IMG/VR virus record: IMGVR_UViG_3300010396_000001
Coordinates: 68,320-132,319 of that record
Source of the DNA: a virus
Taxonomy: Duplodnaviria > Heunggongvirae > Uroviricota > Caudoviricetes
Reading direction: 5' to 3' (one strand)
Length of the DNA: 64,000 bases
The notes beneath the pieces are model-generated. The model made no database searches, was not told the origin of the DNA, and saw nothing but the letters and a program-made list of their open reading frames with translations. How positions within the stretch are numbered: the stretch's first letter is position 1; each line of letters opens with the position of its first letter. A program made the position numbers and the translations under genes. This document shows, piece after piece, positions 1 through 64,000 of the stretch.

Positions 1-581
1 TGACCCGGCCGAAGATGACCTTCAGTGCCGCAGCCGCCCTGAGCGCCCCCTCGGCGCTGACCGCGACAGCCACGGTCACCCGGTTCGCCACCGCGGCGCT
101 GTCGGCCCCGAGCACGATGAGCGCACGCGGCACGCGGGGCGTCCCGGCCTCGGCCGCGCTCACCGCCCCGAGCACCATGACCGTGCGCGCACAGGCACTG
201 CGCATCGCCACCGCGGCACTGTCGGCCCCGAGCACGATGACCGCGCATGCCGCCCTGGCCCGCAATGGCTCAGCGGCACTGTCGGCCCCGAGCACGATGA
301 CCGCGACGGCTTTCCTCGGCTCCTCGGCAAGCCTGCTGGCGCCCAGCAGGATGGCCGTGGCCGCGGTGGCCACCCAGCTGGCCTCGGCGGCCCTGAGCGC
401 CCCCAGCGTGCTGACCGTGACCGCGACAGCAGGCCCCCGCGGCCGGGAGATCACCATCACGCCGAACGCGATCCCCGGAGTGAACGAGGCGCCGGGCACC
501 GGTGACTTCTCCTCTGTCCCGGTGACCGGCTCCACGGTGACCGCCCAGGTCGAGGACGGGATCTACGACGCCGGATCGTAG
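1..581 (+). CDS. tandem-repeat protein (about 20-aa AALSAPSTMTA-type repeats), probably 5'-truncated by the window edge
   Basis: ORF 15..581 has high GC3. The frame stays open upstream to position 1 and there is no RBS before the ATG at 15. DNA repeats of ~60 nt span 30..440. Confidence 0.4.
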   Translation, partial: TRPKMTFSAAAALSAPSALTATATVTRFATAALSAPSTMSARGTRGVPASAALTAPSTMTVRAQALRIATAALSAPSTMTAHAALARNGSAALSAPSTMTATAFLGSSASLLAPSRMAVAAVATQLASAALSAPSVLTVTATAGPRGREITITPNAIPGVNEAPGTGDFSSVPVTGSTVTAQVEDGIYDAGS

Positions 582-1054
582 GTATCCGGGCTCGGCCAGT
601 CCTCATCCCGGGGATACGGCTTCCTCGCCTCCGGCACGGGCAGGTCAGCCAGCTCGGCCAGTGTCGGCCGGGAGTAGTCCACGAACCGCGGGACCAGGTG
701 GAATCCGCGCCCGCTGCAGCAGCTGCAGGCGCGCACGTTCGCCAGCGGCGGCCGGATGTACGGCGCGCTGGCATCCACCCGGCGCAGGTGATTCGGGATG
801 ATCACCCACTGGCGCCGGGCCGGGTCCAGCCAGAGCAGGCCGCAGCCGTCACATTCCAGGCACTTCTTCTTCCTCAGGTCAGGCCGCTCCACGCTCGCGA
901 CCCAGAAGAATCCGTCATTGTCCCGGAGAAAACGGCGCAGGAAGATAATCAGCACGAGTGAAATTACCAGGCTCAGGAGCACTATCTTCCAGCTGATCCC
1001 GGCCGTTAGCATCACGATGGCTATCCCGGTCCACAGAACGGCGAGCGTCCTCAT
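563..1054 (-). CDS. membrane protein (two N-terminal TM helices, Cys-rich C-terminal half)
   Basis: 163-aa ORF with hydrophobic segments LAVLWTGIAIVMLTAGI and IVLLSLVISLVLIIF, followed by a CxxCDGC cluster. Its stop overlaps the next gene's start. Confidence 0.5.
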   Translation of the reverse strand: MRTLAVLWTGIAIVMLTAGISWKIVLLSLVISLVLIIFLRRFLRDNDGFFWVASVERPDLRKKKCLECDGCGLLWLDPARRQWVIIPNHLRRVDASAPYIRPPLANVRACSCCSGRGFHLVPRFVDYSRPTLAELADLPVPEARKPYPRDEDWPSPDTYDPAS

Positions 1055-1461
1055 GTCTTCTCTCTTTCCAGCGCCCCCATGCTCATGTCCTTACCATGCG
1101 GGCGCAGCTTGCCCAGGTCAATGCGCAGCTCGGCCAGCCGGGCAACAATCTGGTCATACTGGCGCAGCAGGCTCGTCACCTCGGCATCTTCCTCGTAGCT
1201 CCTGACCGGCCGGTCGTGCCAGGGGTAGACGCGCTCCCGGTGACCGTCCGGGTGAATGAGATAGACGCGGTCCTGGATCCCCGACTGACCTCCGGAAGAA
1301 GACGACGGCTGGGTTCTCTCCAGCTCCCGGAGGCGCTTGAATGCATCGGCCAGGGCAGCATCCCGGCCGGGGTAGGAAGGCTGGCACCCGTCTCCGTACT
1401 TGCCGTCAAGCGGGTAAGGCTCGTCGGAGAAGGTGTCATAGCCCTCCAGGCGCCAGGTCAT
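1051..1461 (-). CDS. hypothetical protein
   Basis: 136-aa ORF, translationally coupled to the genes on both sides (4-nt overlaps). Confidence 0.5.
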   Translation of the reverse strand: MTWRLEGYDTFSDEPYPLDGKYGDGCQPSYPGRDAALADAFKRLRELERTQPSSSSGGQSGIQDRVYLIHPDGHRERVYPWHDRPVRSYEEDAEVTSLLRQYDQIVARLAELRIDLGKLRPHGKDMSMGALEREKT

Positions 1462-1919
1462 GACTTATCGTCACCCGCAGCGCTGGCAAGGGCTTCCTTG
1501 ACCGCCTTCGCGAGAAACATGACGCGGCTCTTCTGGAATTCCTCGACTGCCTGGGCGGCCCGGTTACGAGCCTCGATCAGCGCGGTCAGCTCACTGGTTT
1601 CCCCGTCGCTGAGCCGGTGCAGGATCCCGGAGGTGTACTCGCGAAGCTGCTCGGTCCCGCCGCTGAGGTAGCGCACTAGGGTCTGGCCGCTGCTGGCGTG
1701 AATTCCGGTGGCATCGCCGTGCAGGATATCGCTGCCCTTCACGATAGTAAAAGGAACGGTGACGCCGCTGTTCTGGACGGCTTTCCTCAGCTGGATCTTC
1801 AGTCCTTCCAGCGTCTTGTCGCGGAGATACTCACTCTGATAACGAGTGGAGAAAGTCCCGTCGCCGCTGACATCGACCGGGAGCTGGATTCCCTTTACGG
1901 TGACCATGAGCTGTGCCAT
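1458..1919 (-). CDS. hypothetical protein
   Basis: 153-aa ORF with coding-like composition, coupled to its neighbours. Confidence 0.55.
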   Translation of the reverse strand: MAQLMVTVKGIQLPVDVSGDGTFSTRYQSEYLRDKTLEGLKIQLRKAVQNSGVTVPFTIVKGSDILHGDATGIHASSGQTLVRYLSGGTEQLREYTSGILHRLSDGETSELTALIEARNRAAQAVEEFQKSRVMFLAKAVKEALASAAGDDKS

Positions 1920-2155
1920 TACTGATCATTCCCCTCGGTGCACTCGTCGGCGATCTCGCCGAGGATGGAGCGAGCCTGGCGCAGGTGGGCGAGGGCCTCG
2001 CTGAGCCGCTGTTCGAGCAGCCCGTTGCCTGCCTTGCGCTGCCGCTCTTCGTACCACTCGATGTCGCGGGCGAGGTTGTCGGCGCTGAGTTCGGCCGACC
2101 GGGTGCAGACGCGGGTCTGCCTGCGAAGCTCGGCGTCGCCGATCTGGATTGCCAT
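1919..2155 (-). CDS. small hypothetical protein (78 aa)
   Basis: Internal ATG (reverse complement of 2153-2155) inside the long antisense ORF 1919..3061. It is the first gene of a leftward operon that diverges from the 2240 gene. Confidence 0.4.
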   Translation of the reverse strand: MAIQIGDAELRRQTRVCTRSAELSADNLARDIEWYEERQRKAGNGLLEQRLSEALAHLRQARSILGEIADECTEGNDQ

Positions 2156-2180
2156 GGCTGCTGTCCCCTCCTGGCGTTGC

Positions 2181-2209
2181 TTGACGAATGTAAGGTATCT
2201 TGCTAGCCT
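2181..2209 (+). promoter_or_regulatory. candidate sigma-A-type promoter (TTGACG-17 nt-TAGCCT) in a divergent intergenic region
   Basis: -35 TTGACG at 2181-2186 and a -10-like TAGCCT at 2204-2209, ahead of the RBS GGAGAAGGAGAAG and the ATG at 2240. Confidence 0.3.
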
Positions 2210-2239
2210 CTTGCGAGTCAACCGGAGAAGGAGAAGATC

Positions 2240-3007
2240 ATGACAGCGAGTACCGACAGCACCGCGCTGGAGCCGCTGGCCCCCGGCATGCTGGAGCTGA
2301 TCAGCGACAGCAAGCCCTGGACCGTGCCCGGCGTCATCGAGAAGCTGGCTGAGGCCGACGCTCCGGCGCCTCCGGACGAGCAGCCGTTCCCGCCGCTGCC
2401 CCCCATTATCGAGCTGACCGACGAGCAGCGCTCCGCGCTCCGCAACATCTCGAAGGTCTTCGGCGTGGTGCACCCGTCCGAGCGCCGGGCCCTGACCACC
2501 GACGAGCTGCAGGTGCTGGCCGGGGAGCAGGAGCAGATCAAGATCCTGCTCGACGTGCTGAGCCCGCGCAAGGACGAGATCAGCGAGATCATCCGCCACC
2601 ACCTCGACGTCACCGCCGAGCTGCAGGGCCTGGCCATCCCGAGGCCGCAGACCGGCCGCTCCGGCGCGGTCACCCGCGAGGCCACTCCCCGCGACCGGAA
2701 GGGCCACTACCTGCTGGCCCAGCCGAAGAAGCCGTTCAAGGTCCTGGTAGCCGGATGGAAGAAGGGCTGGGAGCAGCGCTTCGTCTCCGGCAGCCCGTCC
2801 CTGTCCCAGGACGCACTGGAGGACCTGCGGGCCACCGGGCAGATCAACCGCGAGGAGTACCTGGGCTTCACCCGCGAGACGCGGGTCCTGGACGAGGCCA
2901 GGGTGCAGGCCTTCAGCCGCCGTCACCCCGTCCGCGGCCTGCAGATCATGCGGGCGATCACCCGCCGTACCCAGGCCAACTCCTCGCTGTACGGCCCGAG
3001 CAAGTGA
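2240..3007 (+). CDS. hypothetical protein
   Basis: 255-aa ORF with a strong RBS (GGAGAAGGAGAAGATC ATG). Confidence 0.6.
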   Translation: MTASTDSTALEPLAPGMLELISDSKPWTVPGVIEKLAEADAPAPPDEQPFPPLPPIIELTDEQRSALRNISKVFGVVHPSERRALTTDELQVLAGEQEQIKILLDVLSPRKDEISEIIRHHLDVTAELQGLAIPRPQTGRSGAVTREATPRDRKGHYLLAQPKKPFKVLVAGWKKGWEQRFVSGSPSLSQDALEDLRATGQINREEYLGFTRETRVLDEARVQAFSRRHPVRGLQIMRAITRRTQANSSLYGPSK

Positions 3008-3387
3008 AAGCAGGACTGGACCTGGAGGCCCTGCGCGAGCTGTGCCCGCAGGACGCGGCACTCATCGACCAGCTGGCTGCCGCGAAGGTCTTCTTCTATG
3101 ACGGTCCTGGCATCATCATCAGCCACGGCCGGAAGCTGAGCGGGGAGCAGGCCCGCACGCTGGTCGCCCAGGCGGGCTACAACCCCATGGCCGGCACGCG
3201 CTCGGACCCGCTGCCCAGGCGAGCCGTGAGATCCCCGCTCGTGACCTTCCTCAATACCCTGGAGGTCGCCATGTGGGCCGAGGGCAGCGATCCTGAGGCC
3301 GGCCTGCGCGTCCTGAACCGGATGATCTACGGGGATCCCCTCGGACCCCCGGCTGACCCTGCTGCCGCGGAGGAGCCTCATGCCTGA
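3004..3387 (+). CDS. hypothetical protein
   Basis: GTG start overlapping the upstream stop (GTGA), in frame with the C-terminal part of ORF 2755..3387. Confidence 0.45.
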   Translation: MKAGLDLEALRELCPQDAALIDQLAAAKVFFYDGPGIIISHGRKLSGEQARTLVAQAGYNPMAGTRSDPLPRRAVRSPLVTFLNTLEVAMWAEGSDPEAGLRVLNRMIYGDPLGPPADPAAAEEPHA

Positions 3388-3883
3388 AGATCTCGCGATC
3401 CCGCCTGACTACCCCAGCTGGGTCGAGGCGCCCGGCACCCGCTGGTGGATTCCCGAGGGAATGGCCGGCGGCCCGGACTTCTCCGTCAAGGAAGCCGGGA
3501 AGATCTTCTTCCGCAAGTCCGGCTCCTGGCTGCGGATGCGCATGCAGCCCACCCCCCGCCACCCTCATGGATGGTTCACTGACGAGGACGGCTACCCGCT
3601 GGACATCCAGCGGCGCCAGGGCGCTGACGCCTCTTACTCGTTCCGCCGGTTCGACCTGGCCACCATCGAGCGGATGGCCTGGTCGGCCTACCGGCACGAG
3701 ATCGAGGACCTGGTCGCCTGGTACCAGGAGAACCCGAAGACCGGCAAGCGCGGCGAGCACCGGGCCCTGCGCTACCGGGAGCGCGCGGCCGACTCCGTCC
3801 GCCACCTGGTAATCGCCATCGAGCTGGTCAAGTGGGAGGCCCGGCTGTACGGCCTGATCCCGGACGAGGCGCCTCGTGCCTGA
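3380..3883 (+). CDS. hypothetical protein
   Basis: 167-aa ORF whose ATG overlaps the end of the previous gene. Confidence 0.55.
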   Translation: MPEDLAIPPDYPSWVEAPGTRWWIPEGMAGGPDFSVKEAGKIFFRKSGSWLRMRMQPTPRHPHGWFTDEDGYPLDIQRRQGADASYSFRRFDLATIERMAWSAYRHEIEDLVAWYQENPKTGKRGEHRALRYRERAADSVRHLVIAIELVKWEARLYGLIPDEAPRA

Positions 3884-4496
3884 GATCCCGCGCCGGGCCG
3901 CTGCCGCCGGGCCCCGCCTGCCGACCTGGACCGTAGGCGTAAGCGACTGGCCGATCGACCGGGCACCCTATGACCTCACCCCGGACGAGGCGATCAGCGC
4001 ACTCGCCACGCCGCACGATGCCGTCTGCGGCACCGAGCACGACGGCACGTGCCTGCCGCCGCCTACGGAAGGACCCGAGATGAGCAAGTTCCTGCACGAG
4101 TTCACCCCGGCCGAGGTAGCCGCGGGCCGGGCGCTGTTCGAGGCGGCCGAGGCCCGGCGGGCGCCCCCGCCGGTCCTGTGCTCGCCGCTGACCTGGGAGC
4201 GGTGCACTCCCCGCGCCCAGATCACCTGGATCGAGGACGCGATGACAGTCGTGCATGCCTGGCAGGGATCGAGCGTGGTCCGGCCACCCGGGGCTCCGGT
4301 TTCCGCGGCTGCTGCCGCACCGGATCAGGTCCACGCGCACGGCTGCGAGTATGACCACCGGCCGCACCGCGGCAGCTGCTTCCCGGGCCCGATCGCTCAC
4401 GGTGAGTGCGTGAAGGTGCCATGGACTGCCACCGATGGCCACACTCATGAGGGCGAGACCGGCTGGTGGAAGTTCGGCGCGGAGGACGGCACATGA
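3876..4496 (+). CDS. hypothetical Cys/His-containing protein
   Basis: 206-aa ORF, coupled to the downstream exonuclease gene through an ATGA overlap. Confidence 0.5.
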   Translation: MPEIPRRAAAAGPRLPTWTVGVSDWPIDRAPYDLTPDEAISALATPHDAVCGTEHDGTCLPPPTEGPEMSKFLHEFTPAEVAAGRALFEAAEARRAPPPVLCSPLTWERCTPRAQITWIEDAMTVVHAWQGSSVVRPPGAPVSAAAAAPDQVHAHGCEYDHRPHRGSCFPGPIAHGECVKVPWTATDGHTHEGETGWWKFGAEDGT

Positions 4497-5392
4497 GCCT
4501 GCTGCTGATCGACGCGACCGGACTGCTGGTCCGCTCCGAGCGCGCCGGGCGCGACAGCGGCATGACCGCCGAGGTCGATGACGAGACGATCTTGACCGGG
4601 CCGCTGTTCCTGTTCATCAGGAGCGTCTGCGGCTACCTGCGCGAGCACAAGCCCGATTATGCTCTTGCCGCCTGGGACGGCCCGGATGCAGCCGGGTGGC
4701 GCCGCGGGCAGTACCCGCTGTACAAGGCGAACCGGCCGCCGCCTCCTGATCATGACAGCGCATATGCCCGGACTACCTGGCGATTCCTGGACGCTCTCGG
4801 GATAGCTCAGATGCGCATCCGGGGATTCGAGGGAGATGATCTTATCTCCTGGGCCTGCTGGCGGGCGAGCCACGAGGAGACAGGGGATATCCTCATCCGC
4901 TCGGATGATGCTGACCTGCACCAGCTGCTCGGTTTCGGCACCATCCAGTTCGGCCTCGGCGGGAACAGCATGCCCATGACCGGAGGAGACATTATTGCGA
5001 GCTACGGGGTGACCGCCCCGGCCCTGCCGAAATTCCGCGCAATTGCCGGGGACCGCAGTGACAATATCCCCGGAATGCCAGGTATCGGGCCGAAGACCGC
5101 GGTAAAGCTGCTGCAGCGGGCGCAATGGCAGCTGGAAGGGATCTCGCACAAGTCGCTTGACGGTGATGATCACCTGCGGCAGGCTCTTGCTACCTACCGG
5201 CGCATCCTCGACCTGAGCGAGCGCCGGGAAGATCTGGATCGCTGTATCAACCGCGACGGGGCCAGCCCCTACAGCATCGCCCGGGCCTGCCAGTGGAAGC
5301 CGGGCGAGGCCGTGCTGCGCGCTCGCCGGATTTTCGAGAAATACGACATGGAATCCCTGGTCAGAGCCCTTGACAACGGCCGTCTCTGGTAG
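4493..5392 (+). CDS. 5'-3' exonuclease / flap endonuclease (Pol I N-terminal-like, PIN fold)
   Basis: LLLIDATGLLVRS and PLYKANRPP motifs, C-terminal helix-hairpin-helix-like GMPGIGPKTAVKLL. The ATG at 4493 overlaps the upstream stop. Confidence 0.75.
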   Translation: MSLLLIDATGLLVRSERAGRDSGMTAEVDDETILTGPLFLFIRSVCGYLREHKPDYALAAWDGPDAAGWRRGQYPLYKANRPPPPDHDSAYARTTWRFLDALGIAQMRIRGFEGDDLISWACWRASHEETGDILIRSDDADLHQLLGFGTIQFGLGGNSMPMTGGDIIASYGVTAPALPKFRAIAGDRSDNIPGMPGIGPKTAVKLLQRAQWQLEGISHKSLDGDDHLRQALATYRRILDLSERREDLDRCINRDGASPYSIARACQWKPGEAVLRARRIFEKYDMESLVRALDNGRLW

Positions 5393-5393
5393 C

Positions 5394-5422
5394 TTGACCC
5401 CGGCTGCCCGGGGTCGTACGAT
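5394..5422 (+). promoter_or_regulatory. candidate promoter TTGACC-17 nt-TACGAT; the spacer is also a perfect 8-bp stem-loop (possible terminator of the exonuclease gene)
   Basis: TTGACC at 5394-5399 and TACGAT at 5417-5422. Hairpin GACCCCGG-ctgc-CCGGGGTC at 5396-5415. Confidence 0.3.
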
Positions 5423-5487
5423 CCTCGGTACGGGTGCTCCCCGGGCGCCCTCGTGAGATCTTCTTCTGCTTCGTGAGGGGTACCCCC

Positions 5488-5871
5488 ATGCCTGTCTCAG
5501 CCCTGCCCGTCGCGACCAGCCCGGTCACCATCTGCGCAGTCTCCGTCACGGAGGTCTCGGCGCGGCTGGCGGCGCTCGGCAGCGCAGGCCCCGGGGACTG
5601 GAATGAGGACGACCTCGCCTTTTACATTCGCGAGGAAATCGGCAGGCTCCACGGCCCTCAGCTGCCGTGCCCGGGAGAGGACCGCATTCTCCGGGAATTC
5701 TGGCAGCGGTTCGGGTCAGATGGCGTCCTCATCGCGAGGGCGGCGTTCGAGGCAATGAACGGAATGTACATGGGCGCGCCAGTAACGGTGCGCCGTTTCA
5801 GTTCCGGGCATGACGATTTCTTCTCGCTGCCCGTCCTGAAGGACCTGGGCATCGCCCGCGCTCAGTTCTAG
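5488..5871 (+). CDS. hypothetical protein
   Basis: ATG at 5488 preceded by GAGGGGTA. 127-aa product. Confidence 0.5.
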   Translation: MPVSALPVATSPVTICAVSVTEVSARLAALGSAGPGDWNEDDLAFYIREEIGRLHGPQLPCPGEDRILREFWQRFGSDGVLIARAAFEAMNGMYMGAPVTVRRFSSGHDDFFSLPVLKDLGIARAQF

Positions 5872-5904
5872 TTTCCCCAGGTTCCGCCAGACGATGGGAT
5901 TGCC

Positions 5905-8418
5905 ATGCCCTCAGACAGCGGAACTCCCGCGCCATGGCCAGATGACGCGGGAGTCCCGAGCGAGATCACTTCTTCTTCTGCCGCTAACAATAGCGAGAGA
6001 ACAGATGAGCCGCAACAAGAGCCGCGGAATGTAGCTTTCGGCAGCCTGCCCCGCGCTCACGAGCAGCGCCGCCTGGAGCTGCTGGATGCCGCGGTCGGCT
6101 ATGCCCAGATGGGCTGGCGGATCATCCCGCTGTGCTGGACCGAGGACGACGGGTCCTGCGGCTACAGCGGCCACAACAAGCGCGAGAAGTGCACGAGCGC
6201 GGGCAAGCGCGCAATTCTGGACGACTGGCCGAACCGGGCGACCAGCGACCCGGTGATCGCCGCCCAGTGGTGGCGCCAGCCCTCGGCCCCGCTCGACACC
6301 GAGGAATGGTACCCCCTGGCCAGCATCGGCCTGGTTCTCGGTGAGGACTCCGGCGTCTTCGCCCTGGACGTCGATCCCGAGCACGGCGGCCTGGAGCGCC
6401 TGGAGGCCCTGCAGCAGCGGCACGGGCCGCTGCCTCCGACCCGCGTGCACCAGACGGGCAGCGGCGGCGAGCATTACCTGTGGCGCCATCCGGGGTTCCG
6501 GGTGCACAACCTCAAGCCCTGGGGTAAGGACGCCGGGCTGGACGTCAAGGGCGACCGCGGGTACATCGTCCTGCCGCCCAGCCGCAGCTACAAGGGGGAG
6601 TACACCGTCTCGGCGGTCATGGCCGAGGCCGAGGTGCTGGTCGCGCCCGAGTGGATCCTGGAGCCCCTGCGCAGCGCCAACGCCGCCCAGCACGGCGAGC
6701 GCACCGGCAACGCCGAGGCACTCCCGACCCGGCTGCTCAGCCGGTACACCGAGAGCGCCCTGAAGGGCGAGGCCTTCGCGGTGGCCGGCGCCCCCGACGG
6801 CGACATGAACAACTCGCTGAACAATGCCGCGCTCAAGCTCGGCTCGCTCGGCGCGCACGGCCTGATCAGCGAGGACGAGGCCCGCAACGTGCTGCGTGAT
6901 GCCTGCGTGCAGAACGGCTACATCCACTGGAAGGGCATCGGGGCGTTCGAGGCCACTTTCCGCTCAGGCTGGAAGGCGGGCCTGGCCCGGCCGCGGGACC
7001 TGGCCGGCATCGGGGGCCTGACCGAGCAGGAATGGCCCATCCTGCCCTGGGACGACTTCGGCCTGTCCGACCGCATGGTTGTCTACTACGGCGATCAGAT
7101 GAGGTGGGTAGAGGACTGGCAGACCTGGATGACCTACCGGGCCGGATCCTGGTCCCGGCAGTTCGTCACCGAGGCCGAGCGCCTGGCCGAGACCATGATG
7201 CGGCTGCTGCGGGTCACCGAGAAGCCCCTGTACGCCGGTGACGGTGACGGGGACAACGAGAACTCGCCCCGGCAGAAGTTCGAAGCATGGCTCACCAGGT
7301 CCAGCACCCACGCCAAGGTGGCCTCCACCGTCAAGCTGGCCCGGCACCGGCCGTCGCTGCGGGCCAGCCCGGACCAGTTCGACGGCCAGCCGGCCATGCT
7401 GAACGTGACCAACGGCATCGTCAGCCTGGAGGGCGGCACGATCGCCCCGCACTCGCCGGAGTCCATGCTCACGCTCAAGGCCGCCGCGGACTTCAACCCG
7501 CGGGCCGTGTGCCCCCGCTGGGAGGCCTTCCTCGCCCGGGTGCAGCCCGACCCGGAGATCCGCTCCTACCTGCAGCGGATCACCGGCTACTCGGCGACCG
7601 GCTCGATCCGCGAGCAGGTGTTCTTCCTGCACCACGGCACCGGCGCCAACGGCAAGTCCGTCTTCCACGACGTGGTCATGCACGTGCTCGGCAGCTACGT
7701 CCAGTCCGTCCCGGTCGAGGCGCTGATGGCCTCGGGCGCCGACCGCATCCCTAACGACATCGCCCGCATGGTCGGGCGCCGGTACCTGACCGCCTCGGAG
7801 ACCAAGGCAGGCCGTTTCCTGGATGAGGCGCGGCTGAAGCAGCTCACCGGCGGCGACACTATCTCCGCCCGGTTCATGCGGGGGGAGTACTTCGAGTTCA
7901 AGCCGGTCGGCAAGATCCACCTGATCACTAACCAGCTGCCCAGGCTGTCGGAGGACTCGGCTACCTGGCGCCGGATCCACCTCATCCCCTGGGGCGAGGT
8001 CATCCCGGAGTCCGAGCGCGACGGCCTGCTGGCCGAGCGGCTGATCCGCGAGGAGTCCGAGGGGATCCTGCGCTGGATCGTCGAGGGCGCTACCCAGTGG
8101 TTCGCCATCGGCCTGTCGGCCCCGAGCACGTCGATCGAGGCGAAGGAGGAGTACGAGCGCGACGAGCAGACTCTCGGCCGCTGGATCGAGGAGGCCTGCA
8201 ACGTCTTCGAGGTGACCGATGACACGCGCCTGGCCAGCGGGGGCGAGAGGGGCGTCCTGTATGCCCACTACAAGATGTGGATGCAGACCAACGGCTTCCA
8301 GCCGGTCAACAACCGGAACTTCCACAGCGAGATGAAGACCAAGGGCTTCAGGGAGTCCAAGAGCCACGGGCGCCGGGGCTACCTCGGCATCAGCGTGCGG
8401 ATGGACGCCCAGAGCTAG
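5905..8418 (+). CDS. bifunctional DNA primase-polymerase / P4-D5 family SF3 helicase
   Basis: Prim-Pol N-domain (GWRIIPLCWTEDDGSCGYSGHNKREKCTSAGKRAILDDW), and a Walker A (HHGTGANGKSVF) in a D5_N/P4-alpha-like C-terminal region. Confidence 0.85.
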   Translation: MPSDSGTPAPWPDDAGVPSEITSSSAANNSERTDEPQQEPRNVAFGSLPRAHEQRRLELLDAAVGYAQMGWRIIPLCWTEDDGSCGYSGHNKREKCTSAGKRAILDDWPNRATSDPVIAAQWWRQPSAPLDTEEWYPLASIGLVLGEDSGVFALDVDPEHGGLERLEALQQRHGPLPPTRVHQTGSGGEHYLWRHPGFRVHNLKPWGKDAGLDVKGDRGYIVLPPSRSYKGEYTVSAVMAEAEVLVAPEWILEPLRSANAAQHGERTGNAEALPTRLLSRYTESALKGEAFAVAGAPDGDMNNSLNNAALKLGSLGAHGLISEDEARNVLRDACVQNGYIHWKGIGAFEATFRSGWKAGLARPRDLAGIGGLTEQEWPILPWDDFGLSDRMVVYYGDQMRWVEDWQTWMTYRAGSWSRQFVTEAERLAETMMRLLRVTEKPLYAGDGDGDNENSPRQKFEAWLTRSSTHAKVASTVKLARHRPSLRASPDQFDGQPAMLNVTNGIVSLEGGTIAPHSPESMLTLKAAADFNPRAVCPRWEAFLARVQPDPEIRSYLQRITGYSATGSIREQVFFLHHGTGANGKSVFHDVVMHVLGSYVQSVPVEALMASGADRIPNDIARMVGRRYLTASETKAGRFLDEARLKQLTGGDTISARFMRGEYFEFKPVGKIHLITNQLPRLSEDSATWRRIHLIPWGEVIPESERDGLLAERLIREESEGILRWIVEGATQWFAIGLSAPSTSIEAKEEYERDEQTLGRWIEEACNVFEVTDDTRLASGGERGVLYAHYKMWMQTNGFQPVNNRNFHSEMKTKGFRESKSHGRRGYLGISVRMDAQS

Positions 8419-8429
8419 CTCAGCCACGA

Positions 8430-8466
8430 GGCCCGGCCGGGCAGTCTCCGGCCGGGCCTCTCTTGT
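8430..8466 (+). terminator. intrinsic-terminator-like hairpin downstream of the primase gene
   Basis: Perfect 11-bp stem GGCCCGGCCGG / CCGGCCGGGCC with a 7-nt loop, followed by TCTCTTGT. Confidence 0.45.
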
Positions 8467-8930
8467 GCCCCCGCCTGGTTACTCAAAGGTACATCTCGTC
8501 ACTCTAGAGATGCTGTACTGGAAGTATAGTTTTCCGTATAACCCCGTAACCGGGGGCAGGAGCGCCGCGGGGGCACATAGACCCTCCGGGGGCAGGAGCA
8601 AGTGGATTGTTGAAAGTCCAAGTGCCCCCTCCTAATAGGGGTAGAAAGCCCAGCTCAAGGAGAGATTTCGAGAAACGGGGGCACGGGGGCACATGGGGGC
8701 AGCAGTTTTGCGGTCAGTTTTGATTTTGCTAAATGATCTTGTAGCGACTCAGTCACTAAGAGTGTGCGACAGGACCTGGCGGAAAAATCTGAGCTAACCG
8801 CGAAAATGCTGCCCCCATGTGCCCCCGTGCCCCCGACCATGATCAACAGCTATCTGACGTGGGAATATAGACCATTATCACTGGGGGCACTTTCGGGGGC
8901 ACCGGGGCACTTTCGCGTGCCCCGAGGGAA
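8466..8930. repeat. non-coding region with about 14 copies of the octamer GGGGGCAC / GTGCCCCC in both orientations, including triple tandem copies and a 38-bp inverted repeat. Candidate origin of replication or regulator-binding array.
   Basis: Octamers at 8466, 8555, 8571, 8589, 8622, 8678-8706 (three tandem), 8808-8834 (three, inverted), 8884-8925. The local sequence is AT-richer than its surroundings. Confidence 0.6.
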
Positions 8931-8986
8931 GCTAGACCACCCTCGTGCCGCCGGATAGGCTGGCGGCACCCTAGACGGGAGGCATC

Positions 8987-9181
8987 ATGACCATCAGGAA
9001 GACCGCCTCGGGAGGCCAGGTCACTGGCGTCGAGCCGATGACCGTGGACAGGGAGGTGCTCGGCCCTCCGGTCGAGGACTCGTTCCTGCGCCGCGAGGGC
9101 TCGAAGGCCGAGCCCCCGTGGACCGCTCAGGACGAGCAGGACCTGGCACGGGAGAGCGATGACGGGCCGTCCGCCCTTTAA
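8987..9181 (+). CDS. small hypothetical protein
   Basis: RBS GGGAGG 5 nt before the ATG. 64 aa. Confidence 0.4.
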   Translation: MTIRKTASGGQVTGVEPMTVDREVLGPPVEDSFLRREGSKAEPPWTAQDEQDLARESDDGPSAL

Positions 9182-10139
9182 CCTCGACGAGCTGCTCGGC
9201 GAGGCGCACGTCCGGCACTACCTGCGGTTCATTGACAGCGGGGCCCGTGACTTCTACGTGGCCCCGTCTGCCCCGCACTCGGACCGCTACGTCACCGTGG
9301 AGAGTGCCCCCGCCGACACCAATCAGGTCGAGCGCCGCGGCTGGGGCCCTGACACCTGCTCCAGCTCGTTCGCGCTGGCCGTCCAGCCGCAGTTCGTCTG
9401 GGACGTGTGCAGCTACTACCGGCGGCTGCACGTGCCGTTCTGGGCTACCCGGCGCCAGCTGCGCCTGGCCTACATCCGCCGTGGCGGCCCGTTCAGCCCC
9501 CGGCTGACCTACGCCTTTAAGCAGCTGCTCGATCCCGTCGTCCGGGCGGCCTACGATGCTGCCACTCCGCTGCGGCCGTTCTTCCTGGATGCCGATACCC
9601 AGGAGGCCGTCAAGCGCGCAGCGGCGCTGGAGGCGGCCCGGCGCACCGCCGAGCAGGGTATCCCGGCGACGGTAGAGGAGGTCCTGGAAGAGCGCGGCAT
9701 CCGCCAGCGCCGGGAGAGCCTGCGCGATGCGATGCGCGAGGGACGGCCGCCGCAGGAGCTGCCCGAGGATGACCGCCCCCTGGACGGCCTGCCGCTGGGC
9801 TCGTCGATATCACCGTGGGAGCGCCAGTGGTCCTGGTTCGCCCGCGGCAAGAGCATCGGCTGGCTGGCCCCGGTCAGCCGGCTGGAGGAATGGCAGCGGC
9901 TGCTGCGCCGCGAGCTGGCCGCCCGCGAGATCACCATCAGCTTCGCCGTGGGCTTCTGCCCCGGCTTCCGCTGGTATGCCTGGCGCCCGCGGGAGGGCAC
10001 CGGTATAGTCTTCCTCGGCCTCGACGCAGTGCCTGACGAGGTCCTGGCCATGCAGGCCGTGGCTGATTACCTGTCTTTCTCGTCTCTTTCGTCCCCGCGT
10101 CACAAGTCCCCTCGTAATAATCGTCCACAGGGAGAATAG
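9159..10139 (+). CDS. hypothetical protein with a degenerate J-domain-like segment (no HPD motif)
   Basis: SYYRRLHVPFWATRRQLRLAYIRRGG...FKQLLDPVVRAAYDA aligns to J-domain helices II-IV, but the HPD motif is replaced by RGGPF. Confidence 0.45.
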   Translation: MTGRPPFNLDELLGEAHVRHYLRFIDSGARDFYVAPSAPHSDRYVTVESAPADTNQVERRGWGPDTCSSSFALAVQPQFVWDVCSYYRRLHVPFWATRRQLRLAYIRRGGPFSPRLTYAFKQLLDPVVRAAYDAATPLRPFFLDADTQEAVKRAAALEAARRTAEQGIPATVEEVLEERGIRQRRESLRDAMREGRPPQELPEDDRPLDGLPLGSSISPWERQWSWFARGKSIGWLAPVSRLEEWQRLLRRELAAREITISFAVGFCPGFRWYAWRPREGTGIVFLGLDAVPDEVLAMQAVADYLSFSSLSSPRHKSPRNNRPQGE

Positions 10140-10142
10140 TAA

Positions 10143-11036
10143 ATGCCACTGCGCACTGGCGCCGAAGTCGCGGAGCAAGATTCTCAGTCCTTCAGCTCAG
10201 ACCGCCTCACCTTCCTTTCCTTCAAGGAGAACGAGGAACCGCAGATCGTGCGGTTCTTCGACGACCACAAGGCATGGCCGGTCGCCGACATTCACATTCT
10301 CGTCTCCACGAAGCCGCGCCCCGCCAACCGGGCCGAGAACCAGAACTGGCCCAAGTCGATGACGTGCACCTGCCAGAACGACCGCGGGTACCGCATCGAG
10401 AAAGACGGCCAGCCCACCGACGAGTGGGAGCCGGAGAAGGGCGCCTGCTACATCCACGCCAACTACGGCGACAAGAAGGACAACTTCGGCAAGCCGCAGT
10501 CCAGGGCCCGTACCACCACCCACGCCCGCGTCATCCTGCGCAAGAAGGTCGGCGACGAGATCGTGGACCAGATGGAAGAACGCGAGCTGCCCGACGGCAC
10601 CAAGCTGATGCTGCCGAAGATCCGGGTCATCGCCGCGTCCTACTCCAGCATCTTCGCGCCGGTCAAGGCCTCGGCCTGGCAGAGCAACACCGTCTGCAAC
10701 ATGGACTTCCGCATCAACAAGTCCGGCCGCGACATGGTGGTGGCGCCCGGCTCGGCCGACAGCCACCGGCCCGGCGCCGAGAGCTGGGCGGCCTACGAGG
10801 CTGCGATCGATAAGCTCGGTGACGCCGCCGACCTCATCGGCATGATCAACTACCAGGCCAGCACGGAGTGGTACCAGCGCTGGTACATCCCCGGCCCGTG
10901 GGACGACAGGAAGCCCGACGCCGAGAGCACCGGGGCGGGCACCGCGGTGACCGCCGACAGCGACCTGAACGAGGATGAGCAGGCCCAGCTCGCTGCCTAC
11001 CGCGAGCGGCTGAAGAGCAGCCGGGCGTCGTCGTGA
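10143..11036 (+). CDS. hypothetical protein
   Basis: 297-aa ORF immediately upstream of dnaE-like gene with coding-like codon usage. Confidence 0.6.
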   Translation: MPLRTGAEVAEQDSQSFSSDRLTFLSFKENEEPQIVRFFDDHKAWPVADIHILVSTKPRPANRAENQNWPKSMTCTCQNDRGYRIEKDGQPTDEWEPEKGACYIHANYGDKKDNFGKPQSRARTTTHARVILRKKVGDEIVDQMEERELPDGTKLMLPKIRVIAASYSSIFAPVKASAWQSNTVCNMDFRINKSGRDMVVAPGSADSHRPGAESWAAYEAAIDKLGDAADLIGMINYQASTEWYQRWYIPGPWDDRKPDAESTGAGTAVTADSDLNEDEQAQLAAYRERLKSSRASS

Positions 11037-11248
11037 CGCTCATTCACCAGCTCGCGCACAGCGAGCAGCGCCGGTCCCGCAAGGAGCCCGGCTTCACGCT
11101 GCTTGGCGTCAGCAGCCAGGGCCACGGCCTGCTGGCCTGGTTCTTCCTGTGGCGCCACCGCGGCCACAACGTGGTCCACATGAGCGACTGGCGGTGCTGC
11201 GGCTACATGTGCAAGACCTGCCCCGGGCACCCGATCTCCAGCGGCTGA
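11033..11248 (+). CDS. small hypothetical Cys-containing protein
   Basis: GTG start overlapping the upstream stop. Its own stop overlaps the dnaE ATG (TGATG). Confidence 0.4.
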   Translation: MTLIHQLAHSEQRRSRKEPGFTLLGVSSQGHGLLAWFFLWRHRGHNVVHMSDWRCCGYMCKTCPGHPISSG

Positions 11249-14200
11249 TGACGTTCGCCCACCTGCATAACCACACGGACTACAGCGCGCTCGACGGCCT
11301 CACGTTCCCCGCTGAGGCTGCCGGGCGCGCTGCGTCCCTGGGGCAGTCAGCCCTGGCGATTACCGATCATGGCGTGTGCTCCGGCCACCCGGCCCACCAG
11401 AAGGCCTGCGACGACGAGGGCATCAAGCCGATTTTCGGCATGGAGGGCTACTGGGTCCCCGACCGGCTGGAGCGGCCCGCGGCCGGGGACAAGGAAGCCC
11501 AGCAGCGCCTGCGGGCCAACCGGCACCTGATCCTGCTGGCCGCCTCGGACAAGGGCCTGCGCGACTTGTGGGCGCTGTCCACCGAGGCTTACGCGAGCGG
11601 CTTCTACTACCGGCCCCGCTGTGATGACGAGCTGCTGGAGCGCTACGGCAGCGACCTGATCGTGACTACTTCCTGCCTGGGCGGCCTGGTCTCCCGTGAC
11701 CTGCTGGACGGCAGCCTGGATGCGGCCGGCCAGCGCCTGGCCCGCTGGCGCGACATGTTCCCCGGCCGGTTCTACCTGGAGATCCAGGGAAATGCCCTGC
11801 CCGAGCAGCGTCGCCTTAACATGCTGCTCGCCCAGATGGGCGACATCCTGGATATTCCGCTGGTAGCTGCATCTGACGCTCACTACCCCTCCGCGGCCGA
11901 ATCGGAATTGCACCGGCTGTGGATGAGCTGCCAGACTAGTCCTGCGAATGATGCGTACTGGAATTACATTCACATGCAGGATGAGAGTGAAGTTCGTGAT
12001 CTACTTGGTTACCTCGATCCTCGTTGCGTTGATAGTGCTATTCATAATAGCTTCGAGATAGCCGAGCAATGTAATGCCAGAATAGGCGGGATAGCTGATC
12101 CGCCGCACTTTACTGCTTCTCATGAGGAAGACGCCAGCCTGCTGCTGGATCTCTGCATTGCTGCCTGGGACCGGATTCGCGTGCCCGGCCGCAAGCAGGA
12201 GTACCGCGACCGGCTGGAGCGTGAGTGGCAGCTGGTGTCCAGAAAGCACCTGGCCGGCTGCTACCTGATCGTTCACGACGTGATCAGGTATGCCAGGTCC
12301 AGGGGCGAGCTGCCCGGCCCTGGGCGGGGGAGTGCCGCAGGCTCGCTGATGTCCTACCTGCTCGCCATTACCTCCATGGACCCGGTCCGCACCGGCCTGA
12401 TGTTCGAGCGCTTCGTGACGCCGGGCCGCACCAGCCTGCCGGACTTCGACATGGACTTCGCCAGCTCTGCGCGCACCCACATCCAGGACTACGTCATCAG
12501 CAAGTACGGCGCCGAGCGCGTGGTCCGGGTCGGCACCCACATGCGCTACCGGTCCAAGGCCGTGCTCAACAAGCTGTTCTCCATCCTGCGGCCGGACGTC
12601 ACTGACGACCCGCCGCGGATTGCCTCGATCATCGACGAGGCCGAGAGCCATACCGCGGGCCTGGGCCTGCCGTGGGACGACCTGATGGAAGAGGCTGCCT
12701 CGCCGCTGGAGGCCTTCATCGAGCGCTACGCGGGCGTCTTCGAGGCCGCCAGCCGCCTGGTCGGCCACCTCAACTCCTACGGCCAGCACCCGGCCGGGCT
12801 GGTGATCTCCACGAGCCAGGACCTGGCCTCCTCGCTGCCGATGCGCACCGGGGACAAGGGCCAGCAGATCAGCCAGTGGGACTTCCGCACCCTCGACACC
12901 CTCGGGCTGCTCAAGCTCGACTTCCTGACCCTGCGCACCCTGGACTCCATCCAGCAGGCCATCAGGCTCGTCAGCGTCCGCACCCAGCAGCCGCCCGACC
13001 CGCTGAGCTGGGAGGCCGAGCACGACGACCCGCAGGCCTGGGACGAGATCTGCGCGGGCAACACCCTCGGCATGTTCCGGATCGAGACCAGCCTGGGGAT
13101 GGACTTCTGCCGCCGGATGAAGCCCCGGTCACTGCCCGACCTGGGCGCCCTGATCGCCCTGGTCCGCCCCGGTCCCCGCAACTCGGGGGTGGCCGAGGCC
13201 TACCTGCGGCGCCGGGCCGGACTGGAGGAGGTGACCTATCCTCATCCCCTGCTGGAGCCCTACCTCGGGCGCAGCTACGGGCTGATGATCTACCAGGAAG
13301 ACATTCTCAGCGCCTGCCGCGTTCTCGCCGGATATGACGACGCTGAAGCCGATGAAGTCCGCAGCATCCTCGGAAAGAAAAAGAAAGAGAAGATCCCGGC
13401 GGCAGGAGAGAAGTTCGTCCGCCGCTGCTTCGAGCACAGCGGGATCAAGCCGGAGGACGGGGAGAAGATATTCGCGCAGATAGCGGAGTTCGGAAAGTAC
13501 GGATTCAATCTTTCCCACGCCTACTCCTATGCGACGCTCTCCTACTGGACGGCCTGGCTGAAGGCACACTATCCCGTCGAGACGATTACCGCGATCCTGT
13601 CCACGCTGAGCGACAAGGACCGCATGCCTGCTTTCGCGGTGGAAGCACGGCGCATGGGCATTACCGTGCTGCCGCCTGATGTCCGGATTTCCGGCGCGGG
13701 CTTTACTGCCGAGGCCCTGTCCATCCGCTACGGGCTGTCATCAATCAAGGGACTCGGGCCCGCGGCCCTGACCTCCATCACCGCGGCGCAGCCCTACCAG
13801 TCCATGGATGACTTCGTCGCCCGCTCGAAGGCGGACGCGGGAGTGATCTACGCCCTGGCCCAGGCCGGGGCCCTGGACCCGCTGGTCGCCTCGCGCCGGG
13901 CCCTGGTGATGCGGCTGCAGGCCGACCGGTCGGGGGACGCCACCCGGTGCACCTTCAAGGACGAGAGCGTGCACGGGCCCAATGAGCTGCCCTGTACCTT
14001 CGACTGGGCCTCAGAGCCCGAACCTGAGCCGAGGTATGGCAGGAAAGGTCAGCCACTCAAGGTCATCCCGCTGAAGATCCCGGCGAGATGCACCCGCGCG
14101 TGCCGCCACTACTCCCCGCCGGCCCTGTCGTTCGCCGGGGTTCCGGAGTACTCAGCCGGGGAGCTATGGCGGCTGGAGACCGACATCTACGGCACCTGGA

Positions 14201-14586
14201 TGACCCCGGCCGCGTTCGAGGAGATCGACGCCATCCAGCCGGGGCTGCGCATGCACTCGCGCAATGCCGCCCGGCTGCTGCCCGGCGCTCCCCGCGGCAG
14301 CTACCCGGTCATCGCAGTGCACGACGGACTGCGCTCGGCCATCACCCGGCGGGGCTCGGTGATGTGGTGGCAGCGCCTGGTCACCGAGGTCTCCGTGCTG
14401 TCGGTTGCCGTCTTCTCGCCGCGCCGCGAGGATGACCCTGACCTGCCCTCAGCGGTCCGCTACCTGCAGCGGGGCACCGTGGTGCTGGCCGAGGTCGTGA
14501 AGGACTCATACGTCACCCCCTCAGGCCAGCCTCGTGTATCGTGGCGGCTGGAGAGCGTCGCTCCGCTGAAAGGTTCATTGTCATGA
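11248..14586 (+). CDS. dnaE: DNA polymerase III alpha subunit (DnaE-type, PHP domain N-terminus)
   Basis: HLHNHTDYSALDG PHP motif, GLLKLDFLTLRTLD palm motif and FNLSHAYSYATLSYWTAWLKAHYP. The true start is probably the ATG at 11248 (MTFAHLHNH) rather than the ORF start at 11149. Confidence 0.9.
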   Translation: MTFAHLHNHTDYSALDGLTFPAEAAGRAASLGQSALAITDHGVCSGHPAHQKACDDEGIKPIFGMEGYWVPDRLERPAAGDKEAQQRLRANRHLILLAASDKGLRDLWALSTEAYASGFYYRPRCDDELLERYGSDLIVTTSCLGGLVSRDLLDGSLDAAGQRLARWRDMFPGRFYLEIQGNALPEQRRLNMLLAQMGDILDIPLVAASDAHYPSAAESELHRLWMSCQTSPANDAYWNYIHMQDESEVRDLLGYLDPRCVDSAIHNSFEIAEQCNARIGGIADPPHFTASHEEDASLLLDLCIAAWDRIRVPGRKQEYRDRLEREWQLVSRKHLAGCYLIVHDVIRYARSRGELPGPGRGSAAGSLMSYLLAITSMDPVRTGLMFERFVTPGRTSLPDFDMDFASSARTHIQDYVISKYGAERVVRVGTHMRYRSKAVLNKLFSILRPDVTDDPPRIASIIDEAESHTAGLGLPWDDLMEEAASPLEAFIERYAGVFEAASRLVGHLNSYGQHPAGLVISTSQDLASSLPMRTGDKGQQISQWDFRTLDTLGLLKLDFLTLRTLDSIQQAIRLVSVRTQQPPDPLSWEAEHDDPQAWDEICAGNTLGMFRIETSLGMDFCRRMKPRSLPDLGALIALVRPGPRNSGVAEAYLRRRAGLEEVTYPHPLLEPYLGRSYGLMIYQEDILSACRVLAGYDDAEADEVRSILGKKKKEKIPAAGEKFVRRCFEHSGIKPEDGEKIFAQIAEFGKYGFNLSHAYSYATLSYWTAWLKAHYPVETITAILSTLSDKDRMPAFAVEARRMGITVLPPDVRISGAGFTAEALSIRYGLSSIKGLGPAALTSITAAQPYQSMDDFVARSKADAGVIYALAQAGALDPLVASRRALVMRLQADRSGDATRCTFKDESVHGPNELPCTFDWASEPEPEPRYGRKGQPLKVIPLKIPARCTRACRHYSPPALSFAGVPEYSAGELWRLETDIYGTWMTPAAFEEIDAIQPGLRMHSRNAARLLPGAPRGSYPVIAVHDGLRSAITRRGSVMWWQRLVTEVSVLSVAVFSPRREDDPDLPSAVRYLQRGTVVLAEVVKDSYVTPSGQPRVSWRLESVAPLKGSLS

Positions 14587-14846
14587 CGACATCGAAGGTC
14601 GTGGCGCCCTGGACATCAGACCAGGTAGCGAGCCTGAATGGCTATCAGGAGTCAGGCAAGTTCCATCCGTTCACCTGCGGGAACCCTGACTGCCCCCGGA
14701 TCAGGGACCGGCCCTCGGTGCTCATCGCCCGCGTGCCCGGCTGGGTATGCCCGATGAACTGCGGCTACCAGCAGGACTGGGCCCACGACTGGATGGCGAA
14801 CGGGTCCTGGAAGGACATGAGCAAGACGCGGGGAACTGCACCATGA
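14583..14846 (+). CDS. small hypothetical Cys-containing protein
   Basis: ATG overlaps the dnaE stop (ATGA). Contains FTCGNPDCP and CPMNCG. Confidence 0.5.
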   Translation: MTTSKVVAPWTSDQVASLNGYQESGKFHPFTCGNPDCPRIRDRPSVLIARVPGWVCPMNCGYQQDWAHDWMANGSWKDMSKTRGTAP

Positions 14847-15061
14847 CGGCTACCCGGAGGGCCCTTGAGAATATCGGCCTGTTTCTTGCATGGGCCGCCG
14901 CTTCTCGCGGAGGTGATGAGACGCCGATTACCTATCCGTACGCTCTCCCGGCGGATAAAGCTCCGCCGCGGTTTTCGCTGGGAGACCTGAAGCAGGTATA
15001 TGAGGTCGCACGGCTCTCTTACGAAAGAGTCCCGGCAGTGCCCGAGGATACTGCGCCATGA
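14843..15061 (+). CDS. small hypothetical protein
   Basis: ATGA overlaps at both ends. 72 aa. Confidence 0.45.
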   Translation: MTATRRALENIGLFLAWAAASRGGDETPITYPYALPADKAPPRFSLGDLKQVYEVARLSYERVPAVPEDTAP

Positions 15062-16026
15062 GCAGCGGGACTGAGATCCGGGAGGCAGTGAGGCTGCTCA
15101 GCACGGCTCGTTATCCTGCTGACGTCTTTCCGGATGACCCGGATCAGGCCAGGAAGCGCTACCGCCAGCTGGCCGGGCTGCTGCATCCTGACCGGAACCC
15201 GGCCACCGAGGACGTCTTCGCCAAGCTCACCACCTTGTGGAATGAGTACCAGAATCCTGCTCCCTCCGTCATTCACGGGGATATCGCTGACCTGTTTCCC
15301 GTCCCGGAGGGCCTGCTCAAGATAACGCGCCAGCCTGCTGATAATGACCTGATGGCACGGGAGGCAGAAGCACTTACCCGGCTGCATTTCAGTGACCTGG
15401 AGAAGTACCAGGCATTCTTCCCCGAGCTGATCTCCGCCGGGCGCCAGCGCGATCCTGCCACGGGCAATATCCGGCACGTAAACACCCTGCGCAGGCTAGA
15501 GGGATTCTTCACGCTGGAGGAAGTCCAGCGAGCCTACCCGGCGGGCCTGGAACCGCGGGACATCGCATGGATATGGCGGCGCGTCCTGACTGCGCTCGGC
15601 GCCGCTCACTCCGCGGGCATCATTCACGGGGCGGTTCTTCTGCCGCACATCATGATTCACCCGGCCGATCACGGGCTCGTGCTCGTTGACTGGTGCTACT
15701 CGTCCTCGCAGAAGAACATGCGAATTCCCGCTGTCGTCCGGAAATACAAGTACTGCTATGCCCCTGAGATCCTTAATAAGGAAGTTCCCTCTCCGGCCGC
15801 TGATATCTACATGGCCGCGAAAGTCATGGCCGCTCTTCTCGGGGATCCCGGCAAGCCGGGATATTACCAGCTGCTGGCTTTTGCCAAGGGCTGCATGCAT
15901 CAGCGCCCGACATGGCGGCCTCAGCAGGCGTGGAGACTGCTGAAAGAGCTAGATGAGCTGCTGGAGCGGATATTCGGGCCGCCCCGGTTCCATCCGTTCG
16001 CGATGCCCGCGAACGTCAGCAACTAG
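15058..16026 (+). CDS. J-domain protein fused to a protein-kinase-like fold with degenerate catalytic motifs (probable pseudokinase)
   Basis: N-terminus ARKRYRQLAGLLHPDRNP...FAKLTTLWNEY is a J domain with HPD. C-terminal region has IIHGAVLLPHIMI (HRD replaced by HGA), LVDWC (DFG-like) and YAPEIL (APE motif). Confidence 0.6.
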   Translation: MSSGTEIREAVRLLSTARYPADVFPDDPDQARKRYRQLAGLLHPDRNPATEDVFAKLTTLWNEYQNPAPSVIHGDIADLFPVPEGLLKITRQPADNDLMAREAEALTRLHFSDLEKYQAFFPELISAGRQRDPATGNIRHVNTLRRLEGFFTLEEVQRAYPAGLEPRDIAWIWRRVLTALGAAHSAGIIHGAVLLPHIMIHPADHGLVLVDWCYSSSQKNMRIPAVVRKYKYCYAPEILNKEVPSPAADIYMAAKVMAALLGDPGKPGYYQLLAFAKGCMHQRPTWRPQQAWRLLKELDELLERIFGPPRFHPFAMPANVSN

Positions 16027-16042
16027 GGAAAAGGAGACCGCC

Positions 16043-17032
16043 ATGGGAGGCGGCAGCTACTCAGCTTCCACTTACGATGCCGTGCGCTCGTATAACTCCA
16101 CGCACGGGATCGACGACTTCGTCTATGCCGCCAGCGGCGCCACCACGACGCACGAGTCCCTGGACGTCAAGGGCAAGGGCCTCGACGGCAAGGGCGCCAC
16201 CCGCGAGAGCCGCGACAGCGCCGAGCATCCGCTCTCGCTGCCGATCGCGATCTTCGAGGACGTGACCGGCTCGATGGCCAGCGTCCCGCGGCTGCTGCTG
16301 GACAAGCTGCCCCAGCTGCAGGGCCTGCTGCAGCGCAAGGGCTACGCCACCGACCCGCAGATCATGTTCGCCGCCATCGGCGACGCCACGGTGGACAGCG
16401 CCCCGCTGCAGGTCGGCCAGTTCGAGTCCGACAACCGGATGGACAGCGACCTCACCAACCTCCTGCTCGAAGGCGGCGGGGGCGGCGGCCGGCAGGAGTC
16501 CTATGAGCTGGCGCTGTACTTCCTCGCCCGCCACACGGCCACCGACAGCTGGGAGAAGCGCGGCCATCGCGGCTACGCCTTCATCATCGGCGATGAGATG
16601 GCCTACCCGTTCGTCAAGCGCGCTGAGGTCGCCGAGCACATCGGCGACACCCTGCAGGACAACATCCCGCTCCAGGAGATCCTCGACGAGGTCCGGCAGA
16701 AGTGGGACATCTACTACATCCTGCCCGAGGGAGCCTCTTACGTCGGCGATGCCGAGCACCTGGCCTTCTGGCGCGGGCTGCTCGGGCAGAACGTGATCGA
16801 GCTGGGCAGCCTGGACGCGGTCTGCGAGACGATCGCGCTGACCATCGGGCTCGCCGAGGGCACCACCGACCTGACCACGGGGCTGTCCGACCTGAAGGAC
16901 GTCGGCTCCTCCTCCGGCGATGTCGTCTCCAGGGCGCTGGCCACGATCGGGTCGGCGACCGGCCGGGGCGGCGTGGTGGCAGCGCCGCCGCCCGGTGCTC
17001 TTGACGCTCCCAGCGGCAGCGAGCGCCTCTGA
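16043..17032 (+). CDS. von Willebrand factor A (vWA) domain protein
   Basis: RBS AAAGGAGAC. MIDAS-like LPIAIFEDVTGSMASV (DxTxS), vWA-like alternation of hydrophobic strands, Gly-rich linker. Confidence 0.55.
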   Translation: MGGGSYSASTYDAVRSYNSTHGIDDFVYAASGATTTHESLDVKGKGLDGKGATRESRDSAEHPLSLPIAIFEDVTGSMASVPRLLLDKLPQLQGLLQRKGYATDPQIMFAAIGDATVDSAPLQVGQFESDNRMDSDLTNLLLEGGGGGGRQESYELALYFLARHTATDSWEKRGHRGYAFIIGDEMAYPFVKRAEVAEHIGDTLQDNIPLQEILDEVRQKWDIYYILPEGASYVGDAEHLAFWRGLLGQNVIELGSLDAVCETIALTIGLAEGTTDLTTGLSDLKDVGSSSGDVVSRALATIGSATGRGGVVAAPPPGALDAPSGSERL

Positions 17033-17035
17033 CAT

Positions 17036-18332
17036 GAAAACTCCCCGCCATTACATCGTGGCTGACCTCGGCTACGGGGACAGCGGGAAGGGCACGGTGA
17101 CGGACTGGCTCTGCTCACGCGACGCGGAGCCGGCCCGTCTCGTGGTCCGCTATAACGGCGGTGCCCAGGCCGGCCACAACGTCGTGCTGCCGGACGGCCG
17201 TCACCACTGCTTCAGCCAGTTCGGCTCCGGCACCCTGCAGGGTGCGCGCACCCACCTGTCCCGGTACATGATGGTGGACCCGCTCGCCCTGACGGCCGAG
17301 GCCGAGCACCTGACCGGGCTCGGCATCGCCAGCCCGTACTCGCTGCTGACCGTGGACCGGGATGCCCTGCTGACCACGCCCTATCACATCGCGGCTAACC
17401 GGGCCCGCGAGCTGGCCCGCGATGAGGACCGGCACGGCTCCTGCGGCAAGGGCATCGGCGAGACTGCCCGCTATGCCGAGCAGCATCCGCTGCGGGCTCC
17501 CAGGGCCGTGCATGCGCTTGCGCCCAGGAACATGGCTCGTTACCTGGATGCGCTGCGGCGGCAGCTGGAAGAGGAACTCGGGCCGCTGCAGGACGTGCCG
17601 GAGGTCAGCGAGCTAACTCGTGCCTACGCTGCCTTCGCCGACTGCGTCCGGCTGACGAGCGGGAATTACCTGACGCACCAGCTGGAAAGCGAGTCGGCGG
17701 TATTCGAGGGAGCGCAGGGCGTCCTGCTCGACGAGACCTACGGATTCCAGCCGTACACCACCTGGAGCACGACCACATTCCGCAATGCGGAACGACTGCT
17801 TGCTCCTTCTGGCATCAAGGGCCTGCGCATCGGGGTAATCCGCACCTACATGACCCGGCACGGGCCGGGTCCGTTCCCCACCGAGGACGAGATGCTCGGC
17901 ATTCCTGAGCCGCACAATCCCCCGAACGACTGGCAGGGAACAGCACGACTGGGGCACCTGGACGGAGTGGTGCTTCGCTATGCAGTTAAGGTCTGCGGCG
18001 GAACTGATTTCCTTGCGGTCACCCATTACGATGCGCACCTGGATAATGTTTACGGTGGTCCCGCGCTGAAGATATGCCCGGCCTACCTGAGCAGAGAGGG
18101 CCCCGTTATCCGGGAGATCAGTCACGCTCCCGATGATCCTGAAGGCCTCACGAAGACCCTGATAGGCGCTCGGCCGGTCTATATGCGCCTGCCCCAGCAC
18201 GGCTGGGGAGACCGGCTGCAGAAGATCACCGGGGTACCTGTCGGCATCGTCTCCCACGGGCCTACGTTCAGGCAGAAAGTCACCACCGACGCATGGGATG
18301 AAGCGGTTGCCGGCGCAGTTCAGACGGGATAG
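17036..18332 (+). CDS. adenylosuccinate synthetase homologue (PurA-like; possibly PurZ, 2-aminoadenine pathway)
   Basis: IVADLGYGDSGKGTVTD (P-loop GDxGKG), RYNGGAQAGHN (catalytic His), FEGAQGVLLD, VSHGP. The RRRR motif of PurA is absent. ATG at 17036; the upstream extension to 16920 is rejected. Confidence 0.8.
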
Positions 18333-18344
18333 CGTGACGCCACT

Positions 18345-19382
18345 ATGCCTCCCCGCGTGAACCCGTTGGCCCTGCACGCTCAGCAGCTGGCTAAGACCTA
18401 CGGCAGCCGGGTCGGCACCCGGCCCTCAGCTCCGTACGCCGTGGTCTCCACCGGCTCGCTGACGCTCGACTACGCCCTGCGCTCAGGCGGCTGGGTGCAG
18501 GGCCGGATTCACGAGATCGTCGGGCCGCCGGATGTCGGGAAGTCCACCGTCGCGATCAGCTCCCTGCGCGAGCAGCAGCTCGCGGACCCCGAGCGCGGCG
18601 TGGCCTATATCGACGTCGAGGGCACCTTCGATTACGACTGGGCCGAGGGGCTCGGCCTGGACTGCTCGGACGAGGCGACTGCCGCGGGCCGCTGGGTGCA
18701 CCTGTATGCCGGCACCAGCGAGGAGGCCAGTGACATGGCCCGCCAGTGCACCCGCAGCGGGCTGTACTCGATGGTCGCGGTGGACTCGATCGGCGGCATG
18801 GAGTCGAAGAAGGCCCTGGAAAGGGATGCCGAAGACGACCTGGTCGGCAAGAACGCCCAGGTCATCACGCGGATGGTCAAGCACCTCGCCTCCCTGGCGC
18901 GCACCGGCCGCACCACCTTGCTGCTGGTCAACCAGCACCGCCAGGTCGTCGGCCGGTTCGGCGGCAACACCTCCGCCGGCCCCATGGCCATGAAGCACGC
19001 CACGACGACCAAGGTCACGATGAGCCGGACGAACGAGGAGCAGCGCAAGCTGCGCTTCGAGACCGGCGGCCCGCTGGAGCCCGTCGCCACCCAGATGCGC
19101 GCCAGGGTGGACCGCTCGAAGATCGTGCCGCCAGGACGTGTCGCCGAGTACTGGATCTGCAACCGGCCGACCGAGCAGATGGGCCCTCCGGGCATTTACG
19201 TGATTGACGAGTACGCCGAGCTGGGCATCCGCCTGGGCGTGATCAAGCTGGGAGGCGCATGGTACACATTTCCCGGCGGCCTCAAGGTCCAGGGCCGCGA
19301 GAAAGTAGTCGCCGCCATGCAGGGGGACAAGAAAGTGATGGCCGAGGTACGGACCGCCATATTCGCCGGGGACGCCTCATGA
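18345..19382 (+). CDS. recA: RecA-family recombinase
   Basis: STGSLTLDYALRSGGWVQGRIHEIVGPPDVGKST matches the RecA N-core and Walker A. LLLVNQHRQ matches the RecA FINQIR motif. Confidence 0.85.
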   Translation: MPPRVNPLALHAQQLAKTYGSRVGTRPSAPYAVVSTGSLTLDYALRSGGWVQGRIHEIVGPPDVGKSTVAISSLREQQLADPERGVAYIDVEGTFDYDWAEGLGLDCSDEATAAGRWVHLYAGTSEEASDMARQCTRSGLYSMVAVDSIGGMESKKALERDAEDDLVGKNAQVITRMVKHLASLARTGRTTLLLVNQHRQVVGRFGGNTSAGPMAMKHATTTKVTMSRTNEEQRKLRFETGGPLEPVATQMRARVDRSKIVPPGRVAEYWICNRPTEQMGPPGIYVIDEYAELGIRLGVIKLGGAWYTFPGGLKVQGREKVVAAMQGDKKVMAEVRTAIFAGDAS

Positions 19383-19696
19383 CGGCCGGAGACTACAGCA
19401 TCGGATCAGGTAAGCTGCCGGGCCTGGCTAAGCTGGCCGAGGAATGCGGTGAGGTAATCCAGGTCATCGGGAAGATCATCGCCGCTGACGGGGCAGTGGC
19501 GCACTGGGACGGCAGCAACCTGATGACCCGGCTGGAAGACGAGATCGCCGATGTCCTGGCTGCCATGAAGTTCTTCAGTACAGCGAACAGCGTGGATATT
19601 CAGCGGATGGATTACCGGACGCTGGAAAAGCTGGCGCTCTTTCAGCGCTGGCACCAGGAAGCACGGGACGGGAGCCTGAGCAGAGATGGCCATTGA
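19379..19696 (+). CDS. MazG-like nucleoside triphosphate pyrophosphohydrolase (MazZ candidate)
   Basis: LAEECGEVIQ and EDEIADVL motifs (EExxE/D metal-binding helices of all-alpha NTP-PPases). ATGA overlap with recA. Confidence 0.7.
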   Translation: MTAGDYSIGSGKLPGLAKLAEECGEVIQVIGKIIAADGAVAHWDGSNLMTRLEDEIADVLAAMKFFSTANSVDIQRMDYRTLEKLALFQRWHQEARDGSLSRDGH

Positions 19697-20570
19697 GACT
19701 GTCAAGATGGGTGAGCTGCACGTTAAGGCGCTCGCCGGGCTGATCGGCGGCCGGGTGACACCAGGATCGGGCAATCAGTGGAAAGACCCGATCGACGCCC
19801 GCGCCAATCACCTGGACACTGAGTTCGCTTTCGCCGCCGAGGGCAAGTCAACTCTCGGTGCCTCGATCTCATTCTCCCGCGCCCTGATCACCAAGGCCCG
19901 CGAGCAGGCCGGGGGTGAGCGCCCCCTGATCGGCCTGCGCTTTTACGGGTCGGAGGACCTGCGCGAGATAGACGAGGACTGGGTGGCCGTGCAGCTGGCT
20001 GATTTCGGCGAGCTGCTGGAAAGGGCGGGCCGCCCTGCTGAGGCTGAGCCTGCTTCTGATGAAGTGCTCCAGCTGCGCGCTGAGGTCATCGCGCTCCGCG
20101 GGCTGAATCAGGAGACTCGCGAGGCGGCCAACCAGGCCACGACCGCCCTGGAGCAGGCCAGGGCCGTGGCCCAGCAGGCGCAGTCCGGTGCCGCCGCACC
20201 ACCCCCTGCGGAGGTCATGGCGGAACTGAGGCGCCTGCAGGAGGACGGCGAGTTCAAGACGCGCATCATCGCCGGGCTGCGGGACCAGCTGCAATCCGGC
20301 GGCCGGAGCACGCTGCAGGCTGCCATGTCCTCACCGCCGCCGGTCTTCCCGTGGCTGTCGGTCTTCCAGCTCCGCGGAGTGGACGGCCGTGCCCGGCACA
20401 CCGGCATCTTCTACGACGCCACCGGCCAGATCGAGAGCATCAGCATCAGCACTGTCCGCGTCGAGCGCGAGATCGACAACATGCCCCGCCTGATCGTCAA
20501 TGAGACTCTGGTGCGGCAGGGCGAGCTGTACATCGAGGGACAGCTGCATACCCGCGTCGGCGTGTCGTGA
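19686..20570 (+). CDS. hypothetical protein with a central coiled-coil/Ala-Gln-rich region
   Basis: 294-aa ORF coupled to its neighbours. Confidence 0.55.
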   Translation: MAIETVKMGELHVKALAGLIGGRVTPGSGNQWKDPIDARANHLDTEFAFAAEGKSTLGASISFSRALITKAREQAGGERPLIGLRFYGSEDLREIDEDWVAVQLADFGELLERAGRPAEAEPASDEVLQLRAEVIALRGLNQETREAANQATTALEQARAVAQQAQSGAAAPPPAEVMAELRRLQEDGEFKTRIIAGLRDQLQSGGRSTLQAAMSSPPPVFPWLSVFQLRGVDGRARHTGIFYDATGQIESISISTVRVEREIDNMPRLIVNETLVRQGELYIEGQLHTRVGVS

Positions 20571-20848
20571 TGGCCGAGAGCGTCTCATTTCGCATTACCA
20601 CTTACCGTAAACTTGGGCGCGGCGAGACCGGAATCACCCAGGCGGGGAGCAGGCGAATCGCCCTGAGCGCGGTCCTGGACTGGATTCTCTCTGAGCTGCC
20701 GGATGAGGCAGTCAGTATTTCCCACTCAAGTGAGAGCGAGGCTTACCCGCGATCAGGTCCTGCTCGTGATGTCGTCAGTATTGCCATCGACTGGAATAAG
20801 GTGCCGGATTCCGTCCGGCACCCCCGTATTCCGAGACGGTACCGGTAA
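20567..20848 (+). CDS. small hypothetical protein
   Basis: 93-aa ORF coupled by overlaps. Confidence 0.4.
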   Translation: MMAESVSFRITTYRKLGRGETGITQAGSRRIALSAVLDWILSELPDEAVSISHSSESEAYPRSGPARDVVSIAIDWNKVPDSVRHPRIPRRYR

Positions 20849-21573
20849 TGGCCCTGCGCACGGCAGCCGCCTTTGCCGCCGACGGGTGCCTGATCAAGCC
20901 ATTGCTCCTGCGTTTCTTCCAGGACCAGGGAATTGACTTCAGCTTTACCCTGGATATCACTCAGTCGAAAGACCGCCCGCCGGACGGCTGGTTTCATTCG
21001 TCCTCGCATCCGAGCATGACCGAGGACCAGCTGGTGGCCTATCTCAGCATGCCACCTCAGCCTGAGGAGACGACTTACGTCGGCACCATGTCACGGCTGT
21101 TCGGCACCGTGGTGGGAGATGTCATCCAGGCCGCCCTGGCTCACATGGGCATCATGGTGCCGCTGCCGCCCGGTAACTGCGTGGCCTGCGGGCTGCCCCG
21201 CCGCGGTAAAGTCCGCTGCAAGGAGCACGGCGCGATCGACATGGCCACGCATTCCCGCGGCCACCTGGACGGCATCGTCAGCCTCGGCCAGGACGGCGTC
21301 CGGGGCCTTGACGTCAAGACAATCAAGATGTGGGGCAAGTACGGAATCAAGGATGCCCCGGACATGGACCTGGATTTCTTCCGGGAGAACTGGCCGAAAT
21401 ATTATGCTCAGGGTCAGGACTACATGCGCATGACCGGGCTGCGCCAGTTCATTGTCTTTTTCATGGCGCTCGGGAACCCGTGGGAGATGCGGGAGTATCA
21501 CTTCGACTTTGACCCGGCCTTCGCCCTCGGCATCGAGACGCGCTACAAGAAAGCGCTGCGGAGAGCGGCGTGA
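20848..21573 (+). CDS. PD-(D/E)xK family exonuclease (RecB/Cas4/lambda-exo-like)
   Basis: GHLDGIVSLGQDGVRGLDVKT (D...D-x-K), YYAQGQDYM (QxxxY motif), and a Cys cluster C-x2-C...C near the N-terminal half. Confidence 0.6.
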   Translation: MALRTAAAFAADGCLIKPLLLRFFQDQGIDFSFTLDITQSKDRPPDGWFHSSSHPSMTEDQLVAYLSMPPQPEETTYVGTMSRLFGTVVGDVIQAALAHMGIMVPLPPGNCVACGLPRRGKVRCKEHGAIDMATHSRGHLDGIVSLGQDGVRGLDVKTIKMWGKYGIKDAPDMDLDFFRENWPKYYAQGQDYMRMTGLRQFIVFFMALGNPWEMREYHFDFDPAFALGIETRYKKALRRAA

Positions 21574-22202
21574 CCATCGTCTCCGACGATCTCATCCGCC
21601 AGCGGCTGCGCCGTCAGGTAAAGCCGCCGAAATCTTCCTGGGCGCCTCCTGATATCACGGAATTCGCCACCGGAGTCCGGGTGCTGTGCTGGGACCCGTC
21701 GCTGCTGCATACCGGATTCGTGGACCTTACCTGCTATGGCAGCTCATTCGAGGTCCTGGCGCACCGTACCTTCAACATGCAGTCGGCAGAGATAATCGGC
21801 TACCGCAAGACGTGGGATCTTGCCACTCATCTGCACGATGAGATCAGCCAGGTATATGTCCAGAGATCCGGCCCCTTCTGCCATACCGCAATAGAATCTC
21901 CTTATATCGGATCCGGGCAGCGTACGGAGTCGGCACTCATTGCCGGCCTTCAGGTATGGGACGTAGCCCGCCGGGTCTGCCCGGTCTCCCGGATTCACGC
22001 TGTCTCCGCCAGCCACGTTTCGTCAGTGCTGTGCGGTAACGTCCGCCACGACAAGAAGGAGATCGCGGCAGCCGTCCTGCGCTACATCCCGGAGTCCGGG
22101 AGCCGCAGCTGGTCCGAGCACCAGCGCGACGCGGCGGCCGTCGGCCTGACGCTCCTGCATGACGACCTCGCGCATGAGGAGGAACCCGGCGATGGCAGTT
22201 AG
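21570..22202 (+). CDS. RuvC-like Holliday junction resolvase
   Basis: VLCWDPSLLHTGFV (catalytic Asp), AIESPY (Glu) and HQRDAAAVGL (His/Asp) at RuvC-typical spacing. Confidence 0.6.
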   Translation: MTIVSDDLIRQRLRRQVKPPKSSWAPPDITEFATGVRVLCWDPSLLHTGFVDLTCYGSSFEVLAHRTFNMQSAEIIGYRKTWDLATHLHDEISQVYVQRSGPFCHTAIESPYIGSGQRTESALIAGLQVWDVARRVCPVSRIHAVSASHVSSVLCGNVRHDKKEIAAAVLRYIPESGSRSWSEHQRDAAAVGLTLLHDDLAHEEEPGDGS

Positions 22203-22890
22203 CACCGGCGACAGCGAGCGTCATCAGGCTCAGATCGCCCGCGTGCTGAGCGACTCGGAGGTCCCTGACGACCGGACGCAGGAGCAGCCGCTGGAGCCTG
22301 ACCCCCCGCCCGATCGCACCCGCCAGTTCCGGTACACCAACTTCTCCCGGATGCGCACCGAGTGGGGCCCCGAGGACAAGGTCCAGATCGAGGACATCCA
22401 CCACCTGGCCCGCCGCGTCATGGAAGCCCGCTTCGCCGTGGCCTACGACGTCCTGGACCGCCTGTGGCTGTGCGTGCGCTCGCCCCTGATCGGGCCCGGC
22501 GGCAGCCCGGTACCCGGAGCCAACGGGCGCCCGCAGTGGGAGACGCACCCGAACGGCTCGCCGGTAGAGGACTGGAGCCAGCTGACCGACCGCCAGCGCG
22601 AGGACTTCATCCACGAGATCACCACGCACCTGTTCGAGTGGGAGCAGGAAGCAGCCGAATTGTGGACTGAGGCCATGTATGCCAAGGTCCGGTGGGAGCA
22701 GGCTTTCGCTAACGGGTACACGGCCCCGAACGGCCGCTATACCATCGACGACCGGACTCAGATGGGCCATCTGCAGAGCGCTAACGAGCGCTATTTCGGC
22801 ATCTTCGAGGCCTCACTGTCGCGCCGCTCTGATGCCCTGGTCCGGTCTATGACGCGAGTCGTCCAGATCCTGGAAAAGACCTGGCGCTAG
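22192..22890 (+). CDS. hypothetical protein
   Basis: ORF 22159..22890. The ATG at 22192 minimises overlap with the upstream gene. Confidence 0.5.
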   Translation: MAVSTGDSERHQAQIARVLSDSEVPDDRTQEQPLEPDPPPDRTRQFRYTNFSRMRTEWGPEDKVQIEDIHHLARRVMEARFAVAYDVLDRLWLCVRSPLIGPGGSPVPGANGRPQWETHPNGSPVEDWSQLTDRQREDFIHEITTHLFEWEQEAAELWTEAMYAKVRWEQAFANGYTAPNGRYTIDDRTQMGHLQSANERYFGIFEASLSRRSDALVRSMTRVVQILEKTWR

Positions 22891-22994
22891 CAATTCTCAT
22901 TGCAGGAATCTGACGCCATTAGCGCCTTGCTTGCATGGCAGGGATCTTGCCCTATCATGCAGCTAAGCGATGCGTCTATATTCCGGGCGGTGGC

Positions 22995-24284
22995 ATGCAA
23001 GTCCCTCTCTCAGCGATCCGGCCCAATCCGTTCCGCAACATCGAGCGGTATCCCTACAGTCCGGTCAAGATCGAGAAGCTGCGGGAGTCGATCCGGAAGA
23101 CGGGATTCTGGGACAACCTGCTCGGCCGGCGGGTGCCTGACGGCCAGGGCGGCCTGGCCTACGAGATCGCCTACGGCCACCACCGCTGGGAGGCCATGCG
23201 GCTGGAGATCGCCGAGCGCCCCGCGGGCAGTGAGCAGCCCCCGGCCGAGATCGGGCTCAACATCCGCATGCTCAGCGACGCCGACATGCTGCAGATCATG
23301 GCGCGCGAGAACATGCAGGAATGGGGCACCAGCGCCACCATAGAGATCGAGACCGTCCGGGCCGTGGTCAGCGCCTACGCCGAGGGCAAGATCAGCCTTC
23401 CGGCTCCGGAGACCTCGAATACCAGCGCCGTCCGCCATGCTCCGTCGTTCCAGCTGGGCAACGGGGAGACGTCTCCCGGTTATCCCTATACTGCCTCGAC
23501 GATCGCCCCGTTCATCGGCTGGACGACCGACAAGGTCAAGGACACGCTCGCCGCCCTGGAGATGATCGAGGGCGGCGTTCTGTCTGATGCGGACTACGCC
23601 GACCTGTCCACCTCGCAGGCCCTGGCCATGACCCAGCGGGCCCGGCAGGTCCGCGACGAGGCACGCTCGCGGGTCCGCGAGCACGAGGCAGAGAGCGAGG
23701 AGTCGCGCCAGGCCGCCGCCGCCGCCCGGGCCGCAGAGGAAGAGGCCCGGCGCGAGCAGGAAGCTGCCCGCCAGCGGGCGATGGAGGAGCGCGACGAGCA
23801 GATGCGCCGTCACGCCCAGGAGGTCGAGCGCAAGGCGAAGGAAGCCTGGGAGGAGGCCAGGGCCCAGCGGGAGCTGCACGAGAGCAAGGCCGAGGGCGCC
23901 ACCCAGGCGGCAGCCAGGGAGCGTGCTGAGGCCTCGTCCAGGGCCGCCCAGGCCGCTCGCAGCGCCGGGGACCAGATGCGCGGGGGCGCCTCGGTCCGCG
24001 AGGTGACCCGGCAGCCTCCTCCGCCGCCGCCCAGTGGCGCGCCGCTGTCGCCGCCGCCCTACCCGCTGGACGAGGACGCGACGAAGGCCGCCCAGATCCT
24101 GCAGCGGATGCTCAAGGAAAGCGACATCGCCGCCATCCTCATGCAGGCCACCGTCAACAAGGTCGTGGTCTCGCCGGAGTGCCGCGCGCTGCTCGCCGGG
24201 GCGCTGACGGCCCTGGCCGAGGATGCGGTCTCCTGGCGCGGCAAGCTGCTGGAGCTGGTCCCCGCCGGCGCGGGCGCGGTCTGA
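22995..24284 (+). CDS. ParB/Srx-like nuclease-domain protein with a long charged coiled-coil and Pro-rich C-terminal part
   Basis: LSAIRPNPFRNIER...YEIAYGHHRWEAM matches ParB N-domain box II (GxxRxxA). Confidence 0.7.
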   Translation: MQVPLSAIRPNPFRNIERYPYSPVKIEKLRESIRKTGFWDNLLGRRVPDGQGGLAYEIAYGHHRWEAMRLEIAERPAGSEQPPAEIGLNIRMLSDADMLQIMARENMQEWGTSATIEIETVRAVVSAYAEGKISLPAPETSNTSAVRHAPSFQLGNGETSPGYPYTASTIAPFIGWTTDKVKDTLAALEMIEGGVLSDADYADLSTSQALAMTQRARQVRDEARSRVREHEAESEESRQAAAAARAAEEEARREQEAARQRAMEERDEQMRRHAQEVERKAKEAWEEARAQRELHESKAEGATQAAARERAEASSRAAQAARSAGDQMRGGASVREVTRQPPPPPPSGAPLSPPPYPLDEDATKAAQILQRMLKESDIAAILMQATVNKVVVSPECRALLAGALTALAEDAVSWRGKLLELVPAGAGAV

Positions 24285-24285
24285 C

Positions 24286-24627
24286 ATGGACCTCGGGGCC
24301 CTGGCGGCGGTGCTATCTCATCTTCAGCAGTTCGAGGCGCTGTTCGAGGATGAGGGCACCGACACGATCACGGCCCCGGACGGCGAGCGCATCTGCCTGC
24401 ATGACGTCCGGAAACTATATGACCAGCGGTATCTCCTCCCGCGTGATGACGCGGTAATCCTGGAGGTATCGCTTTATCATTCCGCCAACGGCTACCTGCC
24501 CGACGACCCGCATATCATCTCGATTCTTCGCCAGCTGTGCATTCTTACCGGCACCGATTACCAGGATCCTGCGCCGCAGTTCCTCGGACGGGGGGGATCC
24601 ATGACATTCCTGGGGAGCGTGACATGA
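24286..24627 (+). CDS. hypothetical protein
   Basis: ATG 2 nt after the upstream stop. 113 aa. Confidence 0.45.
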   Translation: MDLGALAAVLSHLQQFEALFEDEGTDTITAPDGERICLHDVRKLYDQRYLLPRDDAVILEVSLYHSANGYLPDDPHIISILRQLCILTGTDYQDPAPQFLGRGGSMTFLGSVT

Positions 24628-24968
24628 CTGAGGTAATTCCCGAGCGCCAGCGGATGCGGCTGCGTCACGGCGTGTGCCACCAGCTGGAGGAAGAGGCAGA
24701 CCGGCTTATCGCCGAGTCCCTGAAGGGATGCACGTCGCGGGAGGCAAAGTCCGATATTCTTACGCCGTGGAAGCTGGAGGACCGGATGAACCGGGAGATC
24801 CTCACGTCCACCGGCGTGGCTGACCCGGCAGTGCGCAAGGGAATGTTCAAGCGGACCTGGAACCCGAAGCATTCCCATCTCAACTCGCGTGACGGTCATT
24901 ACCCCGTCCGGAGATTCGTCACCGACGGGCTGGATGAGACGGTCTCCGCTTATGACAGCGAGGAATGA
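24624..24968 (+). CDS. hypothetical protein
   Basis: ATGA overlap. 114 aa. Confidence 0.45.
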   Translation: MTEVIPERQRMRLRHGVCHQLEEEADRLIAESLKGCTSREAKSDILTPWKLEDRMNREILTSTGVADPAVRKGMFKRTWNPKHSHLNSRDGHYPVRRFVTDGLDETVSAYDSEE

Positions 24969-25539
24969 GCTAAACACCCGCGTCATCGTGCTGCCCGACG
25001 GCAGCACGACCGAGGCCCTGTATGACGCTGCCTGCGGGGCCTGCCGCTCGCCGTGGATCATTGAGATCGACCGCGGCCTGGCTGAGGGCCTGGCGCCTTC
25101 AGCCATCCGCGGCTCCCTGGGCGGCCGTCGCCCGGCCTGCCCTAACGAGGGCATCCTGCGCGGGCACATCGCGCACCTGCCCCCGGCGCAGCGCGAGATG
25201 CGCGAGCAGCTGGAGACGCCCGAGCGCTCCCTGGTCGGCGTTCCCGAGGCCGTCCGCGAGGTCATCCAGCGCGGCTACCGCCAGCTGGCGGCCGGGCAGA
25301 TGGAAGTCAGCGCCTCGGACTGGATCCGGGCCCTGGCACTGCAGTCCAGGATCGACCAGGCTGACGAGCGCGTTGCCTCGGCCCAGGCCTGGCAGGACGC
25401 CTTCATGGCCTTCTTCGAGATCGTGCGCCGCTACCTGCCGCCGGCGGAGTGGCAGGCATTCCAGGCCGAGTGCTACTCCAGTCCCGAGATCCTGGCCGTC
25501 AGCATGGCCGCGCCCCCGTCTCCCGCAGCCGGCACGTGA
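24952..25539 (+). CDS. hypothetical protein
   Basis: In-frame ATG at 24952 within ORF 24889..25539. Confidence 0.45.
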   Translation: MTARNELNTRVIVLPDGSTTEALYDAACGACRSPWIIEIDRGLAEGLAPSAIRGSLGGRRPACPNEGILRGHIAHLPPAQREMREQLETPERSLVGVPEAVREVIQRGYRQLAAGQMEVSASDWIRALALQSRIDQADERVASAQAWQDAFMAFFEIVRRYLPPAEWQAFQAECYSSPEILAVSMAAPPSPAAGT

Positions 25540-25745
25540 TGGACATCGACCGCCTGCTGGCCGAGCTGACCGGGCTGACGCACCACCGCCCGCTCCAGCC
25601 GGGTGACGGCGCCCTGATCGCGCACAAGTTCAACCAGCTCAACAGCTGGCTGTGCTCGGGCGGCGTGCTGCCGGAGGCCTGGACGCGCCAGCAGCGGATT
25701 CACGCGGAAGCTCAGAAGCGCATTTCCGAGGAAGCGGGCTGCTGA
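25539..25745 (+). CDS. small hypothetical protein
   Basis: Start overlaps the upstream stop (GTGATG). Confidence 0.4.
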   Translation: MDIDRLLAELTGLTHHRPLQPGDGALIAHKFNQLNSWLCSGGVLPEAWTRQQRIHAEAQKRISEEAGC

Positions 25746-26092
25746 TGAGCGAGGAAGATCCCCGAGGCGTGAACCCGTGGCAGGAGAATCCCGAGTGGGT
25801 GGCCGAGTGGGATGTCTACCGCGATGAGCACGGGCGGCCGGTGACGATCACCGTGGAGCAGTCGCGCGCCATCTGGCATGCCATCAGGGTCGCGGATGCC
25901 GTGCGCGAGAAGGAGACGGGGGAGTCATTCTGGCAGGATGGCAGCGTGCAGGCTCAGGCCAACCTGGGCAAGAGCCGCCTGCTCGGCCGCATGCTCTTCG
26001 AGGGCAAGCCGCCGACTAAGACATCGCCGCCCATGGCCGACGGCGGCCCTGCCTGGTGGATGATGGAAGGCGGGGATCCGTTCGGTGATTGA
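25745..26092 (+). CDS. hypothetical protein
   Basis: ATGA overlap. Trp-rich, 115 aa. Confidence 0.45.
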   Translation: MSEEDPRGVNPWQENPEWVAEWDVYRDEHGRPVTITVEQSRAIWHAIRVADAVREKETGESFWQDGSVQAQANLGKSRLLGRMLFEGKPPTKTSPPMADGGPAWWMMEGGDPFGD

Positions 26093-26468
26093 CATCTACG
26101 ATTCCGAGATCGACAAGATTCTCGGAGTCCAGGCGAAACTGCAGGAGCGCGCCCGCGACCGTCCGCGCAATTACAACGACTTCGAGCGCGAGATAAAGGA
26201 GCGCTTCGAGGATATAGGCTTCACCGTAGCAGTGAACTGGCGCAATTATGCCCTCCACGGGATCGTGCAGGCCGGCTCCGCGATGCCCGAGGTAGAGATC
26301 ACCGGCCGCTGCGACCCGAAATTCGTCTTCGATCCCGATCAGCAGGTGCATGAGGTGACCAGCAACGTGCTTGGGCTGCCCGGCGAGGAGGGCGTCATCA
26401 GGACCGATGACGGGGAGGCCTTCAAGAGGCTCCGTGCGGGCGACGGGCACGGGCCTCCTCATGCTTAA
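26085..26468 (+). CDS. hypothetical protein
   Basis: 127-aa ORF in the gene string. Confidence 0.4.
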   Translation: MIDIYDSEIDKILGVQAKLQERARDRPRNYNDFEREIKERFEDIGFTVAVNWRNYALHGIVQAGSAMPEVEITGRCDPKFVFDPDQQVHEVTSNVLGLPGEEGVIRTDDGEAFKRLRAGDGHGPPHA

Positions 26469-26736
26469 AGTAGACGAGATCATCAGCCAGTTCGTCGAGG
26501 GCATCGAGCCGGGCGGGCATCATTTCCTGCTGTACTGCCATCCGCTGGTATATCGCAGGCTCCTGCAGGCGGCGGATGAGGATGCGCGGAGCTACCTGTC
26601 GCTCACTCCTCCTTTTTACAACGGCACCCACGGGCACGGGGAGATTCGCGTAGAGGCATCGATGCCTCCCGGTGCCTGGCAGCTGTTCGAGAACAGGAAG
26701 CTGATGAGCAGCGGAGTTCTCGCCGGGGAGGCCTGA
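26461..26736 (+). CDS. hypothetical protein
   Basis: In-frame ATG at 26461. Stop overlaps the terminase start. Confidence 0.4.
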   Translation: MLKVDEIISQFVEGIEPGGHHFLLYCHPLVYRRLLQAADEDARSYLSLTPPFYNGTHGHGEIRVEASMPPGAWQLFENRKLMSSGVLAGEA

Positions 26737-28856
26737 TGGCCATCGGGGGACTGCAGCCTGCTTTTGACCCCCTGGCGATGATGTCATCATTCGGGGAACT
26801 GCCGATTCCTGACCCGATCACCTTCGTGATCGGGGAGAGGTGGCTGAATAAGCCCAACCTGTACCCGCGCCAGGCAACATTCCTGAAGATCCTTTTCCTC
26901 CGCACTGATCTCCTGACGGATTATGATCACGAGGTCATTGCCGAGTGGATTCAGATGTTCCGGGACTCCAACCCTGATGACGAGGAGCGCGAGGACCAGT
27001 TCGACGCCCACACCCTGGGCATCCAGCCGGATATCTACGAGCGCATCGCCTGGTGCCAGGAACGCGGGTACAAGTGGTTCCGCGAGCTGATCCTCGCCAT
27101 CGGGCGCCGCGGGTCGAAGGGCTACGTAAGTGCCCTGGCGATGTCGTATGTCCTGTGGAATTACCTCGCCCTCGGTAATCCGCAGGAGCATTACGGGATC
27201 GCCCAGTCCAAGCAGATGGAAGTCATGATCTTCGCGGGGAAGCGAGATCAGGCGAAAGCCCACCTGTGGCGCGACCTCCACGACGTCATCGTGGAAAGCG
27301 AGTGCTTCACCGGCTCGATGGGCCGCAATTTCCTGTCCAAGGACGACGTGCTCCTGCTCAGCCTGTATGCCCCGTTCGACTGGGTGCGCATGCAGCGGCA
27401 GGCCGCCAAGGGGATTTACGGCGGCCAGGACATGGCCACCTTCCAGATCATGCCCAAGGAGTCCAACCCGCTGGCTGCCCGCGGGGGCGCCGGCTTCATC
27501 TTCGGCTTCGACGAGGCCGCCCACGTCAAGACCACCGGCATGACGCGCGAGTTCGGCGAGGTGTACAAGGCCGCCAAGCCCGCCCTCGACCAGTTCGGCC
27601 GGGACTCGTTCAGCTGCTTCCCCAGCTCCACCTGGGAGATGACCGGCCAGTTCTACGAGCTGTGGGTACAGTCCCTCCAGGATGACCCGCGGCAGCCCGG
27701 CGAGCCCCTGTTCCCCAACAAGCTCATGCTGCAGCTGTCCAGCTGGCACCCCTACGAGGACTGGGACCGCGCCCATCTGCTCCCGCTGTTCCCGCCCGGC
27801 TACGAGGGAGACCTCGGTGAGTACGCCGGGCAGGACCTGCCCGTGCTGCCGCCGCTGAAAGGCGCCATCCAGGCCTTCGACGAGGAAATGGAGAAGGAGG
27901 AGCGCGCTAACCCTGACACCTTCGCCGTGGAGCGCCGCTCGGCCTGGGCCACCGCGCTGGATGCTTACCTCAACCCGGCCAAGGTCAAGGAGATCTTCAC
28001 CCCGTTCACTGCCCGGCTGGAGCAGAACGGGCGCCCCGAGCTGACCGAGCAGGCCCGCGGGCCGCTCTCGATCGCCTACATCGCTCACGGCGACCCGGCC
28101 ACCGTCAACCACCGGTTCGGGTTCTGCCTCGGTCACGCCGAGACCGGCACCGACGGCATGCAGCACGCGGTCATCGACCTGGTCAACCACTGGGACCCGG
28201 CCGACTTTCCCGATCACACGATTGACTATGACCTGGTCATCGGGTGGATCTTCGAGAGTGTCGTGAAGATGTTCCAGCCGAATGAGCTGTCATTTGACCA
28301 GTTCAATGTCGTGTCCACCGTGCATGCCCTGCGGAAGAAGATTCACGACGAGCCGCTTCAGAAAAGCATCATGGTGTACGAGTCCAAGGCTACGCAGCTC
28401 ATCAACTGGGCTCGGTGGGAATGCAGCAAGGCGGCCATAAACATGGGCTACGTGCATTCTTACTCTTACCCGGAGCTGGCCTCCGAGCTGAAATTCGCCC
28501 GCAAGCCCGAGGGCATCAACAAGGTTGTTCCCCCGGACTCCGGGCCGTGCGTCACCATCGACATCGCTGATGCCTTCACGCACGTGGTCTTCTCGCTGCT
28601 GGCCGAGCAGATGAACGTCTACCTGAGTGCTGAGCTGCGCAGCCTGCGGCCGGGGACCGCCATGTCGCCCGGAGCCACGGACCCCTTCCGCCGCTTCGAT
28701 CCCGCTGATGCCCTCAGCAACCCCATGGCGGTGGCCATGTCCATGCAGGGCCGCGGGGCACTGGCCCGCGGGATGCGGCCGGGCTCGGGTGGCATGCCGC
28801 GCTCCTCGGTACCCCAGCGCGGCGCCCTGGCCCGCCGGGGACGGCATCGCTCCTAG
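26736..28856 (+). CDS. terL: terminase large subunit (ATPase + nuclease)
   Basis: Walker A-like LILAIGRRGSKGY, Walker B FIFGFDEAAH, LYPRQATFLK N-terminal motif. 706 aa. Confidence 0.8.
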   Translation: MAIGGLQPAFDPLAMMSSFGELPIPDPITFVIGERWLNKPNLYPRQATFLKILFLRTDLLTDYDHEVIAEWIQMFRDSNPDDEEREDQFDAHTLGIQPDIYERIAWCQERGYKWFRELILAIGRRGSKGYVSALAMSYVLWNYLALGNPQEHYGIAQSKQMEVMIFAGKRDQAKAHLWRDLHDVIVESECFTGSMGRNFLSKDDVLLLSLYAPFDWVRMQRQAAKGIYGGQDMATFQIMPKESNPLAARGGAGFIFGFDEAAHVKTTGMTREFGEVYKAAKPALDQFGRDSFSCFPSSTWEMTGQFYELWVQSLQDDPRQPGEPLFPNKLMLQLSSWHPYEDWDRAHLLPLFPPGYEGDLGEYAGQDLPVLPPLKGAIQAFDEEMEKEERANPDTFAVERRSAWATALDAYLNPAKVKEIFTPFTARLEQNGRPELTEQARGPLSIAYIAHGDPATVNHRFGFCLGHAETGTDGMQHAVIDLVNHWDPADFPDHTIDYDLVIGWIFESVVKMFQPNELSFDQFNVVSTVHALRKKIHDEPLQKSIMVYESKATQLINWARWECSKAAINMGYVHSYSYPELASELKFARKPEGINKVVPPDSGPCVTIDIADAFTHVVFSLLAEQMNVYLSAELRSLRPGTAMSPGATDPFRRFDPADALSNPMAVAMSMQGRGALARGMRPGSGGMPRSSVPQRGALARRGRHRS

Positions 28857-28866
28857 GACCGCCGCA

Positions 28867-28892
28867 GCCCCGGCAGGATTACCTGCCGGGGC
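28867..28892. terminator. bidirectional terminator-like hairpin between convergent terL and the rsr-like gene
   Basis: Perfect 11-bp stem GCCCCGGCAGG / CCTGCCGGGGC with loop ATTA. Confidence 0.45.
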
Positions 28893-28925
28893 CGCGGTGG
28901 TCAAGGCTCGCCGTGGCTGACTTTA

Positions 28926-30668
28926 TCAGGCCCGCAGGTCCTGCGCGGGCCGGGCCGTGCGGACCACCGGGCGCACCGGCTGGTCCGGGGCCGGGACCTC
29001 GAACGGCCAGGGCGCGTCACGGCCGCGCTCCAGCAGGCTCATCTGGGTGAAGGCGCCGTCACCCAGTCCGGCCAGCAGGTGGCGGGTTGGCCCCGTCGGG
29101 ATCGCCCCGTAGGTGTACCCGGCCAGGTTCCACATGTAGACCGGGGTGTCCTTCGGGATGAGCTTGTCGATCTCCGTCGGTGCCCGGCCGCCCCGGCCGT
29201 AGCCGTGCATGTTCGAGGGCAGCAGGCCCGCCCGGGTCTGCTCGTCGGTGATGATGACGACCCGGTCATGCCCGTGCAGGTGACTGACCACGGCCGAGGG
29301 GATGTCGGTGCCCGACTCCAGCCGGCCAGACCCGTCGCCCTTGCCGAACCGCTCAACGACCTTCAGCACGGACTCGCCCCTGCTGAAGGGCACGGCGCCG
29401 GAGCGCCCGCTGAACTCGACCAGGTCGGCATGCTGCGCCCGGACGGCCAGCGCCGCGCCGAAGATGGCCGCGCCATCGGCCCAGTTCATCTTCGAGCGCT
29501 TGCTCATGTTCTTTTCCCACATGGACAGCGAGCGGTCCACCAGGATGAGCGTGTACCCGCTCAGGGCCGGGACATGCGACAGGGACTGGTTCAGCGCCCG
29601 CTCCAGGGGATAGGCCCACCGCAGTGACGCTGCGGCCCGGTAGGCCGCCAGGAAGCGGAACGGGAACTGCCGCGAGTTCGCGACCGCCTCGGGGGCCGAC
29701 AGGCGCATGGCCACCTGCTCCGCCACCTCGTCGGGCACTCCCGCCTGGTCGAAGTTGCGCAGGTTGCGCAGCAGGGCCATGTAGCCCATCGACGGGATGC
29801 AGGCCTGCCACGCCGCTGCGTCCATCGGGCCCTGCAGCCAGCCGGAGACCGCCTCCCACTTGATGCCCGCGTCGGCGATGCGCTGGGCGCCGCCGGGCGA
29901 GACCAGGAACGCGCGCCGCTCCTCCCGCGGCATCGCGAAGATGCGCCGGGCCGCCGCGATGACCGGCAGGTGCTCCAGCATGGCCGCGTCCGGGCTGGAG
30001 TGCACCCGGTCGGTGATGTCGCGCCCGTGCCGGGTCATGATCGCGTAGCGGTACAGGTGATCGCGCCAGGTGCCGTAGGCCTCGCGATTGTACCGGGGCC
30101 GCGACAGCTCGATGACGTCTCCGAATCGCAGCGCCGCCTCGGCCGAGTCGTCACGCAGCAGGGCCCGCTCGGTGTACAGGCGGAAGACGCCGTCGGCGAT
30201 CCCGCGCTGGAACGCATGCGGGGCCTTGCGGCCGTAATTGGCCAGCCAGTAGGCCCAGGCCTCGCCGGGCTCATCCCCGCGCTGCAGCACGCCGTCGAGC
30301 AGGAAGCGCCCGTAGGGCGCCTGCCTGGCGACGCTGCGGGCGCGGACGACCTCGGCGGCGGCCAGGACCGGGGCCGAGCGCATGTTGCCCTCCAGCCGCA
30401 GCCAGGGCAGGAAGCCGCGCATCCAGTCATAGTCAGCCAGGCCGACCTGCCGGATCAGGTCGCGGAAGCGGCCGTCGCGGGTCATGGCGTTCTCGTGGTG
30501 GGTGTCCTCGCCGACGAAGTTCGAGACGCCCAGCATGAACAGGGCGCTCTTCTCGTCGCGGGCATAGCCGGGATGGCCGAGCGCGGTGCGCCCCGAGGGA
30601 TCGGCCTCGGCGGCCAGCGGGCCGCGGACGGCGGCCTGGACCTTCTGCTTGTTGAACTTGCCGGGCAT
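28926..30668 (-). CDS. rsr: Ro60/Rsr-like RNA-binding protein (TROVE-like N-region + C-terminal vWA with MIDAS)
   Basis: 581-aa minus-strand CDS from the ATG (reverse complement of 30666-30668) with RBS CAGGAGGAG. C-terminal LILVDRSLSMW (DxSxS). Sits next to tRNA-like ncRNA modules. The upstream part of ORF 28926..30830 is rejected as translation of the ncRNA. Confidence 0.6.
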   Translation of the reverse strand: MPGKFNKQKVQAAVRGPLAAEADPSGRTALGHPGYARDEKSALFMLGVSNFVGEDTHHENAMTRDGRFRDLIRQVGLADYDWMRGFLPWLRLEGNMRSAPVLAAAEVVRARSVARQAPYGRFLLDGVLQRGDEPGEAWAYWLANYGRKAPHAFQRGIADGVFRLYTERALLRDDSAEAALRFGDVIELSRPRYNREAYGTWRDHLYRYAIMTRHGRDITDRVHSSPDAAMLEHLPVIAAARRIFAMPREERRAFLVSPGGAQRIADAGIKWEAVSGWLQGPMDAAAWQACIPSMGYMALLRNLRNFDQAGVPDEVAEQVAMRLSAPEAVANSRQFPFRFLAAYRAAASLRWAYPLERALNQSLSHVPALSGYTLILVDRSLSMWEKNMSKRSKMNWADGAAIFGAALAVRAQHADLVEFSGRSGAVPFSRGESVLKVVERFGKGDGSGRLESGTDIPSAVVSHLHGHDRVVIITDEQTRAGLLPSNMHGYGRGGRAPTEIDKLIPKDTPVYMWNLAGYTYGAIPTGPTRHLLAGLGDGAFTQMSLLERGRDAPWPFEVPAPDQPVRPVVRTARPAQDLRA

Positions 30669-30719
30669 GTGCTCCTCCTGCAGCAAGGGGGAGGGCCCTG
30701 GCTTTCCCTCATAACGGGA

Positions 30720-30935
30720 CAGCGACATGACCGAGAACGAGTCGGCGAAAGAACCTGCTAGACCATTGCTCTGCCAAGCTGAGCTACGTCCCGGTTTCCC
30801 GGGACGACAGGACTTGAACCTGCGACCCACGGTGGGATGAAGTAACTCTCACCTGCAGTCCGGTCACATCGCTATCCAGTTATGGGGCCCCGGAACGGGA
30901 TAGGAGCGCAGCGAAAACGATTCGGCGGCGGCATG
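30720..30935 (-). ncRNA. YrlA-type Y-RNA-like ncRNA with a permuted tRNA-like module (T-arm, GAAA-capped acceptor-like hairpin, D-arm)
   Basis: Minus strand reads GCAGGTTCAAGTCCTGT (T-arm), CGTCCCGG-gaaa-CCGGGACG, TAGCTCAGCTTGGCAGAGCA (D-arm) at 30755-30835. Flanked by gaagtaaC...cagtccgg and CCGA-nAACGAg-TCGG hairpin motifs. Confidence 0.5.
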
Positions 30936-30999
30936 CGCCTCTCCCAAAGAAGTAGCCGTTGCCATGCAGTCCGCTGCACCGCTATCCAGTTCGGGGTGG

Positions 31000-31190
31000 G
31001 TGCCGATAACGAGTCGGCTGAGGAAACGTAGCGCTCTGCCAATTGAGCTACGCCCCGGTACCCCAGGGCGACGGGGCTCGAACCCGCACCTCTCACTTAT
31101 CAGGTGAAGTAACCCCTGCCTGTCAGTCCGGCACCCGCTAAGCCTTGAGCCCTCCCGATAACGAGTCGGCGGCGGTCTTGGCCTTCGAGC
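31000..31190 (-). ncRNA. second Y-RNA-like ncRNA with a permuted tRNA-like module
   Basis: Minus strand at 31025-31100: GTGCGGGTTCGAGCCCCGT (T-arm-like), CGCCCTGG-ggta-CCGGGGCG hairpin, TAGCTCAATTGGCAGAGCG (D-arm). Same flanking repeat motifs as unit 1. Confidence 0.45.
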
Positions 31191-31327
31191 AAAGAAGTAA
31201 CCGTTGCCATAGCAGTCCGGGAGGACCTGCAGGAGTCAACGTACCTGAGGGATGTGAGCCGCGCAAGCCATTAGGCAACATCCGGGTGCTAGCATCCTTG
31301 CCAGCCTCATGACGGAAGGAGGACGAG

Positions 31328-31531
31328 GTGCCGGAGATCATTATCCTGCTCGTGGCTCTCATGGCCGTGGTCGCCGGCGTGCCCGTGACCGTGATCATCC
31401 TCCGGGCCCGGAGGAAGCCGCCCGTGCTGAGTGCCTACGAGCAGCATGTGGACAACTTCATCCGGACCGGTGACTGGGCCGAGCTGGACCGGGCGACTGA
31501 CGAGATAGGTAACGAAGACAGTAAGGAGTGA
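31328..31531 (+). CDS. small membrane protein (one TM helix)
   Basis: GTG start with RBS GGAAGGAGGA. IIILLVALMAVVAGVPVTVIIL hydrophobic segment. Confidence 0.5.
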   Translation: MPEIIILLVALMAVVAGVPVTVIILRARRKPPVLSAYEQHVDNFIRTGDWAELDRATDEIGNEDSKE

Positions 31532-31534
31532 TTC

Positions 31535-32473
31535 ATGTTCTGGTTCTTTCTGGCGGTAGTTGTATTCCTGGGATGCCTCGGCTGCGTAGTGGGCGCTTTG
31601 GCTTCCCAGGATAAGAGGATGGCGGCTGGCGGCGCGGCAGTTATCTGCCTGATCGTTGCTCTTATCCTGTTCTTCATCAGCGGCATCAGGGAAGTGCCGA
31701 ATAAGAGCATCGGCGTCCCGACCTCGATTGGCAAGGTGGGTACCGTCATGCGGCCCGGCCTGCACCATACGGCGCCGTGGACGCGGGTGAACATTCTTCC
31801 CGAGACCGTTCAGACGACGACCTTCGAGGGCTGCCAGGGCGCATTCTGCACGGGCAGCCATCCCACGCACGGGAACTGCCTGGAAGTCCGGATCGGCGGC
31901 CAGCAGACCGCCTGCCTGGACGTCACCATCCAGTGGCGCATTCTCGATTCCGGCGGCCCCGGCCTGTACAACAACTACGGCTCCTCGGGCAACGGCAGCG
32001 TGATCAGCGACATCACCAACGCCGTGGTGGTCCGCGAGCTGAAGTCCGTGGTCAACGCGCAGATGGGCGACTATAACCCGATCCAGGACGTGGCCGCGAA
32101 CGCGACCAGCGGGAACAGCCAGTTCTCCAAGTTCGGCCCGAAGGTCCTCGCGCAGATGCGCAAGGACCTGGCTGGCCGGATCAAGGTGCTGAGCCTGTAC
32201 ATGCCGCTGCTGCGGTACGACGAGGCGACGCAGGCGCGCCTGAATTCCATTCAGGCGCAGTATGCCGAGACGGCCATTGCCGAGCAGCTGAAGAAGACCA
32301 ACGAGGCGCAGGCAGCGGCCAATGCTGCCATCACCAGGTCGCTCAGCCAGGCGGACCTGACTTACCTGTGCCTGCAGATTGTGCAGAATGCAGAGAAGTC
32401 CGGGTACGGCGGCCTGCCGGCCACGCTCAACTGCGTCGGGTCAGGTTCCGGCCTGGTGGCCGTCAAGGGCTGA
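31535..32473 (+). CDS. SPFH/band-7 (stomatin/prohibitin/HflKC-like) membrane protein
   Basis: N-terminal TM (FWFFLAVVVFLGCLGCVVGALA), then IREVPNKSIGVPTSIGKVGTVMRPGLHHTAPWTRVNILPETVQTTTF, typical of band-7 cores. C-terminal Ala/Gln-rich coiled coil. Confidence 0.7.
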   Translation: MFWFFLAVVVFLGCLGCVVGALASQDKRMAAGGAAVICLIVALILFFISGIREVPNKSIGVPTSIGKVGTVMRPGLHHTAPWTRVNILPETVQTTTFEGCQGAFCTGSHPTHGNCLEVRIGGQQTACLDVTIQWRILDSGGPGLYNNYGSSGNGSVISDITNAVVVRELKSVVNAQMGDYNPIQDVAANATSGNSQFSKFGPKVLAQMRKDLAGRIKVLSLYMPLLRYDEATQARLNSIQAQYAETAIAEQLKKTNEAQAAANAAITRSLSQADLTYLCLQIVQNAEKSGYGGLPATLNCVGSGSGLVAVKG

Positions 32474-32597
32474 GCTGGTTCTCTGGCGTCACGCTGCTAT
32501 CATCATTGTCAGTCAGCTGACGATGAGCACGGGCCCCGGGTTAGGCGCTGCTGACCCGGGGCCCTCGTGTTTCCTGCATTCCGGGGAGGAGAGGCAA

Positions 32598-32846
32598 ATG
32601 TCGGCATCATCCTACGGATGCACTGTCTGCGGTCATCCGAAAGCACTGCACTCGAACGGGAGGACAGCCTGCCGGGCCACCGGGTGCAGCGTGTCGCCGG
32701 ACGGCGCCCCGTGCCCGCACTTTGTTGGCGCCGTGCCCGAGCAGCAGCTGGAGGGGAGCTTAGTTGGCGGCTCCCAGGATCACCACGCCGGTCGGCTCGG
32801 CCGCCGCGGGCGCGGCCGTGGCCACGATCTCCTTCTGGCTCCTTAG
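32598..32846 (+). CDS. small zinc-ribbon-like protein (uncertain)
   Basis: RBS GGGGAGGAGAGG. CTVCGH...CRATGC...CPH motif. The C-terminal tail is low complexity and overlaps the next gene. Confidence 0.3.
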   Translation: MSASSYGCTVCGHPKALHSNGRTACRATGCSVSPDGAPCPHFVGAVPEQQLEGSLVGGSQDHHAGRLGRRGRGRGHDLLLAP

Positions 32847-33249
32847 CCTGTGGCCCGCCTGGCACCATGCTCCCCTGGAGGTCCAGGGCGCTACTGAGAC
32901 GCTGATCGGCGCCGGGACGACCTACATGGCCGGGTGGCTCAAGGTCGTGCTCACGCCGGGCCAGAAGGCCGCTATGGAGCTGACCTCGGGCCCGCTGCCC
33001 ACCCTGCAGCCCAGCCAGCCGCTTCAGCGCGTGCTGTCGGCCGCCGCGGACCTGCCGAGCCCCGTCCAGCCCTGGACGGGCCCCGTGCCTGATGAGCTGA
33101 CGCAGCGGCTGCGTGCCGAGCTGGACGGGGCGTTCAGCTCGCCGGGCCGGCATGATCTCAGGGCTCCTGGCGCATCGCCCGCAGCTGGGCCCAGCACGTC
33201 CCCGCCGGAGGAGCAGCTGCCCCTCCCGCCTCATTCCGGTTCATCCTGA
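32764..33249 (+). CDS. membrane protein (TTG start, one TM helix), uncertain
   Basis: TTG directly after an in-frame stop, with RBS GGAGGGGAG 8 nt upstream. High GC3. AAVATISFWLLSLWPAW hydrophobic segment. Confidence 0.4.
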   Translation: MAAPRITTPVGSAAAGAAVATISFWLLSLWPAWHHAPLEVQGATETLIGAGTTYMAGWLKVVLTPGQKAAMELTSGPLPTLQPSQPLQRVLSAAADLPSPVQPWTGPVPDELTQRLRAELDGAFSSPGRHDLRAPGASPAAGPSTSPPEEQLPLPPHSGSS

Positions 33250-33505
33250 CTCCTCGCCAGCCGGGCTCCAGGTAGGCCGCCAGGGCCTCCAGGCTGCCGA
33301 TGATATTGTCCAGCCCGGCCCGCGCAGTCGTCCAGCGCATCTGCTCGGTGGCCACGTACTCCCGCAGCTGCATAGCCGACTGGCTGGCATACAGGAGCGT
33401 ATGACGTGTCTCCGTGACCTGGCCGCGAGTCAGCAGCACATGATCGTTTGCCCGGTGCAGGGCCCGCAGCTCGGCCAGCAGCTGCATCTCGCGGTCGTGG
33501 CTCAC
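33158..33505 (-). CDS. hypothetical protein (last gene of the minus-strand operon)
   Basis: GTGA overlap with the upstream HTH gene. The C-terminal part of the long antisense-looking ORF 33158..34180 has protein-like sequence from here only. Confidence 0.35.
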   Translation of the reverse strand: MSHDREMQLLAELRALHRANDHVLLTRGQVTETRHTLLYASQSAMQLREYVATEQMRWTTARAGLDNIIGSLEALAAYLEPGWRGVRMNRNEAGGAAAPPAGTCWAQLRAMRQEP

Positions 33506-33687
33506 CTGCGCTCCTGCCCGGCGGCTGCCTCCTCGCGCCAGGTCCGGCGCCAGCGGCAGATGGTGCGCTGATTGACTCCGACCCGCCGGGCGGCCTCGCG
33601 GACCGTGAGCCGGTCCCCGCCGATGAGGAAGTAGTCCTCCTGGCGGCTGAGCTTGCGCTCGTGCGAGATGATGGCGCCCTTGTTCAT
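33502..33687 (-). CDS. small helix-turn-helix DNA-binding protein
   Basis: LTVREAARRVGVNQRTICRWRR HTH. ATGA overlap with the upstream gene. Confidence 0.5.
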   Translation of the reverse strand: MNKGAIISHERKLSRQEDYFLIGGDRLTVREAARRVGVNQRTICRWRRTWREEAAAGQERR

Positions 33688-34349
33688 GCCGTCTTGTCTT
33701 GCCGCGCCTGGCGGGAGTCCAGCCACGCCAGTACCTCCCGTCCGCAGTTTGCCAGCATTGAGCGCGCCGCTGGCCCCAGCAGTTCCGGATTGTTGCCGCC
33801 TTCTGCCCAGCCCTCGGCCATGATCCGCAGTTCGTGCGTGCCGCCGGGCTGCCAGGTGAAGTCGGCCTCCTGGCGGCCGGCGGGATTGCTGACCTCGATC
33901 TTCTCGACCCAGAAGCTCGTCTCGCGCATCTGGGGATAGAAGGTGCGGTTCTTGTCGTCGCCTGAGGGAGCGGCTGCCCGGTAAGCCACCCAGATGACCA
34001 GCTGCCCGGACTCAGGGTAGTTATGGCTCGGCGCCCACAGGAAATAGCCGGGGATGATGGTGGTGCTCTCTGTCTCGCTGCGGGCCCAGGCCAGGAATTT
34101 TTCCTCAGCTGCCGCCTGGGCGTCGAGCTGCGTGGTCCAGAGGGAGTCCGTGGGATCCCCTGGCCAGCGCGTGCCGTCATCAGGATCGGGCTCCGGGGTC
34201 TTGTAGCTGCAGGCAGCCCAGATCGCAGTCAGGGGGATATCCGGGGGGCGGAGCAGCGGACTGAGGTAGCTGTTCAGCTCTCCCCCGACATTCAGGTCAG
34301 CAGAGTCGGTGATCTTCAGGATCGTGGACACGACTTGATCGATGAACAT
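33684..34349 (-). CDS. hypothetical protein
   Basis: ATG (reverse complement of 34347-34349) with RBS GGAGGA. 221 aa. Confidence 0.55.
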   Translation of the reverse strand: MFIDQVVSTILKITDSADLNVGGELNSYLSPLLRPPDIPLTAIWAACSYKTPEPDPDDGTRWPGDPTDSLWTTQLDAQAAAEEKFLAWARSETESTTIIPGYFLWAPSHNYPESGQLVIWVAYRAAAPSGDDKNRTFYPQMRETSFWVEKIEVSNPAGRQEADFTWQPGGTHELRIMAEGWAEGGNNPELLGPAARSMLANCGREVLAWLDSRQARQDKTA

Positions 34350-34351
34350 GA

Positions 34352-34903
34352 TTATTCCTCCGGGGCATTCAGGATCAGGCAGATCGCCTCGGCCTTCAGG
34401 CGGCTGATGCCGCGGAGCACGAGAGCCGAGCGCCCGAACTCGTCTTCTTTTACTCCCTCGCCATTCCACGGTGGGATGGCGACAATCTCGATCTCGCCCG
34501 GCGCGCAGCCTGCCGTGCTGTTGCCATTCACCTGGTAGCGCGTTCCCGTCTCGTGCTGGCTCGTGACGGCATAGATCTTCTTCACCAGTCCCACTCCCGT
34601 TTCGCCGGGCCCGAGGCTGTTACGGGAGCGCACCAGCTCGACGATCGGGGCCACCCAGGGCGCCCGGTCGCCGAAGATGGCCATGGAGGCGTCGTGCCCG
34701 GTGGGAGTGCCGTCCTGCAGGTGCCATTTCCCGCGCACGCTGATCCTCGGCTCGTTATCCCCGCGGCGCATGGCGACGAAGATCATGGACGGCCGCAGCA
34801 GGCGGCGGGCGCGCCCGTGCCAGGCCACGTCAGGCCAGTCGTCATCCGGGTCGCGGCGGATCCGCAGCGTCCACTTCTCCTCGTGCTCGATCTCGCTGTT
34901 CAC
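34352..34903 (-). CDS. hypothetical protein
   Basis: 183-aa ORF, coupled. Confidence 0.55.
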   Translation of the reverse strand: MNSEIEHEEKWTLRIRRDPDDDWPDVAWHGRARRLLRPSMIFVAMRRGDNEPRISVRGKWHLQDGTPTGHDASMAIFGDRAPWVAPIVELVRSRNSLGPGETGVGLVKKIYAVTSQHETGTRYQVNGNSTAGCAPGEIEIVAIPPWNGEGVKEDEFGRSALVLRGISRLKAEAICLILNAPEE

Positions 34904-35535
34904 CGGTACAGCCCTCCGGGATTGCGGTCGGTAACCATGCCGAGGATGTCGATGGGCACGAGTGCCTTCAGCTCAGGGGTGTCATCCATGGCCGCGATGA
35001 TCTCGCCCGCCGGCCAGTCCCGCACGGGGCAGTGGGCCAGGAAGCCCCAGCCCCTGATGTCCAGCGGCCCCAGCATGTCCAGGAAGGACTGCGCCAGCCC
35101 GGACAGGGGCTGAGCGGGGGTCAGCTCGATGACCGCTCCCCTGGCATTCTCCGGCCTGCCATAGGCCCAGATTGAGCCTGCGCCGTGCGGCCGGTGCGGC
35201 AGCCGGTGAGCCATGCTCACCACGATCGGGTCGGCATCGGCCAGCAGCGGGCTGTCGCCGCCGTGCTCGCGGGCCATCGAGGGCGTGATCGTCGGATCGA
35301 CGATGATCGCCTGGCCGTCATAGACGTCGTCACCGAGCACGATCCAGGAGTGCTGGCTGCGCACGCCCGGCGCCCTCCCGCGGGCTATCCGGCCCGGGCC
35401 GAACTCGCCGGTGCGCAGGATGGCCAGCGCAATCTGGTGGCACTTGCCGGCCCACTTGCTGTAGGGCACCCCGATCAGCCCTGCGAGCCGCTCGGCATCT
35501 GAGGCGATGGCCCGTGCCTCGATCAGCTCCATCAC
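34900..35535 (-). CDS. transglutaminase-like cysteine peptidase domain protein (Cys-His-Asp)
   Basis: GKCHQIALAILRTGEFGPGRIARG...HSWIVLGDD...IVDPT resembles the transglutaminase-like core motifs. Confidence 0.5.
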   Translation of the reverse strand: MMELIEARAIASDAERLAGLIGVPYSKWAGKCHQIALAILRTGEFGPGRIARGRAPGVRSQHSWIVLGDDVYDGQAIIVDPTITPSMAREHGGDSPLLADADPIVVSMAHRLPHRPHGAGSIWAYGRPENARGAVIELTPAQPLSGLAQSFLDMLGPLDIRGWGFLAHCPVRDWPAGEIIAAMDDTPELKALVPIDILGMVTDRNPGGLYR

Positions 35536-35942
35536 AGCACGTCGCTGTCCAGGTCCCGGAGCAGCCGCTCCCAGTCCTCAGTGGACATGTGGTCGATGTT
35601 GTAGCCGTGGTCAGCCATGGCTGCCCTGACCTCGGCATGGCGGCGGCCGGCCGAGCACCATGCGCACGCCCTCCAGGTCTCGCCTGCCTTGTGGTAGATC
35701 ACGTGGGAGGCCTCGTTGAGCAGCGCGATAGGAAATTCGATGGCCAGGATCTCGGTCATCAGCTCCTGCCTGGTGACCGGGCCGCCTGAGATCAGCTCGC
35801 TGCCCTGCCTGCGCACGTGGTCGCGGTAGCGGTCGCGCAGGCTCGGCGCCGTCTTGCGGGCGAGTACCTTGGCCCGGTCGTCATGAGCGGTGCGGTACTC
35901 CAGCGCCGACTCAATGGTGGGGAAGTTCTCGGTGGTGCTCAT
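35532..35942 (-). CDS. hypothetical protein
   Basis: 136-aa ORF, coupled. Confidence 0.55.
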   Translation of the reverse strand: MSTTENFPTIESALEYRTAHDDRAKVLARKTAPSLRDRYRDHVRRQGSELISGGPVTRQELMTEILAIEFPIALLNEASHVIYHKAGETWRACAWCSAGRRHAEVRAAMADHGYNIDHMSTEDWERLLRDLDSDVL

Positions 35943-36154
35943 GACAACTGCTCCTCACGCTCGGCAACGTCCGCAGGCACGATGGCCGCGATGCGCTTGC
36001 CGTCGCCGTCGGTCAGCCAGGTGTGCTGTCCCTGGTCACTGGCCAGGTCGATGGCATCGGCTAGCTCCTGGCGGCACTCATAGTCGCCTTCCAGCTGCTG
36101 GCCGCCGCCAAGGGCCTCCAGCAGGCGCTCGGCATTCAGCTCGCGGGCGCTCAT
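35939..36154 (-). CDS. small hypothetical protein (71 aa)
   Basis: Internal ATG of ORF 35939..36283 giving a 4-nt overlap with the upstream gene. Confidence 0.4.
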   Translation of the reverse strand: MSARELNAERLLEALGGGQQLEGDYECRQELADAIDLASDQGQHTWLTDGDGKRIAAIVPADVAEREEQLS

Positions 36155-36705
36155 GCCGGCTGCTCCCCTGCTCGCGTGGCTCCGGTGGCGTCGGCATAGG
36201 CGTTGCGGGCCGCCTGCAGGCGCTGAGCCGCGCCCCGGTAGTCCTCCTGCAGCCGCAGGTACAGGTCCCTGGCCTCGTCGCACTCGGCGGCCAGGCTGCC
36301 CAGGTCGCGCTCGCAGCGGTTGCGCTGGGCCTCCAGCAGGATGACCGGATTGGCGCGCACGAACTCGCGCACGGCGTCGAGGATCGCATCGACCAGGAAC
36401 GGCCGGGCGGACGCGCGCAGGCCGATGTTCCCCTCGCGGACATGCCGCAGGCCGTAGGCCCTAGTGACGTCGGCATTGTCTTCGCCCCAGCCGGTGGCGG
36501 CATACAGGTTGAGGGTGCCGGCGTAGCGGATGCTGCGCCAGGTCAGCACGTCCAGCGGGCCCGGATCACGGGCGGTCTGCGAGCGCCCGATGACCACGTG
36601 CGCGTGCTCGCCGCTGGTGAAGATCACGTGGCACGGGCCGAGGCGCGTGATCAGGTCGGTCACCGGCGCGCCCAGCGCGTTCAGCGTCCAGGGGTTCTCG
36701 TCCAT
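36151..36705 (-). CDS. hypothetical protein
   Basis: 184-aa ORF, coupled. Confidence 0.55.
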   Translation of the reverse strand: MDENPWTLNALGAPVTDLITRLGPCHVIFTSGEHAHVVIGRSQTARDPGPLDVLTWRSIRYAGTLNLYAATGWGEDNADVTRAYGLRHVREGNIGLRASARPFLVDAILDAVREFVRANPVILLEAQRNRCERDLGSLAAECDEARDLYLRLQEDYRGAAQRLQAARNAYADATGATRAGEQPA

Positions 36706-36706
36706 G

Positions 36707-37096
36707 TCAGTTCCTGTACTCCGTCCAGGTCACGTGGCAGCGCTGGCACTCGCCATTGCGGAAATCGCGCAGGCGCTTAGGGCCCTCGTCATAGCCACGG
36801 GCCTCGCCGGTGTAACTGACAGAGTGCCCGTCGCCCTGGTGGGCATCGAACTCGGGCAGGCGCTGCAGCAGCTGCACGCCTGTCCAGATGCGGACCGAGC
36901 AGATGCCGGCTCGCACCAGCGCGTCCGCGGCGGCCCGGTGGACTCTGCGCGAGGCCTCGTCGGTGCGGCTGCTCACCTGCAGCGGGCCGTGCTTATCCAG
37001 CAGGGCCAGGATCCTGAGCTGAGCAGGAGTGATCAGGTGAGAGCTGCTCATCAGCTCCTCGCGCCGGTGGCTGGTGGGGTTCTCCGCCGTGCTCAT
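36707..37096 (-). CDS. putative winged-helix DNA-binding protein
   Basis: ITPAQLRILALLDKHGPLQVS helix-turn-helix-like segment. Confidence 0.45.
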   Translation of the reverse strand: MSTAENPTSHRREELMSSSHLITPAQLRILALLDKHGPLQVSSRTDEASRRVHRAAADALVRAGICSVRIWTGVQLLQRLPEFDAHQGDGHSVSYTGEARGYDEGPKRLRDFRNGECQRCHVTWTEYRN

Positions 37097-37108
37097 GGTC
37101 GTCTCTCC

Positions 37109-37405
37109 TTACAGCCGCGCCTGGCGGCCGATCTCCTCCAGGAGCGCGAGGCCGCGCTCCGCGTCATCAGGCTTCGGGCGGCGGGCCTGCAGGGCCACTG
37201 TGATCTTGGCGCGTCCCTGCGGCCCGCAGTCCGGCACCTTGCGGAAGTCGATCTCGCCCTCGCCGTCGTCCAGGCCGTAGCACCAGTAGCTGGTAGTGCC
37301 GTTGCCGAAGCGGTGAGCCAGGATCTTGCACTCAGGCCGCTGACAGCGCTTCGTGCGCGGGCTGCGCTGCTCTGTCTCGTCCTCGGTGACCCAGCTGTGC
37401 CTCAT
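37109..37405 (-). CDS. hypothetical Cys-containing protein (first gene of the minus operon)
   Basis: 98-aa ORF ending at the divergent intergenic region. Confidence 0.5.
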   Translation of the reverse strand: MRHSWVTEDETEQRSPRTKRCQRPECKILAHRFGNGTTSYWCYGLDDGEGEIDFRKVPDCGPQGRAKITVALQARRPKPDDAERGLALLEEIGRQARL

Positions 37406-37458
37406 GACAGTAGCCTATCAATGTTCCTTGTATTGTCAATCCGTACTAGGCTCTCCGC
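37406..37458. promoter_or_regulatory. divergent promoter region between the minus operon and the polyvalent-protein operon. Carries the conserved motif GCCTATCAATGTTCCTTGTA.
   Basis: 53-bp AT-richer spacer. The motif recurs in the 62334-62502 divergent region (GGCTATCAACATACCTTGCA). Confidence 0.35.
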
Positions 37459-37983
37459 ATGGATGATGAGCGGCCAATTCTAGGACTTGATGTAGACGGC
37501 GTCCTTAATGCCCTTAATCAGGGCGCCACGCCGCCCGGGTGGGAGTTCACCACGGTTCGCGGCAACCTGCCGATCTGCTATAACCCCCGCCACGGCGAGC
37601 AGCTGCAGAAGATCGCCTCCGACGGCGGCGCCGAGCTGGTCTGGTGCACCATCTGGGAGGACCTGGCCAACGAGCACATCGCCCCGCTGGTCGGCCTGCC
37701 GCAGCTGCCCTGGGTCACGATGGACGAGTCCATGGCCGCCGTGATCGCCGAGCGGCGCATCAAGTTCAGCCAGGCCATCCCGGTAGGCGCCGTCAAGGCA
37801 CGGGCCATGGCCGTCTATGCCGCGGGGCGCCCGGTGTGCTGGCTGGAGGACGAGCCGGACGCGCCCGCCGAGTTCAGCTCCTACCCGGCCCCGCACCTGG
37901 TGGTGCAGACCGACTCGTTCGAGGGGCTGCAGGATATCCACCTTGCCGCGGCAGCAGCATGGCTGGCGTCGCTGCGCGCCTGA
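37459..37983 (+). CDS. HAD-superfamily phosphatase-like protein
   Basis: ILGLDVDGVL (DxDGx motif I of the HAD fold) at the N-terminus. Confidence 0.6.
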   Translation: MDDERPILGLDVDGVLNALNQGATPPGWEFTTVRGNLPICYNPRHGEQLQKIASDGGAELVWCTIWEDLANEHIAPLVGLPQLPWVTMDESMAAVIAERRIKFSQAIPVGAVKARAMAVYAAGRPVCWLEDEPDAPAEFSSYPAPHLVVQTDSFEGLQDIHLAAAAAWLASLRA

Positions 37984-38014
37984 GGTGCTGCCCGGAAGCC
38001 TTCAGGAGGTACCG

Positions 38015-41000
38015 GTGCCTGATCCCCTGATTGCTGCCTTCAGCGACCCCCCTGACCTGGCCGCTCACTTCGGCGCCCGCGAGCGCTACCCCCGCGGCCA
38101 GTCACGCTGCGACTGCTGCGAGGGCAGCGGCAGCCACGGCCGCGACAAGTGCCGCCGCTGCCGCGGGCTGGGCCACGTGAAGGAGGGCTCGGCTGAGCCC
38201 TGGTGCGAGGAGTCGGAGGCGCCCCGGCCCCGCCGCCGGCACTGGCGGGAGAGCGAGCGCACCGCCTCGGACACCGGCTACCGCCAGTCGCACGAGGCGC
38301 CGGGCGATGACGACTACGGCGACCGGCTGCACGAGGTGGGCACGAAGCCCGGCGGCGGCATCTACCCGCCCGATGCCCTGAAGCGCCCGCATGACTACGG
38401 GGCCTTCCACTCCGAGACCGCCGACAAGGTGCGGCGGGCCAGCGGGAAGCCCGATCACAAGGTCTGGGTCTATCGCTCGATGCCCTCGCCGCACCGGGAG
38501 ATCAACACCGGCGACTGGGTGGCCACGGCCGCCGAGTATGCCCGCCAGCACGGCCGCGAGTCCAGCGCTGCCGACGACTGGCCGGTGATCAAGTTCCAGG
38601 CCCGCGCTGATCAGCTGTCCAGCGTCGGCGACATGGAGGAGTGGGGCTACCACGGTCCCCCGGTGAAGCGGGGCCTGGTGCACTTCAGGGGCGGCAGGAA
38701 CCAGCAGGGCGGCGTGCCCCGCGGCAAGACCGACGCCATGTGCCATGAGCACGAGCCGCAGGAGATGCAGGAGCACTACGGCCGGATCACGAACGAGCGC
38801 GTCAAGCGCCGGGGCGACGAGCGCGAGGCGCAGGGCCTGCCGCGGTACCGCACCCGGTCGCAGGGCGCCCGCCAGCCCTATGTGGTCTACCACGGGGCCC
38901 ACCATGACGACGTGCCCTCGATCCTGCGCGAGGGCCTGCGTCCCGGCATCCGCGGCGCCACGGTCACCGACAGCCGCGAGGGGGCCTCGCTGATCGCTCA
39001 CATGCGCGACTGGACCGACCCGCGGGTGGTCGAGATCCACGTCCCGCATGCCGAGCGCGACGCCTACCTCGGCGCTGGCCAGGACGGGCCCGAGGGCACC
39101 GCGCACGAGCTGCGCCGCCAGCTGCCCGCCAGCTGGGTGGCTCAGGTGCACACCGCCGCTTACGATGCGCCGCCGCGGGAGTATTCCGCCGGGCGCATGC
39201 TGGTGGCCGACATCAGGATCCCCGGCGAGGGACGGCTGTCCGAGCGCCCCTACACCCAGCGCGAGCTGGCCGCCGACATCCGGCGCAACGGCGTGCAGCA
39301 GCCCGTTGCCGTCGAGCACCTGCCCGCGCACGGCGGCCCGACCTCGTTCAACGGCATGCACCGCCTGGACGCCGCCCGCCGCGCCGGGGTCGCCGACGTG
39401 CCGGTGGTCGTCAAGCACCTGCCCGGCCAGCCCCCGCCCATGACCGGGCGCCGGGCGGCCAGCGAGCAGGAGTTTAACGATGCCTTCGACCTGGAGCGCG
39501 AGGGTCGGTGGGCCGGGCAGCACGAGGCGGCTCGCATCCTGCACCTCCCGCTGCACATGGTGAGCGAGATGGGCTCCGAGTACGGCCAGGATGAGCACGG
39601 CCGCCGGATCACCATGGCTGACATCGGGAAGTACTCTCCCGAGCGGATGGCGGATGAGCGCTACGCGCCAGCTGATCTGCGGGCCATGACTGAGAGCGTG
39701 CGCCGGGGCGGCGTCCGGAAGGCGCTGGACGTCGAGACAACCTCCGACGGGGACCGCGGCATCGTGCTGGACGGCACTCACCGGTACTGGGCAGCGGCCC
39801 AGGCCGGGCGCTCGCACGTGCCGGTGCGGTTCCACGGGCCTGACCCGGACCGGGCCCGCGCGCACTACCAGCAGCGCATCGAGAATGAGGAGCAGCGTCC
39901 CGGATCAGCGCGCACCGGGTCAGCTGAAGGACCCTGGTACCACGGCACCACTGATGAGTACGCGCCCGGCGACCAGATCGAGCACCACTACTGGAAGAAG
40001 TACCCGGACCGGCCTGATTTCCGCCAGCACAGCCCGCTGTACGTGACCGGGAACCCGTCCCTGGCCGCCCACATCGCCGACCTGCGGGAGCGCCAGTCCG
40101 GCCGCAGGGTGCCCGGCCGCATGTATGAAGTGAGGCCGTCCGGCTCCCTGTCCCCTGATGAGATCGCCGCCCCGATCGTGCGCAACCGTGATTCCTGGCA
40201 GGCGACCTCGCCGCTGCACGTGATCAGGGAAGTGCCCCGCGGGGAATGGCCGCAGGACCTGAGCGCCTGGCGCGTCACGCAGCAGCATGAGGGCCGCAGG
40301 CTGCCTGACTGGCTGGAGGAGACGTTCGAGCATGCGAGGAGCAGCCTGGCGAGCCTGCCCGCGTGGGCGCGCCCGGTGGTGACCCATCCAGCCCCCCGGC
40401 TATCTAGTCGCTCCGATGATCACCCTCCGCTTAGCCCGCAGCGCCATGACCAGGGACGGGTTTCAGGGTCAGCCGGCAGTGAGCATCGATCCGGGAGTGG
40501 TCATCCTCCGGTTACGGGCGCCCCCCGTATCAAGGTGCCTCTCGAAGGTGGCCACAACTGGGAGGAGAACCTGCGGCTGCTGCGTCATCGCAAGCGCAGT
40601 GAGCCCCTCATGCACCGGGGGATCGCGGTCGAGCTGCCGCCGGAGGTGCACAGCTTCGTTCATGATCAGTTCCAGGACCGGGACCGCCAGGCCCGTGCCA
40701 TCGCCGAGCACCTGCGCGGCCGTCCTCTCGGCATGCACTGGTCGGCCGGCGAGAAGACGCCCCGCCATTTCGCTGACTTCGAGAAGAAGAAGAGCCTGCC
40801 CGGCTCGACCAAGGTCATCCTGCACGCAGCCCTGCCCGAGGTTGATCACATCGAGACGGACCGGGAGAAGCTCGCCGAGGGCGGCGTGCTCGGCTACGGG
40901 GCCATGGGCAGCAGCGAGTACGAGATCCCGGTGAAGGCCGGGGCACCGGTGCGCATCAAGGGCATCACCTGGTATGGCTACGGCAACCGCAAGCGCAGCG

Positions 41001-43456
41001 GGAATCTCTACGATCACGTTCACGAGGCCAGCCTGCGCACTGCTGCGGTGCCTGAGTACGGCCTCCGGCCTGAGTTCCGGATGGCTCCCGAGGACTGGGA
41101 CGATGAGCGCCGCTCGGCCTATCACGAGCAGCAGTTCGGAGCCGAGCGTGCCTGGCGGCGCAGCATGCGCAACGGCCTGTCAATGGGCCACCTCACCAAC
41201 GAGCAGGCCCTGGGCCTGGGCTACCACGGCCGCGGTCATGATCAGTCCTCCTACCACGCCGGCCCGGCCTGGAAGCCGTTGCCGCATGACCTCTACCACG
41301 TCACCACCGACATGGAGGGCGTCCGCCGCCATGGCCTGCTGGCTCCCGATGAGCGTGAGAACTTCCGGCCCACTGGCCTCGGCGGCAGCGAGGACGACTC
41401 GGTCTCGCTGACCTCCAGCCACGAGCGGGCCCGCGGCATCCTGCGGGCGATGCGCGAGTATCACCACGCGCTGCACTCTGACCCGCATGAGCTGTGGGAG
41501 CGGGCGCAGAGGGGCGACCAGGGCTCGGAGCCCTTCCATCGTGACCTGGCCCGCTACCATGACCGCGACTGGGAGCCCGGCCAGGAGCTGCCCCGCGAGC
41601 TGAGCGACCAGCTGAACGGCACCCGGCATGAGCACGGCATGGCCACGCGCGAGGAGAAGCCAGGCTGGACCCCGCTCGACGAGGGCATGAAGACGCCGAG
41701 GGGGCACTACCACTTCGGCTGGGAGCGCCCGGCCACCGACGAGGAGAAGCTGCACCAGCGCTCGGACCTGTTCAAGCACTTCGTGGCCTACCGCGGCTGG
41801 GCGGGCGGCCCGGAGAACCCGACGTTCATGGGCAACGACCCGAAGGCGTTCAGCAAGCTCGATCCCTCGAACTTCGGCATCGTGCACCTGCATCCGCACC
41901 CCGGCGCCCAGGGCTACCACCTGCCCGCCGAGGACGAGTACCGGATCACCACCGGCAAGGCGGTCTACCCGCACCACTGGCAGCACGAGGCAGCCTCCCG
42001 CAAGATCGCGGCCTCCTCAGCTCCGCACCCGGGCCGCCTGCAGGGCGGCTCCTGCAGGGAGTACTGCACCTACGGCGGCACCCACTGCGCGGTCTGCCAC
42101 GAGCCGGTGAAGATCAACCTGCACAAGACCGAGGTCAACGGCGGCTGGCATCACCACGACAGCATCAAGCGCGACCACCCGGCCGTCCCCGCCGACCCGC
42201 AGGGCGTGATCGACTCGATCCCCGGCCAGCTGGCCAGCAGGGACCAGGTTCGCGCCGAGGTGGCTGACACCTTCCACCGCCAGCTGGAGGAGTACGGCGG
42301 CCGGCCGCTCCCCCGCCGCGGTGACGACCAGCTGCCCCCTGACCCGTTCACTCACGAGGGAGCGCGGGTGCCGTCCTCAGGCGCATCTTTTTACCGGGGC
42401 GGCCGGCAGGAATATCAGCCAGGTGACCTGATCTCGCCTCAAGATAGCACTCACGTCTATGCCACCTCTCATGCTGCCAATGCCAAGATGTATGGCCCGC
42501 ATGTTTATGAAGTGGAATTCACTGGTCCGCACGAGCCTGATCCGGAGTATCTCGGTAATGGTGCTTTCCGGCGCTCGGTGCATCCGGTGCGCGTGATCAG
42601 AGACGCGACGGAGCATGCCACGGCTGAGGTAGGCGCAAGGCATTTCGGCGCCTGGGTGCCCAGCTCAGGTGTCTTCGGTCCCACTACCGGCCTCGACCCG
42701 CAGCTCTTCACTGAGGCGCAGCAGCTGCGCCCGCAGGTCCGCGAGGCGATCCTGGAGCGCCTGGCGGTAAGCCTGCATCAGCTGCTTGGCGAGGGGTGGC
42801 AGTCCCTCGTCCGGGTCTACCTCGCGGGGGGGAGCGCCAGCGAGTGGGCTGGCGCCCGCCCAGGTGAGCAGGGGGCTCGTGATCTCGACGTCCTCATCGG
42901 CCCGCAGGACCCGCAGGGTCTCGCCCGGGAGACTGGCCACGACGGCGTGGCCGGGAGCGGTCCGCACGCCGTGGGTGAAGGCGAGCAGGTAGCTCAGGTC
43001 ATCAACCGCGTCCTGCGGGCTCACTTCAATGATGAGCACTGGCTCCCCGGTTTTGGCGGGTCCTGGTCCCTGACTGGCTATTACAATCCGCATGCCGGCG
43101 ACATTACCGCGATCCATCCGTATGCGGCCTGGGACCTGACGAACAGCCGGTGGGCCGTGAAGCCGCCGCATCTGCCGCACCACTCGGTGGCTGACTTCGA
43201 CCCGGCCGTGATCCGTCATGCACGGGCCATGGCCACCGAGGCCCGTGCCATCCTGCAGCTGCCCGAGCCGTTCCGTCACCAGCAGGCGAGGGACCTGTGG
43301 GACCGGCTGCACGCCGCCCGCTCGCGGGCCTTCTCCGACGAGGGCGCGGGCTGGCAGGATCCCGGTAACCTGGCCGAGAAGTGGCTGGCCTACAGCCCCC
43401 GCAATATCCTCGGCAGGATCAAGGAGCTGGCTCATGGCGCCGCCGGACCCGCTTGA
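38015..43456 (+). CDS. giant polyvalent protein (about 1814 aa): DnaJ-type CxxCxGxG zinc finger, two ParB-like domains, several Arr-like ADP-ribosyltransferase-like modules
   Basis: GTG at 38015 with RBS AGGAGG (the ORF start at 37817 is rejected because it overlaps the HAD gene). ParB-like GMHRLDAARRAGVADVPVVV (about 39290-39430) and LDGTHRYWAAAQAGRSHVPV (about 39700-39830). Arr-like HGT...PGD...YEV.P.G...VIR modules at about 39935-40245 and 42375-42610. Confidence 0.75.
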   Translation: MPDPLIAAFSDPPDLAAHFGARERYPRGQSRCDCCEGSGSHGRDKCRRCRGLGHVKEGSAEPWCEESEAPRPRRRHWRESERTASDTGYRQSHEAPGDDDYGDRLHEVGTKPGGGIYPPDALKRPHDYGAFHSETADKVRRASGKPDHKVWVYRSMPSPHREINTGDWVATAAEYARQHGRESSAADDWPVIKFQARADQLSSVGDMEEWGYHGPPVKRGLVHFRGGRNQQGGVPRGKTDAMCHEHEPQEMQEHYGRITNERVKRRGDEREAQGLPRYRTRSQGARQPYVVYHGAHHDDVPSILREGLRPGIRGATVTDSREGASLIAHMRDWTDPRVVEIHVPHAERDAYLGAGQDGPEGTAHELRRQLPASWVAQVHTAAYDAPPREYSAGRMLVADIRIPGEGRLSERPYTQRELAADIRRNGVQQPVAVEHLPAHGGPTSFNGMHRLDAARRAGVADVPVVVKHLPGQPPPMTGRRAASEQEFNDAFDLEREGRWAGQHEAARILHLPLHMVSEMGSEYGQDEHGRRITMADIGKYSPERMADERYAPADLRAMTESVRRGGVRKALDVETTSDGDRGIVLDGTHRYWAAAQAGRSHVPVRFHGPDPDRARAHYQQRIENEEQRPGSARTGSAEGPWYHGTTDEYAPGDQIEHHYWKKYPDRPDFRQHSPLYVTGNPSLAAHIADLRERQSGRRVPGRMYEVRPSGSLSPDEIAAPIVRNRDSWQATSPLHVIREVPRGEWPQDLSAWRVTQQHEGRRLPDWLEETFEHARSSLASLPAWARPVVTHPAPRLSSRSDDHPPLSPQRHDQGRVSGSAGSEHRSGSGHPPVTGAPRIKVPLEGGHNWEENLRLLRHRKRSEPLMHRGIAVELPPEVHSFVHDQFQDRDRQARAIAEHLRGRPLGMHWSAGEKTPRHFADFEKKKSLPGSTKVILHAALPEVDHIETDREKLAEGGVLGYGAMGSSEYEIPVKAGAPVRIKGITWYGYGNRKRSGNLYDHVHEASLRTAAVPEYGLRPEFRMAPEDWDDERRSAYHEQQFGAERAWRRSMRNGLSMGHLTNEQALGLGYHGRGHDQSSYHAGPAWKPLPHDLYHVTTDMEGVRRHGLLAPDERENFRPTGLGGSEDDSVSLTSSHERARGILRAMREYHHALHSDPHELWERAQRGDQGSEPFHRDLARYHDRDWEPGQELPRELSDQLNGTRHEHGMATREEKPGWTPLDEGMKTPRGHYHFGWERPATDEEKLHQRSDLFKHFVAYRGWAGGPENPTFMGNDPKAFSKLDPSNFGIVHLHPHPGAQGYHLPAEDEYRITTGKAVYPHHWQHEAASRKIAASSAPHPGRLQGGSCREYCTYGGTHCAVCHEPVKINLHKTEVNGGWHHHDSIKRDHPAVPADPQGVIDSIPGQLASRDQVRAEVADTFHRQLEEYGGRPLPRRGDDQLPPDPFTHEGARVPSSGASFYRGGRQEYQPGDLISPQDSTHVYATSHAANAKMYGPHVYEVEFTGPHEPDPEYLGNGAFRRSVHPVRVIRDATEHATAEVGARHFGAWVPSSGVFGPTTGLDPQLFTEAQQLRPQVREAILERLAVSLHQLLGEGWQSLVRVYLAGGSASEWAGARPGEQGARDLDVLIGPQDPQGLARETGHDGVAGSGPHAVGEGEQVAQVINRVLRAHFNDEHWLPGFGGSWSLTGYYNPHAGDITAIHPYAAWDLTNSRWAVKPPHLPHHSVADFDPAVIRHARAMATEARAILQLPEPFRHQQARDLWDRLHAARSRAFSDEGAGWQDPGNLAEKWLAYSPRNILGRIKELAHGAAGPA

Positions 43457-43680
43457 TCGAGACTGCCGACCATGCCGATCCCCTTGCTGCAGGCGGCTAC
43501 GTGGCTGCCGTCGGCAGCTTCCTGCTCGCCGCCATCGGCTTCGAGCCGGAGGGAAAGGCCGAGGTGATGATAGAGATCGGCGCCGATCCCGAGCCGGACA
43601 AGGCGCGCATCATCCTGAGCTGGCCGCTGCCTGAGCAGGGGCCCGCCACCACCGGCCAGGGGTGCCCGGAAGCCATGTGA
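43453..43680 (+). CDS. small hydrophobic protein (TTG start), uncertain
   Basis: TTG overlapping the upstream stop. High GC3. Its stop overlaps the GTG of the next giant gene (GTGA). Confidence 0.3.
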   Translation: MIETADHADPLAAGGYVAAVGSFLLAAIGFEPEGKAEVMIEIGADPEPDKARIILSWPLPEQGPATTGQGCPEAM

Positions 43681-46600
43681 CTGACCTGCTCGACCACTTC
43701 GCCGCGCCTGACCTCATGGAGCACTTCGGGGCCTACTACTATCACGGCACTAACCGGGACCTGAAGCCCGGCGACATGATCGAGCCGGGGCATGAGCAGG
43801 TCTGGGAGGGGTCGTCTCCGCATCACGTCTACATGACCCCCGACCACGACCTGGCGCACATGTACGCTGAGACGGCTGCCGCCATGAAGGAGCACGGCAG
43901 CCCTCGCGTCTACACCGTCGAGCCCACCGGCCCGCATGAGGACGACCCGGAGTTCGGCCGCGATGACGACGCCACTGAGGGCCTGGAGTCCTACCGGTCA
44001 GCTCACCCGCTGCGCGTGATCGAGGGCGCCGCCGACGCGGGCTTCCCCAATCCCTACCACGGCACCGCGCAGTTCGGCGGCCGTCCCGAGTGGTCTCGCA
44101 CGTGGTTCCACGGCACGAGGGGCGTCCCGGAGTTCGGCGAGCGCCGCGGGCACGGCGACGACGTCGCCCGGACGCGCCTCCCGTTCGGGGAGCGCATGAA
44201 GGGCAGCGGCTGGCCGCAGCCCAACCAGATGATGGGCGTGCACTTCAGCCCGCTGCATGAGGTGGCCCACAAGTTCGCGGGCTCGGTCTCCTCCACTCCG
44301 TCGGCGATCGTCCACGCCCGGCTGCACATGAGCAACCCGGCGCACTACCCCTCGGAGATGCACCTCAACTACGCAGTCGCGCACTGGGCCAGCCAGCATT
44401 ACCCGCACTGGCATGACCAGAAGGTCAATGATCACCTGGGCTGGAACTACTCCGACCGCGAGGGCACGCACCGCGACTTCTCCTCGGTACCGGACCGGAA
44501 GTACGCTCACGACAAGGCTCAGGACGTCCTCCAGTGGCACCCGCACCTGCCCGAGATCCTGCACGGCTTCCGGCAGCACCTGCGCGAGCAGGGCCACCGC
44601 GGCATCACCTACGGCAACAACGTCGAGGGCCCGTACGAGACCGATGCCACCCGCGGCGGCGAGGCGGGCATGAAGGCCATCCGCAAGCGCGAGGGCATGG
44701 GCGGCAGCCCGGTCTCGATCTCGGCGATCGTGCATCCGGGTGACATCGAGATCACTCATGCCGAGCACATCTCGCCCTGGCGCAAGGAGCCTGAGCCGCA
44801 CGAGCGCACCTGGGAGGCCGTCAGCGACGCCGACGAGCCCGACGAGATGCGCGACCGGGTCCTGGCCTGGCACCGCGAGCACGGCGGCGCCTACCCCCGC
44901 CAGGAGCGCACTGCCGCCCGCATGGCCGCCTCCGGGAGCCAGCTGGAAGGCCGTGACTACGAGGGCACCGAGGGCAACCCGAGCCACATCACGCGCACCG
45001 AGCTGGGCATGATCCGCACCGACGCCATCGCCGGGCTGCACGGGGTCAAGGGCGAGCGGCCCGGCGAGCACCGTAACCGGCAGGGCGCGAAGTGGGACGA
45101 GTTCAAGCAGGACATCGCGAGTAACGGCATCAGGCACCCGGTCTTCATCACCGTTGATCACGGCGAGGAGCCGAAGATCAGCGAGGGCAATCACCGGCGG
45201 GACGCCGCGGTCGAGCTGGGCCACAGCCACGTGCCGGCCGAGATCACCTACTTCGGCCATGCCGAGCGCGCGGGCACCGTGGAGTCCAGGGGCCTGTCCC
45301 GGCACAGCCGCCAGCGCATTGACGAGCACCTGCGCACCCATAACTGGTGCGCCCAGTGCAGCCGCGACGTCCGCAAGGACGAGTGGGCCCGGCACGTGAA
45401 TGATCATCACCGGACGGCTGCCCGCTCCCCGGTCATGTATCACGCCTCGCCTTACCACAACCGGGCCGGTATCGCCCGGCTGCACCCGCACACTGCAGCG
45501 GCTGGCCGCGTCTGGTACCACGGCACGCCTGACGAGCGGACCTGGGAGCACGGCGCCGGATATGGCATTCACATCGGTACCGAGGATGCTGCACGCCAGG
45601 CGCTGCATGCCCGCATTGGCAAGCCGGCTGAGGGCGAGTGGGATGGCACCCGTGAGTACGGCAAGACACTGCTGAACCGGGATCAGCGCCGCTGGGAATG
45701 GAAAGACGGCAAGATGACCGATCATGTCGATCATCATCCGCCGTCTTATCCAGATCCGGAAGGAGGCCCGTCATATTCGGGCGGCGAGCGCATTCCCATG
45801 GATGCGCGCCCGAGTGTCTTCCCGGTGCATATCAAGGGCCCGATGACAAATACCCCTGATAATCCGCACCCGGACTTTCATGCCAATGGTTACATGCACG
45901 GGCAGATTAAGCGCGGGAGAGCAAAGTCGGGGTACTTCTATACAAATGTCAGCGAGGACGAGGGATCTATCTCTGCGGTTGTTCCCTCGGCTGCGCACCT
46001 GGAGCGCATTCACCCGCCGCATGAGGCCGCGCGCAGGACTACGGCGGTATCGCACTGGCAGCACCGCGACTGCGGCGTCTATGCCTATGCCCTGACCCAG
46101 AAGGACCCGGCCCTGCGGATCGGCGAGCTGAGTGAAGAAGAGCACAAGATGCTCCCGGCTGCACACCGCCATATCCGAGAGAACAAGGTCCTGGGAGATC
46201 GCGGCCAGAAGACCGCTAAAAGCGAGAAGCCGACGCGCTCGAAGGCCAGCGTTAATTACCGGCATGCCACGGGAAAGCACCGGTGCGGCAACTGCGTGAT
46301 GTTCCGGCTGCATTCCCCGGACTTCGAGTCAGGCGGCTGCACCCTGGTGAAGGGAGCGATTAAGGCAAGCGATACCTGCGATAAGTGGTATCCGCAGGAT
46401 AAGGCGAGTAAGAGCGGGGGCCTGCTTGCCCACTTCGGCGCGGCCGAGGACGACGAGCCCAACCGGGCCGTTCATGCGCTGGTTGAGCACAGGGTCAGCC
46501 AGCAGCACCCCGAGGTGAATGAGCCCGTCACCGATCACACCGCCACGCTGCGGGCGATGCTCGGCCGGGCCAGCTTCTTCATGCCCCGCGAGGAGATCGA

Positions 46601-49600
46601 CTCTGCCACCGCCGGGCCCGAGCACGGGCAGACCACTCAGGAGCTGGCCCACCACGCCGCCCACGTGATGACGGGCAGGCGCCAGGCGCGGGAGGAAGCG
46701 CAGCCCCGCGAGGCCTGGGACCGGCGCGTGCGCCCGAGCGAGAAGGATCCTGACGAGCGCCGCCACGGCAAGGACTTCACCTGGCACTATGCCCTGGCCC
46801 TCGACGGCGCCGGGCACCCGGACGCGGCCGACACTGCCCGCCATCATTACCCCGAGGCCCAGGTGCAGGTGGCCCATGAGCGCCACGCCCGCGGCCTGTC
46901 CCGCGACTTCCCCGGCAGCGGCCTGAGCCCCGACATGCCCCCGGACCTGAGCCACCTGCCCCCGATGATCCCCGCCCAGCGCGAGGGCCTTGCGGCGTGG
47001 GATTCCCGCGACTACAGCCGCCGGATGCTGGACGTTGCCCGTGACCCGCAGCCCGGCCTGCGGCTGTGGCGCGGCGAGCGCCGGCCCGCCGCCGATGACG
47101 TCCCCGGCGCGTCCTCGGTCGGCATGCACTGGAGCGCCAAGCCCGAGGCCGTGATCACCGCCCGCGACCGCGGCGACGACACGCGCCCGGTGGTCTGGCA
47201 GGCCCGGCTGGAGCACCCGGACTCCCAGGCCATCCCGCGCTCGCACCCCGTCTGGCGGGGCATCCACCAGTCCATGGACTCCGAGGCCGAGGTGCGGCTG
47301 CGCCCCGGCTCCTCCGTCCACGTCGAGGGCGCCTGGGTCGGTCCCTCCGGGCAGGACAGCACGGTGCACCCGCTTCACCCCGAGCGCAACCCGCCAGGCT
47401 GGAAGTGGCACCCGGTCGGCCGCCACGTCCCGGTCAGCAACCGGCCCGGCGAGCACTCCATGATTGACTACACCGACGCCGGATTCCCGCGCGAGGGCCT
47501 GCTGGAGCACTTCGGCGCCGTCTCCACCCCGTGCCAGACGCCGGGCACCATGTACTCCACCGATATCGGCGAGGACGGCGACGGCCACCTCCAGGTGAGC
47601 ACGCGCACCACGCTGCCCATGGCCGTCGATCTTGATGAGGCCGGGGCGCGGCTGCTGGAAGACCAGCTGCACAACACCACCGAGCTGGTCCTCGCACCGT
47701 ACTTCCGCAAGGATGCCCTGCTGGAGCATTTCGCCACGTATGGCGAGGGCGCGCAGCAGCCCGTCATCCCGGCCAGCCAGTTCCCGAAGGCTCACCTGCC
47801 CCGCACCTGGCGCCACGAGGACGCCAGCCAGGAGTTCCTCAATCGCCTGATGAAGGGCGTCGGGAAAGACGAGCCGATGGAGCCCGTCCGCCCCGTCCGC
47901 GGTCACGACGAGGAGCGCATCCGGGACCTGGAGCCGAGGATCCGCGGCCGCAACGAGCGCAACATGCGCCGCGAGATGGGCGAGCACCTGAAGGGCGATA
48001 ACCCGCTGGCCGAGGCCCTCGACAAGGGCGGCGCCGAGCACAGCGCCGAGGAGCGCGAGCGCGAGCACGGCACGGGCTATGACACCAGCCAGGCCAGCGG
48101 CGTGCCCCTCCAGCCCCGCGGCTACGGGAGCGAGGTGCACCTGCGGTCGTCCTGGCACATGGCCGAGGCGCCGCTGATGAAGCACATCGAGGGCGGCAGC
48201 TGGCCCGACGATGCGACACGCGAGCAGTTCGAGCGCCGCCGCGGCTACGGCCGCAAGCGGGTACGGCGCCTGTGGGAGCGCGCCACCGGCAAGCCTCTGG
48301 CCTGCGAGCACGAGTCCTGCCCGCCGTGGGAGCACCGCGAGGGGCACACGGCTGGCAGGATCGGCCTCATGGCACACTTCGGCTCCTCCGACGGCGACCG
48401 GTTCGTCACCTGCGATCAGGGCCACGACCACTGGGGCGCCTATGGCGCGGCCGGCCTGCTGGTCCGCCACAAGGATCCCCGCGACGGCCGCCAGCGCTAC
48501 CTGCTGCAGAAGCGCTCCCCGTGGGTCCAGCACGGCAGCACCTGGTCCACGCCGGGCGGGGCGATCGGCCAGCACGAGACCCCCGAGGCCGGGGCGATGC
48601 GCGAGGCCCGCGAGGAGCTGGGCCCGCTGCCCCGTGACCTGACCCACCACCACACCGTGACTGATGATCATGGCGGCTGGAAGTACCACACCGTGGTCAT
48701 GGACTCGCCCGGGCGCTTCACCACCCGCGGCGGAGACGACGGCGAGACCGCGGGCTCGGGCTGGTTCACCCACGAGGAGATGCAGAGCCTGCGGCTGCAC
48801 CCCGGCTTCGCGAAGTCCTGGGACACCGTGCGCCGGTCGCGAGTCGATAAGGAAGCCATCCGGCACTGGGATGACAAGACCGCGGGCGGTGTCTACCTCC
48901 GGTTCGGGCACTGGCCTGAGGACGAGCACTCGCGCAACAACGTGACCGGCTTCCGCGAGGAGGGCGTCAGCACTTACGACCTTGATCATGAGGGCCACCC
49001 GAAGGACCCTGATCCCGGCGCCGAGCGCGGCCATTTCCACGATGAGAGCTGCGCGCCGGACTGTGACTTTGACCTGGACAATGAGGATTACGGAAACGAC
49101 ACCCGCGAGGAAATGGAGGGCCGGGTGCGCCGGGCCGAGCGCAACCGGTATGAGGGCCGCGATATCAAGGGCGAGACCGCGCACCTGGTTCGCGGCGACT
49201 TGGCGGGCCTGGGCCACGACGCCGAGCCGATCCTGCGTAACGTGCGCCGGGTTGGCGACTGGATTGATCACCGGCACCTGTTCATCCCCGGTGCGAAGCC
49301 CCACCGGCTGGCTCGCAGCCCGCACGACGAGGACTACGAGCCGCCCGAGGAAGCGCCGCCAGCTCACCACACCGCTGCCTCGGGCTACGACCTCAGCCCC
49401 GGCTCGGGCATGATCAGCCTCGACATCCCGCCCGGCACGATCGAGCCCCATCCCGGCGGCGTCGATGATCACCACATCACCGTGGCGTACCTCGGCAAGG
49501 GCCTGGACGATGAGGCCTACTCGAAGGCCTGCCACCGCGCCCGCGAGGCTGCCGCCTCGGTGCCGGGCCCGTTCGGCGCCGTGCTGCACGGCCTGGGCAC

Positions 49601-49862
49601 CTTCCCGCCGTCGGACTCCTCGGACGGCAAGGTGCCGCTCTACATGAACGTGCACGCGCTCGTCCCGCACATGAGCATGCTGCGTGACCAGCTGGCGGAC
49701 CTGTCGGCCTCCGAGCACAAGGACTGGAAGCCGCACGTCACCCTGGCCTACCTGGAGCCGGGCGAGCAGCTGCCGCCGGAGCGGCGCCCGGCTGGCATCC
49801 GGTTCACGCACCTGTCGGTGCACCGCGGCGATGACACTGCGCGCTTCCCGCTCGGCGGATAG
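43677..49862 (+). CDS. giant polyvalent protein (about 2060 aa): N-terminal Arr-like ADP-ribosyltransferase, ParB-like domain, Nudix hydrolase, C-terminal 2H phosphoesterase
   Basis: Arr-like YYYHGTNRDLKPGDMIEPG...VYTVEPTGPHEDDPEF...HPLRVIEG (43730-44030). ParB-like EGNHRRDAAVELGHSHVP (about 45180-45250). Nudix box GGAIGQHETPEAGAMREAREELG (about 48550-48620). Two HxT motifs HITVAYLG / HVTLAYL (49470-49760). Start GTG at 43677, or alternatively 43662. Confidence 0.75.
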   Translation: MTDLLDHFAAPDLMEHFGAYYYHGTNRDLKPGDMIEPGHEQVWEGSSPHHVYMTPDHDLAHMYAETAAAMKEHGSPRVYTVEPTGPHEDDPEFGRDDDATEGLESYRSAHPLRVIEGAADAGFPNPYHGTAQFGGRPEWSRTWFHGTRGVPEFGERRGHGDDVARTRLPFGERMKGSGWPQPNQMMGVHFSPLHEVAHKFAGSVSSTPSAIVHARLHMSNPAHYPSEMHLNYAVAHWASQHYPHWHDQKVNDHLGWNYSDREGTHRDFSSVPDRKYAHDKAQDVLQWHPHLPEILHGFRQHLREQGHRGITYGNNVEGPYETDATRGGEAGMKAIRKREGMGGSPVSISAIVHPGDIEITHAEHISPWRKEPEPHERTWEAVSDADEPDEMRDRVLAWHREHGGAYPRQERTAARMAASGSQLEGRDYEGTEGNPSHITRTELGMIRTDAIAGLHGVKGERPGEHRNRQGAKWDEFKQDIASNGIRHPVFITVDHGEEPKISEGNHRRDAAVELGHSHVPAEITYFGHAERAGTVESRGLSRHSRQRIDEHLRTHNWCAQCSRDVRKDEWARHVNDHHRTAARSPVMYHASPYHNRAGIARLHPHTAAAGRVWYHGTPDERTWEHGAGYGIHIGTEDAARQALHARIGKPAEGEWDGTREYGKTLLNRDQRRWEWKDGKMTDHVDHHPPSYPDPEGGPSYSGGERIPMDARPSVFPVHIKGPMTNTPDNPHPDFHANGYMHGQIKRGRAKSGYFYTNVSEDEGSISAVVPSAAHLERIHPPHEAARRTTAVSHWQHRDCGVYAYALTQKDPALRIGELSEEEHKMLPAAHRHIRENKVLGDRGQKTAKSEKPTRSKASVNYRHATGKHRCGNCVMFRLHSPDFESGGCTLVKGAIKASDTCDKWYPQDKASKSGGLLAHFGAAEDDEPNRAVHALVEHRVSQQHPEVNEPVTDHTATLRAMLGRASFFMPREEIDSATAGPEHGQTTQELAHHAAHVMTGRRQAREEAQPREAWDRRVRPSEKDPDERRHGKDFTWHYALALDGAGHPDAADTARHHYPEAQVQVAHERHARGLSRDFPGSGLSPDMPPDLSHLPPMIPAQREGLAAWDSRDYSRRMLDVARDPQPGLRLWRGERRPAADDVPGASSVGMHWSAKPEAVITARDRGDDTRPVVWQARLEHPDSQAIPRSHPVWRGIHQSMDSEAEVRLRPGSSVHVEGAWVGPSGQDSTVHPLHPERNPPGWKWHPVGRHVPVSNRPGEHSMIDYTDAGFPREGLLEHFGAVSTPCQTPGTMYSTDIGEDGDGHLQVSTRTTLPMAVDLDEAGARLLEDQLHNTTELVLAPYFRKDALLEHFATYGEGAQQPVIPASQFPKAHLPRTWRHEDASQEFLNRLMKGVGKDEPMEPVRPVRGHDEERIRDLEPRIRGRNERNMRREMGEHLKGDNPLAEALDKGGAEHSAEEREREHGTGYDTSQASGVPLQPRGYGSEVHLRSSWHMAEAPLMKHIEGGSWPDDATREQFERRRGYGRKRVRRLWERATGKPLACEHESCPPWEHREGHTAGRIGLMAHFGSSDGDRFVTCDQGHDHWGAYGAAGLLVRHKDPRDGRQRYLLQKRSPWVQHGSTWSTPGGAIGQHETPEAGAMREAREELGPLPRDLTHHHTVTDDHGGWKYHTVVMDSPGRFTTRGGDDGETAGSGWFTHEEMQSLRLHPGFAKSWDTVRRSRVDKEAIRHWDDKTAGGVYLRFGHWPEDEHSRNNVTGFREEGVSTYDLDHEGHPKDPDPGAERGHFHDESCAPDCDFDLDNEDYGNDTREEMEGRVRRAERNRYEGRDIKGETAHLVRGDLAGLGHDAEPILRNVRRVGDWIDHRHLFIPGAKPHRLARSPHDEDYEPPEEAPPAHHTAASGYDLSPGSGMISLDIPPGTIEPHPGGVDDHHITVAYLGKGLDDEAYSKACHRAREAAASVPGPFGAVLHGLGTFPPSDSSDGKVPLYMNVHALVPHMSMLRDQLADLSASEHKDWKPHVTLAYLEPGEQLPPERRPAGIRFTHLSVHRGDDTARFPLGG

Positions 49863-49871
49863 GCTCGCGCC

Positions 49872-50099
49872 ATGATCGTTGTCTATGCCGTCACCCTGAG
49901 CCTGCCCGATGACGCTGCGATTGACGAGGCCGACCGGCGCCTGAGCGCCCTGGTCACCGAGCTGGATCCCGGCACGGCGCTCCTGCAGCGCAGCGTCTCC
50001 GAGAAGAAGCCTGACTACCGGGCCGCGGGCCTGCTGCACGGCGGCGAGCCCCGCCTCGGGGGCGCCATCCCGATAGCGGGAGCGGCCGTCGGGGGCTAG
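49872..50099 (+). CDS. small hypothetical protein
   Basis: 75-aa ORF between the giant gene and the AAA gene. Confidence 0.3.
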   Translation: MIVVYAVTLSLPDDAAIDEADRRLSALVTELDPGTALLQRSVSEKKPDYRAAGLLHGGEPRLGGAIPIAGAAVGG

Positions 50100-50101
50100 G
50101 C

Positions 50102-51385
50102 TTGCCCGCCGTGACCTCGCATACCATCTTCGACCCCGATGACGACGCGCCCCCGGTCTCTGACCTGATCACCCTGCTGAGGGAGCGGGCGCCCCGGATC
50201 GCGCTCAGCCTGGCCGCGGGACAGGCTGCCTGGCCGGCCGTGCAGTGGGCCCGCGAGCAGGTGAAGGACCGCTTCACCTACACCGTGAAGATCCCCGGCA
50301 CCGACGTCCTGTACGACATCCTGCACGAGTGGGTGCTCTCCCGGCTGGAGACCAGCCGCCAGCGCGCCCTGGTCGCCTGGTCAGGCCATATGTACGGGCT
50401 CATCGCCCCCGACAGCTCGCGCACCCGCGCCCCCATCCCGTCGCTGCGGCTGCGCTACGACGGCTCGCGCGAGCAGGTCGTCATGCTGGGCCAGTACAAG
50501 ATCCGGGTCTCGGTGACCGAGTACGACGTCACCACGTCCGCCCAGCGGGAGAAGCCACCGGAGATCATCTTCACGATGCGCTCGGCCGGCGCCCGTGACG
50601 CCTTCCTGACGATGCTGGCTGACCTGCTGCGCCACCACCACGAGGCTGAGCGCAAGCCCGCGTTCCGGATGCTGGACACCTGGGGCGACTGGGCCAAGCT
50701 CGACGACCTGCCGCCGCGGGCCCTGGACAGCGTCGTGCTGCCGAAGGGCCAGCTGGAGCGCCTGGCCGCTGATGTCCAGCGGTTCCTGGACTCTGAGGAG
50801 GTGTACGTCCGGCGCTCCCTGCCCTGGCACCGGGGGCACCTGTACGAGGGACCGCCCGGCACCGGCAAGACCTCGGTCGCCCGCGCCCTGGCCAGCCACT
50901 TCGGGCTCGACCTGTGGTACCTGCCGCTGGCCGACGTCAAGAAGGACAGCGAGCTGATCGGCATGCTGCGCTCGATCGGCCCGCGCTCCATGCTGCTGCT
51001 GGAGGACATCGACGTCTTCCACGCCGCTACCAAGCGCACCGACGAGGAGGGCGGCCTGACGCTGTCCGGGCTGCTGAACGCCCTGGACGGCATCGCCACC
51101 CCGCACGGGCTGCTGACCGTGGCCACGACCAACAAGCCCGGCGTGCTCGACGACGCCGTGGACCGGCCCGGCCGCCTGGACCTGCGCGAGCACTTCGGCC
51201 TCGCCGGCGACGACCAGGCCGCCCGGCTCGTCGAGCGGTTCTACGGAGAGGTCCTGACCATGGAGGAGTCCGAGGGGCTCGGCGGCCTGGTCCCGGCCGC
51301 GATCGTGGAGACCTGCAAGCTGCATGAGGACATGCGCGATGCCGCGGACTCACTGCGCCGGCAGCTGCGCCCCCTGGTGGGCTAG
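50102..51385 (+). CDS. AAA+ ATPase (classical AAA, BCS1/FtsH-like) with an uncharacterised N-terminal domain
   Basis: LYEGPPGTGKTSVARALA (Walker A), LLLEDIDV (Walker B), TTNKPGVLDDAVDRPGRLD (second region of homology with Arg finger). TTG/GTG start region at 50102-50111. Confidence 0.8.
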   Translation: MPAVTSHTIFDPDDDAPPVSDLITLLRERAPRIALSLAAGQAAWPAVQWAREQVKDRFTYTVKIPGTDVLYDILHEWVLSRLETSRQRALVAWSGHMYGLIAPDSSRTRAPIPSLRLRYDGSREQVVMLGQYKIRVSVTEYDVTTSAQREKPPEIIFTMRSAGARDAFLTMLADLLRHHHEAERKPAFRMLDTWGDWAKLDDLPPRALDSVVLPKGQLERLAADVQRFLDSEEVYVRRSLPWHRGHLYEGPPGTGKTSVARALASHFGLDLWYLPLADVKKDSELIGMLRSIGPRSMLLLEDIDVFHAATKRTDEEGGLTLSGLLNALDGIATPHGLLTVATTNKPGVLDDAVDRPGRLDLREHFGLAGDDQAARLVERFYGEVLTMEESEGLGGLVPAAIVETCKLHEDMRDAADSLRRQLRPLVG

Positions 51386-51395
51386 GATCCCCGCT

Positions 51396-51665
51396 ATGGC
51401 TGTTGACAAGAAGTACGGCAGGGTCACGCTGGAGCACGGGAACATCGGCGAGGACGAGCCGGTCATGGTGTTCCGGGCGCAGGATAAGCTGCTGCCGCCG
51501 CTGATTGCTTACTACCTCATGCTCTGCCTGAACGCGGGCTCGCCCATGCGTCACCTCCGCCTCGTGAGCGAGCGGCATGACGAGATCGTCGCCTGGCAGG
51601 ACGAGCACCACTCCCGGGTGCCCAACAGCGAGAGCAGCCGCGCCTGGATGGAGAACGGCGCATGA
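51396..51665 (+). CDS. hypothetical protein
   Basis: In-frame ATG at 51396 of ORF 51324..51665. Confidence 0.45.
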   Translation: MAVDKKYGRVTLEHGNIGEDEPVMVFRAQDKLLPPLIAYYLMLCLNAGSPMRHLRLVSERHDEIVAWQDEHHSRVPNSESSRAWMENGA

Positions 51666-51687
51666 CCGTCACCCGCACCCCGGCCTG

Positions 51688-51963
51688 ATGGCCGGCCGGG
51701 TCACGCAGGTCATCCGGCCAGGTGATGTCTTCGGCCGGCTGACCGTGACCGCGGAGTCCGCGGTCTACCAGAACGGCAAGCGGCGCCGGATCGGCATCTG
51801 CAGCTGCTCATGCGGCGCCCGCTCTGTTTCCGTCCTGGTGAGCGCGCTCGCTGCCGGGGACACGCGCTCATGCGGCTGCCTGCGCCGCGAGGTGCGGGCC
51901 GCTCTCAACCAGGGCCTCCCGGCCTCCTCGGTGCCGGTGTCGCCAGTGCCCGCTGACTGCTAG
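51688..51963 (+). CDS. small Cys-rich hypothetical protein
   Basis: ATG at 51688. CSCSCG...SCGC cluster. Confidence 0.4.
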   Translation: MAGRVTQVIRPGDVFGRLTVTAESAVYQNGKRRRIGICSCSCGARSVSVLVSALAAGDTRSCGCLRREVRAALNQGLPASSVPVSPVPADC

Positions 51964-52071
51964 GGTCCGTTCCATGGCTTCTCCCACCGCCATCGAGACC
52001 GGAGGCGATCCGCGGGTCATGTTCCGCGCCTTCATCAGCGCTTATCATGACCGCGATCATAAGGAGGACCG

Positions 52072-52275
52072 GTGAACGCGGACCGGCGCGCCCGCAAGAA
52101 AGAGAACCGCACGAGCGCGGGAAAGACGCACGAGCACCTGAAAGGGCTGCGCTGCACGGTATGCCAGCCCCTGGGCGCCCCTGACGTTCCCGCCTTCATC
52201 GACAAGGCGGCGGCCTGGCGCAGTCCGGCCCGGTCTCTGCTGGGCGGCCGGCGCGGCGGAAGGCGCACGCGGTGA
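52072..52275 (+). CDS. small basic hypothetical protein
   Basis: GTG start with strong RBS AAGGAGGA. Confidence 0.35.
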   Translation: MNADRRARKKENRTSAGKTHEHLKGLRCTVCQPLGAPDVPAFIDKAAAWRSPARSLLGGRRGGRRTR

Positions 52276-52532
52276 GGCTGACGGGCCTGCGGAGGGCAGC
52301 ACGGGCGCACCGGCACGTCGGCATGCGCCTGGTTATCGCCGCGGATGCTTTCATGGCGGATATCCCGGTGCCCGCCCTCTACTGCGAGAGCACCGGGGAC
52401 CGGGCACAGTGGCGCATCCCGGAGGGAATCCTGCCGCCGGGAATTCAGATCACGGTTGAGGGTGACCCTTTCCCGGTAAGCGCCGGGCACTGGTTTAATC
52501 CCCGCAGTCACAAGAAGGGTATTCCCGGATGA
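52272..52532 (+). CDS. small hypothetical protein
   Basis: GTG start overlapping the upstream stop. Confidence 0.35.
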   Translation: MRLTGLRRAARAHRHVGMRLVIAADAFMADIPVPALYCESTGDRAQWRIPEGILPPGIQITVEGDPFPVSAGHWFNPRSHKKGIPG

Positions 52533-52747
52533 AGATCGCGGAGTATCCGCAGCGCAAGTGCCGCATTAATGTCGCAGGCGACTGGCAGGATTACCCGTGC
52601 GAGGTGCGCGAGTATCACCCCGGTCCCTGCGCCACTCGCTCAGTCGCCCGCAGCGTGACCGCCCGCGAGGCATTCGAGAAGGCCAACCCGGAATGGGAGA
52701 AGCAGATGAAGTACGACGATCCGTTCGGGGGGCCGAAGCCATCATGA
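52529..52747 (+). CDS. small Cys-containing hypothetical protein
   Basis: ATGA overlaps at both ends. Confidence 0.4.
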   Translation: MKIAEYPQRKCRINVAGDWQDYPCEVREYHPGPCATRSVARSVTAREAFEKANPEWEKQMKYDDPFGGPKPS

Positions 52748-53058
52748 GCAAGGACGAGTTCCCGGGCCTGCTGAAGGACCTGCTCTTCCTGCTCGATCAT
52801 GAAGCGGCCTGCGGCATAAGCGAGATCATCCGCCAGCGCCGTCTCCAGCTCGACCGCGGTTATACCCCCGAGCATGACCGGGACGAGAACTCGCCTCTTG
52901 TGGACCGGGCCGTCGACGCCATTGAAGGCGCTCGCGCCTGTGACAAGGGCCCCGTGCATTCCTACGCCAAGGCCGGGGCCCTGCTCGCCGCCGAGATCGA
53001 CCGCTACCGCACGCCGACCGCGGCCACGCAGGCCTACGGCGCCACGGGGTGCACATGA
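52744..53058 (+). CDS. hypothetical protein
   Basis: In-frame ATG at 52744 (ATGA overlap). Confidence 0.45.
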   Translation: MSKDEFPGLLKDLLFLLDHEAACGISEIIRQRRLQLDRGYTPEHDRDENSPLVDRAVDAIEGARACDKGPVHSYAKAGALLAAEIDRYRTPTAATQAYGATGCT

Positions 53059-53393
53059 TGGTCCCCGTCCGCATCCGCCAGGACATCGTGTGCAGCATCC
53101 CGGAGATTGCCTACGTTTATGGCCAGGAGGTCAGGCGGTACCTCCCGGCTGTGCCGCGCTCCGGGGACTTTGTCGAGCTGGCGCCCGGATGGTCCTCAGC
53201 CGTCGTGGATTACACGACTTTCTGCGCTGATCCTGATGAGCCAGCAGACGTAAAGCTCAGGACGATCAAGACTGATAATCCCGAGACCATTGAAGAGCAT
53301 CAGCAGCTCGTCGATGAGCACGGCTGGAGATGGAATACCCCTCCGCCGGACCCGGATTACGTGGCCAGCGTCCGGCGGCGGAAGGAGCGCTGA
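53055..53393 (+). CDS. hypothetical protein
   Basis: 113-aa ORF, coupled. Confidence 0.45.
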   Translation: MMVPVRIRQDIVCSIPEIAYVYGQEVRRYLPAVPRSGDFVELAPGWSSAVVDYTTFCADPDEPADVKLRTIKTDNPETIEEHQQLVDEHGWRWNTPPPDPDYVASVRRRKER

Positions 53394-53596
53394 TGGCCGC
53401 GCCGGGGGACCACGGCCTGGAGAATGCTCAGCGCAAGACCAGGGCCGACAAGGGCCGCTGCACGCGCGTCTTCGTGCCCCTGACTGCCGACGGCAGCCGT
53501 ACCAATTACCGGCGCACCTGCCTGTGCGGCGGTCGCAAGGACCACGAGCCGCCTCACCGCTGCCCGGCATGCGGCGGTACCTGGGAAGGACCCTGA
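53393..53596 (+). CDS. small zinc-ribbon protein
   Basis: CLCGG...HRCPACGG motif. ATG overlaps the upstream stop. Confidence 0.4.
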   Translation: MAAPGDHGLENAQRKTRADKGRCTRVFVPLTADGSRTNYRRTCLCGGRKDHEPPHRCPACGGTWEGP

Positions 53597-53598
53597 CC

Positions 53599-54174
53599 AT
53601 GACAGACGGCCGCCAGCTGGCCCTGGACAAGGTCCTGGAGACCTACGCTGCTGCCCCCATGCTGCAGGAGCTGGCCGCCCGGAGCCCGCTCGTGCGGCCG
53701 TCCGGGCCGCTGAATGCGCCGCTCATGCTCGTCGGCGAGGCCCCCGGCCGCGACGAGGTCATCCAGGGCGCGCCGTTCGTCGGGGCCGCGGGCACGCTGC
53801 TCGATCACCTGCTGGAGCGCGCCGGGATCATCCGCCGTTACGCCTACGTGACTAATACCGTGCTGTACCGGCCGCCGGGCAACCGCACGCCGTACCCGTT
53901 CGAGATCCAGGTCTCGGCGCCGCGCCTGCAGCAGGAGATCATGATCGTCCGGCCCGAGATCGTCATCGCGCTCGGCAGTACCGCGGCCAGGGCCATCGGC
54001 CCGCGTAACGTCCCCGTGACCGAGCTGCGCGGGAAGTGGCATGCCCTCAACACCGGCGATCACCACTGTGACCTGCTGGTGACCTGGCATCCGGCCGCTG
54101 CCCTCCGCGACCGCACGGCCGAGCAGGAGCTGGCAAAGCACCTGATTACCGTCATGAACCGGGAAGCCGCATGA
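53599..54174 (+). CDS. uracil-DNA glycosylase, family 4 (SPO1-type)
   Basis: LMLVGEAPGRDEVIQGAPFVGAAG (GEAPG...E...PFVG motif A) and TWHPAAALR (HPS/A..LR motif B). Confidence 0.75.
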   Translation: MTDGRQLALDKVLETYAAAPMLQELAARSPLVRPSGPLNAPLMLVGEAPGRDEVIQGAPFVGAAGTLLDHLLERAGIIRRYAYVTNTVLYRPPGNRTPYPFEIQVSAPRLQQEIMIVRPEIVIALGSTAARAIGPRNVPVTELRGKWHALNTGDHHCDLLVTWHPAAALRDRTAEQELAKHLITVMNREAA

Positions 54175-54476
54175 ATGATCCCCTAGGCCCGAAGAGCCGC
54201 AGCGTCGTGCCGCCGCCGGATGCGCTGCGCCCGGATGCGCCCGAGGAGGAAGAGAGCGTCGAGGCCGACTGGGTGCCGGTGGCCCGCTGGCCGGCCGAGG
54301 CCCTGGAGGCGATCGAGGACATCGAGGAGATCCAGCGCGTCCAGCTGCGGCTGAAGAACGCCCTGGACACCCCGGCGGTGGGCCAGGCCCGCCGTATCCT
54401 GGAGGCAGGCCTGAACGGGCGCCGCGAGGAGCTGGCCACTGCCATCGTGAGGCTGCACGGCGGCCAGGAGGAGTAA
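54171..54476 (+). CDS. hypothetical acidic protein
   Basis: 101-aa ORF, coupled. Confidence 0.45.
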   Translation: MNDPLGPKSRSVVPPPDALRPDAPEEEESVEADWVPVARWPAEALEAIEDIEEIQRVQLRLKNALDTPAVGQARRILEAGLNGRREELATAIVRLHGGQEE

Positions 54477-54691
54477 TGGCAGCGGGCTGCTATGAGTGCG
54501 ACTGGAGGACCCCCGAGGTCGTCCGGCACATCGCGGGCTGCCAGGCGACCTGGCACGTCTATGAAGAGCACCCGGTCACCTGGGCGCTGACTGCAGGTGA
54601 CCGGCCGCCCGCCGATCCGGACGCCCGCATCCCCGAGATCTACATGGCGCTGTCCTTCGCTCACGGCATGGGGGCGTGCCTTGTCGGATGA
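54476..54691 (+). CDS. small hypothetical protein
   Basis: 71-aa ORF, ATG overlapping the upstream stop. Confidence 0.4.
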   Translation: MAAGCYECDWRTPEVVRHIAGCQATWHVYEEHPVTWALTAGDRPPADPDARIPEIYMALSFAHGMGACLVG

Positions 54692-54905
54692 CAGCGAAGA
54701 GCAGCTCGTCCGGGAGCTTCAGGCAGCTCACGCCGATCAGCAGCGCGTGCTTGCCGAGATGGTTGTGGTCGCGCAGCGGCGGCGCGCCGCCGTCGAGGCC
54801 CTGCGCAGGCGGGGCCGGTCGCAGACCTGGATAGCCGCCCGCATCGGGATAAGCAAGCAGGCCGTCTCGCTGCTGCTGAAGGGAAGTCCGCTTCGTGGCG
54901 GGTAA
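54679..54905 (+). CDS. small helix-turn-helix protein (start uncertain, possibly TTG)
   Basis: C-terminal QTWIAARIGISKQAVSLLLKG HTH. There is no ATG after the previous stop. Confidence 0.35.
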
Positions 54906-55194
54906 GGGCACGACCTACTTGATTCACCTCGATCAGCCGCTCGGGCATGCCCGGCACTATCTCGGCTGGGCCAAGAACCTGAAGCGCCGGCTCGACCATC
55001 ACGCCGCAGGCACCGGAGCCCGGATGCTGGCTGTCTGCATCGAGCGCGGCATCACCTGGCAGCTGGCCCGCACCTGGCCTGATACCACCCGCGCCCGTGA
55101 GGCCCAGCTGAAGAAGCAGGGCGGCCGGGCCCGCATGTGCCCCCTGTGCGGCGTGGTGCCCTCGGAGCGCCTTGATCCGCGGCGGGCCGCCTGA
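54895..55194 (+). CDS. GIY-YIG nuclease superfamily protein (YhbQ/UPF0213-like)
   Basis: GTG start. TYLIHLDQ...HYLGWAKNLKRRLDHHAAGTGARML matches the GIY-(10)-YIG...R...H..G arrangement. Confidence 0.55.
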   Translation: MAGKGTTYLIHLDQPLGHARHYLGWAKNLKRRLDHHAAGTGARMLAVCIERGITWQLARTWPDTTRAREAQLKKQGGRARMCPLCGVVPSERLDPRRAA

Positions 55195-55302
55195 TCACCT
55201 CAGGGCCCGGCCGGGCGCGGGCTTTCGCCCTGCACTGCAGTCGGTGCTCGCGGAGCTTTTCTGCTGCAGCCGCCCGGCCGGACGCTCAGGTGCCAGGACT
55301 GG

Positions 55303-57081
55303 TCAGCTGCCGGCGCCTCCGAGGACATGGTCCTTCTTGACGATGGTGCGGGCCGTCCGCGGATGTACCAGGTGCAGACCGAGCCGCGCATGGGCGATCG
55401 GACCCGCCCCGAAGGTGTACGCGACCACCGTCTTCCACGGGTGCTTCGTTCCGGGGAACCAGCGGATCTGCCAGCCCCACTGGTAGACCTGACCGCCCAC
55501 CGTTTCGAGACCCAGTTTCTCCTTTCCGCACTTCACGTAGCTGTAGCCGTGCTTCTTGCCGGTACCCGTAACGTAGCGCGCCGCGTTGTAGTTCTTGAAT
55601 CGCTCGATACCGTGACCGAAGTCGAACTGGCAGCGAATCCACGCCCGCGACGGCGCATGCGAAGCGTTCTTGAGCACGATAATATGCTCATCGACTCGGC
55701 CAAGGTACACGTTAGCGAGAGCGTACTTCTTACCATTGGTGCTCTCGCTGGACTTATGACTGGGTCGCAGAATCCTTGCGATTCGAATGGCGGGCAGGTC
55801 GTGATCGCACACGGACCACGGACCGGCGCACCACCAGCCGGGCCAGCCATTCAGCACGGCTTTGGTATTCGAGAACACGGTCTGATGCGCCTGGCTTGCC
55901 GCCGAGTACACCTGCACGTTCTCGTTGTTGAGGTTGTGTACCGATCCGCGTTCTCCCTGCGGGATCTCGATCCAGGTACCGTAGTTTCCGGACACGTCGC
56001 TGGCCGTGTAGTCCTTCACGTTACCGGTGTAGTCGTTGTTCTGGAAGAAGCACAGGTTCAGGTAGCCGCAGGTGAACCTACGGACGAACGCCGTTGTCGT
56101 CGCGACGTGACGGTGCGTGGCCACGCAGCAGGGCGTCCCGACGATGTTCCACTGGCAGTCGGACAGGCTCCCGCTGAACCGGCCGGTCACGTAGCGCACG
56201 CCGTTGACCGGGAACTCGCCCTGGCACACGTACACCGAACGATTGGCGGAAGCGGACCCGGTGACCGTCACCCAGTTGTGCTTGCTCGTCTTGACGAACG
56301 CCGTGCCGGTGTCGCTGGTCTGGCCCTCGTACAGGTTGTTGTTCGCCCACTCCATCGCGCCGATCTTGCCGGGCGAGTCGGGATTGCACGAGACGATGTT
56401 CAGCCGCCCGTAGGGCTTGCCCCGCCACTTCCGGTCCAGCGCGACGTGCCGCTGGTTCCAGGGCGCCGGAGGATGGACTGACACGTTGCCGAAGACGCCG
56501 TTGTTCTGGAACTGCATGCACGCGGCATGATCGGAGAACGAGTGGATCGTGACCCGCATGCCGACGTGACGGATGTGCATGCAGTTCCGCTGATGGGAGC
56601 TGCTGATGCACAGTGCCTGGCTGTCAGGGCCCGACCGGGCTGACCGGGTCGCTACGGGAACATTGTTGTGGCCGATCTCGTGCCAGATCCACTTGCCGTT
56701 CTTCCGGATCTTGTACTGGTAGCCCCACAGGCGCCAGCTGCCGACATTGAAGGTGCAGTCCGCGACCGACTTGGTCGCCTTGCCATGCGGGCTGACCGGG
56801 CCGCGGACGATGCTGCCGTAGGCCCACCAGTCATGGGGGAAGATGCCGCCCTGGCATCTAGCCGCCGCCCGCATCTGCTGACCGCAGGAATCCCGGTAGA
56901 CCGTGAGGCCGTACCGCGTGATCCCCGGCCCGTTCTTCGAGGTCTTCCGGATGCACGAGCCGGCGGCGTGCGCGGATGCCGCGCCTGCTCGCGGGCTGGC
57001 GCTGGCCGCGGAGGCGAAGGTGCCTCCGGCCAGGCCGAGGGCACTCGCCGCGACGGCGAGCATGGTAATGATCTTTCTCAT
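55303..57081 (-). CDS. secreted Cys/Trp-rich protein with signal peptide; contains a single HExxH motif (possible metallopeptidase, unproven)
   Basis: MRKIITMLAVAASALGLAGGTFASAASA signal peptide. RBS AAGGAAGGA. 592 aa with many Cys and Trp. WHEIGHNN motif. Confidence 0.65.
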   Translation of the reverse strand: MRKIITMLAVAASALGLAGGTFASAASASPRAGAASAHAAGSCIRKTSKNGPGITRYGLTVYRDSCGQQMRAAARCQGGIFPHDWWAYGSIVRGPVSPHGKATKSVADCTFNVGSWRLWGYQYKIRKNGKWIWHEIGHNNVPVATRSARSGPDSQALCISSSHQRNCMHIRHVGMRVTIHSFSDHAACMQFQNNGVFGNVSVHPPAPWNQRHVALDRKWRGKPYGRLNIVSCNPDSPGKIGAMEWANNNLYEGQTSDTGTAFVKTSKHNWVTVTGSASANRSVYVCQGEFPVNGVRYVTGRFSGSLSDCQWNIVGTPCCVATHRHVATTTAFVRRFTCGYLNLCFFQNNDYTGNVKDYTASDVSGNYGTWIEIPQGERGSVHNLNNENVQVYSAASQAHQTVFSNTKAVLNGWPGWWCAGPWSVCDHDLPAIRIARILRPSHKSSESTNGKKYALANVYLGRVDEHIIVLKNASHAPSRAWIRCQFDFGHGIERFKNYNAARYVTGTGKKHGYSYVKCGKEKLGLETVGGQVYQWGWQIRWFPGTKHPWKTVVAYTFGAGPIAHARLGLHLVHPRTARTIVKKDHVLGGAGS

Positions 57082-57166
57082 GGGGTCCTTCCTTTTCCTG
57101 GAATGGTGCCACGCCTATCGTAGCGGCTCCCGGATCCCTTCCACGGAAGTCCTGGGAGGCCGGGGC

Positions 57167-57610
57167 ATGCTGCAGAACATCTGGGAGCCGGGCACGCTGT
57201 GCAAGGGCTGCGAGCGCGAGTTCACCTATGGCGAGGAAGCGCTGTACGGGCGCTGCCTGGACTGCGCCAAGGTCAAGGCTGATGAGCGTCACGCCGAGCC
57301 GGACACCCTGCAGATCGCCCGCGGCAAGCTTGCCGCCTCCGGGCGCCTGACCTTTACCGGCCGCCAGCTGCGCGAGCTGGTGCGCCTGTCCGGCGTCGAG
57401 CCGGTCCGCAAGCCCGACCACGGCCAGAAGCTCGTCTGGTATGCCCGGATGCCCGGCTGGTCGGCGGCGCGCGTGGCCGGCGAGCTGAGCGCCGCCGAGG
57501 TCGCGGGCCTGTGGCTCGACTTCCTCGACGTCGGCAAGATCCCGCCCGTGCGGCATTGCGATCTGGGAACGGTGCTGGCCAGCATCGGCTCGGCTCAGGT
57601 CACGACCTGA
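57167..57610 (+). CDS. hypothetical protein with an N-terminal zinc-ribbon-like Cys pair motif
   Basis: ATG at 57167 with RBS GGGAGG. CKGCEREFTYGEEALYGRCLDC. Confidence 0.5.
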   Translation: MLQNIWEPGTLCKGCEREFTYGEEALYGRCLDCAKVKADERHAEPDTLQIARGKLAASGRLTFTGRQLRELVRLSGVEPVRKPDHGQKLVWYARMPGWSAARVAGELSAAEVAGLWLDFLDVGKIPPVRHCDLGTVLASIGSAQVTT

Positions 57611-57664
57611 TAACGGGGCGCTTTCCCGGCCCCGGAAGCCTCAGGAACCGCTCCTGGAGGCGTC

Positions 57665-60600
57665 ATGACCGACCGTTCCGCTCTTGTCCGGGCCGTGCAG
57701 GAGGCCGCCAGGACTGACGGGCGCTCCCTTGCCGCCGCGGTGGCCGCGCTCGATGCGCACGACCGCGGGCTGCGCGCTCAGGCCGCCCAGGACCGCGAGC
57801 TGGACCTCGCCGGGCAGCACGTTGCCCGCGTGATGGCCTCCGGCCCGATGAACGGGGACCGGCACACCGCGGCGACCGACTGGCTGGCCGACGTCGCCGA
57901 CCCGCGGCTGGACTACCGCACGGCCATGGCGGCCGAGGCGGCCGGGTGGGTGCGCCAGCTGCCCCGCGAGGTGCTGGCCGACCAGCACGAGTTCAGCGAG
58001 CAGGCCCTCGGCCGGGCCCGGACCGCGGCCTCGGCCTACGGCTCGCAGATGCAGGACGCCTATAACGAGTTCCTGACTCACGTGGCCTACCAGTCCAGCG
58101 CCCTGCAGAAGGGCGCGGCCTCGGGCCTGCCGCAGATCGACCAGCTGACCGACCCGAACAACCAGCCCTCGCAGACCCCTTATCCCACCGAGGTCTTCGA
58201 TACCTTCGGGCCCGAGACCAATGAGTACAACGGCGGGGTCGAGGGCGACAACCACGACAGCCAGGTCTCCAGCCAGAATGCCCCGATGATCCAGCAGGTC
58301 GAGCAGATGGACGGCTCGGGCTCGGGATTCGGCTCCGGCCCGGAGAAGCCCGACAGCCACACCACCGGCTTCGACACGAGCAATTCCTACGCCGAGGTGC
58401 CCCTCGGGCCGCCCGGTACCATTCCCTCGGCCGGCCCTGGCCAGGGCACCTCAGTGCGCAGCACCCCCTCGGGCGTCGAGAACGCGGCGACGCCGGGCAC
58501 GCATGCGGGGGAGGATGAGGAGCAGGCCCGCGGCAGCCGGGTCACCGGCGCGCACTACACGCCGCCGGACCGCCTCGGCTACCGCTGGCTGGCCAGCCCG
58601 TCGGAGGTCTACCACCCGTTCCATGAGAAGTGCGCCGCGTCGCACTGGCCGGATGAGGACTGCACCCCGGCCATGCCGCATGTGGCGTCGGTGGCCATCG
58701 ACCACTCCATGACCCTGGAAGGTGCCTGGAGAATCGCCTCCTGCGAGCGCACGGGCGCCCAGGAGGGCCTGCGGGCAATTGCCGGGGCCAGGACCTCGGG
58801 CGAGTTCCTGCGCACGCTGGCGGCCCATCACAACCGCCTGGCGCAGGCCTGGGGCGGCTCGGACCGCAGTGCCGAGGACACCGCGGTGCTGCGCGGATTC
58901 CAGGCCGTCGTGCGGCCCGTCCTGGCCGAGGGCAATTCGCCGGGAGGCGGCTACCAGCAGTGCTCCGCATGCGAGGACGGCGACTGCAAGCGCTGCTCAG
59001 GCGGCAGCTGCACCTGCGCTCATTCCGGGCGCCGCACGGCCGCGAAGGACTCGAAGATCTGCAAGAAGTGCGCCAGCGGCAGCTGCAAGAAGTGCAAGGG
59101 CGACGGCTGCACCTGCTCGCACCCGGCCATGAGCCGGACCGCGGCGGGCGGCTACGCAGCGGGCGGAGTGAGCGAGAAGGAGCGCCGGGACGCTCCGCAC
59201 CACCTGCCCGGTACTGACAAGTTCCCGATCGGCAGCGGCGCTGACGTCGAGAACGCCAAGCACGACATCGGCCGCACGGACGAGCCCCATGGCAAGGTCG
59301 TGCGCTACATCGACGAGATGGCGAGGGAGTACGGGGAGGCACCCGTCGGCTCTGACCGCAAGGCTGCGAGCCGCCTGGATTTTCCCCGGGGCCGGGAGGC
59401 CGCTCTCAGTAAGGGCGCCCCCTTCGCCGGGTACCGGGACTTCGCCGACTGCGTCGCGCGCAACAGTGACAAGAACAACCCCGAGGCCTACTGCGGGTCC
59501 ATCAAGCACCAGGTCGAGGGAGTCAGCCAGCTGCCCGAGATCCAGCAGGTGCTGGGGCCCGACGGGCTGCCCACGCCGGGTACCGACGTGCTGCCCGAGG
59601 GCGTCATGTTCCCGCTGACCCCCGGCTTCGGCGGCACCGGCGACGGCACGCCGGGCAGCGAGCAGCAGAAGCAGGCGGCCCGGCGCAGCACGACCCCGTC
59701 CCGCAGTGCGCTCAAGCTGTTCGGCCGCATGGACGCCATGGAGGGCAAGAAGCCCCACCACAAGGACGGTTACCCGTTCGGCGCCAACGCGCACGGCACC
59801 TACCTGCGCGCCTGGAACGGCACCCGGGGCGGGATCGATGCCCTGGCCCAGCGCAGGCCGATCCCCTACAGCGAGTACGGCCCGATGACCGGGCGCCCGG
59901 ACCTGCACAACCACTACCTGGGCTCGTTCTACGACGCCGGCGGCCGGACGCCCGAGGACTCCGGCTGGGATCAGGGGCAGGATGCCTCGCGCAATCCGGG
60001 CCACACGGGCACGCGCCGGACCGCCGACCAGTACCACCTGCCTGACGACGACTGCCGCCCGGCCGAGGAGATGCCCACCGGCGAGCACGTCGGCGACCAG
60101 GACCACGACCGGTGGGACTACGGCGCCGACAACGGCAGCGAGGACAAGTCCGACCGGATCGCCGCCCGCCGCGTTGCCGGCCAGTGCCGCACCTGCGGGC
60201 GCCCGATGGTCAGCGGCGACTGCGGCGGCTGCAAGCGGCCCTCAGCCGACTGCACATGCGTCCCGGCCCGCAAGGCCGTCCGGCGCCGGGCGGACTTCAT
60301 GAGCCAGCCGCACCAGAGCACCGACGACCAGCAGCCGCCGTTCAACAGCGCTGACACCACGCCGCAGCCGGCCTCGCAGAATGCCAGCCCGCAGGCGGCC
60401 GACGAGCAGGCGGGCTTCCACGACGGGCAGGAGGATGCCCTCGCCGGCCGCAGGCCGACGTTCATGGACAACTCCAGCGGCGTCTCGGGCTACGTCACCG
60501 GCTACACCAAGGGCTACTCCCACGTGCAGCCCGACGCCCGGCCTGACACGGGCGGTCATCCCGGCGCGCCACCGCAGAACCCTGACGTGCCCGGCTCAAT

Positions 60601-61465
60601 GGGCGGCGACTCCGGCCAGGCGCGCAACGCCGAGGAGGCCAAGCAGAAGTTCCAGGTCGCCCGCGCCAGCCTGGGCACCTCGGCCCGGTTCGTCACCAGG
60701 ACCGCCGCCCGCAGCCCGGAGTTCGCGAAGGGCTACCGGTTCGCCCGGCGCTGGCAGCCGGGAGACCGGCTCGTCGGCCAGGGGCGGCCGGAGTTCGAGG
60801 CCGGGCTGTACGCGGGGATGACCGACCACCCGCGAGCGCAGAACGAGTGGATCGCGGCCCATGCCACGCTGGCGGTGGCCCATCCCGAGCTGTCCCGCCG
60901 CCTGGAGCGCCACCGCAGCTTCACCGCCCAGCTGACCGGCTCGGGCTATGCGCTGCGCGCCAACGGCTTCTACGGGCGCCTGCCGAAGACGGCCGGCACG
61001 ACCACGGACCTGATCTCCGACGGGCCCGGCACGAGCCCGGACCCGATGGGCTCGACGCCGCTGAACGGGCCCGGCACCCCGCCGCCCTCAGGCGGCCGGA
61101 GTGATCCGGCCCGGCCCGGCGGGCCGCCGCCGCAGAACGGCGCCCAGCCGGCCAGCCAGGGCCCGGTCGTGGGCGACGACGAGATGGGCCCGGCCCAGCA
61201 GGGGCCGCAGCCCTCCGGCCCGCTCGGGCAGGGCTTCAGCGGGCCCGGCCCCGGCTACGGCAACCAGGACCAGGTCCCGCCGACGGTCAGCCATGCGCAG
61301 GACCTGGCCCCGGCCGCCCCGGATGCTGCCGCCGGGCCCGGCTACTCCAATCCGGGCGCCTACCAGGGCAGCCCGCGGGGCAGCGACAAGGTCGCCCGGA
61401 TGCAGGCCTTCCGCACCACGGTGGGGATGAACCTGCAGCGGATGCGCGAGGGAGCGCGGGCCTAG
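57665..61465 (+). CDS. large (1266 aa) low-complexity protein with CxxCxGxG-type Cys repeats. Possible virion or ejection protein.
   Basis: Gly/Pro/Ser-rich disordered stretches. CKRCSGGSC, CKKCASGSC, CKKCKGDGC repeats at about 58960-59110. Shares a GPEKPDSHTTG motif with the 62503 gene. Confidence 0.6.
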   Translation: MTDRSALVRAVQEAARTDGRSLAAAVAALDAHDRGLRAQAAQDRELDLAGQHVARVMASGPMNGDRHTAATDWLADVADPRLDYRTAMAAEAAGWVRQLPREVLADQHEFSEQALGRARTAASAYGSQMQDAYNEFLTHVAYQSSALQKGAASGLPQIDQLTDPNNQPSQTPYPTEVFDTFGPETNEYNGGVEGDNHDSQVSSQNAPMIQQVEQMDGSGSGFGSGPEKPDSHTTGFDTSNSYAEVPLGPPGTIPSAGPGQGTSVRSTPSGVENAATPGTHAGEDEEQARGSRVTGAHYTPPDRLGYRWLASPSEVYHPFHEKCAASHWPDEDCTPAMPHVASVAIDHSMTLEGAWRIASCERTGAQEGLRAIAGARTSGEFLRTLAAHHNRLAQAWGGSDRSAEDTAVLRGFQAVVRPVLAEGNSPGGGYQQCSACEDGDCKRCSGGSCTCAHSGRRTAAKDSKICKKCASGSCKKCKGDGCTCSHPAMSRTAAGGYAAGGVSEKERRDAPHHLPGTDKFPIGSGADVENAKHDIGRTDEPHGKVVRYIDEMAREYGEAPVGSDRKAASRLDFPRGREAALSKGAPFAGYRDFADCVARNSDKNNPEAYCGSIKHQVEGVSQLPEIQQVLGPDGLPTPGTDVLPEGVMFPLTPGFGGTGDGTPGSEQQKQAARRSTTPSRSALKLFGRMDAMEGKKPHHKDGYPFGANAHGTYLRAWNGTRGGIDALAQRRPIPYSEYGPMTGRPDLHNHYLGSFYDAGGRTPEDSGWDQGQDASRNPGHTGTRRTADQYHLPDDDCRPAEEMPTGEHVGDQDHDRWDYGADNGSEDKSDRIAARRVAGQCRTCGRPMVSGDCGGCKRPSADCTCVPARKAVRRRADFMSQPHQSTDDQQPPFNSADTTPQPASQNASPQAADEQAGFHDGQEDALAGRRPTFMDNSSGVSGYVTGYTKGYSHVQPDARPDTGGHPGAPPQNPDVPGSMGGDSGQARNAEEAKQKFQVARASLGTSARFVTRTAARSPEFAKGYRFARRWQPGDRLVGQGRPEFEAGLYAGMTDHPRAQNEWIAAHATLAVAHPELSRRLERHRSFTAQLTGSGYALRANGFYGRLPKTAGTTTDLISDGPGTSPDPMGSTPLNGPGTPPPSGGRSDPARPGGPPPQNGAQPASQGPVVGDDEMGPAQQGPQPSGPLGQGFSGPGPGYGNQDQVPPTVSHAQDLAPAAPDAAAGPGYSNPGAYQGSPRGSDKVARMQAFRTTVGMNLQRMREGARA

Positions 61466-61887
61466 TAGACCTGCGGGGCCGTGCTACGGCGCCTGCGCTT
61501 TCCTCCCGTGCGCATGCCGGGTGCCCTGGTGCTGCCCCGCGGCAGGTCGTGCGCGTCCTCGAAGGCGTCATGAACCGGGCGCGGGATCCGGTGGCCGCCG
61601 CCGGGCAGCGCCTTGACCTCGAAACCCTGGGCTGCCGCCCAGTCACGGATGATCTGCAGCTGGGCCCGGCGGGCGGCCGGGCTGGCCAGTGCCGAGGACC
61701 TGGGCTCGTCCACCTTGCGGCCGAGCTTCAGGTACCGCTCGGAGATGCGGGCCAGCTCGTTGTAGCTGCGCTCGCCCAGGTCCAGCTCGACGGTGGTGCC
61801 GTCGAAGCTGAACCGGACGCCGTGATGGGTGGCCGGGACTTTCCCTGTCTCCAGGTCATCCCAGACGAGGACCGAGATCTCGCGCAT
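61462..61887 (-). CDS. lsr2: Lsr2-like nucleoid-associated protein
   Basis: N-terminal dimerisation-like VLVWDDLETGKV...FSFDGTTVELDLGERSYNEL. C-terminal AT-hook-like RGR-containing DNA-binding region QIIRDWAAAQGFEVKALPGGGHRIPRPVHDAFEDAH. Confidence 0.7.
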   Translation of the reverse strand: MREISVLVWDDLETGKVPATHHGVRFSFDGTTVELDLGERSYNELARISERYLKLGRKVDEPRSSALASPAARRAQLQIIRDWAAAQGFEVKALPGGGHRIPRPVHDAFEDAHDLPRGSTRAPGMRTGGKRRRRSTAPQVY

Positions 61888-61889
61888 TG

Positions 61890-62333
61890 TCAGGCCAGCT
61901 GGCCGGGGAGCAGCACCCGGTCGGCGACGACGGGCGCATCCGGCTCGACCGGCGGGCGCCTGGCCTTCGGGCCCTCGCCGCGCTCGAACAGGCGGACGTT
62001 GCGCGGGCTCATGTCGGTCTCCACGACGTTGGTCAGCGTCAGGAAGCTGCCGGTGGGCAGCTCGCCGATGAACTTGACCGCGGCCGTGGCCAGGTCGAAA
62101 GTGCGCGTGCGCAGGCCGAGAGCCAGGTAGTGGACGATGAACTCCTCGCCATTGGTGATCTCGGCGTCCATGCCCGGCACCTGGACCGGGCGGATCACGT
62201 TGTGCGTCAGCCCGAGGAAGTCTTTCCTGTCGAGCCTCGCGACGAATGCCAGCGCCTTCTTTGTCTCGTCGAAGCGGCGCGTGTGCGGTCCCTTCGCGTG
62301 ATAGCGGACCTTGTAGGTCTCAATCCGTGCCAT
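61890..62333 (-). CDS. hypothetical protein
   Basis: 147-aa ORF directly upstream of lsr2-like gene on the minus strand. Confidence 0.5.
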   Translation of the reverse strand: MARIETYKVRYHAKGPHTRRFDETKKALAFVARLDRKDFLGLTHNVIRPVQVPGMDAEITNGEEFIVHYLALGLRTRTFDLATAAVKFIGELPTGSFLTLTNVVETDMSPRNVRLFERGEGPKARRPPVEPDAPVVADRVLLPGQLA

Positions 62334-62502
62334 GTGACTCCTGCCTCCGTGATCGAGGATGCCATGTACCTGACTCTGCGAGAGCCGCCGGGCCGCTGCC
62401 CTGCGGTTTCCTCTCTCGATGTCATGAGGCTATCAACATACCTTGCAGTCGGTCAAAGAGATGCTCCGTGCTCGGAAGACAGGAGGAGAAAAGGAGCCCG
62501 CG
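62334..62502. promoter_or_regulatory. divergent intergenic region carrying a second copy of the GSCTATCAAYRTWCCTTGYA motif
   Basis: GGCTATCAACATACCTTGCA at 62415-62435. RBS AAGGAG before the GTG at 62503. Confidence 0.3.
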
Positions 62503-63600
62503 GTGACGACACTCTGGGACGAGGCGAGCCTCGATCATGAGCAGCTGGCCCGCGAGGCAGCCCTGGACCGGGTCACTGCCGAGCTGAATGCGGTGATGCC
62601 CTTCCTGCTGGCCGCCCGCGGCCCGCAGGAGTACGGGCACCGGCGCGCCCTGGCCGAGACCAGGCTGGAGGCCATCGCCCTGCGCCACGGCATCAGCCCG
62701 GAGCACGTCCTGGAGATGGCCGACCGGCACTTCGCGCTCTACCGCGAGGCCCTTATGGAGGGCCAGGACCCGGTCGAGGAGATGGTGTCCTCGACCCGCG
62801 GCTACGGCACCGGGCCCGAGCGCCCGGATTCTCACACCACCGGCCCCGACTACAGCGGAGGCTACAGCGAGGTCCCGCAGGGCGTGCCCGGCGGCCCGGA
62901 CCCGCGGGTCGTCACCCCCGATTTCCCCGGACCCGGCGACGACCTGGGCTCGGGCGAGGAGGGGCGCGAGTCGTCGAGCCCCAGGACGGGCCGCAAGGCC
63001 GCGAAGCGGACTCGCCGGCAGGAGATCCTGATCGAGGGACGCCGGCGCCACCATGCCCAGCACCAGCGGCTGGCCCAGGGATCAGGCGACTACCTGTCCC
63101 AGACGCCGCCGGACACCGGGACGGGCGCGGGCTCGCAGGACATGTCGCCCATGCAGGCGGCCGGGCCGCCGTCGGTGGCCGCGGGCGGGGGCGCCGGGGG
63201 CGGCAACCTTCCGGCCGGGGTGCCGTTCGCGCCCCCGTCGATCGGCCAGGTCACCTCCAGCCGGGACCCGGTGCACCAGCAGATCATCGCCGTGGCCGCC
63301 TCGGTCCGGGCCTCCAACCCCTGGCTGCCGCAGGCCGAGTGCCGTCGTATCGCCCGCCAGACGGTGGCCCGGTACCTCACCGCGGTGACCGACTGGACCA
63401 ACAACGCCGTGCACGACGGGCCGCCGACTCAGACCTCCGACAAGGGCAGCGGCGGCGGGGGCGGCAACCCGCTGGAGCACATGCTGGAGGGCCAGGGCCT
63501 GCGCTCGATGCTGCCCGGCATGGGGGGCGGCGCCGGGGCCGCGGGTGAGGCGGGAGGAGCCGCCGAGGCAGCCGAGCTGCTGCCGCTGGCTGCTCTCTGA
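62503..63600 (+). CDS. hypothetical Gly/Pro-rich protein, paralogous motif to the 57665 gene
   Basis: GTG at 62503 after RBS AAGGAG. GPERPDSHTTGPDYSGGYSEVPQGVPGGP matches GPEKPDSHTTGFDTSNSYAEVPLGPPGT of the 57665 protein. Confidence 0.55.
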   Translation: MTTLWDEASLDHEQLAREAALDRVTAELNAVMPFLLAARGPQEYGHRRALAETRLEAIALRHGISPEHVLEMADRHFALYREALMEGQDPVEEMVSSTRGYGTGPERPDSHTTGPDYSGGYSEVPQGVPGGPDPRVVTPDFPGPGDDLGSGEEGRESSSPRTGRKAAKRTRRQEILIEGRRRHHAQHQRLAQGSGDYLSQTPPDTGTGAGSQDMSPMQAAGPPSVAAGGGAGGGNLPAGVPFAPPSIGQVTSSRDPVHQQIIAVAASVRASNPWLPQAECRRIARQTVARYLTAVTDWTNNAVHDGPPTQTSDKGSGGGGGNPLEHMLEGQGLRSMLPGMGGGAGAAGEAGGAAEAAELLPLAAL

Positions 63601-63687
63601 CATGAGCGAGGGCCGTCCCGCCACGGACGGCCCTCGTGCCGCAGATGCGACGTTTCTCCGTGGCCGACCCTAGCACGGAGGTGTGCC

Positions 63688-64000
63688 ATGACCCTGTACA
63701 CCCTGAAGGGGATCAAGGTCCGGCCCGCCGACTGGGCCGTGACTCGCGTGAACGGCTTCGCCGGCAGGTTCATCCGCGTCGGCCAGTGGCTGAACGGATC
63801 GGGCTTCCGTGACTGGGAGCACGCCTGTTTTTACGCGGGCGGCGATGATGATCTCATTCTTGAGGCCGAGCCCGGCGGCGCGAAACTGCGGCCTTATCAT
63901 TACCCGGCTGATCAGGTCCTGTGGTCGTGCGATAACCCGGAGCTGGCGGACGTCCTGACTGATGAGCAGCGTGCCATGGCCATGGACGTCGCCCGGCACT
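63688..64000 (+). CDS. hypothetical protein, 3'-truncated by the window edge
   Basis: RBS GGAGG. ATG at 63688 with the frame open to the end of the window (MTLYTLKGIKVRPADW...). Confidence 0.4.
   Translation, partial: MTLYTLKGIKVRPADWAVTRVNGFAGRFIRVGQWLNGSGFRDWEHACFYAGGDDDLILEAEPGGAKLRPYHYPADQVLWSCDNPELADVLTDEQRAMAMDVARH

Follow-up and report, generated by a model that had tools for sequence, protein, structure and literature searches.

What is the function of the 568 bp which a phage leaves between the gene for its primase-helicase and the operon that follows? The DNA analysed here (the window) is a 64-kb stretch representing 40% of a phage genome of ~160 kb, and the gap in question (8419-8986) extends from the primase-helicase stop (8418) to the next start codon (8987). 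An earlier note, made from the letters of the sequence, had proposed this gap to be the cognate origin of the adjacent primase-helicase, a proposal which is supported computationally by the position of the repeat array in relatives and by the annotated origin of phage A2. Judged by sequence comparison, the gap is probably the replication origin of the phage, an origin of the iteron type to which the primase-helicase itself would bind with its winged helix.

As the proposed initiator and the genes around it define the context of the gap, these are given first:

5905..8418, + strand: primase-helicase gene (837 aa), proposed initiator.
8248..8397, + strand: codons of the winged-helix core (residues ~782-831), proposed iteron reader.
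8987..9181, + strand: conserved 64-aa ORF with the N-terminus MxIRKTASGGQVTG, first gene of the downstream replication operon, bounding the element.
11149..14586, + strand: DnaE-type DNA polymerase III alpha (Pfam PHP, DNA_pol3_alpha, finger, HHH_6).

Within the 837-aa protein, Pfam profiles identified Prim-Pol (PF09250, 6e-32), D5_N (1.2e-21) and DUF5906 (8.4e-8), whereby the order of domains is Prim-Pol (AEP) primase, D5_N, SF3 helicase (DUF5906) and a C-terminal winged helix, the latter comprising two helices (782-795 and 803-812) and a beta-hairpin wing (817-826). A profile search of the PDB carried out with the protein and six of its relatives revealed PriRep5 of SaPI5 as the best solved homologue (7OLA, E 2.5e-18), with an alignment that extends through the C-terminal domain, and the PDB matches also include ASFV C962R. 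The full-length AF2 model (pLDDT 82.7) was matched by Foldseek to the ASFV PrimPol and to 7OLA (TM 0.69 on target). The earlier note had addressed the protein as a P4-type primase-helicase, which is borne out for the C-terminal homology, as documented by the 7OLA alignment, but not for the primase domain, which is of the Prim-Pol and not of the Toprim kind; no Pfam match to a Toprim domain was obtained within the 837-aa protein. Pfam and PHROG searches gave no function for the neighbouring proteins of 145, 64, 326 and 297 aa and nominated no alternative iteron binder among them. The 64-aa ORF, for which there is no Pfam or PHROG match, possesses orthologues in four of the seven metagenomic relatives with DNA (L003-L009, primases 43-65% identical) that served for comparison, namely in L003, L007, L009 and L006. 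Besides DnaE, the phage also encodes RecA and FEN.

The gap itself was found to be organised as follows, with unstranded features marked as such:

8428..8460, + strand: GC-rich hairpin (13-bp perfect stem, 7-nt loop) directly 3' of the primase stop.
8465..8629, unstranded: left outlying iteron cluster with copies at 8465(-), 8552(+), 8569(+), 8588(+) and 8622(-).
8676..8835, unstranded: large interrupted palindrome of 160 nt, proposed origin core.
8677..8702, + strand: three tandem iterons, GGGGGCAC, GGGGGCAC and GGGGGCAG.
8703..8808, unstranded: AT-rich centre (45% GC), proposed DNA-unwinding element.
8706..8717, + strand: left copy of the core inverted repeat, TTTTGCGGTCAG, semi-conserved, relatives having TTTCYGCAGGTCAG.
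8727..8741, + strand: 15-mer TGCTAAATGATCTTG, identical in the centre of the L007 palindrome.
8794..8807, - strand: right copy of the core inverted repeat, CTAACCGCGAAAAT.
8809..8834, - strand: three inverted iterons, CTGCCCCC, GTGCCCCC and GTGCCCCC.
8883..8924, unstranded: right outlying iteron cluster with copies at 8883(+), 8895(+), 8903(+) and 8917(-).
8945..8969, unstranded: hairpin formed from two one-mismatch iterons, GTGCCGCC and GGCGGCAC.

Counting exact copies on both strands, GGGGGCAC occurs 14 times in the 64-kb window, whereby nine of the 14 are located at 8465-8902. With up to one mismatch allowed, 17 copies lie within 8419-8986 (nine exact and eight with one mismatch), as compared to 98 copies in the remaining 63.4 kb, which corresponds to 0.88 expected per 568 bp; the "about 14" copies given in the earlier note were hence a fair estimate. 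Outside the gap the octamer does not exceed chance level in the window, and no other 400-bp stretch of the window harbours a comparable k-mer array. The iteron consensus is cGGGGGCAc/g with scarcely conserved flanks, and the copies are distributed over three separate clusters. The three tandem copies mirrored by three inverted ones, which the earlier note had described, were recovered at 8677-8702 and 8809-8834, and its pair of direct repeats corresponds to GGGGCACTTTCG at 8884-8895 and 8904-8915, i.e., within the right cluster. This cluster is moreover palindromic with 8819-8836 in the right triplet, the spacer amounting to 56 nt, and the left cluster includes two copies of CCGGGGGCAGGAGC as well as a tract of 40% GC (8480-8539). 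A terminator hairpin had likewise been claimed to follow the primase stop: the hairpin at 8428-8460 is real (-34.9 kcal/mol as RNA) and terminator-like, but it is devoid of a T-run and was not called by the intrinsic-terminator consensus scan, which called no terminator. The gap also contains four copies of a second motif, [AC]TAGAC, all of them on the + strand.

In the interrupted palindrome, the arms (8676-8727 and 8784-8835) comprise 52 nt each, are 88% complementary and lie 56 nt apart, with the outer 26-29 nt of each side consisting of three iterons in opposite orientation. As single-stranded DNA, the palindrome was computed to fold with -64.7 kcal/mol (z = -11.9). So stable a hairpin of 160 nt, together with sub-threshold Rfam matches of the hairpin type, would also be compatible with a structured non-coding RNA or with a long transcript hairpin that serves as attenuator or processing site. 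The Rfam matches are, however, without exception eukaryotic miRNA-precursor models, which remained far under their gathering scores (32 vs 90 bits), and between relatives the arms are replaced as whole motifs, on both strands and also outside of the palindrome. Such wholesale motif replacement fits protein-binding repeats and not compensatory RNA evolution, and we regard an RNA function of the element as very unlikely. A further candidate, namely that the arms are the ends of a MITE or transposon, was rejected because copies of the very motif that makes up the arms are also found scattered beyond the palindrome.

The lower GC content described in the earlier note was confirmed, as 8480-8539 and 8700-8759 have 40% GC vs 68% for the window, and the lowest-GC 40-mers of the whole 64 kb are all located either at 8700-8724 or at 8501-8503. 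The lowest of all (8704-8743, 32.5% GC) is positioned between the opposed triplets. The four ORFs of the gap (56-64 codons), which the earlier note had dismissed as artefacts, show GC3 values of 0.52-0.63 as compared to 0.78-0.95 for the genes of the window, and as this is below the level of real genes, the gap is non-coding. No actinobacterial DnaA boxes were found in the gap, and cumulative GC skew, which the earlier note had named as a check, gave no signal, i.e., no inflection at 8.7 kb when computed at 1-kb resolution over the 64-kb window.

What is found at this locus agrees with the features of known SF3 iteron origins, namely a D5_N/P4-family SF3 helicase, a C-terminal winged helix, multiple iterons downstream of the gene and opposed iteron sets that flank an AT-rich region. 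A direct counterpart is provided by the Lactobacillus casei phage A2 (AJ251789), whose annotated rep_origin (32208-32717) starts 28 bp before the stop of the primase ORF35, shares its layout with the gap and, like the gap, is found where the primase gene ends. With residues 382-834 of the 837-aa protein, which form its helicase/winged-helix half, ORF35 shares 36% identity (E 7e-70), and the comparison covers the C-terminal half of ORF35 only (helicase and winged helix aligned). Within the A2 origin, three copies of the 10-nt iteron ACGGGAGGAT and four of its complement are located on either side of a centre of 16% GC. A2 differs from the phage described here in that it is temperate, has a genome of 43 kb and infects a low-GC Firmicute; its origin partly overlaps ORF36 and contains fewer repeats, and it is without a long, near-perfect palindrome with 52-nt arms, as its longest inverted repeats have arms of at most 24 nt which are 71-84% complementary.

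The closest solved sequence homologue of the phage protein, PriRep5 (7OLA), comes from a SaPI. For SaPI Rep, an SF3 helicase that loads itself, the C-terminal winged helix was reported to bind iterons of 5-6 nt directly 3' of rep. These iterons flank an AT-rich centre, one half of them per side and the two halves in opposite orientation, and each element has an iteron sequence of its own (PMC9371898). SaPIs are ~15-kb satellites of Firmicute phages with 6-12 iterons, whereas the phage studied here is of ~160 kb, encodes its own DnaE, RecA and FEN, and possesses ~17 octamer iterons in three clusters as well as a long palindrome. The complete domain order of the phage protein is that of ORF904 from the Sulfolobus plasmid pRN1, i.e., Prim-Pol, SF3 and winged helix, and for pRN1 a ~100-nt stem-loop 3' of the gene was found to be essential for replication (PMC4234260). 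This stem-loop follows a terminator hairpin, its structure but not its sequence is conserved between relatives, and similar stem-loops were noted in phages (Bordetella phage BIP-1; PMC4234260). The pRN1 origin was reported to be without iterons. The gap resembles this arrangement in that hairpin 8428-8460 is followed by the 160-nt palindrome and in that palindromes of other sequence occur in six of the seven relatives. Unlike the situation in the archaeal plasmid, the stem arms of the phage are built of iterons, and more iterons are found outside the stem.

Among characterised systems, the nearest are SaPI Rep/ori, phage A2 and pRN1, and not P4. P4 possesses two iteron regions, ori and crr, of which crr adjoins the alpha gene. 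The P4 alpha protein has a Toprim (DnaG-type) primase instead of the AEP Prim-Pol identified here, and of two separated iteron regions, as present in P4, one was seen within the 64-kb window, ~97 kb of the source contig lying outside of it. In SV40 (large T antigen) and papillomaviruses (E1), inverted short elements beside an AT-rich tract load two hexamers head-to-head; these systems work alike, but their origin-binding domains are unrelated and membership in this group is not claimed. Both SV40 and the repeats of P4 are mentioned in PMC4234260.

The seven relatives extend these comparisons into the clade. All of them share the gene order FEN, small ORF, primase, gap and conserved small ORF (64-86 aa), followed by two genes of ~300-370 aa, DnaE and, on contigs reaching that far, RecA. 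Without exception, a repeat array starts directly at the primase stop or shortly behind it, and the eight genomes carry eight motif sets, each motif being found mostly or only beside its own primase. The motifs of the relatives, with the number of copies found and the number expected, are:

L003: GGGGCGC, 5 found, 0.37 expected.
L003: TGTCCCA, 7 found, 0 expected.
L004: GGGGGCGC, 12 found, 0.56 expected.
L005: AGGGCACTTAG, 11 found, 0.67 expected.
L006: GAGAGGCTC, 9 found, 0 expected.
L007: TTCGTGCGCA, 12 found, 0.19 expected.
L008: GCTCGCATC, 13 found, 0.8 expected.
L009: AGTGCAGA, 11 found, 0.7 expected.

A position that is kept while the motif changes between genomes is the behaviour of initiator-specific iterons. 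Conservation of the array, which the earlier note had suggested to check, was hence confirmed with respect to position (seven of seven relatives) and, in most of them, architecture, but not with respect to the motif, which differs per genome. G-quadruplex formation by the G5 runs was rejected as a conserved feature because the motifs of the relatives are not G-rich. The least conserved part of the primase is formed by its C-terminal ~85 residues, i.e., the winged helix, and the wing sequence KSHGRRG is present only in the three GGGGC[AG]C genomes; as ~8 genomes are too few for a statistical covariation test, this link between winged helix and motif, seen at the sequence level, is to be taken as correlative. 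More distant family members possess CCGTCA iterons at about +24/+33 from the stop codon in one orientation and at +102/+111/+120 in the other, and thus follow the same rule on a smaller scale.

Repeat arrays are also found at packaging (pac/cos) sites, genome termini and parS-like partition centromeres, and a giant ORF with ParB-like domains is indeed present in the window (37817-43456). The terminase-like gene (26736-28856) is, however, located 18 kb away, in five relatives the assembled contig continues through the region without a break, and in every relative the array tracks the primase gene and not packaging or partition genes, which renders a packaging, terminus or partition function most improbable, even more so than that of a structured RNA.

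The geometry of the proposed origin varies between the genomes. Large interrupted palindromes built of the genome's own motif are present in six of the seven relatives (L004, L005, L007, L008, L006 and L003), the centre being markedly AT-rich in L005 and L007 and just slightly under the locus mean in L008 and L004. In L004 and L006 a distance of 242-1080 bp separates the palindrome arms, and a gene lies between the arms or extends over them, while in L003 the palindrome of the second motif is located inside an HTH gene; therefore, the tight layout of iterons flanking a DNA-unwinding element is not universal in the clade. Arms as distant as those of L004 and L006 would be in line with an array that is bound by the primase-helicase yet does not serve as initiation site, acting instead as enhancer, as copy control (handcuffing, crr-like) or as initiator sink, with the origin being located elsewhere. 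The P4 precedent of ori plus crr beside the alpha gene and the three separate iteron clusters of the gap are compatible with this as well, and as 64 kb of ~160 kb are in view, a second or even the primary origin may be located elsewhere in the genome. Against it stand the position of the AT-richest DNA of the window, which lies exactly between the opposed triplets, the layout, which is also that of the SaPI origins and of the origin annotated in A2, and the finding of no second cluster within the 64 kb. Taken together, a site that is bound by the primase-helicase but does not initiate is considered to be unlikely.

A different function is suggested by the downstream end of the gap, which lies between the terminator-like hairpin and the first gene of the replication operon and must also hold the promoter of this operon, so that some of the repeats could be regulatory. 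The hairpin formed by the degenerate iteron pair (8945-8969; -20.3 kcal/mol, z -3.7) is located 6 nt 5' of the ribosome-binding site that serves the 64-aa ORF and may be regulatory. The repeats as a whole could hence be the operators of a regulator acting on the promoter(s) of the operon from 8987 onward, the palindrome then representing symmetric operators; the HTH gene found at the same position in L003 and the four copies of [AC]TAGAC would agree with this. In the window, however, there is no regulator gene next to the gap, the scan identified no sigma-70-like promoter, and nowhere else does the motif rise above chance. In L005 and L009 the array already starts within the 3' end of the primase gene or right at it, 17 sites distributed over 500 bp with an AT-rich core in their midst resemble an origin more than an operator, and A2 has its annotated origin at the homologous position. 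An operator array is thus regarded as rather unlikely, albeit marginally less so than a bound site without initiation.

Returning to the origin, the centres of the palindromes harbour elements that are conserved across different iterons. The 15-mer TGCTAAATGATCTTG is present in the AT-rich centres of both the window and L007, the primase of the latter being just 50% identical, and it is the longest word common to both centres, as compared to a maximum of 10 nt in 20 shuffles; when the two centres were aligned with MAFFT, the copies of the 15-mer were not brought into register. When IMG/VR was scanned for the 15-mer, >119 unrelated matches were obtained, and it is informative only by its shared location in L007 and the window. 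The core inverted repeat, TTTCYGCAGGTCAG / CTGACCTGSGAAA, is likewise kept across genomes with different motifs; its left copy in the window (8706-8717) was missed by the pattern scan (up to three mismatches) because it carries an indel relative to the consensus.

Based on these findings, a model for initiation can be suggested. From the arrangement of domains and repeats we infer iteron binding by the winged helix, melting of the centre, priming and origin function. Initially, the C-terminal winged helix of the protein encoded at 5905-8418 would bind to the GGGGGCAC iterons, whereby the opposed triplets (8677-8702 and 8809-8834) would bring two helicase assemblies into a head-on arrangement on either side of the AT-rich centre (8703-8808). 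Next, the centre is expected to melt, perhaps assisted by the 52-nt arms of the palindrome being extruded as a cruciform, and the Prim-Pol domain would then prime on the exposed strands, with the phage DnaE presumed to extend the primers made at the origin. The outlying clusters (8465-8629 and 8883-8969) may raise the local concentration of the initiator or, alternatively, act as crr-like enhancers or copy control elements in the manner of P4.

An extension of this model, which is possible yet doubtful, assumes that the origin is read in two layers, merging the pRN1 type with the SaPI/A2 type: fast-evolving iterons would be read by the winged helix, and a conserved core by a part of the replisome. 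This core would consist of the inverted repeat TTTCYGCAGGTCAG and the AT-rich 15-mer, kept across genomes that have diverged by 50%, and the replisome would recognise it through one of its conserved parts, e.g., the Prim-Pol or helicase domain, whereby the long palindrome would extrude as cruciform and load two hexamers. If this holds true, iteron swapping would define replicon-specificity groups among co-occurring ~160-kb soil phages.

The clade to which the phage belongs is known only from metagenomes. Megablast of positions 5900-9200 against 50,697 phage records gave no match. When IMG/VR was scanned for exact copies of the iteron triplet, no match was obtained either, a protein scan of viral contigs yielded one distant locus, and a scan of genome contigs identified relatives of at most 41% identity, none clearly of the clade, and assigned no host. 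To our knowledge, very few of the phages that infect high-GC Gram-positive hosts have a mapped origin, and none of these belongs to this ~160-kb clade. The gap is very probably a well-supported example of a known design, as represented by SaPI, A2, P4 and pRN1, within an uncultured clade of ~160-kb high-GC soil phages. The region offers a candidate origin that is precise and testable, together with a candidate pair for protein-DNA recognition. The most useful product is the series of eight natural variants, in which one protein family is matched with eight iterons, as it provides a route to understanding how a winged helix of the RFX/P4 type reads DNA, and the variants could aid in building orthogonal replicons or phage resistance based on origin decoys (PER-type). 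The findings further support a rule for annotation, according to which, wherever phages or satellites encode D5_N/P4-family primase-helicases, opposed iterons should be sought just 3' of the stop codon.

The gap between the primase-helicase gene and the next reading frame (8419-8986), which is the candidate replication origin, is followed by a small ORF, whose N-terminus (M-x-IRKT-x-SGGQVTG-x-E) was found to be strongly conserved in all relatives. No family match was obtained for it in Pfam or PHROG, and the two genes of about 300 aa between it and DnaE are likewise without family assignment. The small ORF and its orthologues in metagenomic relatives of the same gene order (L numbers) locate as follows:

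window 8987-9181
L003 13593-13787
L006 7082-7297
L007 5572-5832
L009 from 8114

Besides the iterons, the gap holds a second short motif, [AC]TAGAC(C/G): of its 15 + strand copies across the 64 kb, four (8577, 8867, 8932 and 8971) fall here. Two of the four are contained within the 17-nt repeats CGTGGGAATATAGACCA and CGAGGGAAGCTAGACCA, and in L003 ATAGAC and CTAGAC are found at 13468-13515, upstream of the small-ORF orthologue. The motif may be a promoter or an auxiliary site.

Downstream of the candidate origin, at a distance of 18 kb, is the sole terminase-like gene found in the window, and the following features were identified in its surroundings and beyond:

26736-28856, terminase-like gene (PHROG 2, E 1.4e-9)
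28926-30830, opposite strand to the terminase-like gene, 634 aa, 'RNA-binding protein' PHROG (E 2.2e-34)
37817-43456, giant ORF of 1879 aa with several ParB-like domain matches
43662-49862, giant ORF of 2066 aa with a NUDIX-like segment
57665-61465, third large ORF, 1266 aa, no PHROG match

Separately, CAGCTGC forms a local cluster of seven copies in 400 bp (33100-33500) near a strand switch, which looks like - strand coding sequence.

Within or beside the arrays of relatives, the following genes were found:

L003 12639-13439, - strand, 266 aa with C-terminal HTH, inserted 3' of the primase
L004 3875-4195, small ORF with zinc-finger-like CYTCGGSG...CGECEGTG
L009 7499-8100, small ORF with a zinc-finger-like CxxC...CxxC motif
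L006 5943-7055, 370-aa ORF between two iteron arms, GC3 0.80

Seven TGTCCCA/TGGGACA repeats form a palindrome inside the coding sequence of the HTH gene (12771-12871); in the other 21 kb of the L003 locus this motif does not occur. Both small ORFs with CxxC...CxxC motifs reside within or directly after the iteron array; that of L004, with a GC3 of only 0.67, is located between iteron triplets about 300 bp apart. In L006 the right iteron arm is read through in frame by the 370-aa ORF, whose GC3 there falls to 0.62 (6693-6842); judged from sequence, this is a coding sequence holding origin-like repeats.

CCGTCA iterons are common to distant P4-family primase genes of many metagenomes, where they occupy the first ~130 bp past the primase stop (L041, L043, L044, L048, L049, L051, L053, L055, L057, L059 and L080), their primases possessing similar winged-helix sequences (KRFSE..L..RGF...NT..ARGF). 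In most of these distant loci the copies, usually spaced by 9 bp, locate to about +24/+33 on one strand and +102/+111/+120 on the other, counted from the primase stop; in L049, L051 and L080 the first set begins upstream of the stop codon.

An inverted repeat, TTTCYGCAGGTCAG / CTGACCTGSGAAA, was identified to be semi-conserved in genomes whose iterons are wholly different, with two copies in each:

window 8706-8717 / 8794-8807
L005 10343/10574
L006 5725/6751
L007 5194/5451

Its retention despite iteron turnover suggests that this core repeat is a second, conserved recognition element, which is to be regarded as putative.

Follow-up and report, generated by a model that had tools for sequence, protein, structure and literature searches.

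A J domain fused to a degenerate kinase-like fold lies in a conserved gene trio with vWA and PurA-like partners in phages and actinobacteria

At positions 15058 to 16026 of the 64,000-nucleotide stretch of viral DNA that we analysed (the window), the plus strand carries a single open reading frame with an ATG start that encodes a 322-aa protein with a J domain and a kinase-like (pseudokinase) domain, referred to here as the J-kinase. Two partner genes follow it on the plus strand. The first (16043 to 17032), with a GGAG sequence 7 nt upstream of its ATG, encodes a 329-aa vWA/MIDAS-type protein. The second (17034 to 18332) starts 1 nt past the vWA stop codon and encodes a 432-aa PurA-superfamily (adenylosuccinate-synthetase-like) enzyme. 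On its upstream side, the J-kinase ATG overlaps the stop codon of a non-conserved reading frame (ATGA). This 104-aa frame (14747 to 15061) has no similarity to the gene that precedes the J-kinase in phage Melpomini, and the upstream reading frames in locus L004 are different, so the idea that a conserved small gene stands at this place was rejected.

The J domain comprises residues 1-68 (15058 to 15261, plus strand) and was delimited from the secondary structure of an AF2 model, an N-terminal profile, Pfam DnaJ and the conservation of its HPD tripeptide. In the AF2 model it consists of an extra N-terminal helix (residues 4-16), a short helix I region (PADVF), helix II (28-42) and helix III (48-65), and helix IV is absent because the kinase N-lobe follows directly. 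The HPD (residues 43-45, 15184 to 15192) lies between helices II and III within the motif LLHPDRNP, and it is found in 60 of 60 homologs, in at least 88 of 90 loci and in 133 of 138 distant representatives. Taken as a single sequence, the protein scores 21.7 bits against Pfam DnaJ (PF00226; E 2.2e-4) over model positions 14-48 of 63, which is below the 27.8-bit cut-off, and 30 of the 60 family members match that model at E <= 0.01. When a profile of the first 70 residues, built from 21 homologs, was searched against the PDB, it matched 63 chains, essentially all of them J domains (best 1.4e-6), including the auxilin J domain and E. coli DnaJ, residues 16-50 of which were aligned at E about 1e-5. 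Basic residues of helix II and their neighbors (Y35-R36-R/Q37-L38-A39), which correspond to the J-domain pattern Y-K/R-K/R-L-A, and helix III residues F54, L57 and W61 are conserved in the family, and at locus L110 the J domain of the ortholog is canonical and complete, matching Pfam DnaJ at 56.5 bits over profile positions 1-63 of 63. The J-domain-only profile matches, the family-wide invariance of the HPD and the canonical J domain at L110 rule out a chance tripeptide. Judged from its sequence, the N-terminal region is thus a genuine J domain, which is what the original prediction had proposed, and it combines an invariant HPD with a basic helix II.

The kinase-like domain spans residues about 70-318 (15265 to 16011, plus strand) and is marked by K88, E102, an APE motif at residues 235-237 and D249. 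The motifs to which the original prediction drew attention (LLHPDRNP, HGA, DWC, YAPEIL and ADIYMAAKVM) all lie in the 322-aa frame where it had placed them, YAPEIL holding the APE and ADIYMAAKVM the alphaF Asp, D249. The catalytic-loop region reads IIHGAVLLPHIMI and contains the degenerate loop HGAVLLPH (residues 190-197, 15625 to 15648, plus strand), and DWC (residues 211-213, 15688 to 15696, plus strand) stands at the DFG position. The proposal that HGA, DWC and APE occupy the HRD, DFG and APE positions is borne out by two alignments: a phmmer search of the PDB places HGA on the HRD of PknE, DWC on its DFG and YAPE/ADIY on APE/alphaF, and a family profile aligns HGAVLPEH with HRDVKPHN of CK2alpha and DWC with the natural DWG of CK2. 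Read against HRDxKxxN, HGAVLLPH has Ala192 for the Asp, Leu194 for the Lys and His197 for the Asn, so that the catalytic-loop Lys has gone in addition to the Asp and Asn already reported as replaced.

These substitutions are family traits. Position 192 is Ala in 60 of 60 and 90 of 90 close homologs and is A, G, S or C in 138 of 138 distant representatives, never D, E or N. We searched the 90 loci and 138 distant representatives for a substitute for the missing Asp and found no conserved acidic residue elsewhere. By contrast with the catalytic loop, other landmarks of the fold persist. The beta3 Lys, K88 (15319-15321, strand 85-90), is invariant in 60 of 60 and 90 of 90 close homologs; the alphaC Glu, E102 (15361-15363, helix 93-111), is likewise invariant in both sets and is kept in 137 of 138 distant representatives. 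Both roles were assigned by position in the AF2 model and not by N-lobe sequence alignment. D249 is kept in all 138 distant representatives. Asp211, the metal-binding Asp of DFG, is kept in the window protein and is D in 85 of 90 close loci and 99 of 138 distant representatives. The catalytic-loop Asp, Lys and Asn are replaced across the family, with the exception that the copies of cluster C phages keep the Asn. Under the sequence definition of a pseudokinase, a kinase fold without at least one of the beta3 Lys, the HRD Asp and the DFG Asp, the J-kinase is one, the absence of the HRD Asp being fixed family-wide.

Two checks that could have overturned this assignment had been proposed with it. 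Structure prediction returned a bilobal kinase fold, and Foldseek matches of the model include structures of the J-PKAc chimera (8fe2) that align over both the J domain and the kinase domain. Relocated catalytic residues, the subject of the other check, were not seen among the 60, 90 and 138 homologs. Since neither check went against it, the reading of a J domain joined to a pseudokinase stands, and an active kinase hidden by misalignment is ruled out by the PknE and CK2alpha alignments, the predicted fold and the lack of a substitute acidic residue.

The vWA partner contains a D-x-T-G-S motif, which is invariant, and a GGGGG loop, and its C-terminal extension ends in ...PSGSERL-COOH. Its AF2 model has a pLDDT of 71.8 with a well predicted core, the Foldseek matches of the model are vWA and integrin I domains, and the protein matches phrog_2971 at 2e-67; these results and the invariant columns are the basis of the assignment. 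The second partner matches Pfam PF00709 at 1.3e-56 and E. coli PurA at 1.7e-31. Against the NCBIfam models it scores 152.8 bits for PurA (cut-off 402) and 38.3 bits for PurZ (cut-off 300), both far below the cut-offs, and the possibility that it is a genuine PurA or a PurZ of the diaminopurine pathway was rejected on these grounds. Its L-Asp-binding loop, which in E. coli PurA includes T300, T301, R303 and R305, is divergent: a HMMER alignment sets 'GATTGRRRRTGWLD' opposite 'NDWQGT-ARLGHLD' of the E. coli enzyme. Thus, the protein is best regarded as a superfamily member and not as an equivalog.

The fusion of a J domain to a pseudokinase is uncharacterised, and it is not rare. The 322-aa protein matches PHROG 3043 'kinase' at 5e-48, an identical protein is encoded on a 160,727-bp contig, and at least 1,395 clusters at 50% identity match it at E ≤ 1e-30. 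The family is present in 203 records of cluster C mycobacteriophages, where it is annotated "serine/threonine kinase", and on about 30 further large IMG/VR contigs, which corrects the original prediction's view that such fusions are unusual in phages. At least 404 actinobacterial species also carry it, often under the label "molecular chaperone DnaJ". The chromosomal copies usually lie downstream of an NrtR-like Nudix regulator, of the ADP-ribose-sensor type, among ordinary metabolic genes; in Actinomadura and Longispora, for example, the neighbors of the cassette are ordinary metabolic and regulatory genes. The regulator belongs to the chromosomal cassettes and is absent from the phage loci. 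With such neighbors and a regulator of their own, the chromosomal copies find no support as prophage remnants.

Full-text literature searches returned no description of the J-pseudokinase family or of the three-gene cassette. Membership of a known defence system was also considered and rejected. Among the PADLOC models, MkoA, PD-T4-6 and Stk2 gave weak matches limited to the kinase domain, the best being 2.7e-8 over part of a 1112-position model, with no full-length match; this similarity is at the level of a generic kinase domain. The vWA partner matched none of the PADLOC defence models.

The original prediction did not include what we regard as the decisive context of this gene, namely that it forms a trio with the vWA and PurA-like genes. 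Among 90 loci seeded with the J-kinase, the vWA gene lies directly downstream on the same strand in all 90 and is followed by the PurA-like gene in 89, the remaining locus ending first. The PurA-like gene also follows the vWA gene in 77 of 80 loci seeded with the vWA protein, and in the homolog P0235 the two are fused into one protein. The trio occupies one strand with gaps of a few bases, has the same order in the window and in Melpomini (gp255-258), and is present in both actinobacterial chromosomes and actinophages.

The J-kinase can be missing, and the vWA protein differs between loci with and without it. No J-kinase is present in 50 of 80 vWA/PurA-like phage loci. In loci with a J-kinase, the median end of the vWA HMM match is position 318 and 100 of 119 vWA proteins terminate in 'RL'; in loci without one, the median end is 262 and 0 of 49 reach position 320. 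The C-terminal extension (…SGxxRL) thus co-varies with the J-kinase, a comparison that is confounded by phylogeny and in which some contigs were fetched twice. The neighbors of the vWA/PurA-like genes in J-kinase-free phage loci include no J domain or kinase, and the candidate of an equivalent third component was dropped, as unrelated small proteins are found there instead. A 127-aa coiled-coil-like reading frame is seen in 27 of these loci and a 354-aa frame in 13. At the same gene position, several phage orthologs (L093, L097, L102, L117 and L120/121) have a kinase-like domain but no J domain, which indicates that the pseudokinase can act in the module even when DnaK is not recruited. What is new here is the linkage of the J-kinase with the vWA and PurA-like genes and the restriction of the vWA C-terminal extension to loci with a J-kinase.

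The invariable trio points to a dedicated Hsp70-linked accessory system. We give roughly even credence to the reading that the J-kinase is a J-domain co-chaperone with a specialised task, linking host DnaK to the module, and that it is targeted by a Hanks-type (PknB-like) kinase fold that is catalytically dead. Actinobacterial hosts are known to encode DnaK universally. A search of the window for DnaK and GrpE homologs found none, and given that no Hsp70 is encoded there, any J-domain activity must act on the DnaK of the host. We infer the recruitment of DnaK from the conserved HPD and basic helix II, and the mechanism as a whole is suggested by conservation and gene linkage. The pseudokinase domain would dock on the module, most plausibly at the C-terminal extension of the vWA protein with its ...SGxxRL tail, and the J domain would then trigger ATP hydrolysis in host DnaK. 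DnaK would clamp onto the partner and could remodel, assemble or activate the vWA/PurA-like complex; the vWA domain has been described as a Mg2+-dependent peptide-binding chaperone (PMC9503650). The logic would be that of an Hsp70-based counterpart of the MoxR-AAA+/vWA activase pairs, and in the phage trio a nucleotide-modifying PurA-like activity would be made to work in the host via the host's own DnaK.

A wider proposal, which we regard as possible though doubtful, is that the trio is an unrecognised Hsp70-dependent 'activase' in which the J-pseudokinase and a MIDAS/vWA adaptor put DnaK to use in assembling or activating a PurA-like enzyme whose specificity is new, its aspartate-binding loop having been replaced. 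The system would be controlled in actinobacteria by an NrtR-like sensor of the ADP-ribose type and would have been borrowed by large phages. Weighing against the co-chaperone reading itself are the lack of helix IV and the sub-threshold Pfam DnaJ score of the protein, as well as the J-less orthologs and the vWA/PurA-like phage loci that have no J-kinase. The conservation of K88, E102, D211, H190, H197 and H205 also fits a nucleotide-binding or an atypically catalytic protein.

The first of these alternatives is a nucleotide sensor or regulatory subunit, in which the pocket would bind a nucleotide, for instance ATP/GTP or the compound made by the PurA-like enzyme, and switch conformation to regulate the module, the J domain being secondary or modulatory. 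The beta3 Lys and alphaC Glu have been retained, as has the DFG Asp of close members, a combination typical of pseudokinases that bind nucleotides; the PurA-like partner handles nucleotides, chromosomal copies stand behind a regulator of the ADP-ribose-sensor type, and orthologs without a J domain exist. We nevertheless think this reading unlikely: loss of the DFG Asp, and in some cases of the Lys, is seen among distant members, and the HPD is as strongly conserved as anything in the kinase domain, which is hard to explain if the J domain is dispensable.

An atypical active enzyme, either a kinase or a SelO/SidJ-like nucleotide-dependent transferase that is docked by its J domain on DnaK or on DnaK-bound clients for their modification, is in our judgement quite improbable. 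Several supposed pseudokinases have later proved to catalyse other reactions. In the close family, H190, H197, H205, W212 and C213 around the active site are, together with K88, E102 and D211, invariant or nearly so, and such unusual conserved residues suggest a selected pocket. The protein also matches Pfam APH above its gathering threshold, and phage annotators have labelled it a serine/threonine kinase. However, the catalytic-loop Asp, Lys and Asn have been replaced at once, position 192 is never acidic, and the glycine-rich loop has been cut down to a G-D dipeptide. Moreover, 39 of the 138 distant representatives (about 28%) and many distant phage copies have lost the DFG Asp, and about 9% of the distant set lack the beta3 Lys, while the HPD and the fold-stabilising residues persist, which is the pattern expected of a scaffold and not of an enzyme.

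An Rki-type host-takeover factor, with a J domain that captures or diverts host DnaK independently of the neighboring genes and perturbs, for example, DnaK-dependent heat-shock regulation, has a precedent in Rki of phage RB43 (PMC3486835) and a target in host DnaK given the absence of a phage Hsp70 from the window, but it is very unlikely, since the gene is also present, usually behind an NrtR-like regulator and among metabolic genes, in chromosomes of at least 404 actinobacterial species, where an anti-host weapon would make no sense, its strict linkage to the vWA/PurA-like genes in 90 of 90 loci argues for a module-specific function, and J-less orthologs occur at the same gene position.

J-domain proteins decide which substrates Hsp70 acts on, and pseudokinases serve as scaffolds or as switches. 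Their fixed fusion, which occurs in hundreds of actinobacterial species and throughout one cluster of well-studied mycobacteriophages, has been overlooked under automatic labels that conflict with each other, "serine/threonine kinase" for the phage proteins and "molecular chaperone DnaJ" for the bacterial ones. Both labels are corrected once the protein is recognised as a kinase fold, predicted to be catalytically dead, that is tied to the vWA protein and the divergent PurA-like enzyme. This recognition also provides a first functional handle on a three-gene module whose vWA/PurA-like core is found in many large and jumbo phages as well. The question can be tested directly, since cluster C phages are amenable to engineering and have M. 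smegmatis as a host. Should activation of the enzyme by DnaK and the vWA protein prove true, the MoxR/vWA activases would gain a counterpart based on Hsp70, and a hitherto unknown phage nucleotide chemistry would be indicated. Should the 'activase' proposal hold, it would define a new class of J-domain protein, with the pseudokinase as client-binding module, and a new nucleotide-modifying pathway common to hundreds of actinobacteria and many large and jumbo phages.

Among the known systems closest to the J-kinase are the 'serine/threonine kinases' of cluster C phages (Bixzunavirus, Bxz1-like), such as Melpomini gp255 and Pinkcreek gp240, which belong to the same family at about 34% identity over 96% of the length. 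They share the N-terminal HPD (in their case VHPDRV), HGA and DWCYS with the window protein, and the gene order (kinase-like, vWA, PurA-like) is identical. They differ in having Asn at the catalytic-loop position where the window protein has His, and an intein interrupts their vWA gene, which carries the annotation 'hypothetical' or 'HNH endonuclease'. The kinase-like gene is listed as conserved in all C1 phages (PMC9476963). Our literature searches found no functional study of the cluster C protein, and its annotation as an active Ser/Thr kinase is not supported by the motif analysis.

Rki (gene 057w) of the T4-like phage RB43 is the first characterised phage J-domain protein; its J domain makes it toxic, and it binds DnaK and stabilises sigma32 (PMC3486835). 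Like the J-kinase it is a phage protein with an N-terminal J domain, and it acts on host DnaK and not as a generic co-chaperone, but by its description it is an ORFan without a kinase-like domain (PMC3486835), and it is not known to have vWA/PurA-like partners or chromosomal bacterial orthologs.

Both GAK/auxilin-2 and DNAJB1-PRKACA (J-PKAc) resemble the J-kinase in joining a J domain and a protein-kinase fold in one polypeptide. In GAK the kinase is active and N-terminal, a PTEN-like region is present, and the J domain, at the C-terminus, serves in clathrin uncoating; J-PKAc is an accidental oncogenic fusion with an active kinase. In the J-kinase, by contrast, the J domain is N-terminal, the kinase is degenerate and the gene lies in a prokaryotic or phage operon; the likeness is one of convergent architecture, with no homology of the fusion.

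Bacterial Ser/Thr pseudokinase families (ActPs1-3 including MviN, GLW, CP1, DYD and DLHK) are mostly actinobacterial Hanks-type folds in which catalytic residues have been lost and for which a scaffold role is assumed (PMC12599244). Among them, ActPs1-3 and GLW are described as having lost all three catalytic residues, or as having Lys changed to Arg with HRN and a DFG deletion, or as having GLW, and as carrying PQQ, transmembrane or PAS additions (PMC12599244). Compared with ActPs1-3 and GLW, the J-kinase family is set apart by its retained Lys, Glu and DFG Asp, its HGA...H loop, its cytoplasmic character and its fused J domain; the review text makes no mention of a J domain, DnaJ or Hsp70 (PMC12599244).

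Two systems resemble the trio in their use of a vWA protein. A vWA protein is genetically coupled to a kinase-fold protein in the TerY-P triad of Ter-associated systems, which consists of a vWA protein, a Ser/Thr kinase and a PP2C phosphatase. The TerY-P kinase is catalytically competent and paired with the phosphatase, whereas the trio has a degenerate kinase fold, no phosphatase and a PurA-like third gene. The MoxR AAA+/vWA pairs, such as CbbQ-CbbO and NorQ-NorD, offer a functional analogy only. They set a MIDAS vWA adaptor beside an ATP-driven remodelling ATPase, often next to the enzyme being matured, and the adaptor holds the target enzyme while the ATPase remodels it. MoxR-vWA pairs have been described in phages (PMC7824862), and literature searches for a pairing of Hsp70 or a J domain with a vWA protein found none. 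Unlike the MoxR pairs, the trio includes no AAA+ ATPase; host DnaK, recruited through the J domain, would be the ATPase.

The J-kinase gene (window 15058-16026, + strand) is a single ORF of 322 aa whose start ATG overlaps the stop of the ORF before it (ATGA). The motifs quoted in the original prediction, which proposed a J domain joined to a pseudokinase, are all found in this ORF: HPD (residues 43-45), HGAVLLPH (190-197), DWC (211-213), APE (235-237), and ADIYM, which includes D249. Compared with Pfam, the protein matches APH (E = 1.6e-6, above threshold), Pkinase (E = 1.1e-5), and, under threshold, DnaJ (E = 2.2e-4, residues 28-59); its PHROGs match is phrog_3043 'kinase' (5e-48). The Pfam and PHROGs scans are consistent with a two-part protein, and an NCBIfam scan gave no score close to any cut-off. 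Of seven genes checked, the J-kinase gene is lowest in both GC (61.6%; window, 68.1%) and GC3 (74.6%, compared with 93% for the vWA gene, 79% for the PurA-like gene, and 84% for the polymerase gene), perhaps because its codons are less well adapted or because its history differs. Approximately 200 nt 5' of it lies a small Cys-rich ORF (14541-14846, +; …CGNPDCP…CPMNCG…) without a Pfam match; a homologous locus (L004) has a Cys-rich DUF6085 ORF (7324-7665) at a comparable place.

In a phmmer comparison with PDB sequences, J-kinase residues 156-268 align with M. tuberculosis PknE, pairing IIHGAV with ATHRDV, LVDWC with LVDFG, YAPE with MAPE, and ADIY with ADIY. The best matches of a 60-sequence family profile are CK2alpha kinases, in which DWG is the natural reading at the DFG position, and this alignment places HGAVLPEH opposite HRDVKPHN. 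It follows from the HGA/HRD alignments to both kinases that the catalytic Asp has become Ala, the catalytic-loop Lys Leu, and the Asn His. H190, A192, D211-W-C-Y, K88, E102, D249, and HPD are invariant in 60 close homologs, 58 of which also keep H197. Across 90 genomic loci, A192, K88, and E102 are each found in 90 and H197 in 89, the exception being an Asn in cluster C phages.

In an exhaustive search, a family HMM matched 3,882 of 1.84 billion cluster representatives at E <= 1e-3 and 1,395 of them at E <= 1e-30, and nearly all of the matches listed are 320-400 aa long and cover both domains. In a distant set of 138 of these representatives (33-48% identity to the query), position 192 is A in 125, G in 7, S in 5, and C in 1, with no D, E, or N among them. 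At position 197, 99 have H and 32 have N; the DFG Asp position is D in 99, G in 23, N in 9, and E in 6, and the K88 position is K in 125 and R in 8. HPD is retained by 133, E102 by 137, and D249 by all 138. Loss of the DFG Asp is still more frequent in more distant phage copies. Judged from these sequences, the degeneracy of the kinase-like domain is fixed family-wide and is not accidental. Since catalytic residues have been lost stepwise while fold-stabilising residues and the J signature have been kept, the pattern is that of a scaffold pseudokinase rather than a cryptic enzyme, and we consider it unlikely that the J-kinase, for all its conserved K88 and E102, is an atypical active transferase targeting DnaK.

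A profile built from the first 70 residues in 21 family members has 63 matches among PDB chains (E <= 1), which are almost without exception J domains, including those of RabJ (1.4e-6), DNAJC5, CbpA, auxilin, and polyomavirus large T; it matches E. coli DnaJ at ~1e-5 across DnaJ residues 16-50. Conserved residues flank the HPD, with Y35-R36-(R/Q)37-L-A before it and F54, L57, and W61 after it, which correspond in DnaJ to the basic helix II and the core of helix III, respectively. The structure model of the N-terminus has an extra N-terminal helix, helix II, the HPD, and a long helix III, and lacks helix IV. In one IMG/VR contig (L110), the ortholog at this gene position has a canonical J domain that spans the whole Pfam DnaJ model (56.5 bits, positions 1-63 of 63); a small number of phage orthologs lack a J domain entirely. 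Thus, the J domain and the catalytically degenerate kinase fold to which it is fused are both genuine, and the structural reading of the original prediction is supported by the HGA/DWC alignments, the family-wide loss of catalytic residues, and the J-domain profile.

The window is phage DNA, with genes for a primase, a DnaE-type polymerase, a terminase, and giant proteins that resemble ParB. Two giant ORFs are adjacent (37817-43456 and 43662-49862, both +; 1,879 and 2,066 aa), the first containing several ParB-like segments (PHROGs). An identical J-kinase protein is present on a 160.7-kb contig. The original prediction called such fusions unusual in phages, which is wrong: 203 phage records have a tblastn match to the protein at ~34% identity over 96% of its length, every one of them from a cluster C / Bixzunavirus mycobacteriophage. 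Scanning one genome per species revealed relatives in at least 404 Actinomycetota species, in genera including Actinomadura, Spirillospora, Micromonospora, Streptomyces, Nocardiopsis, and Cryptosporangium. The cluster C copies are annotated 'serine/threonine kinase' and many actinobacterial relatives 'molecular chaperone DnaJ', so the J-kinase belongs to a large, uncharacterised family with contradictory annotations. Neither our literature searches nor a review from 2025 on the pseudokinase families of bacteria (ActPs1-3, GLW, CP1, DYD, DLHK; PMC12599244) yielded any account of a J-fused pseudokinase or of the trio cassette. We rate the J-kinase as a variant of two known kinds, the J-domain protein and the pseudokinase.

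The main new result is the genomic context. The J-kinase, vWA, and PurA-like genes occur in this order on one strand in all of 90 J-kinase-seeded loci where the flank allows; in these loci, linkage to the vWA and divergent PurA-like genes is obligatory. An NrtR-like Nudix regulator (Nudix plus NrtR-type winged helix) lies 5' of the trio in 76 chromosomal loci (L002, 7171-8004; L003, 7249-8004; 74 others), often abutting or overlapping the J-kinase start in actinobacterial chromosomes, and is absent from the phage loci among the 90. Its best NCBIfam match, an ADP-ribose-responsive repressor (108 bits against a cut-off of 400), suggests that the chromosomal trio is controlled by an ADP-ribose-like ligand. 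In L004, a 1,666-aa Nudix-containing protein is encoded ~1 kb upstream. Seeding with the vWA gene instead found homologs in at least 92 viral (IMG/VR) contigs, many of 100-395 kb. In 80 such loci, the vWA gene is followed by the PurA-like gene in 77 and accompanied by the J-kinase in 30; therefore, the core consists of vWA and PurA-like, to which the J-pseudokinase adds a third component specific to certain lineages. The pair is widespread in phages and seems undescribed. Many contigs that carry it are jumbo phages of apparently low-GC hosts, and most of the contigs with the pair lack the J-kinase.

The vWA/MIDAS gene (16043-17032, +) has a GGAG ribosome-binding site and encodes 329 aa. Pfam gave no match for the protein. 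It is modelled with the fold of a vWA / integrin I domain, in which a MIDAS-like D-x-T-G-S is invariant, and its conservation is high (over 5,500 homologs, with ~60-65% identity in the best 120). Its termini have pLDDT < 50 and are presumably disordered, yet contain conserved residues: a nearly invariant MGSG and invariant F27, H38, R55, and D59 at the N-terminus, and ...SGxxRL-COOH with an invariant final Leu at the C-terminus. Phage versions without a J-kinase have short acidic tails ending in [I/M]-L instead. These ends resemble peptide docking motifs. The vWA C-terminus co-varies with the J-kinase (with it, the HMM match ends at a median of 318 and 100 of 119 loci have the R-L terminus; without it, the median is 262 and 0 of 49 reach 320), a comparison that is confounded by phylogeny and in which a small number of contigs occur twice. 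An intein splits the vWA gene of cluster C mycobacteriophages: Melpomini gp256 (L001, 6107-7888) has BLASTP matches at residues 1-188 and 442-593, between which lie weak Hint and intein-splicing Pfam matches. This insertion suggests that the host protein of the intein matters to the phage. The Pinkcreek counterpart is annotated 'HNH endonuclease', and one database protein (P0235, 521 aa) is a vWA-PurA-like fusion.

The PurA-like gene (17034-18332, +) begins one base past the vWA stop. Its product belongs to the adenylosuccinate synthetase superfamily (Pfam, 1.3e-56; E. coli PurA, 1.7e-31). We rejected an ordinary adenylosuccinate synthetase on the basis of NCBIfam scores far under the PurA and PurZ cut-offs and a replaced L-aspartate-binding loop (GATTGRRRRTGWLD in E. 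coli, NDWQGT-ARLGHLD here). The protein retains the P-loop Asp/Lys and counterparts of His41 and Gln224 but differs at the IMP 5'-phosphate ligands N38 and T129. Its amine donor, its nucleotide, or both may be different.

The J-kinase family exposes a conserved, experimentally tractable three-gene system. We propose that the pseudokinase domain would dock onto the module, most plausibly at the vWA C-terminal extension, and that the J domain would then recruit host DnaK, which would remodel or activate the complex. A tblastn search of the window for DnaK and GrpE gave no homolog. That the J-kinase, with its nucleotide-enzyme neighbor and degenerate kinase fold, is instead a nucleotide-sensing regulatory subunit appears improbable. 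Rki of RB43 is the only characterised phage J-domain protein that we found in the literature (PMC3486835), and we give a low probability to a similar hijacking of DnaK by the J-kinase, whose J domain comes with obligatory linkage to two other genes. In the proposed docking and DnaK recruitment, the trio, as read from its genes, would be an Hsp70 version of the logic of the MoxR-AAA+/vWA activases, in keeping with the vWA chaperone concept (PMC7824862, PMC9503650).

What the first reader, a model, noticed from the sequence alone, without database searches (positions are those of the whole stretch)
28926..31270. Rsr (Ro60)-like gene with an adjacent array of Y-RNA-like ncRNAs containing permuted tRNA-like modules
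The minus-strand CDS 28926..30668 has a C-terminal vWA with DxSxS and a long helical N-region, consistent with a Ro60/TROVE protein. Immediately 5' of it on the same strand lie two elements with clear tRNA T-arm (GGTTCAAGTCC / GGTTCGAGCCC) and D-arm (TAGCTCAGCTTGGCAGAGC / TAGCTCAATTGGCAGAGC) sequences. Their order is T-arm, a GNRA/GGUA-capped acceptor-like hairpin, then D-arm, so they are circularly permuted relative to tRNA, as described for bacterial YrlA Y RNAs that mimic tRNA. Around them are four copies of a gaagtaaC-N10-cagtccgg motif and four CCGA-nAACGAg-TCGG hairpins. This suggests up to four Y-RNA-like transcripts, two with the tRNA-like module and two without. The long ORF 28926..30830 runs through module 1 and is a translation artefact.
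Basis: partly seen in the sequence, partly recalled or inferred. Interest (0 to 1): 0.75.

Follow-up and report, generated by a model that had tools for sequence, protein, structure and literature searches.

The report
Phage Ro60 gene with four Y RNAs
An uncultivated high-GC phage carries a Ro60 (Rsr) RNA-binding protein gene preceded by four tandem Y-RNA-like genes, two of them with a rearranged tRNA-like module; this is a clear new example of a known system, not a new kind of system.

Summary

- **Protein.** CDS 28926-30668(-) is a Ro60/Rsr orthologue. It has a TROVE domain, an intact MIDAS motif, and a predicted fold whose best 13 PDB matches are all Ro60/Rsr structures.
- **RNAs.** Four tandem units lie upstream on the same strand: A 31149-31226, B 30997-31137, C 30898-30987, D 30718-30876. 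Each has a covarying terminal stem, a conserved internal loop (5' CCGGACUG, 3' GACUCGUUAUCGG), a second helix and a (G)YUACUUC junction. A and C end in a short hairpin. B and D carry V hairpin, T arm, 7-bp acceptor hairpin and D arm, as in YrlA.
- **Context.** A model seeded on the short units finds about 60 homologous units upstream of Ro-like genes in about 50 other loci, with strong covariation. Arrays of 2-8 units are the rule there.
- **Prior work.** Phage and bacterial Y RNAs beside Ro60 are published (Chen 2014; Thermus phage phiLo 2025).
- **Local peculiarities.** The predicted Rsr-binding motif is a rare variant, and unit B has an anticodon-arm-like V hairpin that ARAGORN miscalls as tRNA-Ile.

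The parts
28926..30668 (-). rsr: Ro60/Rsr orthologue, 580 aa (TROVE/HEAT ring plus vWA domain with MIDAS residues D378, S380, S382, T454, D475)
   Evidence: Pfam TROVE 8e-15. Profile against PDB: phiLo Ro60 1e-52; Ro60/Rsr 1e-14. AF2 model pLDDT 83; top 13 Foldseek PDB hits are all Ro60/Rsr, TM 0.52-0.73. MIDAS residues are invariant in alignments of 10 and 35 sequences. The start is supported by the RBS and by N-terminal alignment.
31149..31226 (-). Unit A: short (YrlB-like) Y RNA. Terminal stem GUCCUCCCGG/UCGGGAGGGC, internal loop, helix 2 (GGCAACGG/CCGCCGCC), UUACUUC, apical hairpin CUUC-UUUGCUC-GAAG.
   Evidence: R1 covariance model 90.2 bits, but this unit is a seed sequence. MFE fold z = -2.0.
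30997..31137 (-). Unit B: long (YrlA-like) Y RNA. Terminal stem GGGUGCCGG/UCGGCACCC and helix 2. tRNA-like module at 31033-31108: V hairpin UUCAC-CUGAUAA-GUGAG 31092-31108; U48 31088; T arm 31071-31087; acceptor-like hairpin 31051-31070 (7 bp plus a G-C pair closing a GGUA loop); U8 A9 31049-31050; D arm 31033-31048 (A15).
   Evidence: Not in the R1 seed, yet found at 30.6 bits, E 4e-6, with a 73-nt apical insertion. Rfam YrlA 26.9 bits. Folds. A15:U48 Levitt pair.
30898..30987 (-). Unit C: short Y RNA with a 17-position terminal stem (16 pairs): GGAUAGCGGUGCAGCGG/UCGCUGCGCUCCUAUCC. Core at 30905-30980.
   Evidence: R1 93.6 bits, but this unit is a seed sequence. MFE fold z = -2.6.
30718..30876 (-). 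Unit D: long (YrlA-like) Y RNA with a 17-bp terminal stem GAUAGCGAUGUGACCGG/UCGGUCAUGUCGCUGUC. Core at 30725-30869. tRNA-like module at 30768-30836: V hairpin 30826-30836; C48 30824; T arm 30807-30823; acceptor-like hairpin 30787-30806 (7 bp plus a G-C pair closing a GAAA loop); D arm 30768-30784 (G15).
   Evidence: Not in the R1 seed; found at 28.5 bits, E 1.7e-5. Rfam YrlA 36.8 bits over the full model length. Folds. G15:C48.
31238..31266 (-). Candidate promoter for the array plus rsr: TTGCGC (31261-31266), 17-nt spacer, TACGTT (31238-31243), 11 nt before the first terminal stem.
   Evidence: Found by eye only; the consensus scan found nothing. It aligns position for position with TTGCAT-17-TAATGT (L259 2541-2569) ahead of the first unit of the closest full relative. 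Inference.
28864..28895 (-). 14-bp GC-rich hairpin (GCGGCCCCGGCAGG-UAAU-CCUGCCGGGGCUGC) 31 nt after the rsr stop codon, between convergent genes. Terminator-like, without a U tract.
   Evidence: Read from the sequence. Not called by the terminator scan, which requires a T run. Inference.

Best explanation
This is a phage-encoded Ro60/Rsr ribonucleoprotein module.

**What I infer happens.** A promoter at about 31238-31266 drives one minus-strand transcript carrying four Y RNAs followed by the rsr mRNA. The precursor is cut into individual Y RNAs, as shown for M. smegmatis YrlA/YrlB.

**Anatomy (shown).** Each Y RNA closes its 5' and 3' ends into a long stem. The inner end of that stem (CCGG/UCGG), together with the conserved asymmetric loop (5' ACUG, 3' GACUCGUUA), sits where the known Rsr-binding motif sits (GNCGAAN0-1G in bacteria, GGUCCGA in vertebrates).

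**Function (inferred by homology).**
- The ring-shaped phage Rsr binds at that site.
- The distal ends act as effector-binding modules. Units A and C carry a small pyrimidine-rich hairpin (YrlB type). Units B and D carry an L-shaped tRNA mimic with its break at the anticodon-stem position (YrlA type).
- By analogy with Deinococcus, Salmonella and Thermus phage phiLo, the RNAs gate Rsr and tether it to host factors. The best candidate is the 3'-5' exoribonuclease PNPase (a 'RYPER' complex). tRNA-elbow-binding enzymes are a further possibility for the tRNA-like units. This would redirect host structured-RNA decay or repair during infection.

**Shown here:** protein family and fold, RNA architecture, covariation, synteny. 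**Inferred:** co-transcription, processing, Rsr binding, PNPase tethering.
For: **Protein**
- TROVE domain.
- Profile match to phiLo Ro60, Ro60 and Rsr.
- Whole-length fold match to Ro60/Rsr structures only.
- MIDAS residues invariant.

**RNA in the window**
- Model R1 finds exactly four units, all on the rsr strand directly upstream. These include B and D, which were not in the seed.
- Rfam YrlA hits B and D.

**Comparison with other loci**
- R1 finds 60 further matches, 59 of them upstream of and on the same strand as Ro-like genes.
- 15 of 20 modelled pairs show changes on both sides; 90% of cells are paired against 28-59% in slid controls; 0 of 500 shuffles reach the observed values.
- RNAalifold on 17 long units recovers helix 1, helix 2, T arm and D arm without my structure being supplied.
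- The Levitt pair 15:48 is G:C in 47 and A:U in 32 of 86 modules (Fisher p = 1e-19). The window's own two modules split G:C (D) and A:U (B).
- 72 of 78 viral Ro loci have at least 2 GUUACUUC junction motifs within 1.2 kb upstream, against 0.2 per locus on the opposite strand.

**Literature**
- YrlA near Ro60 in 254 bacteria and 22 phages; M. smegmatis YrlA and YrlB upstream of rsr from one precursor; the YUAY motif; Levitt-pair covariation (PMC4201824).
- phiLo Ro60 binds two upstream Yrls and forms a complex with host PNPase (PMC12135203).
Against: - There is no expression, processing or binding data for this phage.
- Rfam YrlA scores are below the gathering threshold (36.8 and 26.9 against 69).
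- The literal GNCGAAN0-1G or CGAA motif is absent from the 5' strand of all four units, which read CGGACUG.
- No consensus promoter or intrinsic terminator was detected by the scan.
- Single-sequence fold z-scores are modest (-2.0 to -2.7).
- The covariation alignment was fitted to the model, so it leans towards the modelled structure.
- No PNPase, RtcB or other known partner gene was recognised among the ORFs of the window that I scanned.
Confidence: 0.82

Rival explanations
1. The four elements are mainly a cis-acting structured leader of the rsr mRNA. For example, they could be Rsr autoregulatory binding sites or stability elements, rather than being released as stable trans-acting Y RNAs.
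For: The array lies between the only plausible promoter and the rsr start codon, with no detectable terminator between unit D and the CDS. The last unit ends only 50 nt before the ATG.
Against: - In M. smegmatis the equivalent upstream RNAs are processed from one precursor and accumulate bound to Rsr (PMC4201824).
- Unit number varies from 1 to 8 between relatives, which is unlike a fixed regulatory leader.
- The tRNA-like tertiary pairs are conserved, which is not needed in a mere leader.
- The two readings are not mutually exclusive.
Confidence: 0.1
2. Unit B is a genuine tRNA-Ile(GAU) gene, and the modules are ordinary or degenerate phage tRNA genes sitting among repeats.
For: - ARAGORN calls tRNA-Ile(gat) at 31063-31138(-).
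- Unit B has a 5-bp stem with a 7-nt CUGAUAA loop, followed by 4 nt and then a perfect T arm.
- Related phages carry rsr inside tRNA gene arrays.
Against: - The ARAGORN model has two mismatches at the top of its acceptor stem and a weak D arm made of Y-stem sequence.
- The Rfam tRNA model gives 20.8 bits against a threshold of 29 and aligns no D arm.
- The true D arm (UAGCUCAAUUGGCAGAGC) lies 3' of the T arm.
- The same 'acceptor' nucleotides pair better in the covarying terminal stem.
- Unit D gets no tRNA call.
Confidence: 0.03
3. The units are decaying relics of a tRNA or repeat array with no present function.
For: Some relatives have modules lacking a D arm or with a degenerate T loop, for example L259 unit 3 and L212 1675-1802.
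Against: - There is compensatory covariation in both stems, the T arm, the D arm and the 15:48 pair across dozens of loci whose Rsr proteins are only 42-67% identical.
- All four window units are intact.
Confidence: 0.03

Closest known systems
YrlA / YrlB Y RNAs with Rsr in Actinobacteria (M. smegmatis) and mycobacteriophages (Chen et al. 2014, RNA 20:1715, PMC4201824; Rfam RF02553)
   Same: - The RNAs are encoded directly upstream of rsr on the same strand, and part of the array is swallowed by an over-long rsr ORF annotation.
- One RNA type has V, T, acceptor-like and D arms in that order; the other is a plain hairpin.
- The YUAY junction motif is present.
- The acceptor-like stem is 7 bp.
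- The Levitt pair 15:48 covaries.
- A conserved 5' motif sits next to a terminal stem.
   Different: - There are four units (short, long, short, long) instead of two.
- The short unit precedes the long one.
- The 5' motif is CCGGACUG rather than GNCGAAN0-1G.
- Rfam scores are below the gathering threshold.
- Unit B's V hairpin has full anticodon-arm geometry.
Thermus phage phiLo phiRo60 with Yrl1 and Yrl2 (NAR 2025, PMC12135203; PDB 9KOP, 9L5Y)
   Same: - It is a phage-encoded Ro60 with Y-RNA-like genes immediately upstream.
- It is the closest solved structure to the window protein (profile E 1e-52; Foldseek E 1.5e-17).
- The RNAs have a stem-bulge-stem architecture.
   Different: - It shares only 22% identity over the structural alignment.
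- phiLo has two Yrls, identified through a CGAA motif. I found no mention of a tRNA-like module for them in the passages I read.
- The host is Thermus, not an actinomycete.
S. Typhimurium YrlA tRNA-like domain (PDB 6CU1; bioRxiv 10.1101/312249) and the D. radiodurans Yrn1-Rsr-PNPase complex
   Same: - A tRNA-like L-shape built from T, D and acceptor-like arms, with the Rsr-binding stem in the anticodon-stem position.
- A tethering and gating mechanism is proposed.
   Different: - Salmonella YrlA has a 6-bp acceptor-like stem and no anticodon-loop mimic.
- Its operon context (rsr-yrlBA-rtcBA) is absent here.

Membership tests
Ro60 / Rsr (TROVE) protein | TROVE domain above Pfam's curated threshold | tested here: met
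   PF05731 scores 55.3 bits against a cut-off of 23, E 8e-15. PHROG 850 'RNA-binding protein' 1.7e-34.
Ro60 / Rsr (TROVE) protein | C-terminal vWA domain with MIDAS residues (DxSxS ... T ... D) | tested here: met
   D378-R-S380-L-S382, T454 and D475 are invariant in alignments of 10 and 35 sequences. Pfam VWA_2 alone is sub-threshold (12.9 against 27). The model does show an alternating strand/helix C-terminal domain over residues 372-533.
Ro60 / Rsr (TROVE) protein | Whole-length fold of alpha-helical repeats plus vWA domain, as in solved Ro60/Rsr structures | tested here: met
   AF2 model pLDDT 83, pTM 0.81. The Foldseek PDB top 13 are all Ro60/Rsr (9kop, 9l5y, 2nvo, 1yvp, 9nep and others), TM 0.52-0.73 over 531-579 alignment columns. 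The next hits are isolated vWA domains at E above 0.01. Ring closure itself was not measured.
Ro60 / Rsr (TROVE) protein | Binds Y RNA and misfolded RNA | not testable with these tools
   Needs RIP or EMSA.
YrlA (Rfam RF02553; Chen et al. 2014) | Score at or above the Rfam gathering threshold (69 bits) | tested here: not met
   36.8 bits (unit D, full model length) and 26.9 bits (unit B, module only). Chromosomal loci of Nonomuraea and Streptosporangium and every actinophage locus tested also fall below the threshold at 31-47 bits. The threshold therefore does not discriminate within this clade.
YrlA (Rfam RF02553; Chen et al. 2014) | Encoded within 4 kb of the Ro60 orthologue on the same strand | tested here: met
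   Units lie 50-560 nt upstream of the ATG at 30668, all on the minus strand.
YrlA (Rfam RF02553; Chen et al. 2014) | Conserved T and D stem-loops with an acceptor-like stem-loop between them, in the order V-T-AS-D | tested here: met
   Units B and D. T and D arms are recovered with covariation by RNAalifold on 17 homologues.
YrlA (Rfam RF02553; Chen et al. 2014) | tRNA tertiary signature: Levitt pair G15:C48 or A15:U48 with compensatory change | tested here: met
   D = G:C and B = A:U. Across 86 modules the pair is G:C in 47 and A:U in 32, with 7 others; Fisher p = 1e-19.
YrlA (Rfam RF02553; Chen et al. 2014) | GNCGAAN0-1G motif near the 5' end (putative Rsr-binding site) | tested here: not met
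   All four units read (C/G)CGGACUG at the homologous position. Relatives L001 and L188 read CCCGAAGUG, which fits the motif apart from its first G. Most others read CCCGGUGCG. The position is conserved but the letters are not.
YrlA (Rfam RF02553; Chen et al. 2014) | YUAY motif that begins the V region | tested here: met
   UUAC in units A, B and D; CUAC in unit C; part of the conserved G(U/C)UACUUC.
YrlA (Rfam RF02553; Chen et al. 2014) | Stable RNA bound by Rsr in vivo | not testable with these tools
   No expression data are available.
YrlB-type short Y RNA | [quoted passage not shown] | tested here: met
   Units A and C have the same stems and motifs as B and D, with apical loops UUUGCUC and UUUG. 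Homologous short units occur in about 40 loci. YrlB has no curated model, so this is an architectural match only.
Canonical tRNA | Cloverleaf in the standard order (acceptor, D, anticodon, T) scoring above the Rfam tRNA threshold | tested here: not met
   Rfam tRNA gives 20.8 bits against 29, with no D arm aligned. The ARAGORN tRNA-Ile call has a mismatched acceptor stem and a makeshift D arm. The real D arm lies 3' of the T arm.

The most novel reading that the evidence does not exclude
Two readings remain open.

**(a) A retained anticodon arm.** In unit B, and in about 27 of 135 distinct long units in relatives, the 'V' hairpin is a complete anticodon-arm replica. It has a 5-bp stem and a 7-nt loop CU(G/U)NUAA with U33, U36, A37 and A38, and it sits 4-5 nt before the T stem. 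The two inner stem pairs covary.
- This would make these Y RNAs full tRNA cloverleaves with the break between the D arm and the anticodon arm.
- It would be either a relic supporting the proposed origin of Y RNAs from dimeric tRNA transcripts, or a working decoy or handle for factors that read anticodon loops. Candidates, from my own knowledge rather than from any test here, are t6A37 enzymes that recognise U36-A37 and anticodon nucleases.

**(b) A private Rsr-Y RNA pair.** The window lineage's altered loop (5' GGACUG / 3' GUUAUCGG) differs from the GGUGCG / GAUCUCGG of chromosomal actinobacterial loci. It may give a phage-private Rsr-Y RNA pairing that avoids cross-talk with the host's own Rsr RNP.
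Probability: 0.2. Interest if true: 0.6.

Novelty: new member of a known kind. Interest (0 to 1): 0.35.

Why it matters
- **Annotation.** Phage genomes routinely miss these RNAs. They extend rsr ORFs through them and sometimes call the modules tRNAs. Examples are the ARAGORN tRNA-Ile here and, probably, the GenBank 'tRNA-Arg(tct)' of Gordonia phage VanLee and 'tRNA-Ser(gct)' of Streptomyces phage Alone3.
- **Prevalence.** Y RNA arrays of 2-8 units with alternating short and tRNA-like members are the norm beside Ro60 genes of actinophages and prophage-like elements. That is more than the one or two usually discussed.
- **Natural variation.** The variant binding motif and the anticodon-like V hairpins offer material for testing Rsr specificity and the proposed tRNA-dimer origin of Y RNAs.
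- **Limits.** It does not reveal a new kind of system.

Tried and rejected
- **Rfam at gathering thresholds.** Nothing was found over the whole window. Matches appeared only with E-value thresholds.
- **DNA search against isolated phages.** Megablast of the locus found no match. The phage is distant from all of them; its PolIII-alpha is under 36% identical to any.
- **Collection scans.** I scanned viral and genome collections with CCGGACTG-N8-14-GTTACTTC. The 16 specified bases were too unspecific: almost all hits were single chance matches in unrelated taxa.
- **Six-sequence seed.** A MAFFT seed that included Kela and Quantum units was mis-registered by one column in the 3' strand, so I rebuilt from three cleanly aligned seeds.
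- **Structure prediction.** I redid it with database homologues.
- **Promoter and terminator scan.** It found nothing. The promoter proposed here rests on by-eye alignment with L259 only.
- **Reviews and supplements.** The Sim & Wolin reviews and the Chen 2014 supplement were not available. I could therefore not check how many Y RNAs per phage were already tabulated.
- **Rejected readings.** Local CCGA/UCGG hairpins (see the observation check), a genuine tRNA-Ile gene, and the weak R1 hit at 51767-51839(+), which lies inside a coding ORF and lacks the junction motif.
Full report
**Setting**

The window is part of a 160.7-kb ENA metagenome contig (ERZ27256653 k141_4613779). It is about 68% G+C. 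It carries phage replication and packaging genes:
- a Prim-Pol/D5 primase;
- a PolIII-alpha;
- a RecA/UvsX-like recombinase;
- a weak terminase-like match.

No isolated phage is close. There is no megablast hit for the locus, and the PolIII-alpha is under 36% identical to any.

**The protein**

CDS 28926-30668(-) encodes 580 aa.
- *Sequence.* It has a TROVE domain (55.3 bits against a cut-off of 23). It is 36-43% identical over most of its length to 'Ro-like RNA binding proteins' of Streptomyces, Gordonia and Arthrobacter phages. It is 52-58% identical to many metagenomic and chromosomal TROVE proteins, including those of Streptosporangiales, and 67% identical to one metagenomic protein.
- *Profile.* A profile of it with nine phage homologues matches Thermus phage phiLo Ro60 (E 1e-52) and human and Xenopus Ro60 and D. 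radiodurans Rsr (about 1e-14).
- *Fold.* An AlphaFold model (pLDDT 83) has only Ro60/Rsr structures as its 13 best PDB matches, aligned over the whole length.
- *MIDAS.* Residues D378, S380, S382, T454 and D475 are invariant.
- *Start codon.* The ATG at 30668 follows an AGGAGG and aligns with the MxKFN N-termini of homologues. The longer ORF to 30830 is an artefact that runs through an RNA gene. Chen et al. noted the same for M. smegmatis.

**The RNAs in the window**

Reading the minus strand from 31232 to 30718, there are four tandem units.
- *Folds.* Folding each unit alone closes its ends into a stem of 9-17 bp. Next come an asymmetric internal loop, a second helix of 8-9 bp with a central A mismatch, the junction (G)YUACUUC, and an apical element.
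- *Apical elements.* In A and C this is a 4-bp hairpin. In B and D it is a V hairpin, T arm, 7-bp acceptor-like stem (extended by one G-C pair that closes a GGUA or GAAA loop) and D arm.
- *Terminal stems.* Their sequences differ completely between the four units yet stay complementary: CCUCCCGG/UCGGGAGG, GGGUGCCGG/UCGGCACCC, GUGCAGCGG/UCGCUGCGC, GCGAUGUGACCGG/UCGGUCAUGUCGC.
The conserved GACUCGUUA is the 3' side of the internal loop.

**Covariance model**

I built model R1 from units A and C and one unit of a relative. In the 64-kb window it finds only these four places, including B and D with apical insertions of 73 and 86 nt (E 4e-6 and 1.7e-5). Rfam's YrlA model hits B and D below its gathering score.

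**Relatives**

- *Phage genomes.* The Ro-like genes of eight GenBank actinophages have unannotated gaps upstream. These contain sub-threshold YrlA hits, often two per phage.
- *IMG/VR loci.* A profile scan found 257 loci encoding relatives, of which 80 were kept. In 72 of the 78 usable ones there are at least 2 GUUACUUC junction motifs within 1.2 kb upstream on the gene strand. The control on the opposite strand gives 0.2 per locus.
- *Array patterns.* The commonest patterns are short-long (23 loci) and short-long-long (13). The window's short-long-short-long occurs twice more. One locus has eight units.
- *R1 matches.* R1 finds 60 further matches in these loci, 59 of them on the gene strand upstream of the Ro-like gene.
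- *Covariation.* On that alignment, 15 of 20 pairs show changes on both sides. 90% of cells are paired against 28-59% when the partners are slid, and no shuffle reaches the observed values. The alignment was fitted to the model, which favours the modelled structure.
- *Independent check.* RNAalifold on a MAFFT alignment of 17 long units recovers both stems, the T arm and the D arm with compensatory changes.
- *Levitt pair.* The tRNA Levitt pair is G15:C48 or A15:U48 in 79 of 86 modules (p = 1e-19). The window's two modules take one state each.

**Comparison with what is known**

Chen et al. 2014 described all of the following:
- YrlA near Ro60 in 254 bacteria and 22 phages;
- the V-T-AS-D order of arms;
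- the YUAY motif;
- Levitt-pair covariation;
- a 5' GNCGAAN0-1G motif;
- a second, hairpin-type YrlB;
- processing of both M. smegmatis RNAs from one precursor upstream of rsr.

The phiLo study (2025) showed that a phage Ro60 binds two upstream Y-like RNAs and assembles with host PNPase. The window's locus is therefore a member of this system.

It fails two literal membership tests.
- *Rfam gathering score.* Chromosomal Nonomuraea and Streptosporangium loci also fail it, so the threshold is uninformative for this clade.
- *Exact 5' motif.* The window reads CCGGACUG with 3' GUUAUCGG. The great majority of relatives, including chromosomal ones, read CCCGGUGCG with 3' GAUCUCGG. L001 and L188 read CCCGAAGUG. 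Only L259, whose Rsr is 67% identical, shares GGACUG, and L263 (58% identical) has GAACUG.

The loop variant thus tracks the protein lineage. This is compatible with co-evolution of Rsr and its site, but four data points do not establish it.

**Expression (inferred)**

- TTGCGC-17-TACGTT at 31266-31238(-) lies 11 nt before unit A. It aligns exactly with TTGCAT-17-TAATGT before the first unit of L259. The generic scan did not call it.
- A 14-bp hairpin follows the rsr stop codon.
- A divergent plus-strand operon starts at 31328: a small membrane ORF followed by an SPFH protein.

**A detail that may be new**

Unit B's V hairpin is UUCAC-CUGAUAA-GUGAG, followed by 4 nt and then the T stem. That is exactly anticodon-arm plus variable-loop geometry.
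- Among 135 distinct long units, 39 carry CU(G/U)NUAA in this place. Of those, 27 have exactly 5 bp, 29 lie 4-5 nt before the T stem, and the inner stem pairs take at least six complementary combinations.
- This explains the tRNA-Ile call here. It probably also explains the 'tRNA-Arg(tct)' of phage VanLee and the 'tRNA-Ser(gct)' of Alone3, whose Rfam tRNA scores are 26.9 and 29.5 bits and which overlap Y-RNA-like units.
- Salmonella YrlA is described as lacking an anticodon loop. A model of origin from dimeric tRNA transcripts has also been proposed. A retained anticodon arm 5' of the T arm is what that model would leave behind.
- In several relatives rsr sits inside tRNA arrays.
- The minimum-energy fold of unit B prefers a competing hairpin, so the anticodon-like hairpin rests on comparative evidence alone.

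**Verdict**

This is a new member of a known kind. Interest is moderate to low for the locus itself. The family-wide array pattern, the variant Rsr site and the anticodon-like V arm are worth a note.

Noticed in passing
window 16896-18332 (+): Adenylosuccinate-synthetase homologue (Pfam Adenylsucc_synt 2e-56) inside the phage replication module, next to a RecA-like gene and PolIII-alpha. From my own knowledge, it is a possible PurZ-type enzyme for 2-aminoadenine genomes.
   Followed up: no
window 37787-43456 (+) and 43635-49862 (+): Two giant ORFs of 1889 and 2075 aa. The first has ParB_N plus an Arr-ms ADP-ribosyltransferase domain. The second has Arr-ms, NUDIX and 2'-5' RNA ligase (2H) domains.
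   Followed up: no
window 61087-61166 (-): ARAGORN tRNA-Arg(gcg), 85% G+C, lying inside the high-GC3 ORF 57614-61465(+). Very likely a false positive.
   Followed up: partly
L005 2201-2272 (Gordonia phage VanLee NC_073474) and L002 2277-2350 (Streptomyces phage Alone3 OR725492): The annotated tRNA-Arg(tct) and tRNA-Ser(gct) overlap Y-RNA-like units upstream of the Ro-like gene. They score 26.9 and 29.5 bits on the Rfam tRNA model (threshold 29). The 'anticodons' are the loops of V hairpins (CUUCUAA, CUGCUAA). They are probably mis-annotated Y RNA modules.
   Followed up: partly
L243 about 990-1840 (IMG/VR UViG_3300036794_000053); also L212, L257, L222: Very long arrays upstream of Ro-like genes: eight GUUACUUC-type units in L243, six in L212 and L257, and five in L222.
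   Followed up: no
L002, L004, L006, L009 (Alone3, Atuin, BRock, pSt2308); L003 (Kela): In these phages the Ro-like gene is embedded in large tRNA gene arrays. In Kela it lies directly after an RNA ligase gene. The window has no genuine tRNA nearby.
   Followed up: no
L006 4576-4739 and L002 4470-4702: Near-threshold matches to the manA RNA motif (RF01745; 49.7 and 47.8 bits against 55.2), between tRNA-Lys genes downstream of the Ro-like gene in BRock and Alone3.
   Followed up: no
window 31328-32473 (+): Divergent operon next to the array: a 67-aa ORF that by eye looks like a small hydrophobic membrane protein (31328-31531), followed by an SPFH/Band 7 protein (31535-32473).
   Followed up: no
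window 30877-30897 and 30988-30996 (-); L259 2813-2825: The spacers ahead of units C and D, and ahead of L259 unit 3, share AACUG(G/A)AUAGCG. In C and D the GAUAGCG part forms the outer end of the extended terminal stem. The A-to-B spacer (GGCUCAAGGCUUAGCGG) is likewise conserved in L259. These may be processing signals.
   Followed up: partly
window 51767-51839 (+): Weak R1 hit (19.3 bits, E 0.008) inside a coding ORF and without the junction motif. Judged to be chance.
   Followed up: partly
window 53254-54174 (+): Protein of the uracil-DNA glycosylase superfamily (Pfam UDG 2.5e-28).
   Followed up: no
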